Assembly (NCBI RefSeq): GCF_036971445.1
Contig: NC_091471.1
Location: 289,106,001 to 289,170,000 of the forward strand
Length of the DNA stretch: 64,000 nucleotides
Direction of reading: 5' to 3'
Source: Narcine bancroftii
Lineage: Eukaryota
The notes under the pieces are model-generated. The model saw only the letters and a list, made by a program, of their open reading frames with translations. It was not told the DNA's origin and ran no database searches. This document shows positions 1-64,000 of this stretch, in pieces (position 1 is the stretch's first letter; every line of letters begins with the position of its first letter). A program made the position numbers and the translations under genes.

Positions 1-1889
1 TATTTTAGTTGGTGGTGATTTTAATTGTGTTTTGGAACCTTAATTAGATAAATCTCTGAAGAAAGTTAAGAAATCCAAGATGGCAATTCAGGTCCAAGCG
101 TTGATGAAAGATCTTAATTTAGTAGATATTTGGAGACGTCTTAATCTGACAGAGAAAGATTTCTCCATCCTTTTATTCATCTAGACATGAATAGTTTTCA
201 AGGATTGACTTCTTTTTATTATCGGCACACTTACAAGGGAAAATACAACAAGCGGAAGATAAAAATAGGGTGATTTCAGATCACTCTTTGTTATATTTTA
301 CATATGTAACTTCTGAGAAAATTCAAATGGCTTATTGTTGGAGGTTTAATACAATGTTGTTAAAAAATATGGAATTTATTGATTTTTTTAAAAAACAAAT
401 TTTTTTTTGAAAGAAAATTCTAATTATGTTCAAAGTAAGTTTGTATTATGGGATGCTATGAAAGCCATTTTTAGAGGACAAATAATTAGTTACACTTCTA
501 AAATAAAAAGAATCGATTAAATCAGAGTCTTGAATTAGACAAACAGATTGATGAGTTAGAAAATTAATTACAGAAAGATGCTACATAAGATCAGAAAATA
601 GAATTATCTAGGTTGAAATTGGAATATAATCCTTTGCAATCTTATCAATTTGAATGTGTGATTAATAGGACTAAACAACGGTATTATGAATGGGGAAAGA
701 AAGCACATAAGGTATTGGCGTGGCAATTAAAGAAAACAGATTTTGAGGACTAGCAATGCTCTTAGAGGGAATTCTCTTGTTACTTAAAAACTTCATGAGA
801 TTAATGATGAATTTTATTCATTTTATAAAAAGTTATATACATCTGAAGAAAAACAAGAAACTGGATCGATTGATCTTTTTTTTATCACAGTTGAATTTAC
901 CGATATTAGAGGATGCAGATATACAGGAGTTAGAAGAACCATTTACTGATTCGGAAATTAAAATGGCTATGCTGGAAATGCCGAACGGTAAATCGCCTGG
1001 TGATGATGGATTTTTGGTTGAATTTTATAAAAAATTTTATGATGCTTTATCTACAGTGTTTGGGGATGTATTACGTCAAGTTGGAGAACATTATGAATTA
1101 CCTGAGTCTTGTTCTAGTGCTTTAATTATAGTAATTCTTAAAAAAGATAGAGCTCCTTTAAAAGTATCTTCATATAGACCAATTTCATGTTAAATGTAGA
1201 TTATAAAATAATAGCTAAAATATTAGTGAATAGATTGGCTAAATTTTACCCAACTTGATTCATATGGATCAAACAGGTTTTATAAAGAATAGATATGCTT
1301 CAGACAACATTTTTTGTGTGATTAGTTTGATTAATAGATTTCGACAATCTTTAGATCACCCGATGGTGATATCCCTAGATGCAAAAAAAGCATTTGATAG
1401 AGTTGAATGGAATTTTTTGTTTAAAGTTTTGGAGAAATTTAAGTTTGGTCCTTTTTTTATTGGTTGGATTAGGGCTCTATATACTAAACCGGTAGCTAGA
1501 GTATTGACGAATGGTTTGATTTCCGAATCCTTCAAGTTAACTCGATCAACTCATCAAGGTTGTCCTTTATCACCAGCTTTGTTTGCGTTAGTGATTGAAC
1601 CTTTAGCACAGCTGATAAGACAAAATACACAGATACGAGGTATGGAAGTTTTAGATGAGGAGTATAAAATTAATTTATTTGCTGATGACGTATTGGTGTA
1701 TTTAATAAACCCAGCTCAGTCACTTTTGCATTTGAAGGAATGTTTAATACAATATGGATGTCTTTCTGGGTATAAAGTTAATTGGGAAAAAAGTGAAATA
1801 TTACCGGTAAGTGAAGGAGATTATTCAGTTTATAAGAATATTATTAATTTGAAGTGGACTGATCAAATTAAGTATCTTGGTATAATTTT
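1..1889 (+). mobile_element. L1/Tx1-clade LINE ORF2 remnant (endonuclease C-terminal part plus RT), 5' portion of a host element interrupted by a younger LINE
   Basis: Frameshifted ORF2 motifs: GGDFN at the window start, KSPGDDGF, SYRPIS, DQTGFIKNR, SLDAKKAFDRVEW, QGCPLSP, LFADD, IKYLG. Continues at 8350. Confidence 0.9.
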
Positions 1890-2148
1890 TTTTAAAAATT
1901 TTTTTATTTTTCACACCATAAACCACATTGACCATGATACATACATTTTCCTTTTCAAATATATACAGTGTCATTTTCTCCCCCCCACCTCCCTCCTCCC
2001 ATCCCACCCTCCCTACCTCCCACCCCCCATCCATTTAAAGTACAAAATCTAAGATACATTAAACCAGTCAAACAATGTTGTCATTCAATAAAAATAAACA
2101 AGAAATTCCACTAAGTCAATTCTTTTCATTTCCTTCTCCTGTCATTAA

Positions 2149-5100
2149 TTTAGGTAGTGAATGTCCCCGGTAGGTTTTCTCTATTGTGTTTCATGTAAGG
2201 CTCCCATATTTGTTCAAATATTTCAATATTATTTCTTAAACTATATGTTATTTTTTCTAATGGAATACATTTATTCATTTCTATATACCATTGTTGTATT
2301 TTCAAATTATCTTCCAATTTCCAGGTTGAGATAAAACATTTTTTTTGCTACGGCTAGAGCTATCTTAACAAATCTTTTTTGTGCACCATCCAAATCAATT
2401 CCAAATTCTTTGTTTTTTATGTTACTTAGGAGGAAGATCTCTGGGTTTTTTGGTATATTGTTTTCTGTAATTTTATTTAATATCTGGTTTAGATCTTCCC
2501 ACAATTTTTCTACTTTCTCACATGTCCAGATTGCATGAATTGATGTTCCCATTTCTTTTTTACAACAAAAACATCTGTCAGATACTGTTGGGTCCCATTT
2601 ATTTAACTTTTGAGGTGTAATGTGTAGCCTGTGTATCCAGTTATATTGTATCATACGTAACCTCATATTTATTGTCTTTCTCATCTTTCCAGAACATAAC
2701 TTCTCCCATGTTTCTTTTTTTATCTTTATATTTAAATCTTGTTCCCATTTTTGTTTAGTTTTACCATTTGTTTCCTCATTCTCCTTTTCTTGCAGCTTAA
2801 TATACATATTTGTTATAAATCTTTTGATTATCATTGTATCTGTAATCACATATTCAAAGTTACTTCCCTCTGGTAACCTCAGACTGCTTCCTAATTTGTC
2901 CTTCAATTAGGATTTCAATTGGTAATATGCCAGCACTGTATCTTGAGTTATATTGTATTTATCTTTCATTTGTTCAAAGGATAATAATCTATTTCCTGAA
3001 AAACAATTTTCTATTCTTTTGATCCCTTTTTTCTCCCATTCTCTAAAGGAAAGGTTATCTATTGTAAAAGGGAGTAACTGATTTTGCATCAATTTTAGTT
3101 TTGGTAATTGGTAATTTGTTTTATTCTTTCTACATGAATCTTCTTCCAAATATTGAGTAGATAATGTAATACTGGAGAACTCCTACGTTGTACCAATTTT
3201 TCATCCCATTTATATAATATGTGTTCAGGTATCTTTTCCCCTATTTTATCTAGTTTTAATCTAGTCCAATCTGGCTTTTCCCTTGTTTGGTAAAAATCTG
3301 ATAGGTATCTTAATTGTGTGGCTCTATAGTAATTTTTAAAGTTTGGCAGTTGTAAGCCTCCTTGTTTATACCATTCTATTAATTTATCTAGTGCTATCCT
3401 CGGTTTCCCCCCTTTCCATAAAAATTTCCTTATTATTTTCTTTAACTCCTTGAAGAATTTCTCTGTCAAGTGTATTGGCAATGACTGAAATAGGTATAAT
3501 ATCCTTGGGAAAATGTTCATTTTAATACAGTTTATCCTTCCTATTAGTGTTAATGGTAAATCTTTCAAATGCTCTAAATTGTCCTGTAATTTTTTCATTA
3601 GTGGATAATAATTGAGTTTATATAGATGGCCGAGATTTTTATTTATTTGTATACCTAGGTATCTCATTGCTTGCATTTGCCATCTGAATGGTGATTCCTT
3701 CTTAAATTTTGAGAAATCCGCATTATTCATTGGCATTGCTTCACTTTTATTTATGTTAATCTTGTAACCCGACACTTCTCCATATTCCTTCAATTTCTTA
3801 TAATTCTTTTATTGATAGTTCTGGTTCTGTTAAGTATACTATAAAATCATCCGCAAATAAACTGATTTTATATTCCTTTTCTTTTATTTTTATCCCTTTT
3901 ATATTATTTTCTGTTCTTATCAATTCTGCTAGTGGTTCTATAGCTAACGCGAACAATAATGGTGATAGTGGGCATCCCTGCCGTGTTGACCTGCTTAAGT
4001 TAAATTGCTTTGATATATATCGATTCACTGTCACTTTTGCCAATGGCCCCTTATATAATGCTTTAATCCAATTAATATACTTCTCTGGTAAACTGAATTT
4101 TTGCAATACTTTGAATAAATAATTCCATTCTACTCTGTCAAAGGCCTTCTCTGCGTCTAAAGCAACTGCTACTGTTGGCGCTTTACTCCCTTCTACTGCA
4201 TGAACTAAGTTAATAAATTTACAAATATTGTCTGTTGTGCGTCTTTTTTAATAAATCCAGATTGGTCTAGATTTACCATTTTAGGTACATACTCTGCTAA
4301 TCTGTTTGCTAATAGTTTAGCTATTATCTTATAATCTGTCTTAAGTAATGATATTGGTCTATATGACGCTGGTGCGAGTGGATCTTTCCCTTCCTTTGGT
4401 ATTACTGTAATTATTGCTGTTTTACATGAATCTGGTCAGCTTTGTGTTTTATCAATCTGGTTGATTACTTCCAGGAGGGGAGGAATTAATAAATCTTTAA
4501 ATGTTTTATAGAATTCTATTGGGAATCCATCCTCTCCTGGTGTCTTATTATTTGGTAATTTTTTTATTATCTCTTGTGTTTCTACTATTTCAAATGCTTC
4601 TATTAATTTATTTTGTTCCTCTATTTGTAATTTTGGTAGTTCAATTTTAGTTAAAAATTCATCTATTTTGCCTTCTTTCCCTTCGTTTTCAGTTTGGTAT
4701 AATTGTTCATGGAATTCTCTAAAGTTTTCCTTGATCTCCGTTGGATTATATGTGATTTGTTTGTCTTTTTTCCTTGATGCCAATACCATTTTCTTAGCTT
4801 GTTCTGTCTTAAGCTGCCATGCTAGGATTTTGTGCATTTTTTCAACCAGTTCATAATATTTCTGTTTTGTCTTCATTTTATTCTTCTCCACCTGATATGT
4901 TTGTAGTGTTTCATATTTTATTTTTTTATCTGCCAATCCTCTTCTCTTAGTTGTATCTTCCTTCATTGCTAATTCTTTTTCTATATTTACTATTTCCCTT
5001 TCCAACTGCTCTGTTTCCTGATTATAGTCCTTCTTCATCTTGGTTACATAACTTATTATTTGCCCTCTAATGAACGCTTTCATTGCATCCCATAGTATAA

Positions 5101-5941
5101 ACTTATCGTTCACTGATTCCGAATTTATTTCAAAATACATTTTAATTTGTCTTTCAATGAATTCTCTAAAATCCTGCCTTTTAAGTAGCATGGAGTTTAA
5201 TCTCCATCTATACATTCTTGGTGGGATGTCCTCTTAACTCTATTGTCAATAACAGAGGTGAATGGTCTGATAATATTCTAGCTTTATATTCTGTTTTTCT
5301 TACTCTATCTTGCATATGAGCTGATAACAGAAATAGGTCTATTCTTGAGTATGTTTTATGTCTAGCCGAGTAATATGAATATTCCTTTTCCTTTGGGTGT
5401 TGTTTCCTCCATATATCCAAAAGTTGCATTTCTTGCATCGATTTAATTATAAATTTGGTTACTTTATTCTTTCTGTTAATTTTTTCCCAGTTTTGTCCAT
5501 ATTTGAATCCAAATACAGGTTGAAATCCCCTCCTATTAATATGTTCCCTTGCGTATCTGCTATCTTCAAAAAAATATCTTGCATAAACTTTGATCTTCGT
5601 TAGGTGAATATACATTGAGTAGATTCCAAAACTCCGAATATATCTGACATTTTATCATTACATATCTCCCTGCTGGATCTATTATTTCCTCTTCTATTTT
5701 AATTGGCACATTCTTACTAATTAACATAGCTACTCCTCTTGCTTTTGAATTATACGATGCTGCTGTTACATGTCCTACCCAATCTCTCTTTAATTTCTTG
5801 TGCCCCAATTCAGTTAAATGTGTTTCTTGCACAAATGCTAAATCAATTTTTTTCTTTTTTCAGTAAATTTAGCAGTTTCTTCCTTTTGATTTGGTTATGT
5901 ATTCCGTTAATATTTAAAGTCATATAGTTCAGCGTAGCCAT
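2149..5941 (-). pseudogene. Disrupted ORF2 (APE endonuclease, reverse transcriptase, C-terminal zinc-binding region) of the nested L1-like element
   Basis: Starts MATLNYMTLNINGI at 5941. Motifs QETHL, SRIDLFL, SDHSPL, KTPGEDGF, RQGCPLSP, LFADD, RYLGI, SDRCFCC..HAIWTC are split over many frames. Confidence 0.88.
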
Positions 5942-6382
5942 TTCATACTTTGTTTATCTTCCCTTTCCGTTTCTCCATCATCACCTTTCCTTCTTATCCA
6001 TTTCTGCTTTCTTGTTTTGAACACTTTATAAGACAACATTTCTAAAACATCAAACATTTTCCTTATTCTCCTATTTAAAACTTTAACCCCATTCTCTCCT
6101 CCTCCTTCTGAGTTGCCCTTTATCCCTTGTCGGGCAACCACATCTCCCCTCTCCATTTGGATTTGCGAATTCACTCGCAAACGTCAACTGATTTTGCAGT
6201 GACCGTGACTCCTCCCCACCCAGCCCCCTCCGGAAAAGATTTCAGTTTTCATATGTAACAAAGGTCACTCTTTTAATTCCCTCCTTATTCCCTCTATTCC
6301 CTTTCCCTCCCTTATTAATTCTTATCTATACTCTATATATTTTCCTCTAAATACAGATACATTCATGTATACACACTATATA

Positions 6383-6943
6383 TTCTTTGGCTTGGCTTCG
6401 CGGACGAAGATTTATGGAGCGGGTAAAAAGTCCACGTCAGCTGCAGGCTCGTTTGTGGCTGACAAGTCCGATGCGGGACAGGCAGACACGGTTGCAGCGG
6501 TTGCAGGGGAAAATTGGTTGGTTGGGGTTGGGTGTTGGGTTTTTCCTCCTTTGCCTTTTGTCAGTGAGGTGGGCTCTGCGGTCTTCTTCAAAGGAGGTTG
6601 CTGCCCGCCAAACTGTGAGGCGCCAAGATGCACGGTTTGAGGCGTTATCAGCCCACTGGCGGTGGTCAATGTGGCAGGCACCAAGAGATTTCTTTAGGCA
6701 GTCCTTGTACCTTTTCTTTGGTGCACCACTGTCACGGTGGCCAGTGGAGAGCTCGCCATATAACACGATCTTGGGAAGGTGATGGTCCTCCATTCTGGAG
6801 ACGTGACCCATCCAGCGCAGCTGGATCTTCAGCAGCGTGGACTCGATGCTGTCGACCTCTGCCATCTCGAGTACTTCGACGTTAGGGATGAAAGCGCTCC
6901 AATGGATGTTGAGGATGGAGCGGAGACAACGCTGGTGGAAGCC
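6383..6943 (-). mobile_element. 5'-truncated RTE-clade LINE inserted in the ORF1-ORF2 spacer of the L1
   Basis: FHQRCLRSILNIHW, QLRWMGHVSRM, LPKIVLYGEL, PKKRYKD and a C-terminal CNRCNRVC..H zinc finger. 3' tail GCCAAGCCAAAGAA. Confidence 0.9.
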
Positions 6944-6997
6944 ACACATATACCCCTATACACACATACAAATAGTTCGTGGTCATTTGTACTCTCA

Positions 6998-8216
6998 TTA
7001 CATGTCTTCATCTCTCTGCTTGTTTTGTAGTTGTTCTGCAAATTTTCTTGCTTTCTCTGGATCCGAAAATAGTCTGTTTTGTTGCCCTGGAATAACTATT
7101 TTAAGTACTGCTGGGTACTTTGACATAAATTTATATCCTTTTTTCCATAAGATTGTTTTTGCTGTATTGAACTCCTTCCTCTTCTTCAGGAGTTCAAAAC
7201 TTATGTCTGGATAGAAAAAAATTTTTTGACCTTTATATTCCAGTGGCTTTTTGTCTTCTCTTATTTTCTTCATTGCTTTCTCCAATATATTTTCTCTTGT
7301 TGTATATCTTAAGAATTTTACTAAAATGGATCGTGGTTTTTGCTGCAGTTGTGGTTTCGGGGCTAAAGTTCTATGTACCCTCTCTATTTCCATTTCTTCT
7401 TGTAATTCTGGTCTTCCTAGGACCCTGGGGATCCAATCTTTTATAAATTCTCTCATATTCTTGCCTTCTTCATCTTCCTTAAGGCCTACTATCTTTATAT
7501 TATTTCTTCTATTATAGTTTTCTATTATATCTATCTTCTGAGCTAACAGCTCATGTGCCTCTTTAACTTTTTTATTAGATTCTTCTAATTTCTCTTTTAA
7601 GTCCTCTACTTCCATTTCTACAATTATTTCTCATTCTTCCATATTTTCCACTCTTTTTCCTATCTCTGACATGACCATTTCTATTTTATTCATTTTTTCT
7701 TCTGCATTCCAATTCTTCTTTTTATCTCATTAAATTCTTGTAATTGCCATTCTTTCACTGATTCCATATATTCTTTAAAAAAAGATATATCCATTGTCTT
7801 GCCTTTCTCTTCTTCTTCCATTTCTTTCTGTTCTTCTTCTTCTTCTTCTTCCTCTGGGTTGACCATCTGTTGTTTCCTTGTTTTCTTTTTACCCTCTTCT
7901 TTCTTGTTGTCGTTATTTTCTGTGTTCTGCACCAGCTGCTGTGGTGCAGGTGTCTCTCTCAGCTGTGGAGATCGACTCCGCAGCTGTTCCCCCCTCCCGT
8001 CAGTGTGTTTTTTTTCATGCGCGGTTGCGCACTTTTACTCGGCTCTGTGAGCCATTTTTGTAGTCCCGAGCCCGGGACTTCCACTGACCTGAGGGAGCGG
8101 GCATCTCTCTCCGCGGTGGGCCTCTTCGGACAGGTAAGGCCTTCACCTTCTTCTTCTGACGTTCTTTCTTCCTCTTTTCTTCCCGTTGTTTTCGACTTTT
8201 CTCTCTTCGCTGCCAT
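6998..8216 (-). pseudogene. Disrupted ORF1 (coiled coil plus L1 ORF1 RNA-binding domain) of the nested L1-like element
   Basis: ENYNRRNNIKIVGLKE, IERVHRT, PRSILVKF, IFFYPDIS and YPAVL are typical L1 ORF1p motifs. The upstream acidic/coiled-coil pieces are in other frames. Confidence 0.85.
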
Positions 8217-8349
8217 TTTCTTCTCACCTTTATTTTTACTTTGTTGTAAATTTTAATCTTGTACCTTTGTGCTTTGTGTGTTTTTTTTAACTTTTCGGGA
8301 GAGGGCTGGAATTCCCTGACTGGCCACTACTCCATCACGTGACTCCTCC

Positions 8350-8914
8350 ATCTTGGTAAAATTTTGAATGTTAATTATCAATCTTTATATAAATTAAATT
8401 ATGCTCCATTAACGAAAAAAATTAAAACTGATTTGATCAAATGAAAAGATTTACCTATTAATTTAATGGTTTGGAGAAATACAATTAAGATGAATATCTT
8501 TCCACGAATACAATATTTGTTTCAATCTATTCCGTATTTACTTGATAAAATTTTTTTTCGAGATTTGAATAAAATGGTTCGGGAGTTTTTATGGAGAGAT
8601 ACATTTACGTATGTTTCACGTGATAATTTAAAAAATTTTATTAATAAGTGGTTGTTATACTCAGCATATTTACATTTCAATTTATATTGAGTAGATCTTA
8701 ATATGTATATTTAATTTTCTCTTTCATATTCTTTCTTTTTTCTTTCCTTATGGCTCTCCTGAGGAGAGTTGGCTGAAGGGTGGGGGGGTTCTTTTCATTT
8801 CTTTCTTCTTCTTTTTTTCTATATATATGAAAAAACATTCATGTTTATGGTTTATTGTTGCATATGTCATATATTATTTGTTCTTTGAACTAATAAATAA
8901 AGTTTAAAAAAAAA
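8350..8914 (+). mobile_element. 3' continuation of the host L1-like element (internally deleted), ending in AATAAA and poly-A
   Basis: IKMNIFPRIQYLFQ..FLW motif resumes after the TSD. AATAAA at ~8892-8901 and an A-run at ~8906-8914. Confidence 0.8.
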
Positions 8915-9999
8915 CTATGGAAAATGACACTGCCAATAGTGAGTTCAGAGAGAGAAACAGTGATAATCCAGAGCATATCATTCAGAAAAATGGGATATGC
9001 AATGTCATGGAGAGAAATAAAATAGATCTTTATATCTGCAGGACCAATTGAGATGCATCTCAGTCAACTGTGGAGCATGAGAGAAGATGTTGTGGGGATC
9101 ATTAGATTTTGTTCACCACACATGAGTTGCCGGATGACTGCAGGATAGCAAAGGTGATTCTTACCCCAGTTGTAAAAACTCTGAGGAATCTGATTTCATT
9201 ACATTTGGAATGGCAGGGATTGATTAGGAATGGACAGCATGGAATCACTTGTAGAAACTCCTGTCACACAAAAGTGATTCAATGTCTTGATGTTGTAACT
9301 CAGTATATATTTACAACAGTATTCCTGTTGAAGTTGTCTATTAGGGCTTTAGTGAGGCCATTGCTGCTTCCTGATGGCCTACTCCACAAGGTTAGCAACC
9401 GAGGCTAAGAGGAAAATTGGATCCAAAATGCTCTTGGTACTAGGAGGCAGAGGGTAGTGGCAGATGTTTTCTCTTCTGATTGGAAGTTTGTGATGAATGG
9501 TGTATGCAACGATTGCAGTTTTTGTTTTAAATTAGGCATACAGCACAGTATCTGGCCCTTTCAGACCATGAGCCCATGCCACCCAATTACACTCAATTGA
9601 CTTACAACCCCAGTATTTTTTGAAGGGTGGGAAGTAACTGGAGCAAGAGGATCAGCTGAAGATGGGGACCAGATCAAGGGGAGATATAGTAAGCCACGGC
9701 CAGTACCTCACTAAAATTGCAACCAGAATCGTCACAGGAAGTCTCACTGCTGCATGAGGAGAGGATTCAGTTAGTTTGTTAGGGAATGAGAACAAGAAGG
9801 TCAGACAGAAAAGGGAGCAATGGGTTAGGAGAGTGGTCCCAGAACAAGAAATATATCTTTTAATCAGGACCAGATTAAACATGAAACTAGTTTTGAAATG
9901 CATGTGGAGAAACAGAGAAGAAAATAAGAACATTGTCACTGAACTGCAGATGTAATGAAGTACGTTTCCTTTATATGATCTACTTTGACATTTGGGACT

Positions 10000-11030
10000 C
10001 CATTAAATAAAGACTGGGAAGACGGGTGTATTTTGTGGAAATGATGATGGTATTTGTGCTGTGCCCAGTGATACCTGGTGTTAGTTGGTCAGGTCTCATG
10101 TGCAGATAGTAAGCAAGGAACATTGGTGTCTGATGGGCCATGAGCTTCATGCCATGGTTGATGCCTTGCCCTTCCAATACTCTTTCAAACAAAATGTATG
10201 CTGGCACATCAAAGGCAGTGGTCACTTTATCATCGGGAAGTGCATTCACTGGTACGTTGCTACTCAAATGTAGAAAGAGGTCTTGTTTTCAGGATTGGAA
10301 GATGGAACATTATCTCATGGATTTTTTGGAATATTTTATTTCAATCAACATATATAAGACAATAATGACAAACTATAATAAATCATCATATTACGGTGTT
10401 AACAATGTTGAGAGCAAGATTCAACTTTCCCAATGAAAGCATCAGGAATGGCTTTCAGGCATCTGTTTAATGATAGTAAATACCAGCAAAATCTGCAAAG
10501 GGAGATCGAATAGTGAGATTTGTTTGAATTTGTTCAGGAAGGCCGTTGTCCTCGTAACAGTTTTCCCTTAGCTGTTGGGATTATTTCCAGTCCTGTGAGA
10601 AGATTGTTGGAGATGAAATGCATCATTGCTGCAAGAAAGATTGGTAAAATTTGGGGCAAGAATTCAACTTTTTATTTGACATGGATTTTCATAAAGAAAG
10701 ATCCTGTTGTGGATGTTTTGTGGAGCAAATGTAAGATGGTGAAGCATTTCAATGGAAGCCATTTTTGTAGATGGTGTTCCATAGCTCCTCCTGATTGATG
10801 AGGTCAAAAGGTTTGGTGAGGTTGAGAAAGGCCACGTGTGGTGACTGATGCTGCTTTCTAAATTTTCCTTGGAGTTGTTGCACAGAAGATCATGTCTTCT
10901 TTGCCTCTGGATGGACAGCTATCAATGTGATTTGGTGAGCAGCTCTATGGTCAGTAGATAAGGTGGTTGAGAAGGACACTTATGAAACTTCCCCTATAAC
11001 AGTAAATTAGGTTACTCCTCTATCACAATT
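10000..11030 (-). mobile_element. Old, highly degenerate RTE-like LINE remnant (mirrored at ~39370-40780 on +)
   Basis: The minus strand retains decayed RT-region pieces such as GRGKEDMIF..QQLQGK and AFxNLTKPFD. Confidence 0.55.
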
Positions 11031-12709
11031 GGGTGTCTTTGTGTCCATCAGTGTCAGTGGCCATTTTCAAGTCCAGGTGGAAGGCTCATCAACACTGATA
11101 TTGTGACCCTGGTGAAGCAATAATCTTCTACACTGATGCCCAGATTTTATATTCAATGGGAACCTACATACTATAAAACATTATAAAATTATATAAGGCA
11201 TGGAGAGAACAAATTGTCAGAAATTCTTTTCCATATGTGGATAACAAAAGCATGAGAATATAGGATAAAAATGAAAAGAAAATTTTAAAAGGGTCTGAAT
11301 GAAGCTTATGAAACAGAGATTGTTTAATATCTGGAACTCACTGCCAGAAGATGTTAATGTCAGATACAATCACTACATTGAAGAGACATTACAGCCAATA
11401 CTTATGTGGCCAGGGCATAGAACTATACAGACCTAATGCAGGGTGTTTGGAGCAGTGTCGATAGCAAAATAGTTGGCTGGATATTGTGGTTTGGATGGCA
11501 CTTTTCTGCACTGTTGCACTCTATGACTCCATGACCTGCCTCCTGAGATCCAGAGCTGTTGGCAAGAGATAGAGGACCAAATATGTTGACTCATGAGAGA
11601 ATGGTTTAAAAGAACAATATTATAATTGTAAGAGATTTTAATATTCTAAATATGAATTGCAATTGCCTTACTGTGAGTGAATGAGATGCGGTCATAATTG
11701 CAATGTTCCTCCAGAAAACTATGTAGATAGTTCCATCGGAACCTATCAATACAAGCTTGGAACCAGGAAATCTTTGAAATGAAGGTCACCAAGATGTTGA
11801 TGTGTCATCGGGGGCTTATGTTCAGAAATGAGATTACAATTCTGTCAGTCTCAAGGGAATTATGGAAAAGGTTAGGATGATCTGGAAGATCAAGTCTGAA
11901 ATTGGAAGAAGACCGATTCCAATGATAGAAGAGAGGACCATTGACTGTGAGAGGGTGACATCGAGGATAACTATTCAACCTAAGGGAGTCACTCAAAACT
12001 GATGGGGTGAGGCTCAGGGACAATGTGCTCCTGTAAATGTGAAAGTTATCTTGCCATTCGTTAGTGAACACTGTATATCATTGGTACCAATTGTTTGATA
12101 AAAGGGAAAGGAAGCATATCTGTGATTGAAACTGGAGACTCACTTGATGAGTGCAAACTGAATGTAAAATAGAAATGAAGAGGACAAAGAAAGGCTATGA
12201 ATCCGAATCTGAGTCAGAATCAGAATTTATTGTCACGAACATGTCACAAAATATGTTTTTTTGCAGCATCATTACAGGTGCATAATTGCTATAATTTATT
12301 TTTTAATTAGTGCAAAAAGTAAGAATATTGAGGTAAACTGTGTGGCTCATTTTCCATTCAGAAATTCTGATTTAAGACATCTGACGGAATCTTCACATCG
12401 AGGCGAAGTTAGTGCATAGAATATATCGAATGTAGTGAGAATAGCAGCAATCACTGCTCTGTAGGTCCTAGCAGTGGCCAAACTGGGAGGTCTAGAACTG
12501 GACCTGGAAGTCACGAGGCACAAGATGGAGGTGGAGGCAAGTAAAGAGAAGGAAATGTGGCAATGAAAGGGAATCTGGGTGAGTACATGGTCATAGAGCT
12601 TGAGAACTGATGGGGAGGATCCCACAAACATCCCTTCAGAGATCGAAGGAGAACTTGTTCAGAGCAGGCATCTCTGGAAGAGATTTCAGAGTCTTGCAGT
12701 AGACAGAAA

Positions 12710-13125
12710 TAAAATACAAAGGTCTGCAAATACTGCGGTTGAAGTAAAAACACAAATCTGGAAAAACTCAGCAAGTCAAAGAGTGCACTTTATTCAGCAA
12801 AGATTAAGATACATAATCAAGGGGTGGGCAAAATGTGGGCAGGTGCCCAAACAAAATGCTGCGGAGGGCATCAAAAGGACGACATTCCATAAGCAGAAGG
12901 TTACAGATGAAGGGAGGGAGAACACGCCAGCAAACAAGGGGAGGGGTGAATGGGTCTGTGAATGGAGAGGGAAGGGGATAGAGAGCAGGGTGAAACAAGA
13001 CAGAGTGATGGAGATGAGTGTGGAAGAACGGGGAGTATGCAGGCAGAAACCAGAGAAGTTGACGTTAACGCCATCTGGCTGGAGAGGGACGAGACAGGAG
13101 TTGGGTGTTGTTCCTCCAATTTACA
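12710..13125 (-). mobile_element. Penelope-like (GIY-YIG) element 3' end and tail fragment
   Basis: KLEEQH..QPDGVNVNFS-like C-terminus followed by the GAAAAACTCAGCAAGTCAA-type tail. An inverted paralog lies at 34705-35145. Confidence 0.65.
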
Positions 13126-13616
13126 GGAGACCAATCTAATGATGCCAATAAATGGCAGCAAAGTCAGATGTTTGGAGAATAAGTCATTTGCAACACCCTC
13201 CTTTATTACACATGGCACAGAGTAAATATATCACAGCACAACTTTGTCATTCTTTGGTCTGGCCATGTCTGGAGCATCATGTCCACTGTTAGATGGGGCC
13301 CTATTAATTGCTTTTGAGGGATCCAGGTGTTGCCCAGAATGGAAGATTTCAAAAAAATAAACTGTTAGACAGGTTGGGGCAGTTGACCTGGAGGAGAGGA
13401 AGCTGATGATCGATAAGATAAATATTTTTAAAAAATGAAGAATAGAGCTTTTATGGGGGATGGTGTTGGGGTGGGGGGTGGTGGGGGAGACTGAAACAAG
13501 AGGTAGGGTTGGAAGATGAGAGGTGGGAGGGTTAGAGGTGATCAGAGGATGATATGTGGTCTAAATGAATGGCTGGCATCTGGAAGGTAGTGTGATAGTA
13601 CAGATTCTGTCACCAA

Positions 13617-13821
13617 TGTAGATTTGTGCAGATTGTAGTGTATGATGACTGTGATTGGCTGAGAGCATAGCCACACCTACTGGCAGGTCTTAAAGGCTTG
13701 CTCCTAGCTAGACCAGGTCATTCTGGACTGGTCAACCTACTTGTGATATGCTCCAGTCTTTTAGTTAATAAAAGCCTTGGTTTGGATCAACAAGTCTTTG
13801 GTTCTTTCGACATGCTCTGCA
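13617..13821 (+). mobile_element. Probable short solo LTR (Gypsy-like)
   Basis: TG...CA ends, an ATTGG box and AATAAA at ~13767. No clear TSD found. Confidence 0.4.
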
Positions 13822-13833
13822 GGAGCTCTAGAG

Positions 13834-14629
13834 CACACATGTCAAACTCAGGCCCGCGGGCCAAATTTGGTCCGTGATATAATTATATTTGGCCCGCAAG
13901 ATCATATCAAATATGTATTAGAGCTGGCCCACTTGCCGCCGCGCCAGTATAGCGCATGCAGAGCTAATACTACAAATCCCAGAATGCTTTGCAAATGCGT
14001 TGGCGTCAGCCCGCTCATCGCCCCCACCTCCTCTCTTTACTTTCATTAGAGTCTGCGACCTGTCGCCCAACTCACATGTAATAAACCCCTTACGAAAAAT
14101 GGCCAAACCAAAGACAGAAAACAGGACCTTTCAAGACAGGTGGGAGGCAAACTCTGACCCCAGACTTTGATGAACTTGCAACTAAGAAGAGATGCCAAGT
14201 ATCTGGTTTAGACCCAGGTGCATCAGAGTAAATCACAGTGTAGCAAGCGAAGCTTGGATTCATATTTTCTTTGGTTAACTTTGGACTGTTCATAGTTGAA
14301 AGATTGGATTTTCATTGAAGCAAGTTGTTATTTTTTTGACTTGTTGGCTTGTGAAAAAAAATACATTTTAAAGGAGCTTAAAGGCTATAGAGAAGTATTA
14401 TTTATTGAATATTTTATTTCTCATTTGTTAATGCTTCTTCTGGAAAGAGTTTAACCAAAACTATTATGAAACATTTATTTTAATAAGAAAAAGTTTAACA
14501 TTACATATGTTGAAAGAAGAGAAAACATGCAGATGTTGTTGAAAAATTTCAATAAATATTTAGTTTGGCCCACGACTTAGTCCAAGTGTTTAATTTTGGC
14601 CCTCTGTGAATTTGAGTTTGATACCCCTG
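13834..14629 (+). mobile_element. Non-autonomous hAT (Charlie/GTF2IRD2-type) DNA transposon, internal deletion derivative
   Basis: Perfect 8-bp TSD CTCTAGAG (13826-13833, 14630-14637). Imperfect TIRs CACACATGTCAAACTC / GAGTTTGATACCCCTG. Transposase N-terminus (MAKPKTENRTFQDRWEA, ATG 14099) is fused out of frame to the C-terminus (TLTPDFDELATKKRCQVSG). Confidence 0.92.
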
Positions 14630-15669
14630 CTCTAGAGGATCTATCCTCTACCTGAGTAGATGGGGAGGGAAGTAATTTTGAAATATTTTAGAAGCAACTG
14701 GAGAAGATGAATTGTTCACAAGGCCAAATATGTGAAATGCGACGAACATTGATTTGTGCCATGGTCAGCATGAACTGAGTGGGCTGAAAAACAGGTTATT
14801 ATGTCCTTCAGGCTCACAATTCAATGACTGATTATAAAACCAAAGACCTGAATTCAAATGATGGGATGAGAGTGGCTGATTTGTCATCAAGATAGCATTT
14901 GACCAAGTGGAACACCAAGGAGTCCTGGCAACACTAGAGTGAACTGGTATCAAGCAAGAACAAATCAATGGGTGGAATCATCCCTCACTTGAAGAATGTT
15001 GTGGTTGTTGCAGGTCCCAGCGCACAACTGCAAGTGTTCCTTTTGGCAGTGCCCTCAAACCAAGCATCTTCACCTAATTCATCAAGACCCTTTTTTTCCA
15101 TCAGAAGATTAGAAGTGGAGTCATTCATTGATTGTAACCCTTGATCAAACCTCGTGCAGCTCGACAGAGGCAACATCCATTTTGGATGGTAAGTGGCAAG
15201 TAACAGAAATGCTGGACAATGAATGTGTGCAAAGCATCAATTGGAGGAGGCTCAAGAACCAGGGGATAGAGAATTTTAAAAAATGGGCAAAATAACATGA
15301 AGAAAAACAAACTTACACAGTGAGTGGTGAGAGATGGGAATGCACTACCAGGCGTATTAATGCAGGGAGATTCATGGCTGCTGGAAAGAGGAGAGGGGAC
15401 TGGTGCTGATGTGCTCTTAATTGCTGATGACTTAGTGAGGGACATTAGGCTGGTATGGAGACAACAGGTAGAGTGGCCTCCTTCAGTGAGATAACCATTT
15501 TGTTATTCTATGACCTTTACCCTTTGATGTGGAACTGTGATGCTTAAACAGTGACTCCATTGCAGGCAACTCTTTTCAAGTGAAAAATGTTCAGTATTTG
15601 GAGAATTGGTGAGGTAAACATTTTGTGTCCAGCCACTAGGATAATCTAGCAGGTTCCAATTCCAATAGC

Positions 15670-15992
15670 TAGTGCTACAGCAGCGAGTGGAAGAATGACA
15701 CACACTCAATGAGACTGTAGTCAAGATTGCTTTTGTTGCTCTCCCGCCCTTGATTATATAGGCCCAGCTTCCCACTACTGGGCACGGTTTTCCCACTGTG
15801 GTTGGTGCAAGTTACATCACTGGCATTCCAGTCGCTGATTGGTCGCCATTCCTGCCAATGATGGCTGTTTCCCTCCAAGCGAGCTGTTAGATGGGAAGAA
15901 AGACCATTACCCCACGTGGGGTATGTGAAATGGCCGTGTTCATCCGCCATTTTTTATATTGGGTCGCCTCCTGGGTACCGGGCCACTACAAA
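15670..15992 (-). mobile_element. Probable solo LTR, present only in the left duplication arm
   Basis: ~320 bp block ending ...CACTACA that is absent at the homologous site (~32345) of the right arm. Confidence 0.5.
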
Positions 15993-16277
15993 ACATCTGT
16001 TATACTCGAGTCAGATCCAATCATCCTCCCCTGTGAATCTCTCATTTATAGAGAATCTAAACCAAAGGACAATGATACACAAGTTAAGTCGCTTCATCAA
16101 CTGTTGTTCACCCGAGAAATTGATTAAAACATTCTCCTTTCATCAAAAATCCTCACTGCAGAATATTAAGATGTAGAGAATGCAAAATGGAAGTGAATCC
16201 TTCCGTTTATGCAACATTACCGAGGGCTTAGTCCCAGTGCTTTAACTTGAATCAATCTGATTCCCCCTAGAGAACCT

Positions 16278-16714
16278 GAGAATACAACAATGGTACATAG
16301 AAATGAATAAATGGATTCTATTGGAAAAAAATAACATATAATTAAAAAAAATAAAGTCACATGATTTGAACAAATTTGGGAAACGTAGATGGATCACAAC
16401 AGAGAGGGCCTACCACGGACCTCCACCCACTAAGATGATAGATGAGAAGAAGACGAAATGACCTGATCCAGTGTGTAAACGTAGCTGACACATTTTTCTT
16501 CTTTATTTTCATTGTGTGATGACTTTGTTTCATGGGTTTATTGTATTGTATATGTTGAACTTTTAATGGGTTTGGAGGGGTGTGGGAAGGAGGGAGGGAA
16601 GGTAGAGGGGAAAAGAGGGGCAAAAATTCCACTGTGTATATTCAAGAGGGAAATGTTTGTGTGCATTTTGATTAATATGGTTCATAGTGTGAAAAATAAA
16701 AAAAATTAAAAAAA
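16278..16714 (+). mobile_element. 5'-truncated L1-like 3' end with A-tail, left arm only
   Basis: Similar to the reverse complement of 1890-2300. Ends in AATAAA and an A-run. Absent from the right arm at ~32080. Flanked by AACCTG. Confidence 0.75.
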
Positions 16715-19329
16715 CCTGTTTGCTCCCTCTGGAGACCAACACTGTAGATTGTGCTGAGGTCCCAATGCCATCTGACTATAAGATTCCACCTGGTTATCAA
16801 TGTACATCAGAATGTGAATGACCAGTCCTCTGTTAGTCTCTAATATTTATCTGGAGAGTTAAATTTCAAATAAAACGAGGACTTTGGAAGCCAACTTCAC
16901 TCAATTGAAAACAGAATGTGGATGGCTAGGGGCAAGTCTGCAGAGAGTTGTTGCTGCTTCACTCAGTTTACAAAACTTCTGATCAGCTTCATCAAGCTGG
17001 ACTAAATTGTAAATGGAGGGGGATTCTGTCCTGATCCAGTGAGAAGAAACTCCATGATAAAGTGGACATTATTGAGCTGTGCAAATGGAAAACAAACATT
17101 TCCTACTTTCCAAATTTTGAAAGGAAAATTTCCAGCGCGCCAGCTTTGCATTGAGCCGAAATACCCATTAGGAAACTGCAAATGTACTACAATCCATGGA
17201 TAATAGTATTTACAGCTCAATTGAATTATAATCAACTATTTTTAATTGTAATTATCAAAATGTTCAACTTGTGAAAATAACAAACATCTGCGGTGCCAGC
17301 AGGAAACAACCTGCTATTTTAAGGAGGGGGACTGTCCTGAACTCAGACAAGACGCTCAGATCTGCTTTTTATACCTCATTACCCAAATATCAGAGATTCT
17401 GTTGTTACTAAGATGTGAGTCTTGTATCTATCAGGCACTTAACTGTTTAAAGACTCTTGGAAAAGGACATGGATATCAGCAAAATGGAGTGTTATGCATG
17501 TAAGGTGGAGAAATATTAGATAGTTGTGATTTATCTAGGTCACCAAAACACCATGGGTTGAAGGGTCTGTGCTGTACAACATTGTTCTATGTAAAGGGGC
17601 ATCATCTCCAGGGCTCCCTGAAATTTAAAGAACAGGAATTGCTTCAGAAATTCGGCCATGTTGGGAGTACCTCACGCGACTGACTTATTCACTGAATTCT
17701 GTAGGACGGAATGTTCATCAAGGCCAATGGTGTAAATGGGTCACATTGAGATCACTCCCATTACATGGGCAAAACTTGGTTTGCTTTCCACTAACATCAA
17801 ATGAAGGGAGATGTGTAATCGAATTCAACTCAATGCCAGCCACTTTACCCCAATCCAATGTTAAATTGACCCATTGCTTGTTTTAATTCTTATGATGTTA
17901 TTTCATTAAATCATTTCAGTTTCTGAAATCTGTGAATCAGCCTGGTCTGTGCATCTGTAGCATCAGTCCCATTGACCCACAGGCCACTCCTCCAGTGGGA
18001 AGCCAGAGAGTGAGTGTGGACAGACAGGTTCAAATGAAACCAGCTGATCCCACTGCTGCCCTCCTCCCACTCAGAGCCATCAGGGACAATGATGGTGAGC
18101 TGGAAAGTGGAAACCTTGGCTGTGTTCTGATTTGTATCCCTGGACATCTAGACTAAGATCTAATTTCATTGGATAAGAACAAGGATAAGCACGTGCAGTT
18201 GCCGAGACAGAAAACCCTAACACAACATGGATAACTTATTTCACCTTCTTTATGTGGATACTGACAACAGTCCAAGTCAATTCTATACAGATGGAAGGTG
18301 ATAAAGTGACATGGACATTCAAGAAAGAAAGACCGGTGACTAAATCAGCCACATCCCATAGTTCAACCAACAGCAATAAAACCTATTGCATGGTCGGTCC
18401 AGGATAGTACATCAGAACTATGGAGGGTGAAGGGTAGGAGTGCTGACATGTGTATAACAATAATCAAATCTAATCATCACGCTAAATTGGTCAAATAAAT
18501 GATCCAAGCTAAACAACAACAGAATTAATAATACTACACTTGAACGGTTTTGGCTTGGTGTCAGCTGAGAGAATAAAATGCCTCAGATATTGCAAAACAG
18601 ATTTGCCAACACCTTCATGTTACATGGGTCATCACGCTTAACAGCAAAGACCTGCTTTGTATCACAGTGTTAAACCTGTGATTCCGTCTTCTGGAAGCTG
18701 ACCCTGAGATGAGCCATTATTTTGAATGCTTGAAGTCAAAGAAAATATGTTTGTGTTTTTATGTAGTAGAGTTCATAAGAGCAAACCCAGTCTCCTGGGA
18801 AACCCATGTGGAGGGTGAGTGAGGGGTAGGATGAGCAGCAAAGAGCAGCCGACACAGAGGATAAAGAGCATCGGCCGTGGTTAATGCTCTTCCTGGGGAG
18901 AAAGGGCCACAAGAAGCAAATGGTAAACAGCCCATCAAAGGGAAAGGGAGTCGTGGCCAAACTGACCCTAACTCATGGCCCCAAGGACTTTATCAAGGCT
19001 CCAAACAAGGTAAAGTAGGAACTTGAGAACTTCCCTGAAAAGTCCACAAATCACAAAGAAGAAACATGAGGGGTTGGAGAAATGGGAATTAGAATAGGAG
19101 GAAGCTTGGAAGCTGCTGGGGCTCTGGCTCCTGGGGCAGTGTTGCCAAGCTTAAGCTTAAATGTTTGAAAGTCATCTTTAAATATCGGATCGGGTTTCAA
19201 GGTGCACTGTCTGCTTCACCGCTGAGAGTCAGGTGTAAAAATGACCCGTGAGGTGCAAGCTTTGCAAAAAAAAATTGGCAACTATTAATTCAATTTGATT
19301 TTTCTGAGAAAGAGTGAAAGAGAGTCTGC

Positions 19330-19332
<3 letters not shown>

Positions 19333-19373
<41 letters not shown>
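19333..19373. repeat. (AG)n microsatellite
   Basis: About 20 perfect AG units. Confidence 0.97.
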
Positions 19374-19376
<3 letters not shown>

Positions 19377-21209
19377 AGACATACAGAAAGAGTGATAGAG
19401 AGAGAGTAAGAGAGAGAGATGGTGAAAAGATTGTTGTGCGTTCGATATTCTGGGCTGCAAGGAAACTTTTAATTCTAATTCTCTCAGATGGAATTGAATC
19501 CGACAGTGAAAGCTTCGATGCAATTTAATAGGAAAACAAGATGCAGTGACCATATGTTAGGGGGTAGATTCACTGTGAGATTGAGCTGTGAGCAGGAGAG
19601 CTCTGTCAGATTCCAACAACTTTTCGCCTCTTCCTCTATCCTGTGACGTGTTAAATAATTATTTCACTGTTGCTTGTCAAATTTTAAAAGATTTTACCAT
19701 CGTACACTAATGTTTCCAATGAAGGAAAACTCAAAAAGGGATTTGTTTTTTTTCACGTTATAACTATGCATTTTAACGCTTCCTTCTCATTGCCACTTTC
19801 TTTGTTTATTATCTGAATGAATTTTGAGAGAAATTATGACAAATTCAACAATACAATTTTTATAAATACGGTCAAGTTCTAAACTGTGTGTGTCTCAAAT
19901 TCCAGATACAAGATTTCCACTTATTAATTGTTTCTCATTCTTAATGACTACTTTATGATGTATTTCTGGGCAGATTGGGGTAATCCCAAAATATTGTCTT
20001 CCTTGATGAGAATAATTTATCTCTGAGAGACGCGTCTTGATATTTAATATGCTTTTTGGATGTCGAATTGATAATCCAGTTCTAAACAAGTTTTGTGAGT
20101 TCAATAACAAGGATAAAACATTCATAGGTTATTAATGTCTGAAATGATTTGGAATGTTTGAATTGACTTTGAGTCTTTTTTGAATGACAGATCCCAAGAT
20201 CTGCTGCAGCATCGAAGGCTGAGTAACTCCAGTTGACAGCACATGACTCGTCATCATAGAATTGAGCTCTAAATTTAAAATAAAACACTGTTTCTATTTG
20301 GTTTAAGAACAATGCTGGTCTCTGGAATTCAGCTGTTTGATCCATGTTGTGATTAGGTTCTGGTGAGGTCTGGAGCAAGTGATCCAGAGGAATTCTAACC
20401 TGGGCATCACTGTGAGTAACTGCCAGTTGGGAGCAATTTGGACGACAGGTCGCATCACATTACTGAGGAATGAACACTAATTGGCCAGGATGAATTTGTC
20501 CTCATGTTTGTGCATTGGACATTTCTGGGCAAGATTGCATCCTGTTGTGTCGATCACACTGTTGATCAGACTTTGGAACTGCTTGATAGATTAAAGACGA
20601 GGTCTATAGTGCAAGTCTTCAGTACGATGTCTCAGCTCCCTGAGTCCCTGTAGTAGACAGGGATCTCAGCTGTTTCGTGATATCAGGTGGGATGAATTGA
20701 ATTTCAATGATCAGAGGAATCTCAGGAGAAAGGTGAGTTAAATGATCTTTTTGGCACTTACCAATGAATGTGGATGTGATTAATTCAGAATTTGCTTCAG
20801 CACTCATGGAGTGGGCTGGGCTGCAGCATCTTGGAGCCACCTCCTCTAAAACTCATTCATCTGATCCAACTGTTGTGACGTTACAGTTAATGGTTGGAAT
20901 CCCTGCTCTGAACTGAGAGAAAACATTTGGATCAGCATTACATACCACATTGCCCAAATATCATAGGCTTTAATCAGTTTAAAGTTGAACACCAAAGTGA
21001 ACACCAGGTCTGTGTAGCCTCTGGTTCCAAGAGCCCGACTGATTTAGGAAGGGGCTGGCTCGAGTCTTTATATGGGCCAGTGATTGACAACCAGCATGGT
21101 GAGGCCAGCCTCCCAGGTTGTCTACATGCAGGTACAGTGGTTTCCCCCTGCAGTAGGCCGGTAGGAGTGCGGCCAGTGTAGTGGTTGTAGCACCATAGTG
21201 GCCACCTGC

Positions 21210-21357
21210 TTTTATCTGACACCCTGATGAAGGGCTCAGGCCCAAAAGGTAGTTTATATATGTTTGCTTCCTATGGACACTGCATGACATGCTGCATTAC
21301 TCCAGCACTTTTGTTATTTAAACTAAAATAACAGCATCTGCAGACTTTCTTGTTTAA
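21210..21357 (+). mobile_element. Penelope-type tail fragment with a degenerate minimal hammerhead-ribozyme motif
   Basis: CTGATGA (21224-21230), then A, then the stem-loop GGGC-TCAG-GCCC, then AAAA where GAAA is expected. Followed by the CTCCAGCAC..AGCATCTGCAG tail. Confidence 0.55.
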
Positions 21358-23454
21358 CCCTATCCCTAGCAATGGTTAGGCCCTGGAGATGAGTGACTGA
21401 AAACAAGGTTGAAATGCTCACAATAATATTCAGCCAGAAGTGCTGAGCGAGTGATCATCACAATCTCCTCCCAAGATTCGCACCATCACAGAAAGCAGTC
21501 TCCATTCGATTCAGTCCACTCCACCTGATATGAAGGAAGAGCAGAGTCTCTGGATCCAGAGAAGTTCCCAAATGTAACACAGAGGGAATGCAAAATAAAA
21601 ATGAGGAGGGCAAAGAGAGGGCCATGAAACAACTCTAGAAGATAAAGTTCAAGAGAATCCCAAAGCTATTTAGAAATATTTTCAGAGCAAGTTGGTTGTA
21701 GGCTACTAGTATCAAACCACACGAGGCAGAGTGCAGGTAAAACACTGGTTTTAATAGACTGGCATAAAGATAGGCTTTGAGGCCTTGGTCTTGCCTCTGT
21801 ACATGCCTAGGCCAGAATGAGGGGGAAGGGATCCTCTGGGCTTATATGCAAGATCACTAGGTGAGCCAACTGGTGATCTAGTGGTGTAATGACATCATGC
21901 ATGAGTTACCACCACAATGGAAACCTGGGAAACATCCATCCCTTAAGGGACTGGAGGGAATGTATGCATGGAGCAAGGGGATCTGGGTGATGCTTAAATG
22001 AAAACTTCTCATCTGCATTCACAAGGGAGAGAGTGAAACGTTCGGGGAGAGGAAATTTAATATTCTGGACATGTTCCAGTTCAGATGCTGCATGTATTTG
22101 AGCAAAGATAAGGATATAGATTTCCAGGGCCTGTCAAGAATTCTTGTGGTGAACTGTTGTATTCCTGATTACCTGGCTCTGTCCCATTCTGTGACTGTAC
22201 CGATGGCCCTCCCTCTTGGACCTTGCATAAAGCCTCTAACACCTTGACCCTTCCCCAGAAAGCACGGGTCACGGCACAAGACGTGGTCCCTGTCCATTGT
22301 GAACACAAGCAGGTAAATCAATGACTCATTGTCAGCCTCTTGAGTTATTTACTGCCCGTCAATTAACTCAAGGTATGATGGGAGGTGAGGGACGAGATCA
22401 TGGGATCCTGACAGAACACTGGAAATTTGACAGCCTGAGATCAGGTATCACATGTCTGCAGGATAGCAGAGGTGGTTCCATCATTCAAAGGTGTTCACCC
22501 CAATTAGCTAATGAGTTTCACATCATCGTTTTGGAAATATTCAGAATGACTGGATTGATTTACTTTTGGAAAGGCAGGGATCCCACACTTGTGAATTTCC
22601 TTCATAACAGGAGAGGGATGAATAGGGTATGGCCGAGGTGGGATGAGTCTTTGACTGGATTGGTTTCATTTCATTGATGTCTCCCTCTGCCTTTGAAGTG
22701 TGATGTCACACTCCACCAGATTCAGGGTAATTTTCTGTTCTGAATTTGGTTGACACCTGACTGAACTTCAACAGTAGTAAACTTCTGTTGTCTTTGCTTT
22801 GTTTTGAGTGATCTCTCTCTCTACCTCTGCCCTTCTGTACCATGTCTTACTTGCTGTACTGTGTACGAGATGTCAATCAACCTGTACTATCTCAAAACAA
22901 ACATTATCACTTCTTCTTGGTACGTCCCAATAAACGTGAATGTGAACTTCAACTTTCTTTCTAGATGATGGAGGAACGGAGGGTGTGAGTGAAGGACTCT
23001 GTAACGTTCACAATGCTCTACAAGTTTATCGCGGTCTAGGGTGGAGCTGTTCTCCTACCACACAATGATGAACCCTGACAGGATACTTTGAGTGCTGTAC
23101 CTGTGGAAGTTGTAACACGCCAAATTTACTAAAGGTTCTGAGGAAGGAGAGAAGCTGGAAGGGATATTCTGGAGCATGTTACATTTAGGTTCTGGATGAT
23201 TTGAAGGAAAAATAAGGATGAAAATCCTCACGTTCTGATTAGACGTATCCCTGATTCTTACTCATTGGTGTTAAATTCTAATATTGGAAGAGTGACTCCG
23301 ATGATTGTAAATCTCTTCAATTAAAGAAAAAAATCTTATTTTTGGAGTTTTAATTAGTGGAATAATTGTCCATATTCCCTGGTTTGTTTCTTCTCTGAGC
23401 AGTCACTGTATTTAAGAAGTGGTCGGGCCATCTCCATTAAATGACTGTTAAATT

Positions 23455-25700
23455 TTGCTGTCAGATCCAAAGCCCTTCCCACGTGACACTCTCATTGGTG
23501 GTGATTCCTTTTAAACATGACAACAAGGAGATACAAGACAAGTCCCATATTGGTCACTCTTCACAATAGAAACCGGCCAAAATATTCTGCTCTCATAAAA
23601 ATCTTCACTGCAGAACATTTAAGATGAAGATTGATGCAAAATGTAAATGACCCCTTCAGGTACTGATTTGACGACATTATACTGTGTGTTTTCCAATGTT
23701 TCAACTGTGAATCAAAGTGATTCACTCCCCAGAAACTGATGACATAGATGTACTATGGCACTAATGCCATCTGACAGTCGTTTTCCAACTTGAGGCCACC
23801 ATTTCAACTGGTGGATACGATCTAACAGGAGTATACGATATTTCAAACAGAATTGGGATATTGAAAGCAAATGCACTCATTTCAATGCACAAACAGGATT
23901 GGTTGAGATCAGGCTGCAGAGACCTGGTTCAGTACCATATGGCTTACAATATTTCAATACTTCTGATTTAATTGTAAAGCTGGACGATATAAATAAAAGA
24001 ATGTGCCCTAATCCATGGTACGTTGGACATTATTGAATTGTGTCAATTTGGGAGAAGTGAACTTTGTTAATGTTCCAATTTTGTAAATAAAAATTGCTTG
24101 GCTACTTTACAAGAGAGATTTGGCATTGTTCCAATCAGCATCAACTGGGTGTGAAACTAACCAAGATCTGTGGCCCAGCAGGAAACAAGCTGTTATTTTA
24201 AGGAGAGAGGCAATCCCACACTGAGGCAAAACATTTGGATCAGCTTATCATACCACAGTATCCCCAATATCAGAGGGTCTGTTCCATCTGAGGTGCTACT
24301 TTACTAACGATCAGGCACTCACTCTTTAAAGGGACATTTTCTCCAGTGCTCTCTTTGAGTTGTCAGAACAGAAATCGCTTCAGATGTTCAGTCGTGCTGG
24401 TTACCAGATTAACGTCTTATTTGTTCAAAAATATACGTTATTTGCAATAAATTGTAAACAATACAGTAGAAAAACTTCAAGACTTTATATTCATAGTTTC
24501 AATCATCAACTGAATTATTTAAAATACCGAAAAAACTTAAAAATTTTACATAGTGTACATCAATATACATTTCACGTTTTACAAAATACTCTTAATACTC
24601 CATTGTCACCACCATTATGGCACCTTGTTATTCTTCCTTCCCATCCTCCCCCCCCCCAACCTGCACTGTTATTTGAGGGACTTCCACTCAGTGTCAGTCC
24701 CTCAGTTCCTGCTGATGAGGTGACTCTAAACTTTGCTCTCTCCCCATAGTGCCCTTGTGTTAACTTCAACAAACCTCAGCACATCTCCCAGCACATTTTC
24801 CTGCAGCCTGGAATGAGTCAGTCGACAGCATTCCCGGACCGACATCTCAGTATGCTGAAAGATCGTCAGGGCTGACTAAAGGGCGTCTTTGGTTGATGGT
24901 CTTGCAGCAGTTCTGGATGTCGGACTCAGAGTGTTTTCCCAGGAACAGTCCATTAATCAGGGTGTCATCTGTCACAGTGCCAGTGGGATTGCACCATGAC
25001 AAAGCCCCCTGCATCCCTCTCAACACGCGTTTTTGCCAATCTACATTCAGCAAAGTGGTGGGTGACGAACTCCACTCTACGGCAGCTGTTCTTGGGACAA
25101 CATTTCTGGAGAGTGAAATTCTGGTTGTGCAAGAAGCATCTCACTGGGAGGGCTCCTCTCACCATCAGCTAGAGTACGTTCTGGTGCATATTAGTGAGCC
25201 TTGGTGATGAGGCATTCCATTGGCTAACTTGCACCGTCTGCTCCTATCCATTTTAACCCTATCCATTTTAAAACCCCAAATGAATCTGAAAACTGTGCTG
25301 GTGACTGCCAGGATGCAGATACAAGAGATGAGCACCTGATGACCAGGTTCTTCCCTGTTATCAAGAAGGAGCACTGTGCTCACAGCCCCAATATTTGGTG
25401 GACCTTTGCGATCCATTCTGGCCAATTGTTGTTACATACCACAGCCCCTCCAAGGCAGGTCCCCAACTTATTTCACCCCACTGAATTTTTTTCACTAAAT
25501 TTTGGGGGACGGAACGTTCATCAGGGCTAATGGTTTAAATGGGTCACACTGAGCTCACCCCGTTGCATTTGCCAAAGATTTGTTTCCCTTCCACTGAAAT
25601 CAAAGGAACCGACAATTGAAGGGAAGTGGAGAACGTCATCCACTTATTCAATGCAATGTCACCTACATTACAACATTCAAAGTTAATCTGACTCCAGCTT
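23455..25700 (+). repeat. Older, more diverged direct copy of the 16005-17880 segment, interrupted by a Tx1-like LINE
   Basis: Shared collinear blocks, e.g. CACTGCAGAA..TAAGATG..ATGCAAAATG, GGACATTATTGA, CCAGCAGGAAACAA..TATTTTAAGGAG, GGACGGAA.GTTCATCA..AAATGGGTCACA.TGAG. Confidence 0.75.
24400..25355 (-). mobile_element. Tx1-like LINE 3' fragment
   Basis: GALPVRCFLH..CPKNSCR..VTHHFAEC zinc-binding region. A/T-rich 3' end toward 24400. Confidence 0.65.
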
Positions 25701-25799
25701 GTCATGAGTCACATGGTGTTATCTTTGTTCCTGCATTTGATTAAAAAATCTCTTCATCCCCCCACTTCCCACTTAAAAAAAAATGTCCATCATCCTGCT

Positions 25800-27010
25800 C
25801 TGTTTATTTGCAGCATGAGTGCATGTTGGAGAAGAACAGGTCTTTGTGAGTCCGGCAGGGTGACATCACTTAACTTCATCTCAGTCATGAGGTGCTCCTG
25901 CTCCTTGTATTCTAGCTTCTCCAGTAAGCTGATGGCTTCCTGGACAGGCTTACTGGTCATCAATCACGTCAAGGGAAAGACCACCCCTTTAAGCTGGAGG
26001 TGGGTAGTGGTCACGAGGTGGCCTGCCAGGCAGCAGTTACCCTGGAGTCCTCGGGGAAATTGCACTCAGGGGAGCACCTGTAGGTGACGGCAATGAGAGC
26101 CCAATACCTGAGACCTTCATGTTTTCACTGACCAGGTGCCACTGTGGCCAACTATTCATCTCCCATTCCAGGAGCATGGGGAACTTGGCCTGCACCGCAG
26201 ACACCACCTGATCACACAGGATGGTACCCTCGTCAATCCCTTTGTGCAATACTTGCAGGGAGTTGTTAACTGTTTGCTGTGCCATCAGGCTGCACAGGGC
26301 ACTGCCTCAAAATGTGAGAGGCAGATTTGGGGAGCCCCCTCATCCCACAGCTGGTGCAGCCATGCAGCCAAGTGCTTGCCCGGCCACTGGTGATATCTGT
26401 GCCGCAGCCTGGTTAACTTCTTGCTGGAATAAACATGGGTTGCAATGGCCACTTGCCCTCTCCCCCTTCCTGTTGGGGTGGACTAGTGGGGTGGTATTGG
26501 TCCACCTTTGCAAGGTCTTTGGTATGCAGGGAGGAAGGACATGTGTAATGGGACTCAGCCTCCTCGTGGTCATCATTGTTCATCATTGTCCAGTATATTT
26601 GTACACAAGGCTGCCAGTGCTCACATGGGCAGTGTCTAGTGCCCAGTGCCGCCTGTCGTCAGGGTTTCCTGCTTCAGGGACTTGATCTGCTGGTCTTTCT
26701 GAGCACCCAGTTTTGTTATGTTCTGAGTGATTTCCCACTGGATCCTCAGAAGGGATGTCAGCAACCCTAGGGCCCCCATCCCCACAACTTCCCCTGGCTT
26801 TGGGAAATCCCAATTCCTCCAAGAGGGAGACCACTTGGTGCCCAATCTTTTTGCCCACAGGGGTTCAGCCTGTTGACCCATTAAACCAGTATTGCATGGC
26901 TCGCCAGCCAAGCAGCTGGCTTGCTGAACCCCCGACTAACCTTTGTCCAGGCATTTGCAAAGCTGATAATAGGCCCAGGTCAGGTGGGAAATGTAGGCCT
27001 CATTTCCAAC
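25800..27010 (-). mobile_element. Degenerate Gypsy LTR-retrotransposon internal fragment (gag, protease, RT start)
   Basis: Decayed pieces such as CFQQEVNQ..HMAAP (knuckle-like), IDEGTI and PQWHLV resemble Gypsy gag-pol. Confidence 0.45.
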
Positions 27011-27214
27011 TGCTCATGAAGTATTTTTGTAGTCAGTGCTAAATTCGTATGATTTATGTATGTACATGTAGTGAACATGATGTACTTACAAGTAACAGGA
27101 CAGAATAAATGAACAAGAATGATTTATAAAAAGGGTCATGTCAAGAAATTTATTCAAAATGTATATAAGGCAATAGCATACTGTAATAAGGAGCAATAAA
27201 TGCAATAGTACATT

Positions 27215-27429
27215 CATTTATTTTAATATTTTATTTAAAATTTTAAATCCCATCTAAAAATACACATATATATATAGACGTTTTGATATCAAATTACGTG
27301 AATATTTTCAACTCTCCCTCCCAGCTTACCTCCCGAACCCTCCCCCTTACTAAACTAATAATAATAAAAATAAGGAATAGATAAGAAAAGAATATATATA
27401 TCTATATATAGATATATATAGATATATAT

Positions 27430-27466
<37 letters not shown>

Positions 27467-27900
27467 TACATATGTATAAATAATATAGGAGCAAGTCAAT
27501 CTAAAAATATAAATCTATCTATAAATTGATCTAAACTGTGGAGCACAGATTCACCTTGCAGGCCAGATATTGAGAGAACTTTAAATTTTTAAACCAACAC
27601 TTTTCATAAACAGGCTCCATATTTTCAAAAATAAATGATAGTTTTTGCATAAATTATAAGAATTTTTTTTCAAGTGGAATAACTGAACGCAATTCTGCGG
27701 GCCGTCTCTCTAAGCCTAAACCTACATTAGGTTTCCATGTAGTAGCAATACATTTCTTTGAAACAGCTAAAGCAATTCGCATAAATTCTATTTGATACAT
27801 AGTTAATCCCAATTACCCTAAACCTAACCCTAACCCTAACCCTAACCCTAACTCCTAAACTGTCTTCAATGCACCAAAACTGCGAATTCATAAATCAAGA
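27215..27900 (-). mobile_element. L1-like LINE 3' fragment containing a (TA)n tract
   Basis: The minus strand gives FMRIALAVSKKCIATTW, as in L1 ORF2 C-termini. TA microsatellite at ~27392-27462. Confidence 0.65.
27823..27852. repeat. Short (CCCTAA)n/(TTAGGG)n telomere-like array, 5 units
   Basis: CCTAAC x5 read directly. Confidence 0.85.
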
Positions 27901-28229
27901 CTAAAATAGGGATCGGATTTGAATGTTAAAAAAGATGAAAATCAAATAAAAATTATATGTAAACAAAATTAATATTAGGTATAGGTTAGTAAAATATAAA
28001 TTTATTCATCTATTATATCTAATACCCAAGAAGTTAATGAAATTTAATACGACATTATCAGATTTTTGTTTTAGATATAAGAAAGAAGTCGGCTCTTTTC
28101 TAAATTCCACTTGGTTTTGTCCAAAAGTATATACATTTTGTTCTGAAATTAGTACATTCATGTTTATTCTATATTCAGAAGTTCAGATCAGAAATGGTCA
28201 CCACTCCTTCACATTCAGAAATGCTTTAC

Positions 28230-28700
28230 AGTCTTTTCTCTGGGCAAATTCATCAATTACACCAGAAAAATTAAGCACTGATGATGTTCAAAATTGCTAA
28301 TCCATTCAAACGTTCTTGCACTATTGTGAACCGAAAGTATGAATTAATTCGTTTGAGGGCACTGAAGCTCCTCTCATTAGGGGCCACTATTGTTGGCAAT
28401 GACCCAAAAATGCCCAACGCTATGAGGACATTTTGGAAAACATTCCCCTATCTCAAGTTCAATATTTGACCATAAACTTTCCACAGTAACACAGCATCGA
28501 GGTTGAAATTCATATCACAAATTCTTTTAAGAAGCACCACATCACTCTGAATGTCAAAGTAATTTTCAGCATCCTTTTGAGTTGGGTACCCCCTGCAAGT
28601 AGCAGAACTATCTGGCACACCAATTTTGATTGACACATGCCATGCTTCTTCAAGTAGGATGTCTAGCAAGGAAGTCAGGAATTGATTCGGTGTTTTTGCA
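28230..28700 (-). mobile_element. hAT transposase C-terminal (dimerization domain) remnant
   Basis: The minus strand reads FQNVLIALGIFGSLPTIVAPNERSFSALKRINSYFRFTIVQERLNGLAIL, the hAT dimerization-domain signature. Confidence 0.8.
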
Positions 28701-28711
28701 GCTTCTTGCAA

Positions 28712-29620
28712 TTTGGCAAGTTTGCTGATGGCACCAAGATAGGTGGTAGAGTAGGAAGTGTTAAAGAAACAGAAAGGTTGCAGAGAGACTTGGACGGCTT
28801 AGGAGAATGGGTAAAGAAATGGCAGATGAAATACAATGTTGAGAAATGTACAGTTGTACATTTTGGAAGAAGAAATAAACAGGCAGATTATTATTTGGAT
28901 GGGGAGAAAATTCAAAATTTGGACGTGCAAAGGGGCTTGGGGAACCTCGTGCTGGATAACTTTCAAGTTAATCACCAGATTGGATTGGCAGTAAAGAAAG
29001 CGATCGCTATGTTGGTATTCATTTCAAGAGGAACAGTAGGTAAGAATAAAGAGGTGTTGATGAGGCACTAGAGAGACCTACCTCATTTGGTTTACTTTGT
29101 AAAGTTTTGGACTCCTTATCTTAAAAGGGATGTAATGATGTTGGAGAGAGTACAGAGAAGATTTACCAGGTTGATTCCTGGAATTCAAGGGCTACCATAT
29201 GAGGAACGTTTAGTGGCTCTTGGATTGAATTCATTAGGAGTATAGAAGAATGAGAGGGGATCTCAGTGAAACATTTTGAGTGCTGAAAGGATTAGACCGA
29301 GTAGATGTGAATAAAATATTTCCCTTGGTAAATCCAGAACAGCACAGTCTTAGAATTAGAAGGTACCAATTTAAAAAAAGAGATGAGGAGAAATTTCTCA
29401 AGACAGAGGGTCATGGATTTGTGGAATTTGTTGCCACATACAGCCATGGAGGTGCGATCATTGGGGGAGTTTAAGGGGGATATTGATAGTATCTAATTAG
29501 ACAAAGTATCAAGTGAAATGGGGAAAAGGCTGGAACTCAGAACTAGATGTGAGAACAGTTGAGCTCAGGGGCATTTGCGGAGAAAACTTGATAGACCGAA
29601 CATCATGTTCCTTGATCTTG
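28712..29620 (+). mobile_element. CR1-clade LINE 3' fragment
   Basis: KFADGTKIGG, LQRDLD, WQMKYNVEKC, LERVQRRFT and KGLDRVD. Confidence 0.88.
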
Positions 29621-32600
29621 TGAAATAGGTCGCCAGTCACAAAGATTGCTTTGTTGTAATATACCAGCTCATTATATCTGGAAAGTTCCTGGAGACCCAA
29701 AAGGGTTGTGGATTTGGATCATTGGGATACTTAGAGAGGAATTAGACATTTTTTCATTGCCAACTATACTTAAAACTTTGGACATTAGCACCAATCACAG
29801 TGTGACACAACTGGTCACAGGCCTCCAATCTTAAAAACAACCCTCCATTGCTACCATCTGCCTCACATGCAGGACCTTGTCAAAGGCATTGCTAACATCC
29901 TTGTACAAAATGAATGCTGCCCAGTCCTCACTGATCCTCTTGGCAACCTCGTCAAGGAACCCATTCAAATTAGTGAGATGCAACTATCCATGCGCAAAGA
30001 CATGACTCTCACATATCCTTGCCTGTTCAAATTCAATGATGTTCTGACTCTGAGTCCGCTCCAGTACACTTTTCCACTGCTGATGCGAAGCTTCCTGGTC
30101 TGAAGCTCCGTGGGTTTTCCTTGCAGCTCTTTGTGAATGGAGGCACAATATAAACCATGCTCAAATCTACCAATACTTCACCCTTGGCTAGCAAAGGTAC
30201 ACAAATCTTTACTAGAGCCTCAATATTCTCCGACCTTGCTTCCCACAATGTTCCACCATGTATTTAGTATTGCAGGTTAACTTTCATTTGAAACTTTCTG
30301 TGCAGTGATGCAATCACAAAGCTGATTCCGCAGTCTGCCTTGATTATCGAGACAATTCGCCGCCTCCCCCACCCCAACCCCGAGATCTTCCCTGTCATAG
30401 GAGTGAGTCTTTTAGGCAATTTAGTGCACCCCACATGACTTCAAGAAACAGCTGAGATTACTGGGTACAGCAGAGTCTCTGGGACCAGATCACATCCCAG
30501 CTGTAGCACAGAACCAGCTAGGCCTTGAATCGATCCATTCCAACTCAATCCACCTAACAATGTGGGAAGTTGCTTGGGTTTATTCTGTTCAACAAATATA
30601 GGAGAAATTCAATGCAATGAATAACGGGCCAATCAGTCAACTTTCAACCATCAAAGGTGGAAGGGTCTCTACAAATGTATCAAAGGGGACTAATGCAACA
30701 ATATTGCAATAATTAATGCCTTACTTGTATTTCTGCAAGAACATCAATATAAAGATATAGAAATGTGGACAAGGCATGAACCTAGTTGCACTCAAGAACT
30801 AGTTGGGACCCCAGCATGCTGTTCCAATTCAGCTTTAACTCTGGCATTTGGCTGGCATTATAGAATCATTGCTCAGGTATGTCCTATTCACAAAAAATAT
30901 GGAAATATTAATTCCAGTTCATTCCCATTTAATCATCAGTAAAGTCACACGTCCTAAATAACTAATGTCCAGCTTGTATTTCCCTGGAGATTACCTGCTT
31001 CCGACCTTATCCAAACCTTGGTCACAACACGGATCAAATAGTTGTATTTAAGACCAATCCAAAGAATCAGAACTCAATTATATGATGACCAGACACTGAA
31101 TTGATGTCCAATTACGCATCTCCTTCATTTTAGTAGAAAGCAAACCAAGTTTTGCCAATGTAATGAAGGTGATCTCAATGTGTCCCATTTATATCATGGT
31201 GGGGGTGGCTGATGGACATTCCCTCCTGCAGAACTCAGTGAATAAATCAGTTGGGAGATGTTCTTCCACCATGGCTAAACTTCTGAAACAATTGTTGTCC
31301 TTTAAACTTCAGGGAGCCCTGAAGATGATATCCCTTTACATAGAACAATGTTGTACAGCACAGACCCTTCAACCCATAGTGTTTTGGTGACCTATATAAA
31401 TCACAACTATCTAATATTTCTCCACCTTACATGCATAACACTCCATTTTGCTGATATCCATGTCCTTTTCCAAGAGTCTTTAAACAGTCAAGTGACTGAT
31501 AGATACAAGACTCACATCTTAGTAACAACAGAATCTCTGATATTTGGGTAATGAGGTATAAAAAGCAGATCTGAGCGTCTTGTCTGAGTTCAGGACAGTC
31601 CCCCTCCTTAAAATAGCAGCTTGTTTCCTGCTGGCACCGCAGATGTTTGCTATTTTCACACGTAGGCAGAAGATAAGTTGAACAATTTTAGAATTACAAT
31701 TTAAAATGGTTGCTTGTCCCACAGCTCAATAATGTCCACTATATCATGGAGTTTCTTCTCACTGGATCAGGTCAGAATCCCCCTCCATTTACAATTTAGT
31801 CCAGCTTGATGAAGCTGATCAGAAGTTTTGTAAACTGAGTGAAGCAGCAACAACTCTCTGCAGACTTGCCCGTAGCCATCCACATTCTGTTTTCAATTGA
31901 GTGAAGTTGGCTTCCAAAGTCCTCGTTTTATTTGAAATTTAACTCTCCAGATAAATGTTAGAGACTAACAGAGGACTGGTCATTCACATTCTGATGTACA
32001 TTGATAACCAGGTGGAATCTTATAGTCGGATGGCATTGGGACCTCAGCACAATCTATAATGTTGTCTCCACAGAGGGTAACAGGTTGATTCAAGTTAAAA
32101 ACACTGGGACTAAACACTCAGTAATGTTGCATAAACTGAAGGATTCACTTCCATTTTGCATTCTCTACATCTTAAAATTCTGCAGCGAGGATTTTGGTGA
32201 AAGGAAAATGTTTTAATCAATTTCTTATGTGAACAACAGTTGATGAAGCGACTTAACTTGTGCATCAAAGTCCTTTGGTTTAGATTCTCTACAGATGAGA
32301 GATTCACAGGGGAAGATGATTGGATCTGACTCCAATATAACAGTTGATTATTGGAATTGGGTCCTGACATTTTAACTTAGTGACTGGACAGAGCAGAATC
32401 AATGCTGGAAATTGAAAAATATACACAAATATTTACTTTACCAATGCTCTAAAATACTGAAGATTTTTCACTGAAAGACAGTTGCCAGCAATGGAGTTAC
32501 TGTCTCAGCATCACATTTCCACATTAAAGGGTAACAGAATGGTTAGCTCACTGACAGAGGCCATTCTGTCCATTGCTTCCGTACCAGCCTAATGTCCCTC

Positions 32601-34704
32601 ACCAGGTCATCAGCAATTAAGAGCACCTCAGTATCAGTCCCCTCTCCTCTTTCCCACAGTCATGAATCTCCCTGCATTATTACAGTGCACTCCCATCCAT
32701 CACCACTCACTGTGTAAGGAGGGTTTCCTTCATGTTACTTTGCCCATTCTCTTTTGTTCCATGTCCCCTTGTTCTTGAACCTCCTCCAATGAAACTATTG
32801 CTCTCTTCGTACTCTATCTGGTCACTCTATTATTTTAAATCCAACTATTACAACTTCTTGCAAAGTCCTCCTTTCTGAGAAGAACAATGGCTGTTTCTCC
32901 TGTCCATTAACACCAACAAGTAAATTCAATTTCCAGATATTAATTTCCCTGTTGCATCTCTCAGACTGCTATAAGTAATAGAGATCCTGGATTTAGTCTC
33001 AAGGACAATGAAGGTCCATCCAGATATTTTTATATCAGGATAGTGTGTGACCTTGAAGAAGTCTGAAAAAGTAACAACAGACTTATTTTCTAATTGTAAA
33101 TCTCTGCAGTCACTGTACCCTGATGGTGAAGAAATTGCACATTCAGGGTGGTGGATAAGGTGCCTGTGCCTGCATGATATTGCCCACTGTTGTTCGGGTG
33201 TTCTCATGCAGACAAGATGAGAGTATTCCATCATGTACTTGACATCGTGCATGGAAATGCGGGAAAGGCTTTGTGTTATCAGGAGGTGAGTCATTCCCCT
33301 CAACACCGACAGCCTTTGATTTTCTTTCTTTCCTGCAGCATTCTTACTTCTGGTCCAGTTAAATTTATGGTCATTGATGATTTCCAGAAGATTGGCAGAG
33401 GGTGGCTAAATGATGTGATGGGAGTGAATGAAAAAGGTCGGTGGTTTGTCACACGTTCACTGGTCTTCATCCTTGTCTGGCGTGTCTTTAATCTGTCATT
33501 TATTAGCCTATGTGGATGTTGTTATGTCGTATGGGTTTTGATCAAGGGTTATGATCAATGAATAACTCCACTTCTGATCTTCTGATGGAAAAAAGGGTCT
33601 TGATGAATGAGGTGAAGATGCTTGGTGTTGTAACCATGGCCAGTAATGTTAAATGAGGAACCGAACTCTCACTCTTGGTTACCCAGAGTAATGAAATGAC
33701 AGACATAGAGGTTTGCCAAAACACTAGGCTCTTTACTTCGATTCTCAAGACATAGACAATTTAAGCAAAAGTCACAAGGCAATCTCATGAATCCTTCAGT
33801 TAATAGATGGCTCTGATGGCAACACCCACTCCTGGTGACTGTGAGTCAAGCTGATTAGGACTCCCTAGCACTTGGTGTGAGGGCTCTGCCAAAAGGAACA
33901 TTTGTAGTTGTGTTCTGGGACCTGCAACAACCACAACATTCTTCAAGTGAGGGATGATTCAACCCATTGGTATGTTCTCGCTTGCAACCAGTTCGCTCTA
34001 GTGTTGCCAGGACTCCTTGGTGTTCCACTTGCTGCCACTCTCATCCTATCGTTAGAATTCAAATCTTTGGTTTTGAACCAAAACTGTAATCAGTCATTGA
34101 AATCTGGGTCTGAGAGCCCAATAACCTGTTTTCCAGCCCACTCAGTTCATACTGACCACAGCGCTAATCCCACATTTAGCCTTGTGAAAAATTCATCTTC
34201 TCCATTTGCTTCTGAAATGTTGTGAAATTACTTCCCTCCACATCTCCTCAGGCAGTACCTTCCAGATTCCACTCATTCATTTAGACCACTTATCGTCACC
34301 TCTAAACCTCTCATCTCACCTCTCATCTTCCAGCCCTACCTTCTTGTTTCAGCCTTCCCCTCCCCCCCCCACCATATATAAGAGCTATATTCTTCATTAT
34401 TTTAAAAAATTATCTTATCGATCATCAGCTTCCTCTACTCCAGGTAAACAGCCCCAACCTGTCTAACAACTTTTTATTTTTGAAATCTTCCAATCCAGGC
34501 AACATCTGGTGAATCTCTCAAAAGCAATGAATAGGGCCCCATCTAACAGTGGACATGATCTTCCAGACATGGCCAGACCAAAGAATGACAAAGTTGTGGT
34601 GTGATATCTTTACTCTGTGCCATGTGTAATAAAGGAGGGTGTTCCAAATGACTTATTCTCCAAACATCCGACTTTGCTACCATTTATTGGCATTATTAGA
34701 TTGG

Positions 34705-35145
34705 TCTCCTGTCAATTGGAGGAGCAACACCTAACTCCTGTCTCGGCCCTCTCCAGCCAGATGGCATTAACATCAAATTCTCTGGTTTCTGCTAGCCTAC
34801 TCCCTGCTCTTCCACACTCATTTCCATGACTGTCTTCTTTCATCCAGCTCTCTATACCCTTCTCTCTCCATTTACAGACCCATTCACCCCTCCCTTTGTT
34901 TGCTGGTGTGGCCTCCCTCCATTCATCTGTAACACCCTTGCCATAGAGTGTGCTCGTTTTCTGGCCCACAACCTAGCACTTTTGTTTGGGCACCTGACAA
35001 CATTTTGCCCACATTTTCAAAAGGGCTCAAGCTCAGAACATTGATTATGTACCTTTATCTTTGCTGAATAAAGGACACTGTTTGACTTGCTGCGTTTCTC
35101 CAGCATTGTGCTTTTACTTCAACCATGGTGTCTGCAGATTTTGCT
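34705..35145 (+). mobile_element. Penelope-like 3' end and tail fragment (paralog of 12710-13125)
   Basis: QLEEQHL..QPDGINIKFSG followed by a tail with TTTCTCCAGCATT. Confidence 0.65.
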
Positions 35146-37103
35146 TCAGTCTGCTGCAAAATTCTGTGAAATCTCTTTCAGAGATGCCAGCTCTGAAGAA
35201 GTATTCATTTGCTCTCTGAAGGGAGGTCTGTGTGATTTTTCTCACTGATCCCCATCTTAATCCCTGCTGTTCTCAAGCTCTATGGCCAGAGTCACTTCCA
35301 CAGCCATGTTTCCCTCCACTCTACTTGCCTCTGCCTCCATCTTGTACCTCGTGTCTTCCAGCTCCAGTTCAAGACCTCCCAGTTTGGGTGCAGTAAGGAT
35401 CTGAAGGAGCTACAGGGCATTGTTTGCTGCACTCTTGGCTTTACTCAATATATTCTAAGCACCACACTTGGCTTGATGCAAAATTCCATTAGCTTTCTTC
35501 CATTGGATTTCTGAATGAAAATTGAAGGCCAGAATGAACCTCACTTTTCTCTACTTTCTGCACTAATTTTTATAAATGTTAATTTATAGCAATTTTGCAC
35601 CTGTAATGATACTGCAAAACAACAAATTTTGTGACATGATCCTGACAATAAATTCTAAGTCTGACCCTGATTCTGCTTCAGGGCCTTTCTTTGCCCTCTT
35701 CATTTCTACTTTACATTCGTTCTGTGTGTTGCACTGTTAGCACTCATCAAGTGAGGCTCCAATTTCAGTTACATATAAGCTTCCTTGATATATGCTTCTC
35801 TAACGAATGGCAAGGTAACTTTCACATTTGCAGGAGCACATTGTCCCTGAGCCTCACCCCATCAGTTTTGAATGACTCTCACTGGTTGAATAGTTCTCCT
35901 CGATGTCACTTCAGCGCTGATCATCTTTATCCCTTTCTATAATTCCCTTGAAACTGACAGAAGTGTAATCACAATTCCCATTATAAACCCCCCAATGACA
36001 CATCCACAACTTGCTGACCTTCATTTCAAAGATGTACTGGTTCCAAATCGATAAGATCTGCTGGGAATATCGACGTGCACTTGAAGCATCTCTTCTGGAT
36101 GTACATTACAATTATGACCCCATCTCCTTCACTCACTGTCAGACAATCCCAGTTCATATTTAGAATATTAAAATCTCCCATTTTAAACCATTCTCTCATA
36201 AGTCTACATATTTGGTCCTCTATTGCCCGCTGACTGCTCTGGATCTCAGGAGTCAGGTCACAGAGCTAAAGAGTGATACAGTACAGAAAAATGCCTCTGC
36301 CCCCATCTTGTACATCGTGTCTTCCAGCTCCAGTTCAAGACCTCCCAGTTTGGGTGCAGTAAGGATCTGAAGGAGCTACAGGGCATTGTTTGCTGCTCTC
36401 TTGGCTTTACTCAATATATTCTAAGCACCACACTTGGCTTGATGCAAAATTCCATCAGATTTCTTCCATTGGATTTCTGAATGAAAATTGAAGGCCAGAA
36501 TACAATATCCAGCCAACTACTTTGCTATCTACACTGCTCTAACCACCCTGCATTTGGTCTGTATATTTCTCTGCCCTGGCCACATAAGTATTGGCTGTAA
36601 TGTCTCTTCAATATCGTGATTGTATCTCACATCAACATCTTCTGGCAGTGAATTCCAGATATTAAACAACCTCTGTGTCAAAAAAGTTTCACTCAGACCC
36701 TTTTAAATTTTCTCCTTTCATTTTTTTTATCCTCTATTCTCTTGTTTTTGTAATTAATGCAGGGAAAAGATATTCTGACAATCTATTCTCTCCATGCCCT
36801 GTATAATGTTATAATTCTTTATGTATATAGGTTCTCATTGAATGTAAAATCTGGACATCAGTGTGCAGTTTATTGCTCCATCAGTGTCACTTGACAACAG
36901 TGCTGATGACCCTTCCACCTTTGCCGATGATTAAGTGATGACTGATCAGGTAGTAATGAGCCGAATTGGGTTTGTCCTACTTTTGGTGAACAGAACACAC
37001 CTGGCCTGCTTCCACCAATGTCAACAGACAGAAATGTTATTACTGTCTGGGAACAGCTAGGGTAAATGCTAGGTCAGTTGTTCCTGAATGTAACACCCTA
37101 TCG

Positions 37104-38897
37104 CACACATGTCAAACTCTGGCCCGCGGGCCCGCAATATAATTATATTTGGCCCGCAAGATCATATCAAAAATGTATTAGAGGTGGCCCACTGGCCGCC
37201 GTGCCAGTATAGCGCATGCACAGTAACCGCTGTGTCCCAGGGTGAGAGAGAAAGAGAAAAATCCTGGTCCTTGAAAAGTAGAGGTGGGTGGTTTTATAAA
37301 CACGCTGTCATGTCCCCCCGCCCACCCCCCCCCCCCACCGCAGCGCAGCTTGGCTGGTGTCAGGGGAAGCCAAGGCCGCTTCCCAGTGCCCAGAACCCCA
37401 GTGGCACAGCGTTTCTTCGAGCTGCAGATGGAGTCGGGACGCCGGAGGGAAGCTTGGGGCTCCCCGCCAGGCGATGGGGGCACCGACCGCCGGCCGCCCT
37501 GCGCCTTCCCTCCAGACCAGCGGCAGGTGCCCGGAGTACACGTGGAGAGCGAGGCTGGTTGGGCAGGTAGGGTGGAACCCCCCCGCCAATCTCGGGAGTG
37601 GCATGGGCTGGATCGGGATTAGCCGCGCTCACCTGCTCCTCAACCACTGACCGGGATCCCAGCGCGGTCCTGAGCGTGGAGACTGCCCTGGAAAGGTCCT
37701 GGGACACCGGCATGGAAAGAAGAGCAGTGTCCGTAGAACATTACAGATCAGAAACAGGCCCTTCGGCCCTTTGACTCTACCTCGTGAAAACCCAACACTG
37801 GAGAAACTCAGCGGGTTAAACCGTATCCTTTATCCAGCAGAGAGGTACCTGACAATGTTTGGCCCTTGATCCCTCTCATCAATGTATGAGCGAAAGTCTG
37901 TGGTTCTCATAAAAACACCAGAAGGGAGAAACTCAGCGGGTCAAAGGGGGGTCCGAGAGAAACTCAGCAGGACAAGGGGGAGGGGTCCGGGAGAAACTCA
38001 GAAGGTCAAGGGAGGGGGTCCGGGAGAAACTCAGCAGGTCAAGGGGAGGGGGTCCAGGAGAAACTCAGCAGGTCAAGGGAGGTCTGGGAGAAACTCAACT
38101 GTTCAAGGTGGGTCAGGGAGAAACTCAGCAGGTCAAGGGGTGTCCAGCAGAAACTCAGCGGGGGCCTGACCTCACCAGGACCGTTGCCCACTCCCCCTCC
38201 CTGCCGCAGGCCGACCTGCGACTCACGGTGACGGGACCGCTGATCCGCCGAGATGCTGCCCTGCAGCGAGAGCCGATGCCCCCGCACTGTCGTTGTCCAA
38301 CCCGATCGCCCGCAAACCCCGCCCTCCCGCACACAGGCCTGAGTAAGTATTATGAACTTTAATCTCAGGATAAAACGATCTTCCAATTGTTTCATGTCAC
38401 AGTGATAAATATATTCCTGGTTAAAAATGGTCCTGCACCTGGATACAAGCTCATTAGGCATAAAACTTGAAAAGTGTGTAAATCAAAGGATATCTGTACC
38501 AATGGAAAAAGTGCATGGCAAATAACCCTGCTAGAGTTCATGCCCACAATCAGTCACCCATTTGATTGTTTCAGGAATCATGTTATTCTCCCACATTCTC
38601 AATAGCCCTCAGATTTTACTATTCAACAGCACACTAGCAACATTTGACAAATCCTCTAGAGAGCAATGTTATTTATTGAATATTTTATTTCTCATTTGTT
38701 AATGCTTCTGGAAAGAGTTTATCCAAAACTATTATTAAACATTTATTTTAATAAGTAAAAGTTTAACATTACATATGTTGAAAGAAGAGAAAACATGTAG
38801 ATGTTGTTGAAAATTTTCAATAAATATTTAGTTCGGCCCTCAACTTAGTCCAAGTTTTTAATTTTGGCCCTCCGTGAATTTGAGTTTGACACCCCTG
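37104..38897 (+). mobile_element. hAT (Charlie-type) element of the same family as 13834-14629, carrying ~1.4 kb of non-homologous internal cargo (Pack-type)
   Basis: Perfect 8-bp TSD CCCTATCG (37096-37103, 38898-38905). Same TIRs as the sister copy. The first ~120 bp and last ~240 bp match the 13834 element, while the interior 37225-38655 is unrelated and GC/CpG-rich. Confidence 0.9.
37924..38165 (+). repeat. G-rich minisatellite, ~8 units of 30-34 bp (GGAGAAACTCAGCAGGTCAAGGGG..GTCC)
   Basis: Units read directly. The core equals the Penelope-tail motif also seen at ~37800 and ~52290. Confidence 0.9.
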
Positions 38898-41479
38898 CCC
38901 TATCGTTTAAATTGACTGAAGACCAGGTTCTGCGATGGAAGAGACCTTGGGTGGAAAGTGAGCTGATCAGCCACTCGTCACTTCTGATTGGACATTGCTG
39001 TGAATGTTTCAACCTTGTCTTTAGCACTTACATACAAAACCCCACCATTTTGCAGCAAGGGGATGTGTTTTGAACCTCCTTCTTCAGTCAACTGTTTAAT
39101 AGTCCACCACCATTCAAAAGAGATACATCTAAAACAAAAGGCCATAGCGGGAGAAAATTAATGGTCAATGGTCAGAAACAATCCTCAAGACAGAGTACAG
39201 AGAAGATATAGGCAATCTAAGGAGGATAGGAGTGGAAGGATTGGGCAGGGGATCGATTCTGTTATTTAATGCCCCAGGACATCCTCACCCACTGTGCTAT
39301 AATTTTGATAATCTGGACTTGAAGATGGCCACTGACACTGATGGACGCAAAGTCCCCCAATTGTGATAGAGGAGTATCCTAATTTACTGTTATAGGGGAA
39401 GTCTCATAAGGGTCCTCCTCAACCACTTTATTTTGTGATCATAGAGCTGCTCACCAAATCACAATGATAGCTGTCCATCCAGAGGCAAAGAAGACATGAT
39501 CTCCTGTGCAACAACTCCAAGGAAAATTTAGAAAGCAGCACCAGTCACCATATATGGCCTTTCTCAATCTCACCAAACCTTTTGACCTCATCAATAAGGA
39601 GGGGCTATGGAACACCATCCACAAAAATGGCTTGCATTGAAATTCTTCACCATCTTACATTTGCTCCACAAAATATCCACAACAGGATCTTTCTTTGTAA
39701 AAATCCATGTGAAATAAAAAGTTGAATTCTTGCCCCAAATTTTACCAATCTTTCTTGCAGCAATGATGCATTTAATCTCCAACAACCTTCATGGAAATTA
39801 AAATACAGAATGAACCTCTCTTTTCTCTACTTTTTGCACTAACTTTTTAAAATGTTAATTTATAGCAATTTTGCACCTGTAATGATACTGCAAAACAACA
39901 AATTTTGTGACATGATTGTGACAATAAATTCTAAATCTGACCCTGATTCTGCTTCAGTGCCTTTCTTTGCCCTCTTCATTTCTACTTTACATTCGGTCTG
40001 TGTGGTGCACTGTTAGCACTCATCAAGTGAGGCTCCAATTTCAGTTACATACAAGCTTCCTTTATATATGCTTCTCTAACGAATGGCAAGGTAACTTTCT
40101 CATTTTCAGGAGCACATTGTCCCTGAGCCTCACCCCATCAGTTTTGAATGATTCTCACTGGTTGAATATTTCTGCTCGATGTCACTCTTTCACGGGCAAT
40201 GGTTCAGTCTTCTATCATTGCAAATCGATCTTCCAACTTCAGCACTGATCATCTTTATCCCTTTCTATAATTCCATTGAAATAATCCCGTCAGCTAAGGG
40301 AAAACTATTACGACGACCACAGCTCTCCAGAACAAACTCAAACAAATCTCAGTATTCAATCTCCTTTGCAGATTTTGCTGGTATTTACAATTACTCAGTG
40401 GATGCCTCAACGTCATGACTGATGCTTTCATTCAGGAATTTGAACCTTGTAGTCAACATACATGAGATAATAATCCTCTATCCACCTTCCAATCCTCAAA
40501 ACAAGACCTCTTTCTACATTTGTGCAACAATGTGTCAGTGAACGCACGTACCAATGATAAAGTGACCACTGCCTTTGATGTGCCAGCATAAATTTTGTTT
40601 GAAAGAGTATTGGAAGAGCAAGGCATCAACCATGGCATGAAGCTCATGGCCCATCAGACACCAATGTTCCTTGCTTACTATCTGCACATGAGACCTGACC
40701 AACTAACACCAGGTATCACTGGGCACAGCACAAAAACCATCATCATTTCCACAAAATACACCCGTCTTCCCAGTCTTTATTGAATGGAGTCCCAAAGGTC
40801 AAAATAGATCATATAAAAAAAAAGTACTTCATTACACCTGCAGTTCAGTGACAATGTTCTTATTTTCTTCTCTGTTTATACACATGCATTTCAAAACTAG
40901 TTTCATGCTTAATTTGGTCTTGATAGAAAGATATATTTCTTGTTCTGGAACCACATAGCTCTTCTACCACATTTGCTCATTTGCTGTGTGACCTTCCTGT
41001 TATCATTTCTCAACAAACTGGCTGAAGCCTCTCATCATGCAGCAGTGAGACTTCCTGTGAGGATTCTAGCCCAAGCTCTGTTGAGGTGCTGGCATTGGGC
41101 TGACTGCATCTCTCCCTGATCTGGTCCCCATCCCCAACTGATCTACCTCCTTTGCTCATGCATCAAACAAATATAAGTTTCCATGATCTTCCCTTTCTCC
41201 AAACCCTCTGGAGTGAAGCAGGGAAGTAATGCAGGGATGACCATGGCAGTGTTCAAGGCATTTCACAATAAACACATTAATAAGTAGGGAATAACATGAT
41301 ATGTATCTTGTAATGCAGCAGAATTTGAGTTTAATTTGTGGATCCTGTATGCCACATGTATCATGACCAGAAGGGCCCATTCCTGTGTTGCACCATGTTC
41401 TATGTTTTCTATACCATCACTGATCTTCCATTTTAATCTCCTCACTACCTTCATGAATTCTGGCAGTTTGGAAATATGC

Positions 41480-41792
41480 AGTCCAGAAACAAGCCCATTG
41501 GCCCATTGGGTTCAACAAGAACATACTTACACAAACCCTCAATAAATCTCATTTCATTTTCACCTCATTCCTTCAACTTCCTGCACATCCCACTGATCAT
41601 CCTTGGACTGGGAATAACTTGGAGCAGTGAATCCTGGGATGTGGGAGCAAACTGGAGCAGCTGAAGGAAATGCACACAGTCACAGGGAGAATTTGTAAAC
41701 TCAGTGCAAACATCACTGTATTTTAAGGTTTGATTCTGGGTCACTGTAACGGTGAGCTAGTGTCTCCATCAGCTGTGTCACTGCACCACCTC
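41480..41792 (-). mobile_element. Degenerate tRNA-derived SINE
   Basis: Minus-strand head GGTGGTGCAGTGACACAGCTG..GACCCAGAATCAAA followed by a body resembling other SINE pieces in the window. Confidence 0.45.
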
Positions 41793-42110
41793 GGACCTTG
41801 TTACCTTTCTACCTATGTGGTTGATACTGATATTCCAAGAGCATTACCCCAGACGCTGCTATTCCAGGCAACCCGAGAATATGGCTGTCATTGGCAAGGA
41901 AATGGGTGAGCTCATTCTATTGGTGGTTGTAAATCACTCCTCGTATAGAAGGTCAGGGCATGGGGTGGGAATGGAAACATTGGGTAAAGATGGGAGGTTT
42001 CCCCATGCAATGGGAGAATAACATTTTCCAATATTTCCTGTAGTTCCACGATTCACACAATGAGACCAGATGTCTTCCTCACATTTCGTTTGAATTGAAC
42101 TCCTCAAAGA

Positions 42111-42179
42111 AGCTCTGCCAGCTCCGTGGTTGGAGCACTGTCTTGTAAATCAGGGGTTGTGAATTCCTCGCTGGGGCCT
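42111..42179 (+). pseudogene. tRNA-Thr(TGT) pseudogene
   Basis: AGCTCTGCCAGCTCCGTGGTTGGAGCACTG-TCTTGTAAATCAGGGGTTGTGAATTC-----CTCGCTGGGGCCT aligns end to end with vertebrate tRNA-Thr(TGT) as recalled. It has deletions in the anticodon stem and T-loop. Confidence 0.75.
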
Positions 42180-42790
42180 CATTTTTGTGATGTAGCAACT
42201 CTCCATCTTTCTTACAGTAGAGAAAGTTAAAGAATTTCATGTGTGTCACATTCTAAATGTAGTATGATATGACAATAATGGAACTTGTTCTTTTAATCTT
42301 TACAATTGTGTTTGAGCCCAATGTCTGAATTATTCATGTGGGAAGGGTCATTGGTCATGGTCACAGACTGCGTAAAGACAGGATGTTTCACCCCCAAACG
42401 GTTAATGAAAATCCCAGAGATTGCCACAACCCCACAAGTCACTCTTACTGAAATCATATTTCATTCCCCTCTTCAGACTGAATTGAAATCTTCCACTCAC
42501 AGTATCAGTATGGGTTTGCACCAAGTATCTGAACTATTCACATAGGAAGCCGGCAATGCCCCACCTTATTATCACTGGAGGTGTGAGGGGCATCTCTGGG
42601 TGAGGGATGGAGAGCGGTATTCAGCGGAATCAGCGAAATGCAGGGAGAAAGTGGGAAATTTCAGACAATGAACCTTGTTTCCCCACATCTGTCGGATGTT
42701 GACCGTGTCACCGCCTCCAGCGGACGGCAACTGACGGCGAATGGGAGGGTTTCAGGTCCTTCCTCTGGTTGGTCAGTGTGACTTGCTCCG

Positions 42791-42798
42791 ATTTGCAT
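42791..42798 (+). promoter_or_regulatory. Ig light-chain promoter octamer ATTTGCAT
   Basis: Perfect octamer in the light-chain orientation, 120 bp upstream of the leader ATG. Confidence 0.9.
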
Positions 42799-42825
42799 GG
42801 ATTTCCTTCCCGGTGCCAATGTCTC

Positions 42826-42830
42826 TATAA
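42826..42830 (+). promoter_or_regulatory. TATA-like box (TATAA)
   Basis: ~28 bp downstream of the octamer and upstream of ATG 42911. Confidence 0.65.
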
Positions 42831-42910
42831 GTGGGTTCCATCCGCAGCGTCGCCACAGTCTGTCCCAGACACAGCGGTGAAGGGAGGCAGGAAGGTGACG
42901 GGCAGCAACG

Positions 42911-42956
42911 ATGCGGACGCTGTGTTTTCTCTGGTCTCTGGCGCTGTGGCTGGGCT
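42911..42956 (+). CDS. Ig light chain exon 1: leader peptide MRTLCFLWSLALWLG
   Basis: Hydrophobic leader. Phase-1 donor GTAAGT at 42957, a 104-bp intron, and acceptor TCTTTTTCAG at 43051-43060. Confidence 0.9.
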
Positions 42957-43060
42957 GTAAGTACAGGCGGCAACTCTGCCCCGCCAGCGGTTTCTGATGT
43001 GGGCTCTCGGGCTCGCAGTAAAGAGTCACTGATTAATGTGGAATTGCTGCTCTTTTTCAG

Positions 43061-43417
43061 CTGGAAACTCGCAGACTCTGTCTCAACCTCCGAGCGTGTC
43101 CGTGAATGCGGGATCCAGCGCCACGCTGGAATGTAACATCGGGACGAAGGACGGCTATGCTGTTGGCTTCTACAAACAGACTCCGGGAACACATCCGCAG
43201 TTGGTCCTCTATCACTATCACTCCTGGAGTTCCCCGAGCTACGGACCCGGATTCAACAGCAACCGTTTCACAGCGAATCGCAACAGCGCGGCCACCGTTT
43301 ACCGGTTGATCATCAACCAGGTGGAGGTGAATGACGCCGCCGTCTATTACTGCGGGAAGTGGTTTTCGACGAGCAATACTTTTGTGTTCGGCCCAGGGAC
43401 CAAACTCTTCGTTACAG
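43061..43417 (+). CDS. Ig light chain exon 2: germline-joined V-J (sigma-like V)
   Basis: SGNS-QTLSQPPSVSV..ATLEC..FYKQTPG..HSWSSPSYGPGF..RFT..DAAVYYC-GKWFSTSNTFV-FGPGTKLFVT in one open frame with no RSS. Phase-1 donor GTAAGT at 43418. Confidence 0.95.
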
Positions 43418-43739
43418 GTAAGTGTCCGGCAACATCCTCCTGCCATGACCGACGGCTCTACTCCAGACCCAGGTCAATGAATCAGTTCTAGGTTGTCACC
43501 TCCTGAAAATGTTGATTTACAAACGGATCCTATTCCGTGTCCAGCGCCAGTTCGACTCCATGGGGTTTGGTGAATTGTCACCGACATTTAATGACAACTT
43601 TTCGTGGACAGTTGAGATTTTCTAATAACCCTTAAATGGACCCGTTCTGCTAATTAATGCTCTTTCTGGGGTCCTTTTGTCCTATCCCTGAGAAGTCATT
43701 CATATTGTCGAACAGTGCGGCACCAAAACAGGCGCCAAA

Positions 43740-44460
43740 TGAAACAGAATCTGCACTCGATCCGTGTCGTCCCTCCATTCCTGGCCTTTTGTGTCTCTCT
43801 GAACCCCCCGCCCCCTTTAGCATTCGCGATGTATCTGTTTCTCACCATCCCGGGCCCCGCGTTCCAGACACCTGCCACCCTGTAAATATAAACTTGCCCA
43901 GTACAACTCCTCAAATAGCCACCCCTCACTTTAAATAGATGTCCTCTTATTTTACCCAGGGAAAGAGATCCCATTAACCAACCTCCCTGTACCTCTCCGT
44001 TTTATCTCGCAAGCAGAAGAGAGCAAAAGAAAGGCAACTTTGTCCCATCTCTCGTCGCTCAGAATTTCTAATTCAGGCTGGATCTTGGGAAATATTTTCT
44101 GCCCCCTCTTCCAACACACCCACATCCTGCCTGTGCGAGGAAAATTGCACACAGTCCTCCCCAAAGCGGGAAACATGACTTCCCCACACCTCTCGACCGA
44201 TGAAGGCAGCCTGCCACATGTCCTCGCCGCCACCCGATCCACCTGCAGGGCCACTTTCAGCCAACTGTGAATTGCACCCTCACATCCTTCTGGACATCCT
44301 CGCGGTTAAAAGCCCCGTCATTGACTGTATACGTTTGACCCTCCAATGTGCCAAATCTCCCAGCTGTTTGGATTAAACTGGATCTGCCATTTCTCCGCCC
44401 GCATCTGTAACTCGTGCGTCCTGTTCCATCATTGAGTTGAACTCTCAGCAACTCGGAATC
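43740..44460 (-). mobile_element. CR1 LINE remnant in the J-C intron
   Basis: HLFKVRGG, RVAGVWN, QVDRVA and FNREDVQ-type CR1 3' ORF2 pieces. Confidence 0.65.
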
Positions 44461-45485
44461 TACCCATCATCCTCAAACCTCCCTCTATCGTTATAGAGAG
44501 GCACACTGCAGGTTTGAATGAGTTCCCGTGGATTCTTTCCCGTTAGTTTGTCGGCTTTCCTGCTGGTTCGGTTCAAGTGTGTGCACGCGGTGACGCTTTT
44601 CTAAAGTGTCCGAAAGACCATGTCGATTGAAGACTGGCCACGGTCAGCAACACAGATGAAGGATGCGCTTTCAGTTGTTGCGCTGGGTCCCTCCAGCGAA
44701 ACCTCCCTCAGACTTGCAGCGAATCTCCAGTCGTCGCAGTGACGATGGGAGTCTGCTGCAGGTTCCCACCCAATAAAAATGTCTCTCCTTCCCCTGTATT
44801 TCTCTCCTCCTGCCATCTATTCCATTGGGATCTCCTTCTTTCGTCCACTCAGCGATTCACGTCGCTGCACCATTTGAGGCCGTAGGTCGGGCTGTGGGGA
44901 GAATCCCGCATCCTCTGGTCCCACAGTGAGTGCGACTTGAATCCCGAGACGTGATCACATGGCGACCGTGAAGCTCAGGACCGCGCATCTGGCGTCGTCG
45001 CCCACCGGGCAGGTCGGGGGGAGGGAGGGGGAGAGGGGTTGATTCGCGCTCTCACCTTGGGTGGCTCAGTGGGGGCACTAGTGAAGGGTGGGGCGAGCGA
45101 AGGGCCGCTTCCGACCACTGGTTGATGCTCTGAAGTTGGATAATGGTTCCTTTCCGTCACTGACCAGAGGTGCTGAGGCCACGTGAAGCGACCCTGAGGA
45201 AGTCTCCTGCTGTTTATGTGAGACAGGTCGGGATGGGCCCTGGGAGGTGGCAGCGCAGTGACCCAGAGGGTTGTTTTGTGAACCAGGGAGTCACTAAAAG
45301 AATCAGAAAACAAAACGTTCAATGATAACTTGCAAACGGACTCGTCCATGGACCCTTCCCGGCCCATCGGTGAGACCCTGGGCCCCACTCTAGGAAGCTG
45401 GAACCTTTCACTCGCGCTTGTGCCAAATTCTAAAATTAGCCGAGTTCTTCCGTGACCTGAAATGTTTCTCTTGTTCCCATTTCAG

Positions 45486-45808
45486 CGGAGAATCTCCCCG
45501 AACCTTCAGTGAAACTGCTCGGGCCGTCATCCGAGGAGATCTCCGCTCAAGGAGCGGGCACCTTGGTTTGCCTGGTCAGTAAACTGTCGCTGGGCTTCCC
45601 CGCCGTCAGCTGGACCGTGGACGGGAGTCCGGCGAGGACGGGGGTGGAAACCAGCCCGGCGATGCGGAACAAGGACAACACCTTCAGTCTCAGCAGCTAC
45701 CTGAAGGTGCCCGGCACAGACTGGAGCAGTGGCAAGGTGTACTCCTGCACGGTTCAACAAGGAGCTGCCTCGGCAACGTCCGCTACAGTCGCACAATCCA
45801 GCTGCTGA
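45486..45808 (+). CDS. Ig light chain exon 3: constant (C1-set) domain
   Basis: Acceptor TTTCAG ends at 45485. (A)ENLPEPSVKLLGPSSEE..TLVCLV..VSWTVDG..TFSLSSYL..W..YSCTV..QSSC*, with a terminal Cys. The spliced CDS is 726 nt, giving 241 aa. Confidence 0.95.
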
Positions 45809-46140
45809 ACAGAGCGCGGCCTCGGGCGCCTTCGCTCCCTGATGAACGGGAGATTACTGCCTTGTATCTTTCAGCCGCTCCCCGCTCTGCGCGCTCGCTC
45901 TTCACTGTATTCTCTGCTTCTGTTTCACCTCCTGTGGTTTACACTGTGTGAGATGAGTATTTGTTCCCGAAGTTGCTCCCCTCGAGGGGCTGCACGGGAT
46001 GAAAGTGACCAGCCACTTGGTTCAATGAGACATTCCAGTTGGTGAACGGTTTCCTCTTGCACCATGGGTGAATTTAACATCATAAATGAATGATTTTATA
46101 ATTGGTTATTAGCGTCAGACCGAGAGACTGTAACGGTCCC

Positions 46141-46146
46141 AATAAA
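46141..46146 (+). terminator. Probable polyadenylation signal of the IgL gene
   Basis: First AATAAA seen after the stop codon (~330 nt downstream), followed by GT-rich sequence. Confidence 0.6.
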
Positions 46147-46561
46147 GAGGCGCAGTGCAGGAATGGTTTCCGTGTGTGGCTCTCGTTACCTTGTGCACTC
46201 TTGGCTCTTCCGTGCGGTGACCGGGTGGGACGTGAGAGGAGACTCGTCTCCCTGCTCGGGTTGGAGTCCTGGTTCCGTGAAGTGAGAGGAGATTGCTCTT
46301 TTCCAGCAGTCTCGGGCATGGAAAATCAGGAAGGAACGTGCGCCAGTTCGGTTGTTGAGAGACTGGAATCCATCGGGGACAAGGATGTGGGTTGGTAGGA
46401 TCGCAATGACGATGAAATTCCATCCAAACACTTGGGGCTGGTGAGGAATAATAAATACAACAGTTGCTGGAAATATTCAGGTGGTCAGGCAGCATCCGGG
46501 GTGAGAGGGAAAAGAGGTTTAACATTGTGGGCCAAGAACGTTTCACCAGAACTGACCAATT

Positions 46562-47455
46562 CTGACACAAACTGACCCAGCAGCAATGAAAATTCACCAA
46601 GAAAACGGTTACTTAAACAAAAGTTACTTTTCATTTTCTTGAAACATAAAAACAGGATCAAACTTTAACGTAACCTCACTTAACTCCCTTCTAATTCGCA
46701 CATGTGTATTTAATGTTCAGGAAAGTTCTTTGAATCACAGTCCAATCTCACTTCTCACTCCTCCACTGTTCACTGGTATCAGGCAATTCTTATACTGTGC
46801 AAAGAATTTAACAGTTATGAATTTTCGCCAAGCTCCTGTGCCTAAATGGAATTGGTTACCACTCAGGAAGGCTCTTGTTAGTTTCAGAGAGATTTGTTGC
46901 TCATTGGACACACACAAACTGATTCCCTCTGATCAGCCATATCAGTGTCTTGCCAAAGAAACTTGCCTGATTAGGGTTTTCCAAATGATAACCTCTTCTT
47001 CCAGGTCACCACAGAGTTCCTCTTGTTTCCCTTCTTTCAGGAGAAACACCCTGGCCACCCATTTCCTCTTGTAAGGACAACAAGGAACTCTGAACTCACA
47101 ACCCATCTTCAAAATGGGGTTTTCCCAGCCACCTTCCAAAAGTCACTCCAGAAGTTAGTTCTCTCTCTTTCTGCTTGTAAAAACCAGAACCTTTTGCAGG
47201 GCCAACCCAATACTTCAAAGATCATGATCACCACTTTGATCAGGGACTGTTTATTTGCACCTGCTTTTTAAAAATTCCTTCCAAAACAGTCCCATGTCTT
47301 TTGCAAAGCCACTGGTGCCTGAATGACAGGCTTCAGCTAAACTCTTGCATTTTAAATAAGAGGTGTATTGTTATCTTGTTTGTGGTGACCTTCATTAAAC
47401 TCCCACAATCTATCTCTTTTCAAAGCACATTTATATATAATTTAAACCACAACAC
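46562..47455 (-). mobile_element. Probable solo LTR
   Basis: ~900-bp non-coding block with TG...CA ends between a Penelope-tail fragment and a CR1 end. Boundaries approximate; no TSD confirmed. Confidence 0.35.
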
Positions 47456-47494
47456 AATAGAAGGGGTTTTGTCTGATCACCTCACATATAACTA

Positions 47495-50400
47495 ATTACA
47501 GCACAGACACAGGCTAGTTTGGCCATACTAGTCCATGCTGAACATCATCTCTTACCTAGTCCCACTGACCTGCATTTGGTCCATAATCCTCCACTCCTTT
47601 CCCTTGAATATTAACATCGATCTTGCTTCTACCGTCACTGCTGGAAGTTATATCCATGATGCACCACCCTCTGGGTGAAGTAATACCCCCTTAGATTTCC
47701 ATTAAACTTTTCCTCTTTTGCTCTCAGTCCATGCCCTCTCCCCAACTCTCAGTGGCAAAACCCAATTGACATTGATTCTATCCATCCCCCTTATAATTTG
47801 GAATACCTCTATCAAATCACCCCTCAACCTTCTACTCTCCCGAGAATAAACTCCCAGCCTGTTCAACATTCCCTGTAACTCAAACCCTGAAACCTCTGGA
47901 ACATTCTTGTCAATCACCTCTGCACTCTCTACTGTTTATATCTTTTCTGTAATTCGGCGACCAAAACTGCATGCAGCAATCCAAATTTGGCCTCAGCAAT
48001 GCCTTATACAATTTCAACATAACATTCCAATTGCAGTCTTTTATACTCTGACTTGTGAAAGCCAACATACTAAATGCTTTCTTCACCACCCTATCCACAT
48101 GTGATTCAACTTTCAGAGAATTATGTACCATGACTCCTAAATCCCTTTGTACCACTACATTCCTCAATTGTCTACCATTTAACATGAATATCCTATTTTG
48201 ATTAGTCCTACCAAAATGTAGCACCTCACATTTATCAGTATTAAACTCCATCTGCCATCTTCCAGCCCACTCTTCTAACTGTCCTATATCACCCAACTTT
48301 CATAATCTTCCTCACTGTCCACATCACCACCAACCTTAGTATCATCTGCTAATTTACTAATCCAATTTTTCACCCTATCATCTAGATCATTAACATATAT
48401 ATAACAAACAGCAGTGGACCCAGTAATGATCCCTGAAACTCTCCGCTCAATACCAGCCTCCAATTCAACAAACAATTTTCCACCACTATTCTCTGGCATC
48501 TCCCCAAACCACTCTTAAAACCATTTCACTACTTCATCATCAATACCTAATGCTCACACTTTCCTTACTAAATTCTTATGGAGAACCTTAACAAAAGCCT
48601 TACTAAAGCCCAAACAGACAAAATCCTCCACCTTCCCCTTATCAACCTTTTTAGTAACCTCCACGAAAAACTCTAAGATTTGTTGGGCATGATCTACCAC
48701 GTACAAAACCATGCTGAATACTCCGAATCAATCGCTGTCTTTCCAAATAGCTGTATATACCATCTCTTAAGAATACCTTCCATTAATTTACCCACCACTG
48801 ACATCAGTCTTACAGGCCTTTAATTACCAGGTTTTCTTTTGGATCCTTTTTTGAACAGCAGAACCACAAGCGCCTCCCTCCAGTCCTCTGGCATTTACCC
48901 GTAGTCAGTCAAATATTAGTATTCCTGTCAATGCCCCCACTATTTGTTCAATAACCACCCTTAGGATCCTAGGGAATATTTTGTCAAGACCTGGAGATTT
49001 ATCCTCCTTGATCTTTTTCAATATAACCTCAGTATTTCTTATATTATCCCTGACCTCCCTACTATATTTCTTCACATCATCTGGCTCAATATTTTTTCCT
49101 TAGTGAATAATGAAGAAATAAAATAGTTTAAAATTGCACCCATCTCCTCTGGCTTCTCCCAGAGCCTTCCCCCCTCATCTTCAAGGAGTCCAATTTTATC
49201 CCTCACTATTCTTTTACTTTTAATGTACCTATAGAAACACTTTGGATCTATTTTCACTTTTCCTGCCAAAGGAGCTTCATATCTCCTTTTAGCCATTCTC
49301 ATTTCCTTCTTAAGATTTTTCTTTACCTTCCTTATATTCCTCAAGCAGTTTGTCCCTTCTTGCTGTTTATACCTGTTTCTACACATCCCCTTTCCTCCAA
49401 ACAAGATTTCTTAAGCTACCTACAGTTTCTAACCTTTCCTTTAATCCTCTCAGGGACAGACCAACTCTACACTCTCAGAACTTCTCCTTTGATTATCCTC
49501 CATTTATCAGCTACATTCCACACCCTCAAAATCTTTTCTCATCCCCTTGAAATTTGTTTTCTTTCAATCAAGAATCTCAACCTTTGGCCCACCTCTATTC
49601 TTTTCCATTACTAGGCTAAACCTAGACCCAAAATATTCCCCAATACAAGCCTCTGTCACTTGACCTACCTCATTCCCTAATAGGAATCCAATACTGCCCT
49701 TTCTCGAGTCACCTCTGCTACGTATTGATTCAGAAAACTGTCCTGAACACATTTAACAAACTCTACCCCATTCAGCCATCTTACTGTTTGGGCATCCCAG
49801 TTAATGTTCAGAAAGCTGAAATCTCCCACAACTACCACCTTATGTTCATTACACATATATGCAACCTCGTTACAAATTTGCTCCTCTAATTCCCTCAGCC
49901 CATTCGGTGTTTATAATACACTCCCATTAATGTATTCATGCCTCTGCCATTCCTCAATTCCACCCAAATAGCCCCACCAGATGATCCCACCAAATCATCC
50001 TGTCACAGCACTGCTGTAATGTTCTCTAATAAGCAATGCAACTCCTCCACATTTTATCCCCCCCTCCCCGCACTATCACGCCCAAAACAACAGAATCTGG
50101 AATATTTAACAGCCAAACATGCTCTTCCTGCAACCAAGTTTCACTGATGACCACAATATTGTATTTTTTCCATGTGGCCATCCATGCCTTAAGCTCATCC
50201 TCCTTATTTACAATAATCCTTGCATTAAAATTTATGCACTTGATAAACTGTCCTCCACATATATTCCTTTTGTTACCAATTATACTTACCTTACTCCCTT
50301 CTTTATTTATATTTTCATCTGTTCCCTCCATTCCTTCCAATCTAGGTGTTCTTCCATCTGCTCTCTGTACTCTCATTCTGATTCCCACAGCCCCCCTCCC

Positions 50401-50975
50401 ATACCCCCCACCCCACCGCCAAACTATTTTAAACCCTCAGCAACAGCTCTGGCGAATGTGCTCACCAGGATATTGGTTCCCCTCCAGGACAAGTGCAGCC
50501 TTTTCCTTTTGTTTTGCCCCAGAAGAGATCCAAATGATCCAGAAATCTAAACCCCTGCCCCAGCTCCTGAGCCAGACATTCATCCTCCACAACTTCCTAT
50601 TTCTACCCTCACTAGCGTGTGGCACAGACAGCAATCCCGAGATTGCCACCCTTGAGGCTCAGCTTTTCAACTTCTTCCCTAACTCTATGTAAACCATTTT
50701 CAGGACCTCATCCCCACTTCCAACTATATCATTGGTCCCCACGTGGACCATGACTTCAGGGTGCTCACCCTCCCCTTTCAGAATGCTGTAGACTCGATCA
50801 GAGACATCCCTGACCCTGGCTTCTGGGAGGCAACAAACCAACTGGAATCCCCGATATCGTCCAGCAAACCTTCTATCTGCTCTCCTAACCAGCGAGTCCC
50901 CAACTACTATAGCCCTGCTCTTTCCTCCCTTCCCTTCTGAGCCAAGTGTCCAGTCTCTGTGCCAGAGACTCAATT
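47495..50975 (-). mobile_element. CR1 LINE, long degenerate copy (ORF1 SGNH-esterase part plus ORF2)
   Basis: IVVGDSLVR..VCCLPEARVRDV..VHVGTND (ORF1), ISETWL, KLADDTKVGG, WQMEFNTDKC and LRGDLIEVF. Confidence 0.9.
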
Positions 50976-51393
50976 TCCATGGCTCCAGGACTCACACCCA
51001 ATAGAAACTCTTCTGCCATCTCCTTCACACACGATTCCCAATTCCATTATTAACTTTCTCAATGAACTTCTTTCTTCTCACTTTCTCCACACGAATATCA
51101 GTCCCTCCCTGTTCCCCACGTATCCATCTGTCTTCCCTTATTGCCTCCGATTTTACCTCCTTGCTTTTTTTCTCTTTCCCTACCCCCCTCGTTTCCCGCC
51201 ACCCTCGTTCCCCACCCCTCCCGTTCCCTGTCCCTCCCGTTGCCCACACTCATCCCTTTCTGCGCTCATCCCTTCTCCCTCTTGCCACACCTGTCACTCT
51301 CCTGCATCTCTGACTTGCCCCACTCCCCTTCGCCTTCCCCTGCACCTCTCCAAGCCTTTTTCCCACTACATAAAAGAGAGTGTGAAGGTGATA

Positions 51394-52187
51394 GGCTCTT
51401 TTAAACTGCAGCACCTGGGCAGCCCTCCTGGGATAACTGGGACCAAGGTGCTGGAAGACCTCCACGAAGACACGGTGAGTGATGCATCCCACCCACCACC
51501 CCCATTAGTTTACCCACCATGAGTCACCACCCACCGTCAATCACCACACCCCGAGTCAGTTTCCCTACCTCCTGTCAGATGCCACCCACCCCGCGAGTCA
51601 CATACCCCACCCCGAGCAACATCCCGTTGATTACAGTGACCAGTAATGCGAACAGGAGCGGTGTTCGCAGCAGCGGCAGTTCACGCCCCCCCCCCCACTC
51701 TCTCGCCCCCCCCCGCAACAGTGATCCCTCTCCTCGCTTCTCTCCCCCACCACGACAGTGACCTCTCTCCTCTCCCCCACAGTGGCCCCTCTGCTCTTAC
51801 CCCTCCCCCACATTGCAGAGACCTTCCCCTCCTCATCCCTCACGGCAGTGACCCCTCTCTATTCCACCCCCCCCCCGCCCCCGCGGCAGTGACCCCTCTC
51901 TCCCCCACCCCCTGGCATCGCGGTATCAAACCCCTCCACCCCGATCGCAACAGGCTCTTCAGCCAGGGGTTTCCCAGTGACGTCATCCCACAGGAGTAAC
52001 CGGGTCGACCCCCATTTCGCTGTTCAAGCCGCTGGTGGACGCGACCTCGGTAAGTTGAACTGGGTTTCCTGACTCCCTCCGAGGGAGTTGGATGAGGCCC
52101 ACGCTGACCGGGGCGGACCCTTTCAAGCTGCCACGTGAGGGAGGCGCTCACCGGGCAACCCATTGGACATGGCAGCTTGCAAGGGCC
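51394..52187. mobile_element. Possible PIF/Harbinger-like non-autonomous element with a C-rich internal repeat
   Basis: Imperfect inverted ends GGCTCTTTTAAACTGC / GCAGCTTGCAAGGGCC and repeated CAGTGAYCCCTCTC motifs. No clean TSD. Confidence 0.35.
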
Positions 52188-54809
52188 AATTGTGTGGGGG
52201 AATGTTGCAAGAGCGTCTGGGGGTTGCAACTCCCCAAACACTCGCCCTGTCAAAGAGCGCCCTCATCTGGTCGAGGAGCTCAACTGCTGGAGAAACTCAG
52301 GAGGCCCCTCAGCATCGAGAGGAGCTTCGGGCAATCAACACCTTTCAGGCCTGAGCCCTTTGACCTGACACTTTTGGATATTGCTCCTGAGCCACACATT
52401 CATCCTCCACAACTTCCTATTTCTACCCTCACTAGCGTGTGGCACACGCAACAGACCCCACCATCTGCAGATTATACTCAATGCTCCATTTCTGAGTGTT
52501 CCCACGCTGCCGATTCTGGAAAACTGGAGAAGTGCACAAAATGCTGGAGGATCTCAGCGGGTCCATGGAAGGCAATCGACCGTCCACGCTGTGGGCCGAA
52601 ACCCAGCTGTACCATGGAAGGGTTTCCAGCCGAGGAATTGGCTGCCAGTGGATGCTCCCTGACCCACCTCTCACCTTTTGAATTTTGCACCCATTCACTG
52701 GGTTGAGACTGGCCCCAGGGTTTGGATTCCCACATCTCAAGCAATGCAGCATTGGGCTCCACTGCAGTCTCCTGGGAAAGAAAAGATGGTCACCAAATAC
52801 AGACAATCCTCTACTTATGATAAGTGGAAAATCGTGTCGAAAAATACTCGACCTACCTATCATAGCCTAGGTTAAATGTGCTCAAATCACTTACCATAGC
52901 ATACACCTGGGCAAATTTATCTTAAAATAAGCCTATTTATCATTAAATGTTGAATACCTTTTATTCTAAACTGAAAAAAAACCCACAATTTTCAATCATA
53001 AAATATAGTGCCAGCCAAAGCATCCATCAGCTGTTGAGCGATAACCCACAATGACAGTTAAACCAACAGCACCATCCGGCAAATTGTGAAATAACAGAAT
53101 CGAGTGACACGACGTAGAGGTACAGTATTTTCATTAGAACGTGTATGGTTATCGGATCATCTTAACTTTGAAAAAATTGTAAGTTGAGCCACCAGCCAAT
53201 CCCCAAATTGCCTTTACATATACGTGATATCTCTCTGCCCCCTGGAGGTCAGGTCATGCATGTAGGTATAAGAGCATTCCTCATTGGGGCTAATTTTACA
53301 CAGGAAAACAACTTCAGTAGTTAAAATTACCCCCCCCCCCACCCAACCCAAAAGCTACACCACTGACTGAAATAAATCCAGTCAATCCTTACTTGGCAGA
53401 TCTGGTCGAAGCATCAGTCCTTCAGCCAACTATTGGCGTAGTGGCAGAAGTTTTGATCTCCTGGACCTTCGTTTGGGATCCTTTCAACGAAACTCCCCAA
53501 GGGAGGCATCTGAGGCCGGACTTGGTGGTGCTGAATGGACGCCGCGAGGTGGCTGGGTTGTGCAGGCAGCCACTGGGCAAGTGGGGGGGCGGGGGGAAAT
53601 GGGTGGTACTAATGAGCCACACTCTAGTTCTGGAGAGCAGGGCTGCAGCAGCAATGAAGATGCCCATGGTTCTCATGGTGAGCACTGACCACCTACATCC
53701 ATATCCAAGTTCAAGGACAATGCAGGGCATCTCTCTGCACAATCAACCACACATCCACTGATTAAAACTCCATCAGACTGGTACGTGCATGTTGGCTGGG
53801 AGAAGTTTGGGGGAGGGATGATACGTATGTTAGAGGGAAAATCAGCCTAATGCTGGGGTGAGGGAGTTAACATGTAATGCTTGTGACTTATGTACCCATC
53901 CTGGGTCTGGCAGTGAGGGAGACGAGGGTGATGTGAGAGGGGATTTAGCCCAAAATCATCAATGGGTCTCAACCCAAAGTTCTGCTTCCACAGAATGGCT
54001 GAGGGGAGAGTTTGGAGGCATGGCATCAAGAGCTCTGGTGTGTGATAAAACGAGGGGAGTGATCAGAATCTGGCATTGGGAGCTTTGGTGTGCGGTAGGC
54101 CAAGGGGAGAGTTCAGAGTCAGGGCATCGAGAGCTTCGGTGTGCGATAGAATGAGAGGAGGTTCAGAGTAGGGCTTTGGGAGCATCAGCTTACAGTAGGC
54201 TGAGGGGACGGTTTGGGTTCTGATGTTGGGAGCTTCATGTACAGTAGGCCGATTTTAATTTTGATTTTAAATATAAATAACAATTATTTACTTGCTTTAA
54301 ACCTGTATTATCTTTAAATTCCTTATGCTTTGATGTTAAATATGAAATAAAAATGTATAATGAATTTAAAATTATTTGGTATGCATCATGGTTTTGCACA
54401 CATTAAATTCCTTTGTGCACCTGTTGTGAAATGTGTGTGCACACATTCATGCACAACTTTGAGGGAAAAGTGGTCATGGCACCATTTTTATGTGCTCACT
54501 CCCCTTAATGTCATAACTGATTATGCCCCTGATCACATAGGTACAATTTTCTCAATAATAATTTCACATCTATGCTTATGCCAGCCATCAGCTGCTCTTT
54601 GGCTTGTGGACTGAAACTGGAACATTGGTGGGAAATTCAACTGGTCACAAGTAGACGATATGAACTCCACTCACACAGAACAGAAGATCACGAACAAAGC
54701 CAGGCCTTTGGAGCAGAGAACTGAATCCCAATGCCATTCCTTTTGTGTTACCCAAGTACCATTCTTCCTTTCCTTGTTCTGGTGCAGCATACGAAGCAGA
54801 TGGGTACAA

Positions 54810-55110
54810 CAGCTAGGCAGCAGGATAGCATAATGGTTAGCATAATGCCATTACAGTGCCAGTGGCACAGGTTCAAGTTCCCTGGTATGTGCGCAAGGAT
54901 TTTGTACAATCTCCCCATAAGAATGGTAATAGGGAAATACATGTGGAATGACATTGGGATGCATCAGGTAGCTTGGGTTTCCTCCAAGTGATCCGATTTC
55001 CTCCATGTACTGAACATGTATGGGGTTAGGTGGTTAAATTGTCTCATGGGTGTATTTGGGTGGCTTGGATTTATTGGGCTGGAAGGGTCTGTAACATGCT
55101 GTGTCTCTTT
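54810..55110 (+). mobile_element. Degenerate tRNA-derived SINE
   Basis: A-box-like TAGCATAATGGTTAGC and B-box-like GGTTCAAGTTCC, followed by a SINE-type body. Confidence 0.55.
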
Positions 55111-56216
55111 AAAACAATGGCTCAGGAACCCCAGGCAGTTTTACCACTGCTGGGTTAATTTTGTTCTGCACTATGTGGACCCCAGGCATCTGCAGTCCAA
55201 ACAAAAGTGTAAGCAAATGAATGGAGAGAAAGCTGAGAGAGAATTGACAGCAGATTCACTCCACCCTACTTTGGGGCAAACTGTCAAAGAATAATCTCAA
55301 GTGCTGTGCAGATAATGAAATCCAGAGTACAAACAAAGTGTCAGAAGTCTGAAACTCACTTTAAGCAGAGCCTGGATGGGAGGGGAAAGAGCTTCATTGC
55401 AAAACACATTTAGCTGCACCATTCAAACCCATGCGCTCCTCCGTGTCAAAGGATAAGATTGACCAGCCAATGGGAATAACTCCAGCAACAAGTGTCCCTC
55501 AAGTCACATACTATTGTTAAGTCCTAGACCAGCAACAATGGAAATTCATCAAGATAATGGTATTTACAAAACAATATTTTTATTAATAATTATTAATAAT
55601 ATAAAATCTTCCTTAATTCTTAACTTAATCCCACTATGCATAAATGTGTGTGTGTGTGTGTGTGTGGCAAAACATAAACCAATGTAGCTCAGACATAATT
55701 CTGAAGAGAAGATTTTAAAGTTAAATCTCAAAAGTCTTTTGTGTTGAAACTCACTCTTTAAAACTGCCATTCAAAATTTCTCAGACTCACAAATTCTTTG
55801 TAGACTTACTTTCAGAGGGACATTTCTGCATACTTGTGACTTTTTTCACAAATCTCCCTCTCTTCCATGGAGGTTTGGAATCTGTGTTTCACATGATGAT
55901 TTCACAAACCAAGGCATGAGTTGAATGAAGTGACCATTCCAAATGGTCATGTAAAGGTGCCCTCTCCTGACAGAGACAGTGAAGTGGCCCTTTCTTTCAA
56001 AGCCTCTGATTCTATGTTCCTTCCCTATCACAGGGAGAACACACAACAGTACTTCACTCATTGACGTTATTGCAACCTTGACTCTTCAGATGAAATTTGT
56101 GCAACATTACAGATGCCTTTTTGGAGGTCAAAATCACACGACATGACATTACTGCTGGTTCAGTTTCAAGTCTCATCTCTTCCAAAAGTATGAGTTGATG
56201 GTTCTGATTTGTCCTC

Positions 56217-56579
56217 TGTTAGGTCTGCTTTGTTCATGAATGAGTGAGACAAACACCAGACTGAGTCGAAATCAGGGTTCTTTGTTCTTTATTACCGGAT
56301 TGTAACACTTGCAACTAACAATGTTAGTCGGAGAATGCATTCTGCCGTTATCAGCAAAATGGTGATTTTTTATACCCTTGGATACGTGCTTAGAACATCA
56401 TCATATCATTACTTGTCCAATGACTAAAACTGTTGCTATCCTTTCCCTGCTAGCTTCCTGCCTCTCAATCCATCAATGTCTCTCTTATCTTGTAAGTACA
56501 AGGATGCATTCACATCTTGTTACAGCCCTGCACAGGGTAACTCCTTACACATTCCCATCTCATGATGTTTTACCTTACA
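56217..56579 (-). mobile_element. Solo LTR with 4-bp TSD
   Basis: TGTTAGG...CCTTACA inverted termini. TSD CCTC at 56213-56216 and 56580-56583. AATAAA on the minus strand at ~56288. Confidence 0.8.
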
Positions 56580-57414
56580 CCTCTCAGGTCACAAGCAGAT
56601 GGCTTTTTCTGTGCACACAGATTATTGAAGCAAAAACCATCTGGTTTGAACATATGCCATCTTTCAACAAACACCATTATCTTTAATTTCAATGAAGAAT
56701 CACTTCTGACATATATGGTTGTTTATACAGCTTCCACAGAACAATGAATTAATAGATATTTCATCTCTGAAAGACATGCCATCTGCCATGTTAAAGTGTT
56801 TTGTGGGTCTACCCCTTGCTTCCAAACCCACAAAGTAACATTACTAAAATAATATATTTTATAATTAATGCTTAATAACAACACAATTCTGTCACACTAT
56901 ACAGACCTGAAAACATGTCTGCCCTTTATCAACACTGGGTGTAGCTACTGGAACTTCCACTCTAATAACATGGTGGCAATATGTTCAGAATGCCAACCAT
57001 GAAGGGTAGAGTCAGCTGACCCAGTGGCAACTTCTGACCAATTAAAGAGTGGCAATAAATAGTGGTCTTAACACCTACTTGTGAAAGGTGCTTACATTCT
57101 CCAGAGAACCTGCAATGTCAATTCTTCAGCCTTTCAAATAAGATCTGTTTTAAAATGTGTGTATGTATGTGACCTACTCTAAATCTTATAAATTCTCCCC
57201 AAATATTAATATCGTTATACAGGACACTTTAGGGCTGACCTTTATACCTAAAATTCTTATCGTCCTTTGCTCATGTGCGCCCCATCTCTATGAACCCACA
57301 CTCTTCTTTGACATTCCCTCTTTGAATTCTCCCATCACTGATTACCTTGTCTACAACTATCCAAACCTCACGAGTTGCATTCCCTCCCCAGGGTTTTTTC
57401 TCTCCACATAGCTC

Positions 57415-58740
57415 TCTGTGTTTTATTTTAAACTTTTTATTTCTTGCACCATGAATCCTATCAGTAACAACATTCACAAAAGATCATCGCTAATATATAC
57501 GCAGTGAAATTTCCTCTTTTCCCCCCTTCCCCCCTTTCATCCCTCCCCATCCCCACCCCCTTCAAAAACCAACAAATAATAAAACACATAAAACAAAGAA
57601 ATAACAAAAAGCAATGAAGTCGTATCGTTCACTTTGACACATTTAAATCTCATCGTGCTCTTAAGCATATCGATTTAAGAGATGGAGGCTTGTGGTTGGC
57701 ATTCTCTAACATATTGTATGTATGATTCCCAAATTTGTTCAAATAATGTATATTTGTCTTTCAGATGGTATGTAATTTTTTCTAATGCAATACACTTGTT
57801 CATTTCTCTTTACCACTATTGTATTTTAAGGCTTGCTTCCATTTCCCAAGTTGTCATAACACACTTTTTCGCTGCTGCTCGCTCTATCATCATAAATCTA
57901 TTAATTTTTGAAGAGTAATATATTATCTATGTAGCCAGTTATATTGTATCATACCTAAGCTAGTATTTCTCATGTTCCTCATTGTTCCTGGACCTAACTC
58001 CTCCCATGTTTCGTTCTTTATCTCAAAGTTTAAATCTTTTTCCCAACTTTGTTTCGGTTTATACCTTTTTTAATCCTCTTCCTTATATTGCAGTTTGATG
58101 TACATGTTGGTTATAATTTTTTTAATTCTCATTGTGTCTGTGATCCATAGCTGCTACTTTCTGGTAATCTCAAGCTGTCTCCCAGTTTATCTTTTCAAAA
58201 AGTTTTCAACTGGCCATATGCAAACATTGTACCATATTTATCTTTTAGTTGCTCAAATGTTAATAAATTATTTCCCAAAAACCAATCTTCTATTTTCTGG
58301 ATTCCTTTTCAAGCTCATTCCTAGAAAGATAAATTATCTATTGGAAAGGGATTTAAATGGTTTTGTTTCAATAACATTTTTGGTATGCGATAATTTCTTT
58401 TTTATTCCAGGTGTATTCTTTGCCATAATTTAAGAATGTGATGTAATACTTGTGAATTGTTGTGTTGGGCCAATTTTTCATCACATTTATAAAGTACATG
58501 TTCCGGGATATTTTCTCCCAATTTATCTAATCCTATCTTAGTCCAATTCAGTTTTTGTCCTCTCTGATATAATTCTTAACTGCTATATCATTCTGATATA
58601 ATTCCTTAACTGCGCTGCCCTGCAGTAATTTTTGAAGTTTGGAAGCTGCAGTCCCCCTTGTTAATATCTCCGTTAATTTTTCTTACCCTTCCATAAAAAT
58701 ATTCCTTAACATTTTCTTCAGTTTTTCTTTTAGTTTGTCC
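57415..58740 (-). mobile_element. L1-like LINE 3' part, degenerate
   Basis: GGLQLPNFKNYCRA and LGMIQYNWLHR motifs, homologous to 2200-3450. Confidence 0.8.
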
Positions 58741-59635
58741 TTGAATTTTCCTGTTTCACCTTCTATAATGAGGCCCTGATGTTTTAATTCTATTTTACTT
58801 TCAAATAATGAAGGTTGCTAAATGAAGCAGCAACAAGCTCAAAGCAATTTAAACCCTTACACATACAGCCATATTGAAGCACACAGCTATTTTAACAATG
58901 CATTAATGGGAAAAGTTTCCCCCCAAAAAAGCAGGAGCACCGAACTACTGCTGTTACTTCATGCCATAGCCAACCAGAAGTCCTGCTGACTTCTGATTGC
59001 ATCATTTCAGGTATTCAAATGGGTTTATACACCCTCACCCTATCAAGTAAACCACATATCCACGTTATGAGCCACCTGTAGTTTCCGCACAAACTCAAAC
59101 GACAACTTGAAATGTAGGTAATGCTCCTAAAGTTGATTTCTGATGATTGTAATGGCCTTGGAGAGTAAATTTGAATGTTTAAAATATGTCTTGGAAACAG
59201 GAAAATAACTAAAATCCCCTGAAGCACAAAGAAAATCAAAATATATTCTTCAGAAAATCACAACAACTGACTTTTATTAAGGAAAATTTGTTAAGTTCGA
59301 CTGAAAATTAATAAAAGATGAAGTTTGCTTCTCTGTGATACCTCAGTGATTTTGGGTGTATGCATCCTCAAAGCATGACTTTTGAATTGCAATCCAAACT
59401 GTTTCCACGCATAATCTTCATTTGAGGGAATATTACAATATTATGTATTTGGCAGTACCTCTTAATTTAAAAGGAACTGACAATAATTTCATGAACAGAA
59501 AAAAGAATTCAGTTGACAAACTTCTGCATATGAGGCAACAGTTACGACTAACTTGCATGTTTCCACTACCTTTGGAGCCTCGGGTAATGACAGAACCAAT
59601 GAAGTATTTCTAGAATATAGTAACTAGTTGAGTAC

Positions 59636-60510
59636 GCAGGCATCAGCAAACAAGCTGAAGATGCAGCGTGAAATGAACTGCTTCTCACAAGCCTGCGACA
59701 AATTTGGTCTCACGATCAGCAACAAAAAAAACCAAAGTTATGTATCAGCCTGTCCCAGGAAGGCCATACCAGGAGTCGTGAATCACGGAGAAGGGCCGTA
59801 ACCTCCAGGCAGTCGACAACTTCACCCACCTGGGCAGCATACTCTCTCGTGCAGTGAACATAGACACTGAGGTCAACAACAGGATTGCCAAAACCAGCAG
59901 CACCTTTGTAAGACTCTGTGAGAACGTCTGGGAGCGGGGAGGTCTCAGCCTTACCACCAAGCTGAAGGTCTACTGTGCAGTGGTCCTTACCACTCTCCTT
60001 TACGCCAGCAAGATCTGGACTGTCTACAGCAACACGCAAAACAGCTCAACCACTTTCACCTGAGCTGTCTCTCCAGTCTCCTCCACATCAGGTGGCAGGA
60101 CAAAGTCCCCGACATGGAAACCCTGGAACGAGCTGGGCTCTGCAGCATCTACACCTTTCTGCTGAAAACCCAAGCCAGGTGGACTGGACATGTTGTCAGA
60201 ATGCCAGACAGCCGATTCCCTAAGCAGCTGCTTTATGGAGAACTGTGTCAGGGCAAGCGCTCAGTCGGGGGGCAGAAGAAACATTACAGAGACTACCTCA
60301 AAGCATCCTTCAAAGGCCTGGGTGTTGACATCAACATGTGGGAGCCCTTGCCCTTGGTGCAGAAGATCACCACAGGAGTCCGTGCAACCAAAGTCAGGCG
60401 CATCACCGAGGAGCAACGAAAGCATGCTATGCGCTAGTCCCAACCACTGCCACGACAGGACCCACCCACTTGTGTCCCAAATGTGGGCGAGCCTTCAGAT
60501 CCCGATTTGG
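59636..60510 (+). mobile_element. RTE-clade LINE 3' fragment
   Basis: FGLTIS.KKT, FTHLGS, TKLKVY, RWTGHVVRM, PKQLLYGEL and CPKCGRAF. Confidence 0.88.
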
Positions 60511-60539
60511 TTCTGTCTCATTTCGGTATCATTTTAGAT

Positions 60540-63500
60540 ATAACTATAAAACAATAACAGTATGGAACAGGCCATCTCGACCCCTCTGGTCCGCACTGAT
60601 TCAAGTGATCTCCTCTACTCCCACCTACCTGCTCCCTGTCCATAACCCTCCAATCTCCTCACATCCATGCACTTATCCAACCTTCTCTTAAATGACAACT
60701 TTGACCCTGCTGCAACCACCTCTTCCAGAGGATCATTCCACTCAGCCACCACTCTCCGAGTGAAGAAACTCCCTCTCACGTTACTTCTAATCTTTTGCCC
60801 CCTAACACTTAAATTATGATCTCTCATTCCAATCTCACCTACCCTCAAGGGGAAGAGCCTATTCACATTTACTCTATCTATCTATCCCCCCTATAATTTA
60901 AAATACCTCTATCAAATCTCCCCCCCAACTTTCTATGCTCCAATTAATAAAGACCCAGTCTACTCAATCATTCTTTGTATTCTAGATTCTGCAATCCAGG
61001 CAACATTTTAGTAAATCATCTCTGCTCCCTCTCTACCTTATTGATATCCTTCACACTTATCGATATTAAACTCCATCTGCCATCTTTCAGCCCACTCTTC
61101 TTTTTTTTTCTTTTTATGTGTTCAGTTTTGTTTTTTAATAAGGATTTTATGAAAAGAGGCATACATGAAGAAAATAAAAATGAGGGAATTTATCTTCTGA
61201 CCTATATTACACTACTTAAAACACAGAAAGCTCTGTGGGTCTACAACAATACAAATTGTATAAAATAATGTGTTTGTCTTTCCACTGATGCAGGAAATTA
61301 CAGCTTTTAATTGAGAAATACCAGTTTCAACTAAATCAAAACAATGAAATGAATAATTTACTTTATTGCAAATCTTTAAATCAGGACCCAAACACAAACA
61401 GATAGAATAAAAATATAGTTCATTAAAATGGATTTTTTTGGATTTAGAAATCTTGTTTGTTCAAGTAGTCATACTGTCAGACACTTCAGTAAAGACAATC
61501 AAGTTCCGATTGTTCTGTATAAACTGGTCATTTTTATGAAGAAGGTGAACACGGATGCAAAATATTCTACAAGGGTTTTCAAAACTGCTGCGGAGAGTAA
61601 CTTGCTGTGTTAGAAGCACAGATGATTCATGGATCTGGAAATCACATGGGGAGCAAGAGCGCTCAGTAATGGCCTCCAGTCTGCTGCTGGAATACATCAA
61701 TTGTGTCCTCATCTTCCATCTCCAACTGTGCAGGTGTGTCTGTTTCATTAATTGGCTGTCCATCAAATGAGAATCTGCTCTGTCGAATTGCCAAGCCCTG
61801 GCGTTCACAATATGCTTTCATCAGTTTGCTTAGAGGTGTATGCTTTTTGATGTTGAACCGCACAACTGAACCATCTTGGCCTGCCACCTTCAGGTTAATG
61901 TGGTCATTTTCTGATTTCAGCTCATCCTTGGGCTTCTCGTCCGCCATTGTGACTTCTCGCCCACATCTCTCCAGCACCTTTCAGTCCACTCTTCTAAGCA
62001 GTCCATATCCTTCTGCAGACCCTGAAAACCATCTTCACTATCCATGTCCCCTTATTTTTATTTTGTCCACATATTTACTAACAATTTACCACTCCAAAAT
62101 CCAAATCATTAATGTAAATGACAAACAACAAGGGAACAAAACCAATCCCTGAGGCACACTGCCCGTCACTGGACTCCATCCTGACAGACAGTTAACCACC
62201 ATGACTGTCTGGCATATACCTTCTAGCCACCGTTGAACCCATCTGACTATCTCAACATTAATACCTTACTGAAATCCATAGAGGCAACATCGACTGCTCT
62301 TCCCTTATCAACCTTCGAGTCAGCTCCTCAAAAAATTCAACAAGATTTGTCAAACATGACCTTGCCTGCACAATCCCATGTTGGGTGTCCCTGATCAGTC
62401 CCTGTGCCTCAAGATACTTATGTATATAGTCTCTAAGAATACTTTCCACAAACCACCGACATCAAACTTACTGGCCTATAATTGCTGGGCCTATACCTGG
62501 AGCCATTTTTAAACACATTTGCGACACACCAATCCTGTGGCACCATGCCATGTACCTCTCTAGTCATTGTTGAAAAATCACTGTCAGAGCCTCTGCTCTT
62601 TCCTCCGACTTCCCTCAAGGTCCTGGGGAAAATCCTGTTGGGACCCAGAGTCTTATCCACCTTTATATGCCTCGAAAGTTCCATTACCCCCTCTTTTCTA
62701 ATCCCTACATTTTCCATAATCACCCCTTTTGCTTCTCTTAACCTACACGATTCCATATCCTTTTCCCTAGTGAATACCGAAGAGAAGAACTGATTCAATA
62801 TCTCCCCCATCTCATTCAGCTCCGCACACATTTGTCTGCTCTGATTCTCTAGGGACCAATATTATCTTTCACTCTCCTTTTGCTATTTTCATATTTGTAA
62901 AAGCCCTTCAGATTTACTTTCACCCTGTTCGCTATAGCCACCTCGTTCCTTCTTTACGCTTTCCTAATTTTTTTTCTTCAGCTTCTTTTCACAATCCATG
63001 TATTTTCGAAGCATCTTGTCCATACCTTGTTCCTGTATTTAATGTAAGCCTTTTATTTCGGACCAATTTTCTAATCTCCCTTGAAAAACATGGCTCTCTC
63101 GAACTTTGCCCCTGCCTTTTATCCTGACAGGAACATAAAAATTTTGCACCCTCAAAACCTCAACTTTAAATGCCCTCCAATTCTCCTCTACCTCCTTCCT
63201 AAAACAAATCAGTCCAAACCACTCCTTGCAAATCCTTTCTCATTTCATCAAATCTGGCTTTCCCCCACTCAAAAACCTTAATCTTCAGACCAGACCTATC
63301 CCATTCCATAATTATATTGAAACTAATGGTACTATGATCACTGGATCCAAAGTGCTCCCCAACACACACCTCAGTCACCTGCCCTATCTCATTCCCCAAC
63401 AGTAGATCCAAAACTGCCCCTTCTCTAGTAGGTACCTCAACGTATTGCTGCCAAAAACTATCCTGCACACATTTTACAAATTCTAATCCATCCAGCACCT

Positions 63501-64000
63501 TCACAGAAAGTGTTGCCCAATTTATATCAGAAAAATTAAAATCCCCCACTAACACATTCCTGTGTTTATTACAAATCTCAGCTACTTCCTTACACATTTG
63601 AAGCTCAATTTCTTGCTCCTCACTAGGTGGTCTATTAAACACCCCTATAACTGTAACCTCTCCTTTTCAATTTTTTAATTCCACCACATTGCCCCCCTTG
63701 ACAAGCCCTCCACTCTATCTCACATCAGCACTGCTGTAATATTTTCCCTGACAAGCAATAGCACAACCCCCACCTGACCCTTCCAATTCTATCATACCTA
63801 AAGCAGTGAAATCCCAGAATATTTAGCTGCAAGTCATAACCCTCATGCAACCACATCTCACTAATCACCACCACGTCATACTACCAAGTGTCTATCCACA
63901 CCTTTAGCTCATTCACCTTACTTACAACACACCTAGCATTTAAGTAAATGCATTTCAATGATTTCCCACAACTTACCTTCCACTTGTTCCCATCTTTACG
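60540..64000 (-). mobile_element. CR1 LINE ORF2, degenerate, interrupted by the SUMO retrocopy
   Basis: VGDFNFSDINW, LDLLL, SDHSTI, NYRPVSL, QHGIV..SCLTNL and FFTRRVVAEWN. Confidence 0.9.
61663..61947 (-). pseudogene. SUMO2: Processed (intronless) SUMO2/3 retrocopy with an intact 94-aa ORF; the retrocopy spans 61102-61974
   Basis: [27 protein letters not shown]...[11 protein letters not shown], with no introns. The 3' UTR ends in a poly-A remnant (T-run 61101-61115). 21-bp TSD CA(T/C)CTTTCAG(C/T)CCACTCTTCT at 61081-61101 and 61975-61995. SUMO2 vs SUMO3 parentage is not certain. Confidence 0.88.

Follow-up and report, generated by a model that had tools for sequence, protein, structure and literature searches.

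Members of the hAT superfamily of transposons are described as having short TIRs (5-27 bp) and a length below 4 kb, and those of the Buster type as leaving a target site duplication (TSD) of consensus nnnTAnnn (sections of PMC3517528). The same sections describe Mar of Drosophila, a non-autonomous Buster (Charlie)-type family that arose by internal deletion of an autonomous element. Other TIR elements enclose foreign DNA, among them the plant Pack-MULE and Pack-TYPE elements, which are defined by captured gene sequence (PMC8903248, in part), and the animal Pack-TIRs, of which 370 cases were counted, only four of them multicopy (1.4%), in the portion of Tan et al. 2021 considered here (PMC8277862). 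To be classed as a Pack-TIR, according to that portion, an element needs an unambiguous TE-free parental copy, at least 90% identical and without TE ends, and an interior made of non-TE sequence. One of its examples is the frog element Pack-hAT-N8_XT, a hAT transposon that carries 291 bp of the CAPSL 5' UTR and is present in three copies, and for the animal cases it proposes models of gap filling and of fork switching. MER6, in turn, is a vertebrate non-autonomous Tc1/mariner transposon that amplifies one V-SINE domain, that is, a fragment of another mobile element (excerpts of PMC6887750).

The element analyzed here occupies positions 37104-38897 (1794 bp) of the window, the whole 64-kb stretch of DNA under study. 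It resembles Mar in its 8-bp TSD with a central TA, its short imperfect TIRs, its lack of coding capacity and its many copies, but the interior of this 1.8-kb element is unrelated DNA and not the remnant of an internal deletion, as far as the cited sections of PMC3517528 describe Mar. As in the plant elements treated in the consulted part of PMC8903248, TIRs surround foreign DNA. Like the multicopy Pack-TIRs, it has hAT ends around non-transposase DNA, a TSD and a vertebrate host; those elements, however, have a known TIR-free parent and few copies in the cited portion of PMC8277862, whereas this one has hundreds of copies as judged by depth and occurs in rearranged forms. The unique-top-hit requirement of the Pack-TIR pipeline, as outlined there, may have missed families of this kind. 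With MER6 it shares the amplification of a fragment of another mobile element, but as a hAT with a mosaic interior that includes GC-rich DNA (PMC6887750, in part). Since the Pack-TIR class requires a TE-free parental copy, the element is filed as a composite non-autonomous hAT. We favour, with a probability of roughly 60%, a high-copy, non-coding hAT family whose interior came from chromosomal DNA through gap repair and was later amplified and reshuffled. A composite non-autonomous hAT family is of an ordinary kind and is useful for repeat annotation; a search of titles and abstracts found no paper on this one.

The Element and Its Sister Copy

The 5' end (37104-37223, plus strand, with an imperfect TIR) is 86% identical to positions 13834-13963 of a sister copy in the window, and the 3' end (38656-38897, plus strand, with its TIR) is 92.7% identical to 14385-14629 of the same copy, bearing out the two hAT ends that an earlier note on this DNA had reported. 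The TIRs match at 12 of their first 16 bases and at 13 of 22 over a longer stretch. The perfect 8-bp TSD was likewise found as described, CCCTATCG at 37096-37103 (of the nnnTAnnn type) and again at 38898-38905, so that the 8-bp TSD, short TIRs and length below 4 kb of the superfamily are all present. The window shows two TSDs, both with TA as their positions 4-5, which fits the Buster consensus in what is a small sample. A contig of read run X1 equals 36800-37127 with 0 differences and reaches 24 letters into the element, supporting the left junction as real. A repeat at 21.4 kb, aligned with the site as a possible empty site, had diverged too far for the TSD to show, and the inverted paralog at 11075 offers no clean empty site because it lacks the entire 2.4-kb block (36921-39312) in which the element lies. 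The element is likely one copy of an abundant, non-coding, non-autonomous Buster-type hAT family.

The sister copy (13834-14629, plus strand) has its own TSD, CTCTAGAG, and is likely a deletion derivative of an autonomous element. Two of its short frames presumably resemble the start and the end of a Buster transposase, and these frames gave no hAT match in Pfam or in the Atlas. The two interiors do not align, in agreement with the claim that the element's interior is unrelated to the transposase-derived interior of the sister. At 13952-13987 the sister contains motifs that we take to resemble NRF1 and ZNF143 sites; the copy analyzed here breaks off just short of the second motif. A putative solo LTR (13593-13833), absent from the paralog, has the sister at its end.

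Composition of the Interior

Between the sister-type ends lie 1431 bp, within the 100-5000 bp range of Pack-TIR interiors. They comprise a left GC-rich block (37225-37397), which is high-copy and in some family members is joined to 38162 through 9-10 filler letters; a 764-bp centre (37398-38161), missing from some members and present in the order of 100 copies by depth; a right GC/CpG-rich block (38162-38342), of which 38256-38279 comes immediately after the 5' end of another subfamily; and an AT-rich block (38346-38655), 4-12 times deeper than the centre and also present in organism D.

The centre contains several repeats that the earlier note did not describe. On the minus strand, 37732-37770 is likely the 3' tail of a LINE, presumably of the CR1/L2 type, with a weak second match at 41486. 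It is followed by a dispersed repeat fragment (37781-37890, plus strand) with 75% identity to copies at 12744 and 35022 (45 of 60 and 83 of 110 positions identical), which are paralogs of one another. Contigs from the read runs have loose ends in this fragment at 37787 and 37833, and 30 contigs of X1 and 7 of X5 leave it for other DNA, indicating an independent dispersed family. We assume that it resembles Penelope-like ends. Such ends are expected to contain a minimal hammerhead ribozyme, according to part of PMC6155905. An Rfam search of the element for a hammerhead gave no match at the gathering score or at E values up to 5, as a decayed copy might also do; overall there were 0 matches at the gathering score and 4 chance-level matches at E 2-5, and the folding check for a hammerhead yielded a z of 0.12. 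The literature search returned nothing specific on shark HE1/HER1, shark Penelope hammerheads or the tail motif. Next to the fragment is a minisatellite (37924-38159, plus strand) of about 7 copies of a 30-34 bp unit, which shares its core motif with the dispersed repeat and has grown from it.

Taken from the LINE tail to the end of the minisatellite (37732-38159), repeat-derived DNA makes up 428 of the 1431 interior bases. The earlier note had set nested repeats against its own proposal, and for this 30% of the interior, though not for the remainder, nested repeats are what was found. The same bases speak for an explanation with no host capture at all, by which the arms would be native to a second, longer hAT lineage sharing these ends (for example, its transposase promoter, first exon and intron) and the centre would consist of retroelement fragments and minisatellite growth that built up within a long-lived non-autonomous element; MER6, a MITE made of mariner and SINE sequences, provides a precedent in the excerpts of PMC6887750. 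This explanation we consider improbable, given that the interior has no transposase-like frame, that the sister's 5' region is compact (its putative start codon lies 265 nt from the end) and that about 330 bp of the GC-rich centre (37398-37731) are matched by no repeat seen in the window. When the interior blocks were compared with the rest of the 64-kb window, nothing was found beyond two weak matches (E=0.03), and short exact patterns gave 0 matches in metagenome, viral and genome contig collections, where fish DNA is not expected.

Copy Number and Family Forms

A search of public sequencing runs retrieved 13 runs from 4 organisms and 5 studies, 11 of them with part of the interior (best word share, 0.43), and contigs were compared in 4 of the 13. 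In two organisms, contigs cover the whole interior at a depth that exceeds that of the flank by tens to thousands of times; a third organism also has the right arm. In X1 the flank depth is 7.43 and the summed depth across interior bins 4,580-160,000, sums that overcount because contigs overlap and that, being contig depths, are not copy numbers. Single contigs reach depths of 312-351 (X5) and 272 (X6) over the centre and left block and of 3654 (X5) and 1147 (X6) over the right arm, and the centre in X1, estimated contig by contig, stands at 27 to 185 times the flank. Expressed as depth over flank, and as orders of magnitude only, the centre has in the order of 100 copies and the right arm several hundred to about 1000. 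These figures point to an interior that belongs to a family of roughly hundreds of copies. In organism D, 38351-38685 is present with 6 differences in 335 positions and most of the centre is without coverage; this reach of the right arm, the most abundant part of the interior, is a point for arms native to a longer hAT lineage.

At least 75 X1 contigs exit the right end of the element into unrelated flanks (agreement 0.36). Among the contigs listed, none links the interior to a new flank, and none joins it to a hAT end with the standard 31 letters on both sides, although contigs do cross the interior junctions (the best have 30, 27 and 18 letters on the hAT side). That the composite moved as a unit, as proposed earlier from the TSD, is supported by that duplication, to which the reads add that the entire interior is high-copy.

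Four family forms can be distinguished from the 15 of 24 joints and the 24 of 422 loose ends that were listed. The first (form a) is of the sister type, with loose ends at 37223. The second (form b) lacks the centre and passes from 37396/7 to 38162 via the filler letters; at least 17 X1 contigs have the corresponding loose end, but the joint 37397-38162 has a depth of only 13-32 in X1. Form c has a joint from 37721 to 38013. In form d, a joint leads from 37188 to 38256, so that 38256-38279 continues the 5' end; beyond it, X11 and X6 go on with other DNA. This joint was considered and rejected as a simple deletion form, its right side comprising 20-22 letters and X11 and X6 being unlike after 38279. 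Having several rearranged forms, the interior is common, reshuffled property of the family and not a one-off capture. Each of the four runs has the segment 38256-38279 directly behind a hAT 5' end (joint depths of 750, 1648, 114 and 3.95), so at least 22 bp of the interior are common to another subfamily; this position in a subfamily that is itself abundant is a further point for arms native to a hAT lineage, and the recurrence of a 22-24 bp piece right after its 5' end also argues against DNA from a host gene. Loose ends at 38672 and 38758 mark further subfamilies that share shorter parts of the hAT 3' end.

CpG Content, Splice Signals and Coding Potential

The earlier note had read the cargo as the 5' end of a host gene, with promoter and first exons. 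In its strongest form, this would make the element a true multicopy Pack-hAT, in which a host gene contributed its promoter and first exon(s) as the GC blocks, either on the minus strand or on the plus strand ending at 38343, and transcripts begun in the copies may be spliced to exons nearby. We hold this to be doubtful. The CpG-rich blocks contain a GC box, CpG is richer in the family than in this copy, and the old repeats in the centre would fit intronic DNA. The label of CpG island, however, applies to two sub-blocks, 37225-37715 (GC 66%, CpG o/e 0.60) and 38166-38345 (GC 69%, CpG o/e 0.90), and does not extend to the interior as a whole, with a CpG o/e of 0.55; 38346-38655 has a GC content of 36% and a CpG o/e of 0.10.

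This copy differs from X1 at 50 places, about 2.8% of the element, consistent with the word share of 0.43. Transitions account for 28 of the 40 listed differences between the copy and the family contigs, and in 21 of these 28 a CpG of the family has become TpG or CpA in the window (28.5% expected, p=4.6e-7). CpG decay thus dominates the divergence of the copy, which is therefore not a protected CpG island, and from this we infer germline methylation and neutral decay. Of the 3 differences in the 66-nt segment discussed below, 2 would alter the first or second letter of a codon in the reading frame of the peptide proposed there.

On the minus strand, the donor-like motifs at 38175 and 38226, the 66-nt candidate exon (37633-37698) and its peptide are all present as the earlier note had read them. 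Donors were scored with a simple frequency matrix, and chance levels were taken from 500 resamples. The minus strand has 2 donor-like sites of at least 7 bits (1.5 expected, p=0.47) and 2 at 8 bits (0.8 expected, p=0.21), and the plus strand 4 at 7 bits (p=0.22) and 4 at 8 bits (p=0.022), so that donor-like sites are 4 on the plus strand versus 2 on the minus strand; minus-strand ACC/GTGAGT and plus-strand TGA/GTAAGT both score below 7 bits. Acceptor-like sites number 2, with 2.0 expected. The minus-strand signals are therefore at chance level, those of the candidate exon included. The ATG at 37713, said to be in frame with that exon, belongs to the proposed intron, the acceptor following 15 nt downstream, and would be spliced away; one mRNA cannot use both. 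None of the 15 of 24 joints listed, in runs that consist of contigs, coincides with the proposed introns. A raised X5 depth over 37642-37677 was dropped as a signal, run-to-run ratios scattering about 30-fold across sites.

Neither the peptide nor other frames had a protein relative among the candidates scored (0 of 136, 0 of 228 and 0 of 26), a kind of search that short, non-coding or fast-evolving exons and UTRs escape. One of the six interior frames had 0 matches among 1.84 billion proteins, all six frames gave no Pfam family, and an Atlas search of the interior was also blank. With motifs at chance level, no protein relative and 30% of its length derived from repeats, the interior does not bear out the 5' end of a host gene.

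A Plus-Strand Donor-Like Motif at the Switch in GC Content

A motif that the earlier note had not included, the donor-like GTAAGT at 38343-38348 of the plus strand, adjoins the switch from GC-rich to AT-rich DNA: GC content falls from 0.71 to 0.33 at 38330, 13 nt away. This hexamer occurs 22 times in 128 kb, and a hand estimate for a 30-nt window on two strands, with the motif chosen post hoc, gives about 1%. Three contigs of X5 exit the element at 38344, and the long sequences that follow agree with one another at 0.54, close to the 0.56 expected if the three are unrelated. The sharp switch, the motif and these exits look like a real exon boundary and count in favour of a Pack-hAT. If X5 is RNA, the exits would be in keeping with a donor in the element spliced to different exons from locus to locus; the RNA status of X5 is a guess, the break lies 2 nt beyond the donor, and the same break at 38344 may be shared by DNA runs outside the rows listed.

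That a vertebrate Pack-hAT has spread a host CpG-island promoter and first exon to hundreds or about 1000 loci, with the donor at 38343 splicing into host exons, strikes us as decidedly unlikely. If a host donor locus and this splicing were true, they would constitute a rare case of vertebrate host regulatory DNA amplified hundreds-fold by a cut-and-paste element, in which the seeding of first exons by transposons could be tested directly, and a mobile promoter/first-exon cassette whose amplification goes far beyond that of the animal Pack-TIRs in the cited portion of PMC8277862.

Probable Capture and Amplification

In the favoured reading, amplification of captured chromosomal DNA, a Buster-type transposase, supplied in trans by an autonomous element of the sister type, would have excised an ancestor, and repair of the resulting gap would have switched template and copied in chromosomal DNA. 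The capture may have taken place in two steps, first the arms and then the 764-bp centre. The product would have kept both ends and been amplified, and later switches and deletions would have given rise to forms b-d. The age of the embedded dispersed repeat favours a chromosomal origin. Where contigs of the family cover it, they agree with the window at about 98% (5 differences in 259 positions and 3 in 176). The repeat is some 25% diverged from its relatives but only about 2% from the family contigs, and so predates the amplification burst. A repeat older than the amplification favours capture of chromosomal DNA, and arms and centre native to a hAT lineage would demand a very old carrier, considering a repeat divergence of about 25% and a family divergence of about 3%. 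Ordinary chromosomal DNA is the probable source of the interior.

Genomic Surroundings

Downstream of the element, 42791-43491 has the features of a germline-joined light-chain gene: the octamer lies at 42791, and a leader and a V-set exon (43033-43491) follow, the V being fused to a J-like end. On this ground the host is likely a cartilaginous fish, a ray or shark. No exact canonical RSS was found in the 64-kb window, consistent with such a gene. The octamer is 3894 nt away, with the element upstream, which agrees with the distance of about 4 kb to the IgL promoter given earlier. This analysis found no link between the element and IgL control, and most likely the copy is inert, carried as a passenger within an older insertion that lies 3.9 kb upstream of the IgL promoter. 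It also serves as a warning that the CpG-rich, splice-like DNA near this IgL gene is a repeat.

A large inverted duplication relates 9650-17819 to 31111-41143 (74-96% identity in pieces), and each of its sides holds a hAT copy in a block that is missing from the other. Local direct duplications (35326-36501 and 39791-40281, 94-98% identity) flank the element on both sides. Farther away, a frame that matches reverse transcriptase (Pfam RVT_1, E=1e-29) and another that is weakly L1 ORF1-like lie at 1243-2052 and 6998-7630, and a short interstitial telomere-like array of about 7 copies of ACCCTA is found at 27815-27858.
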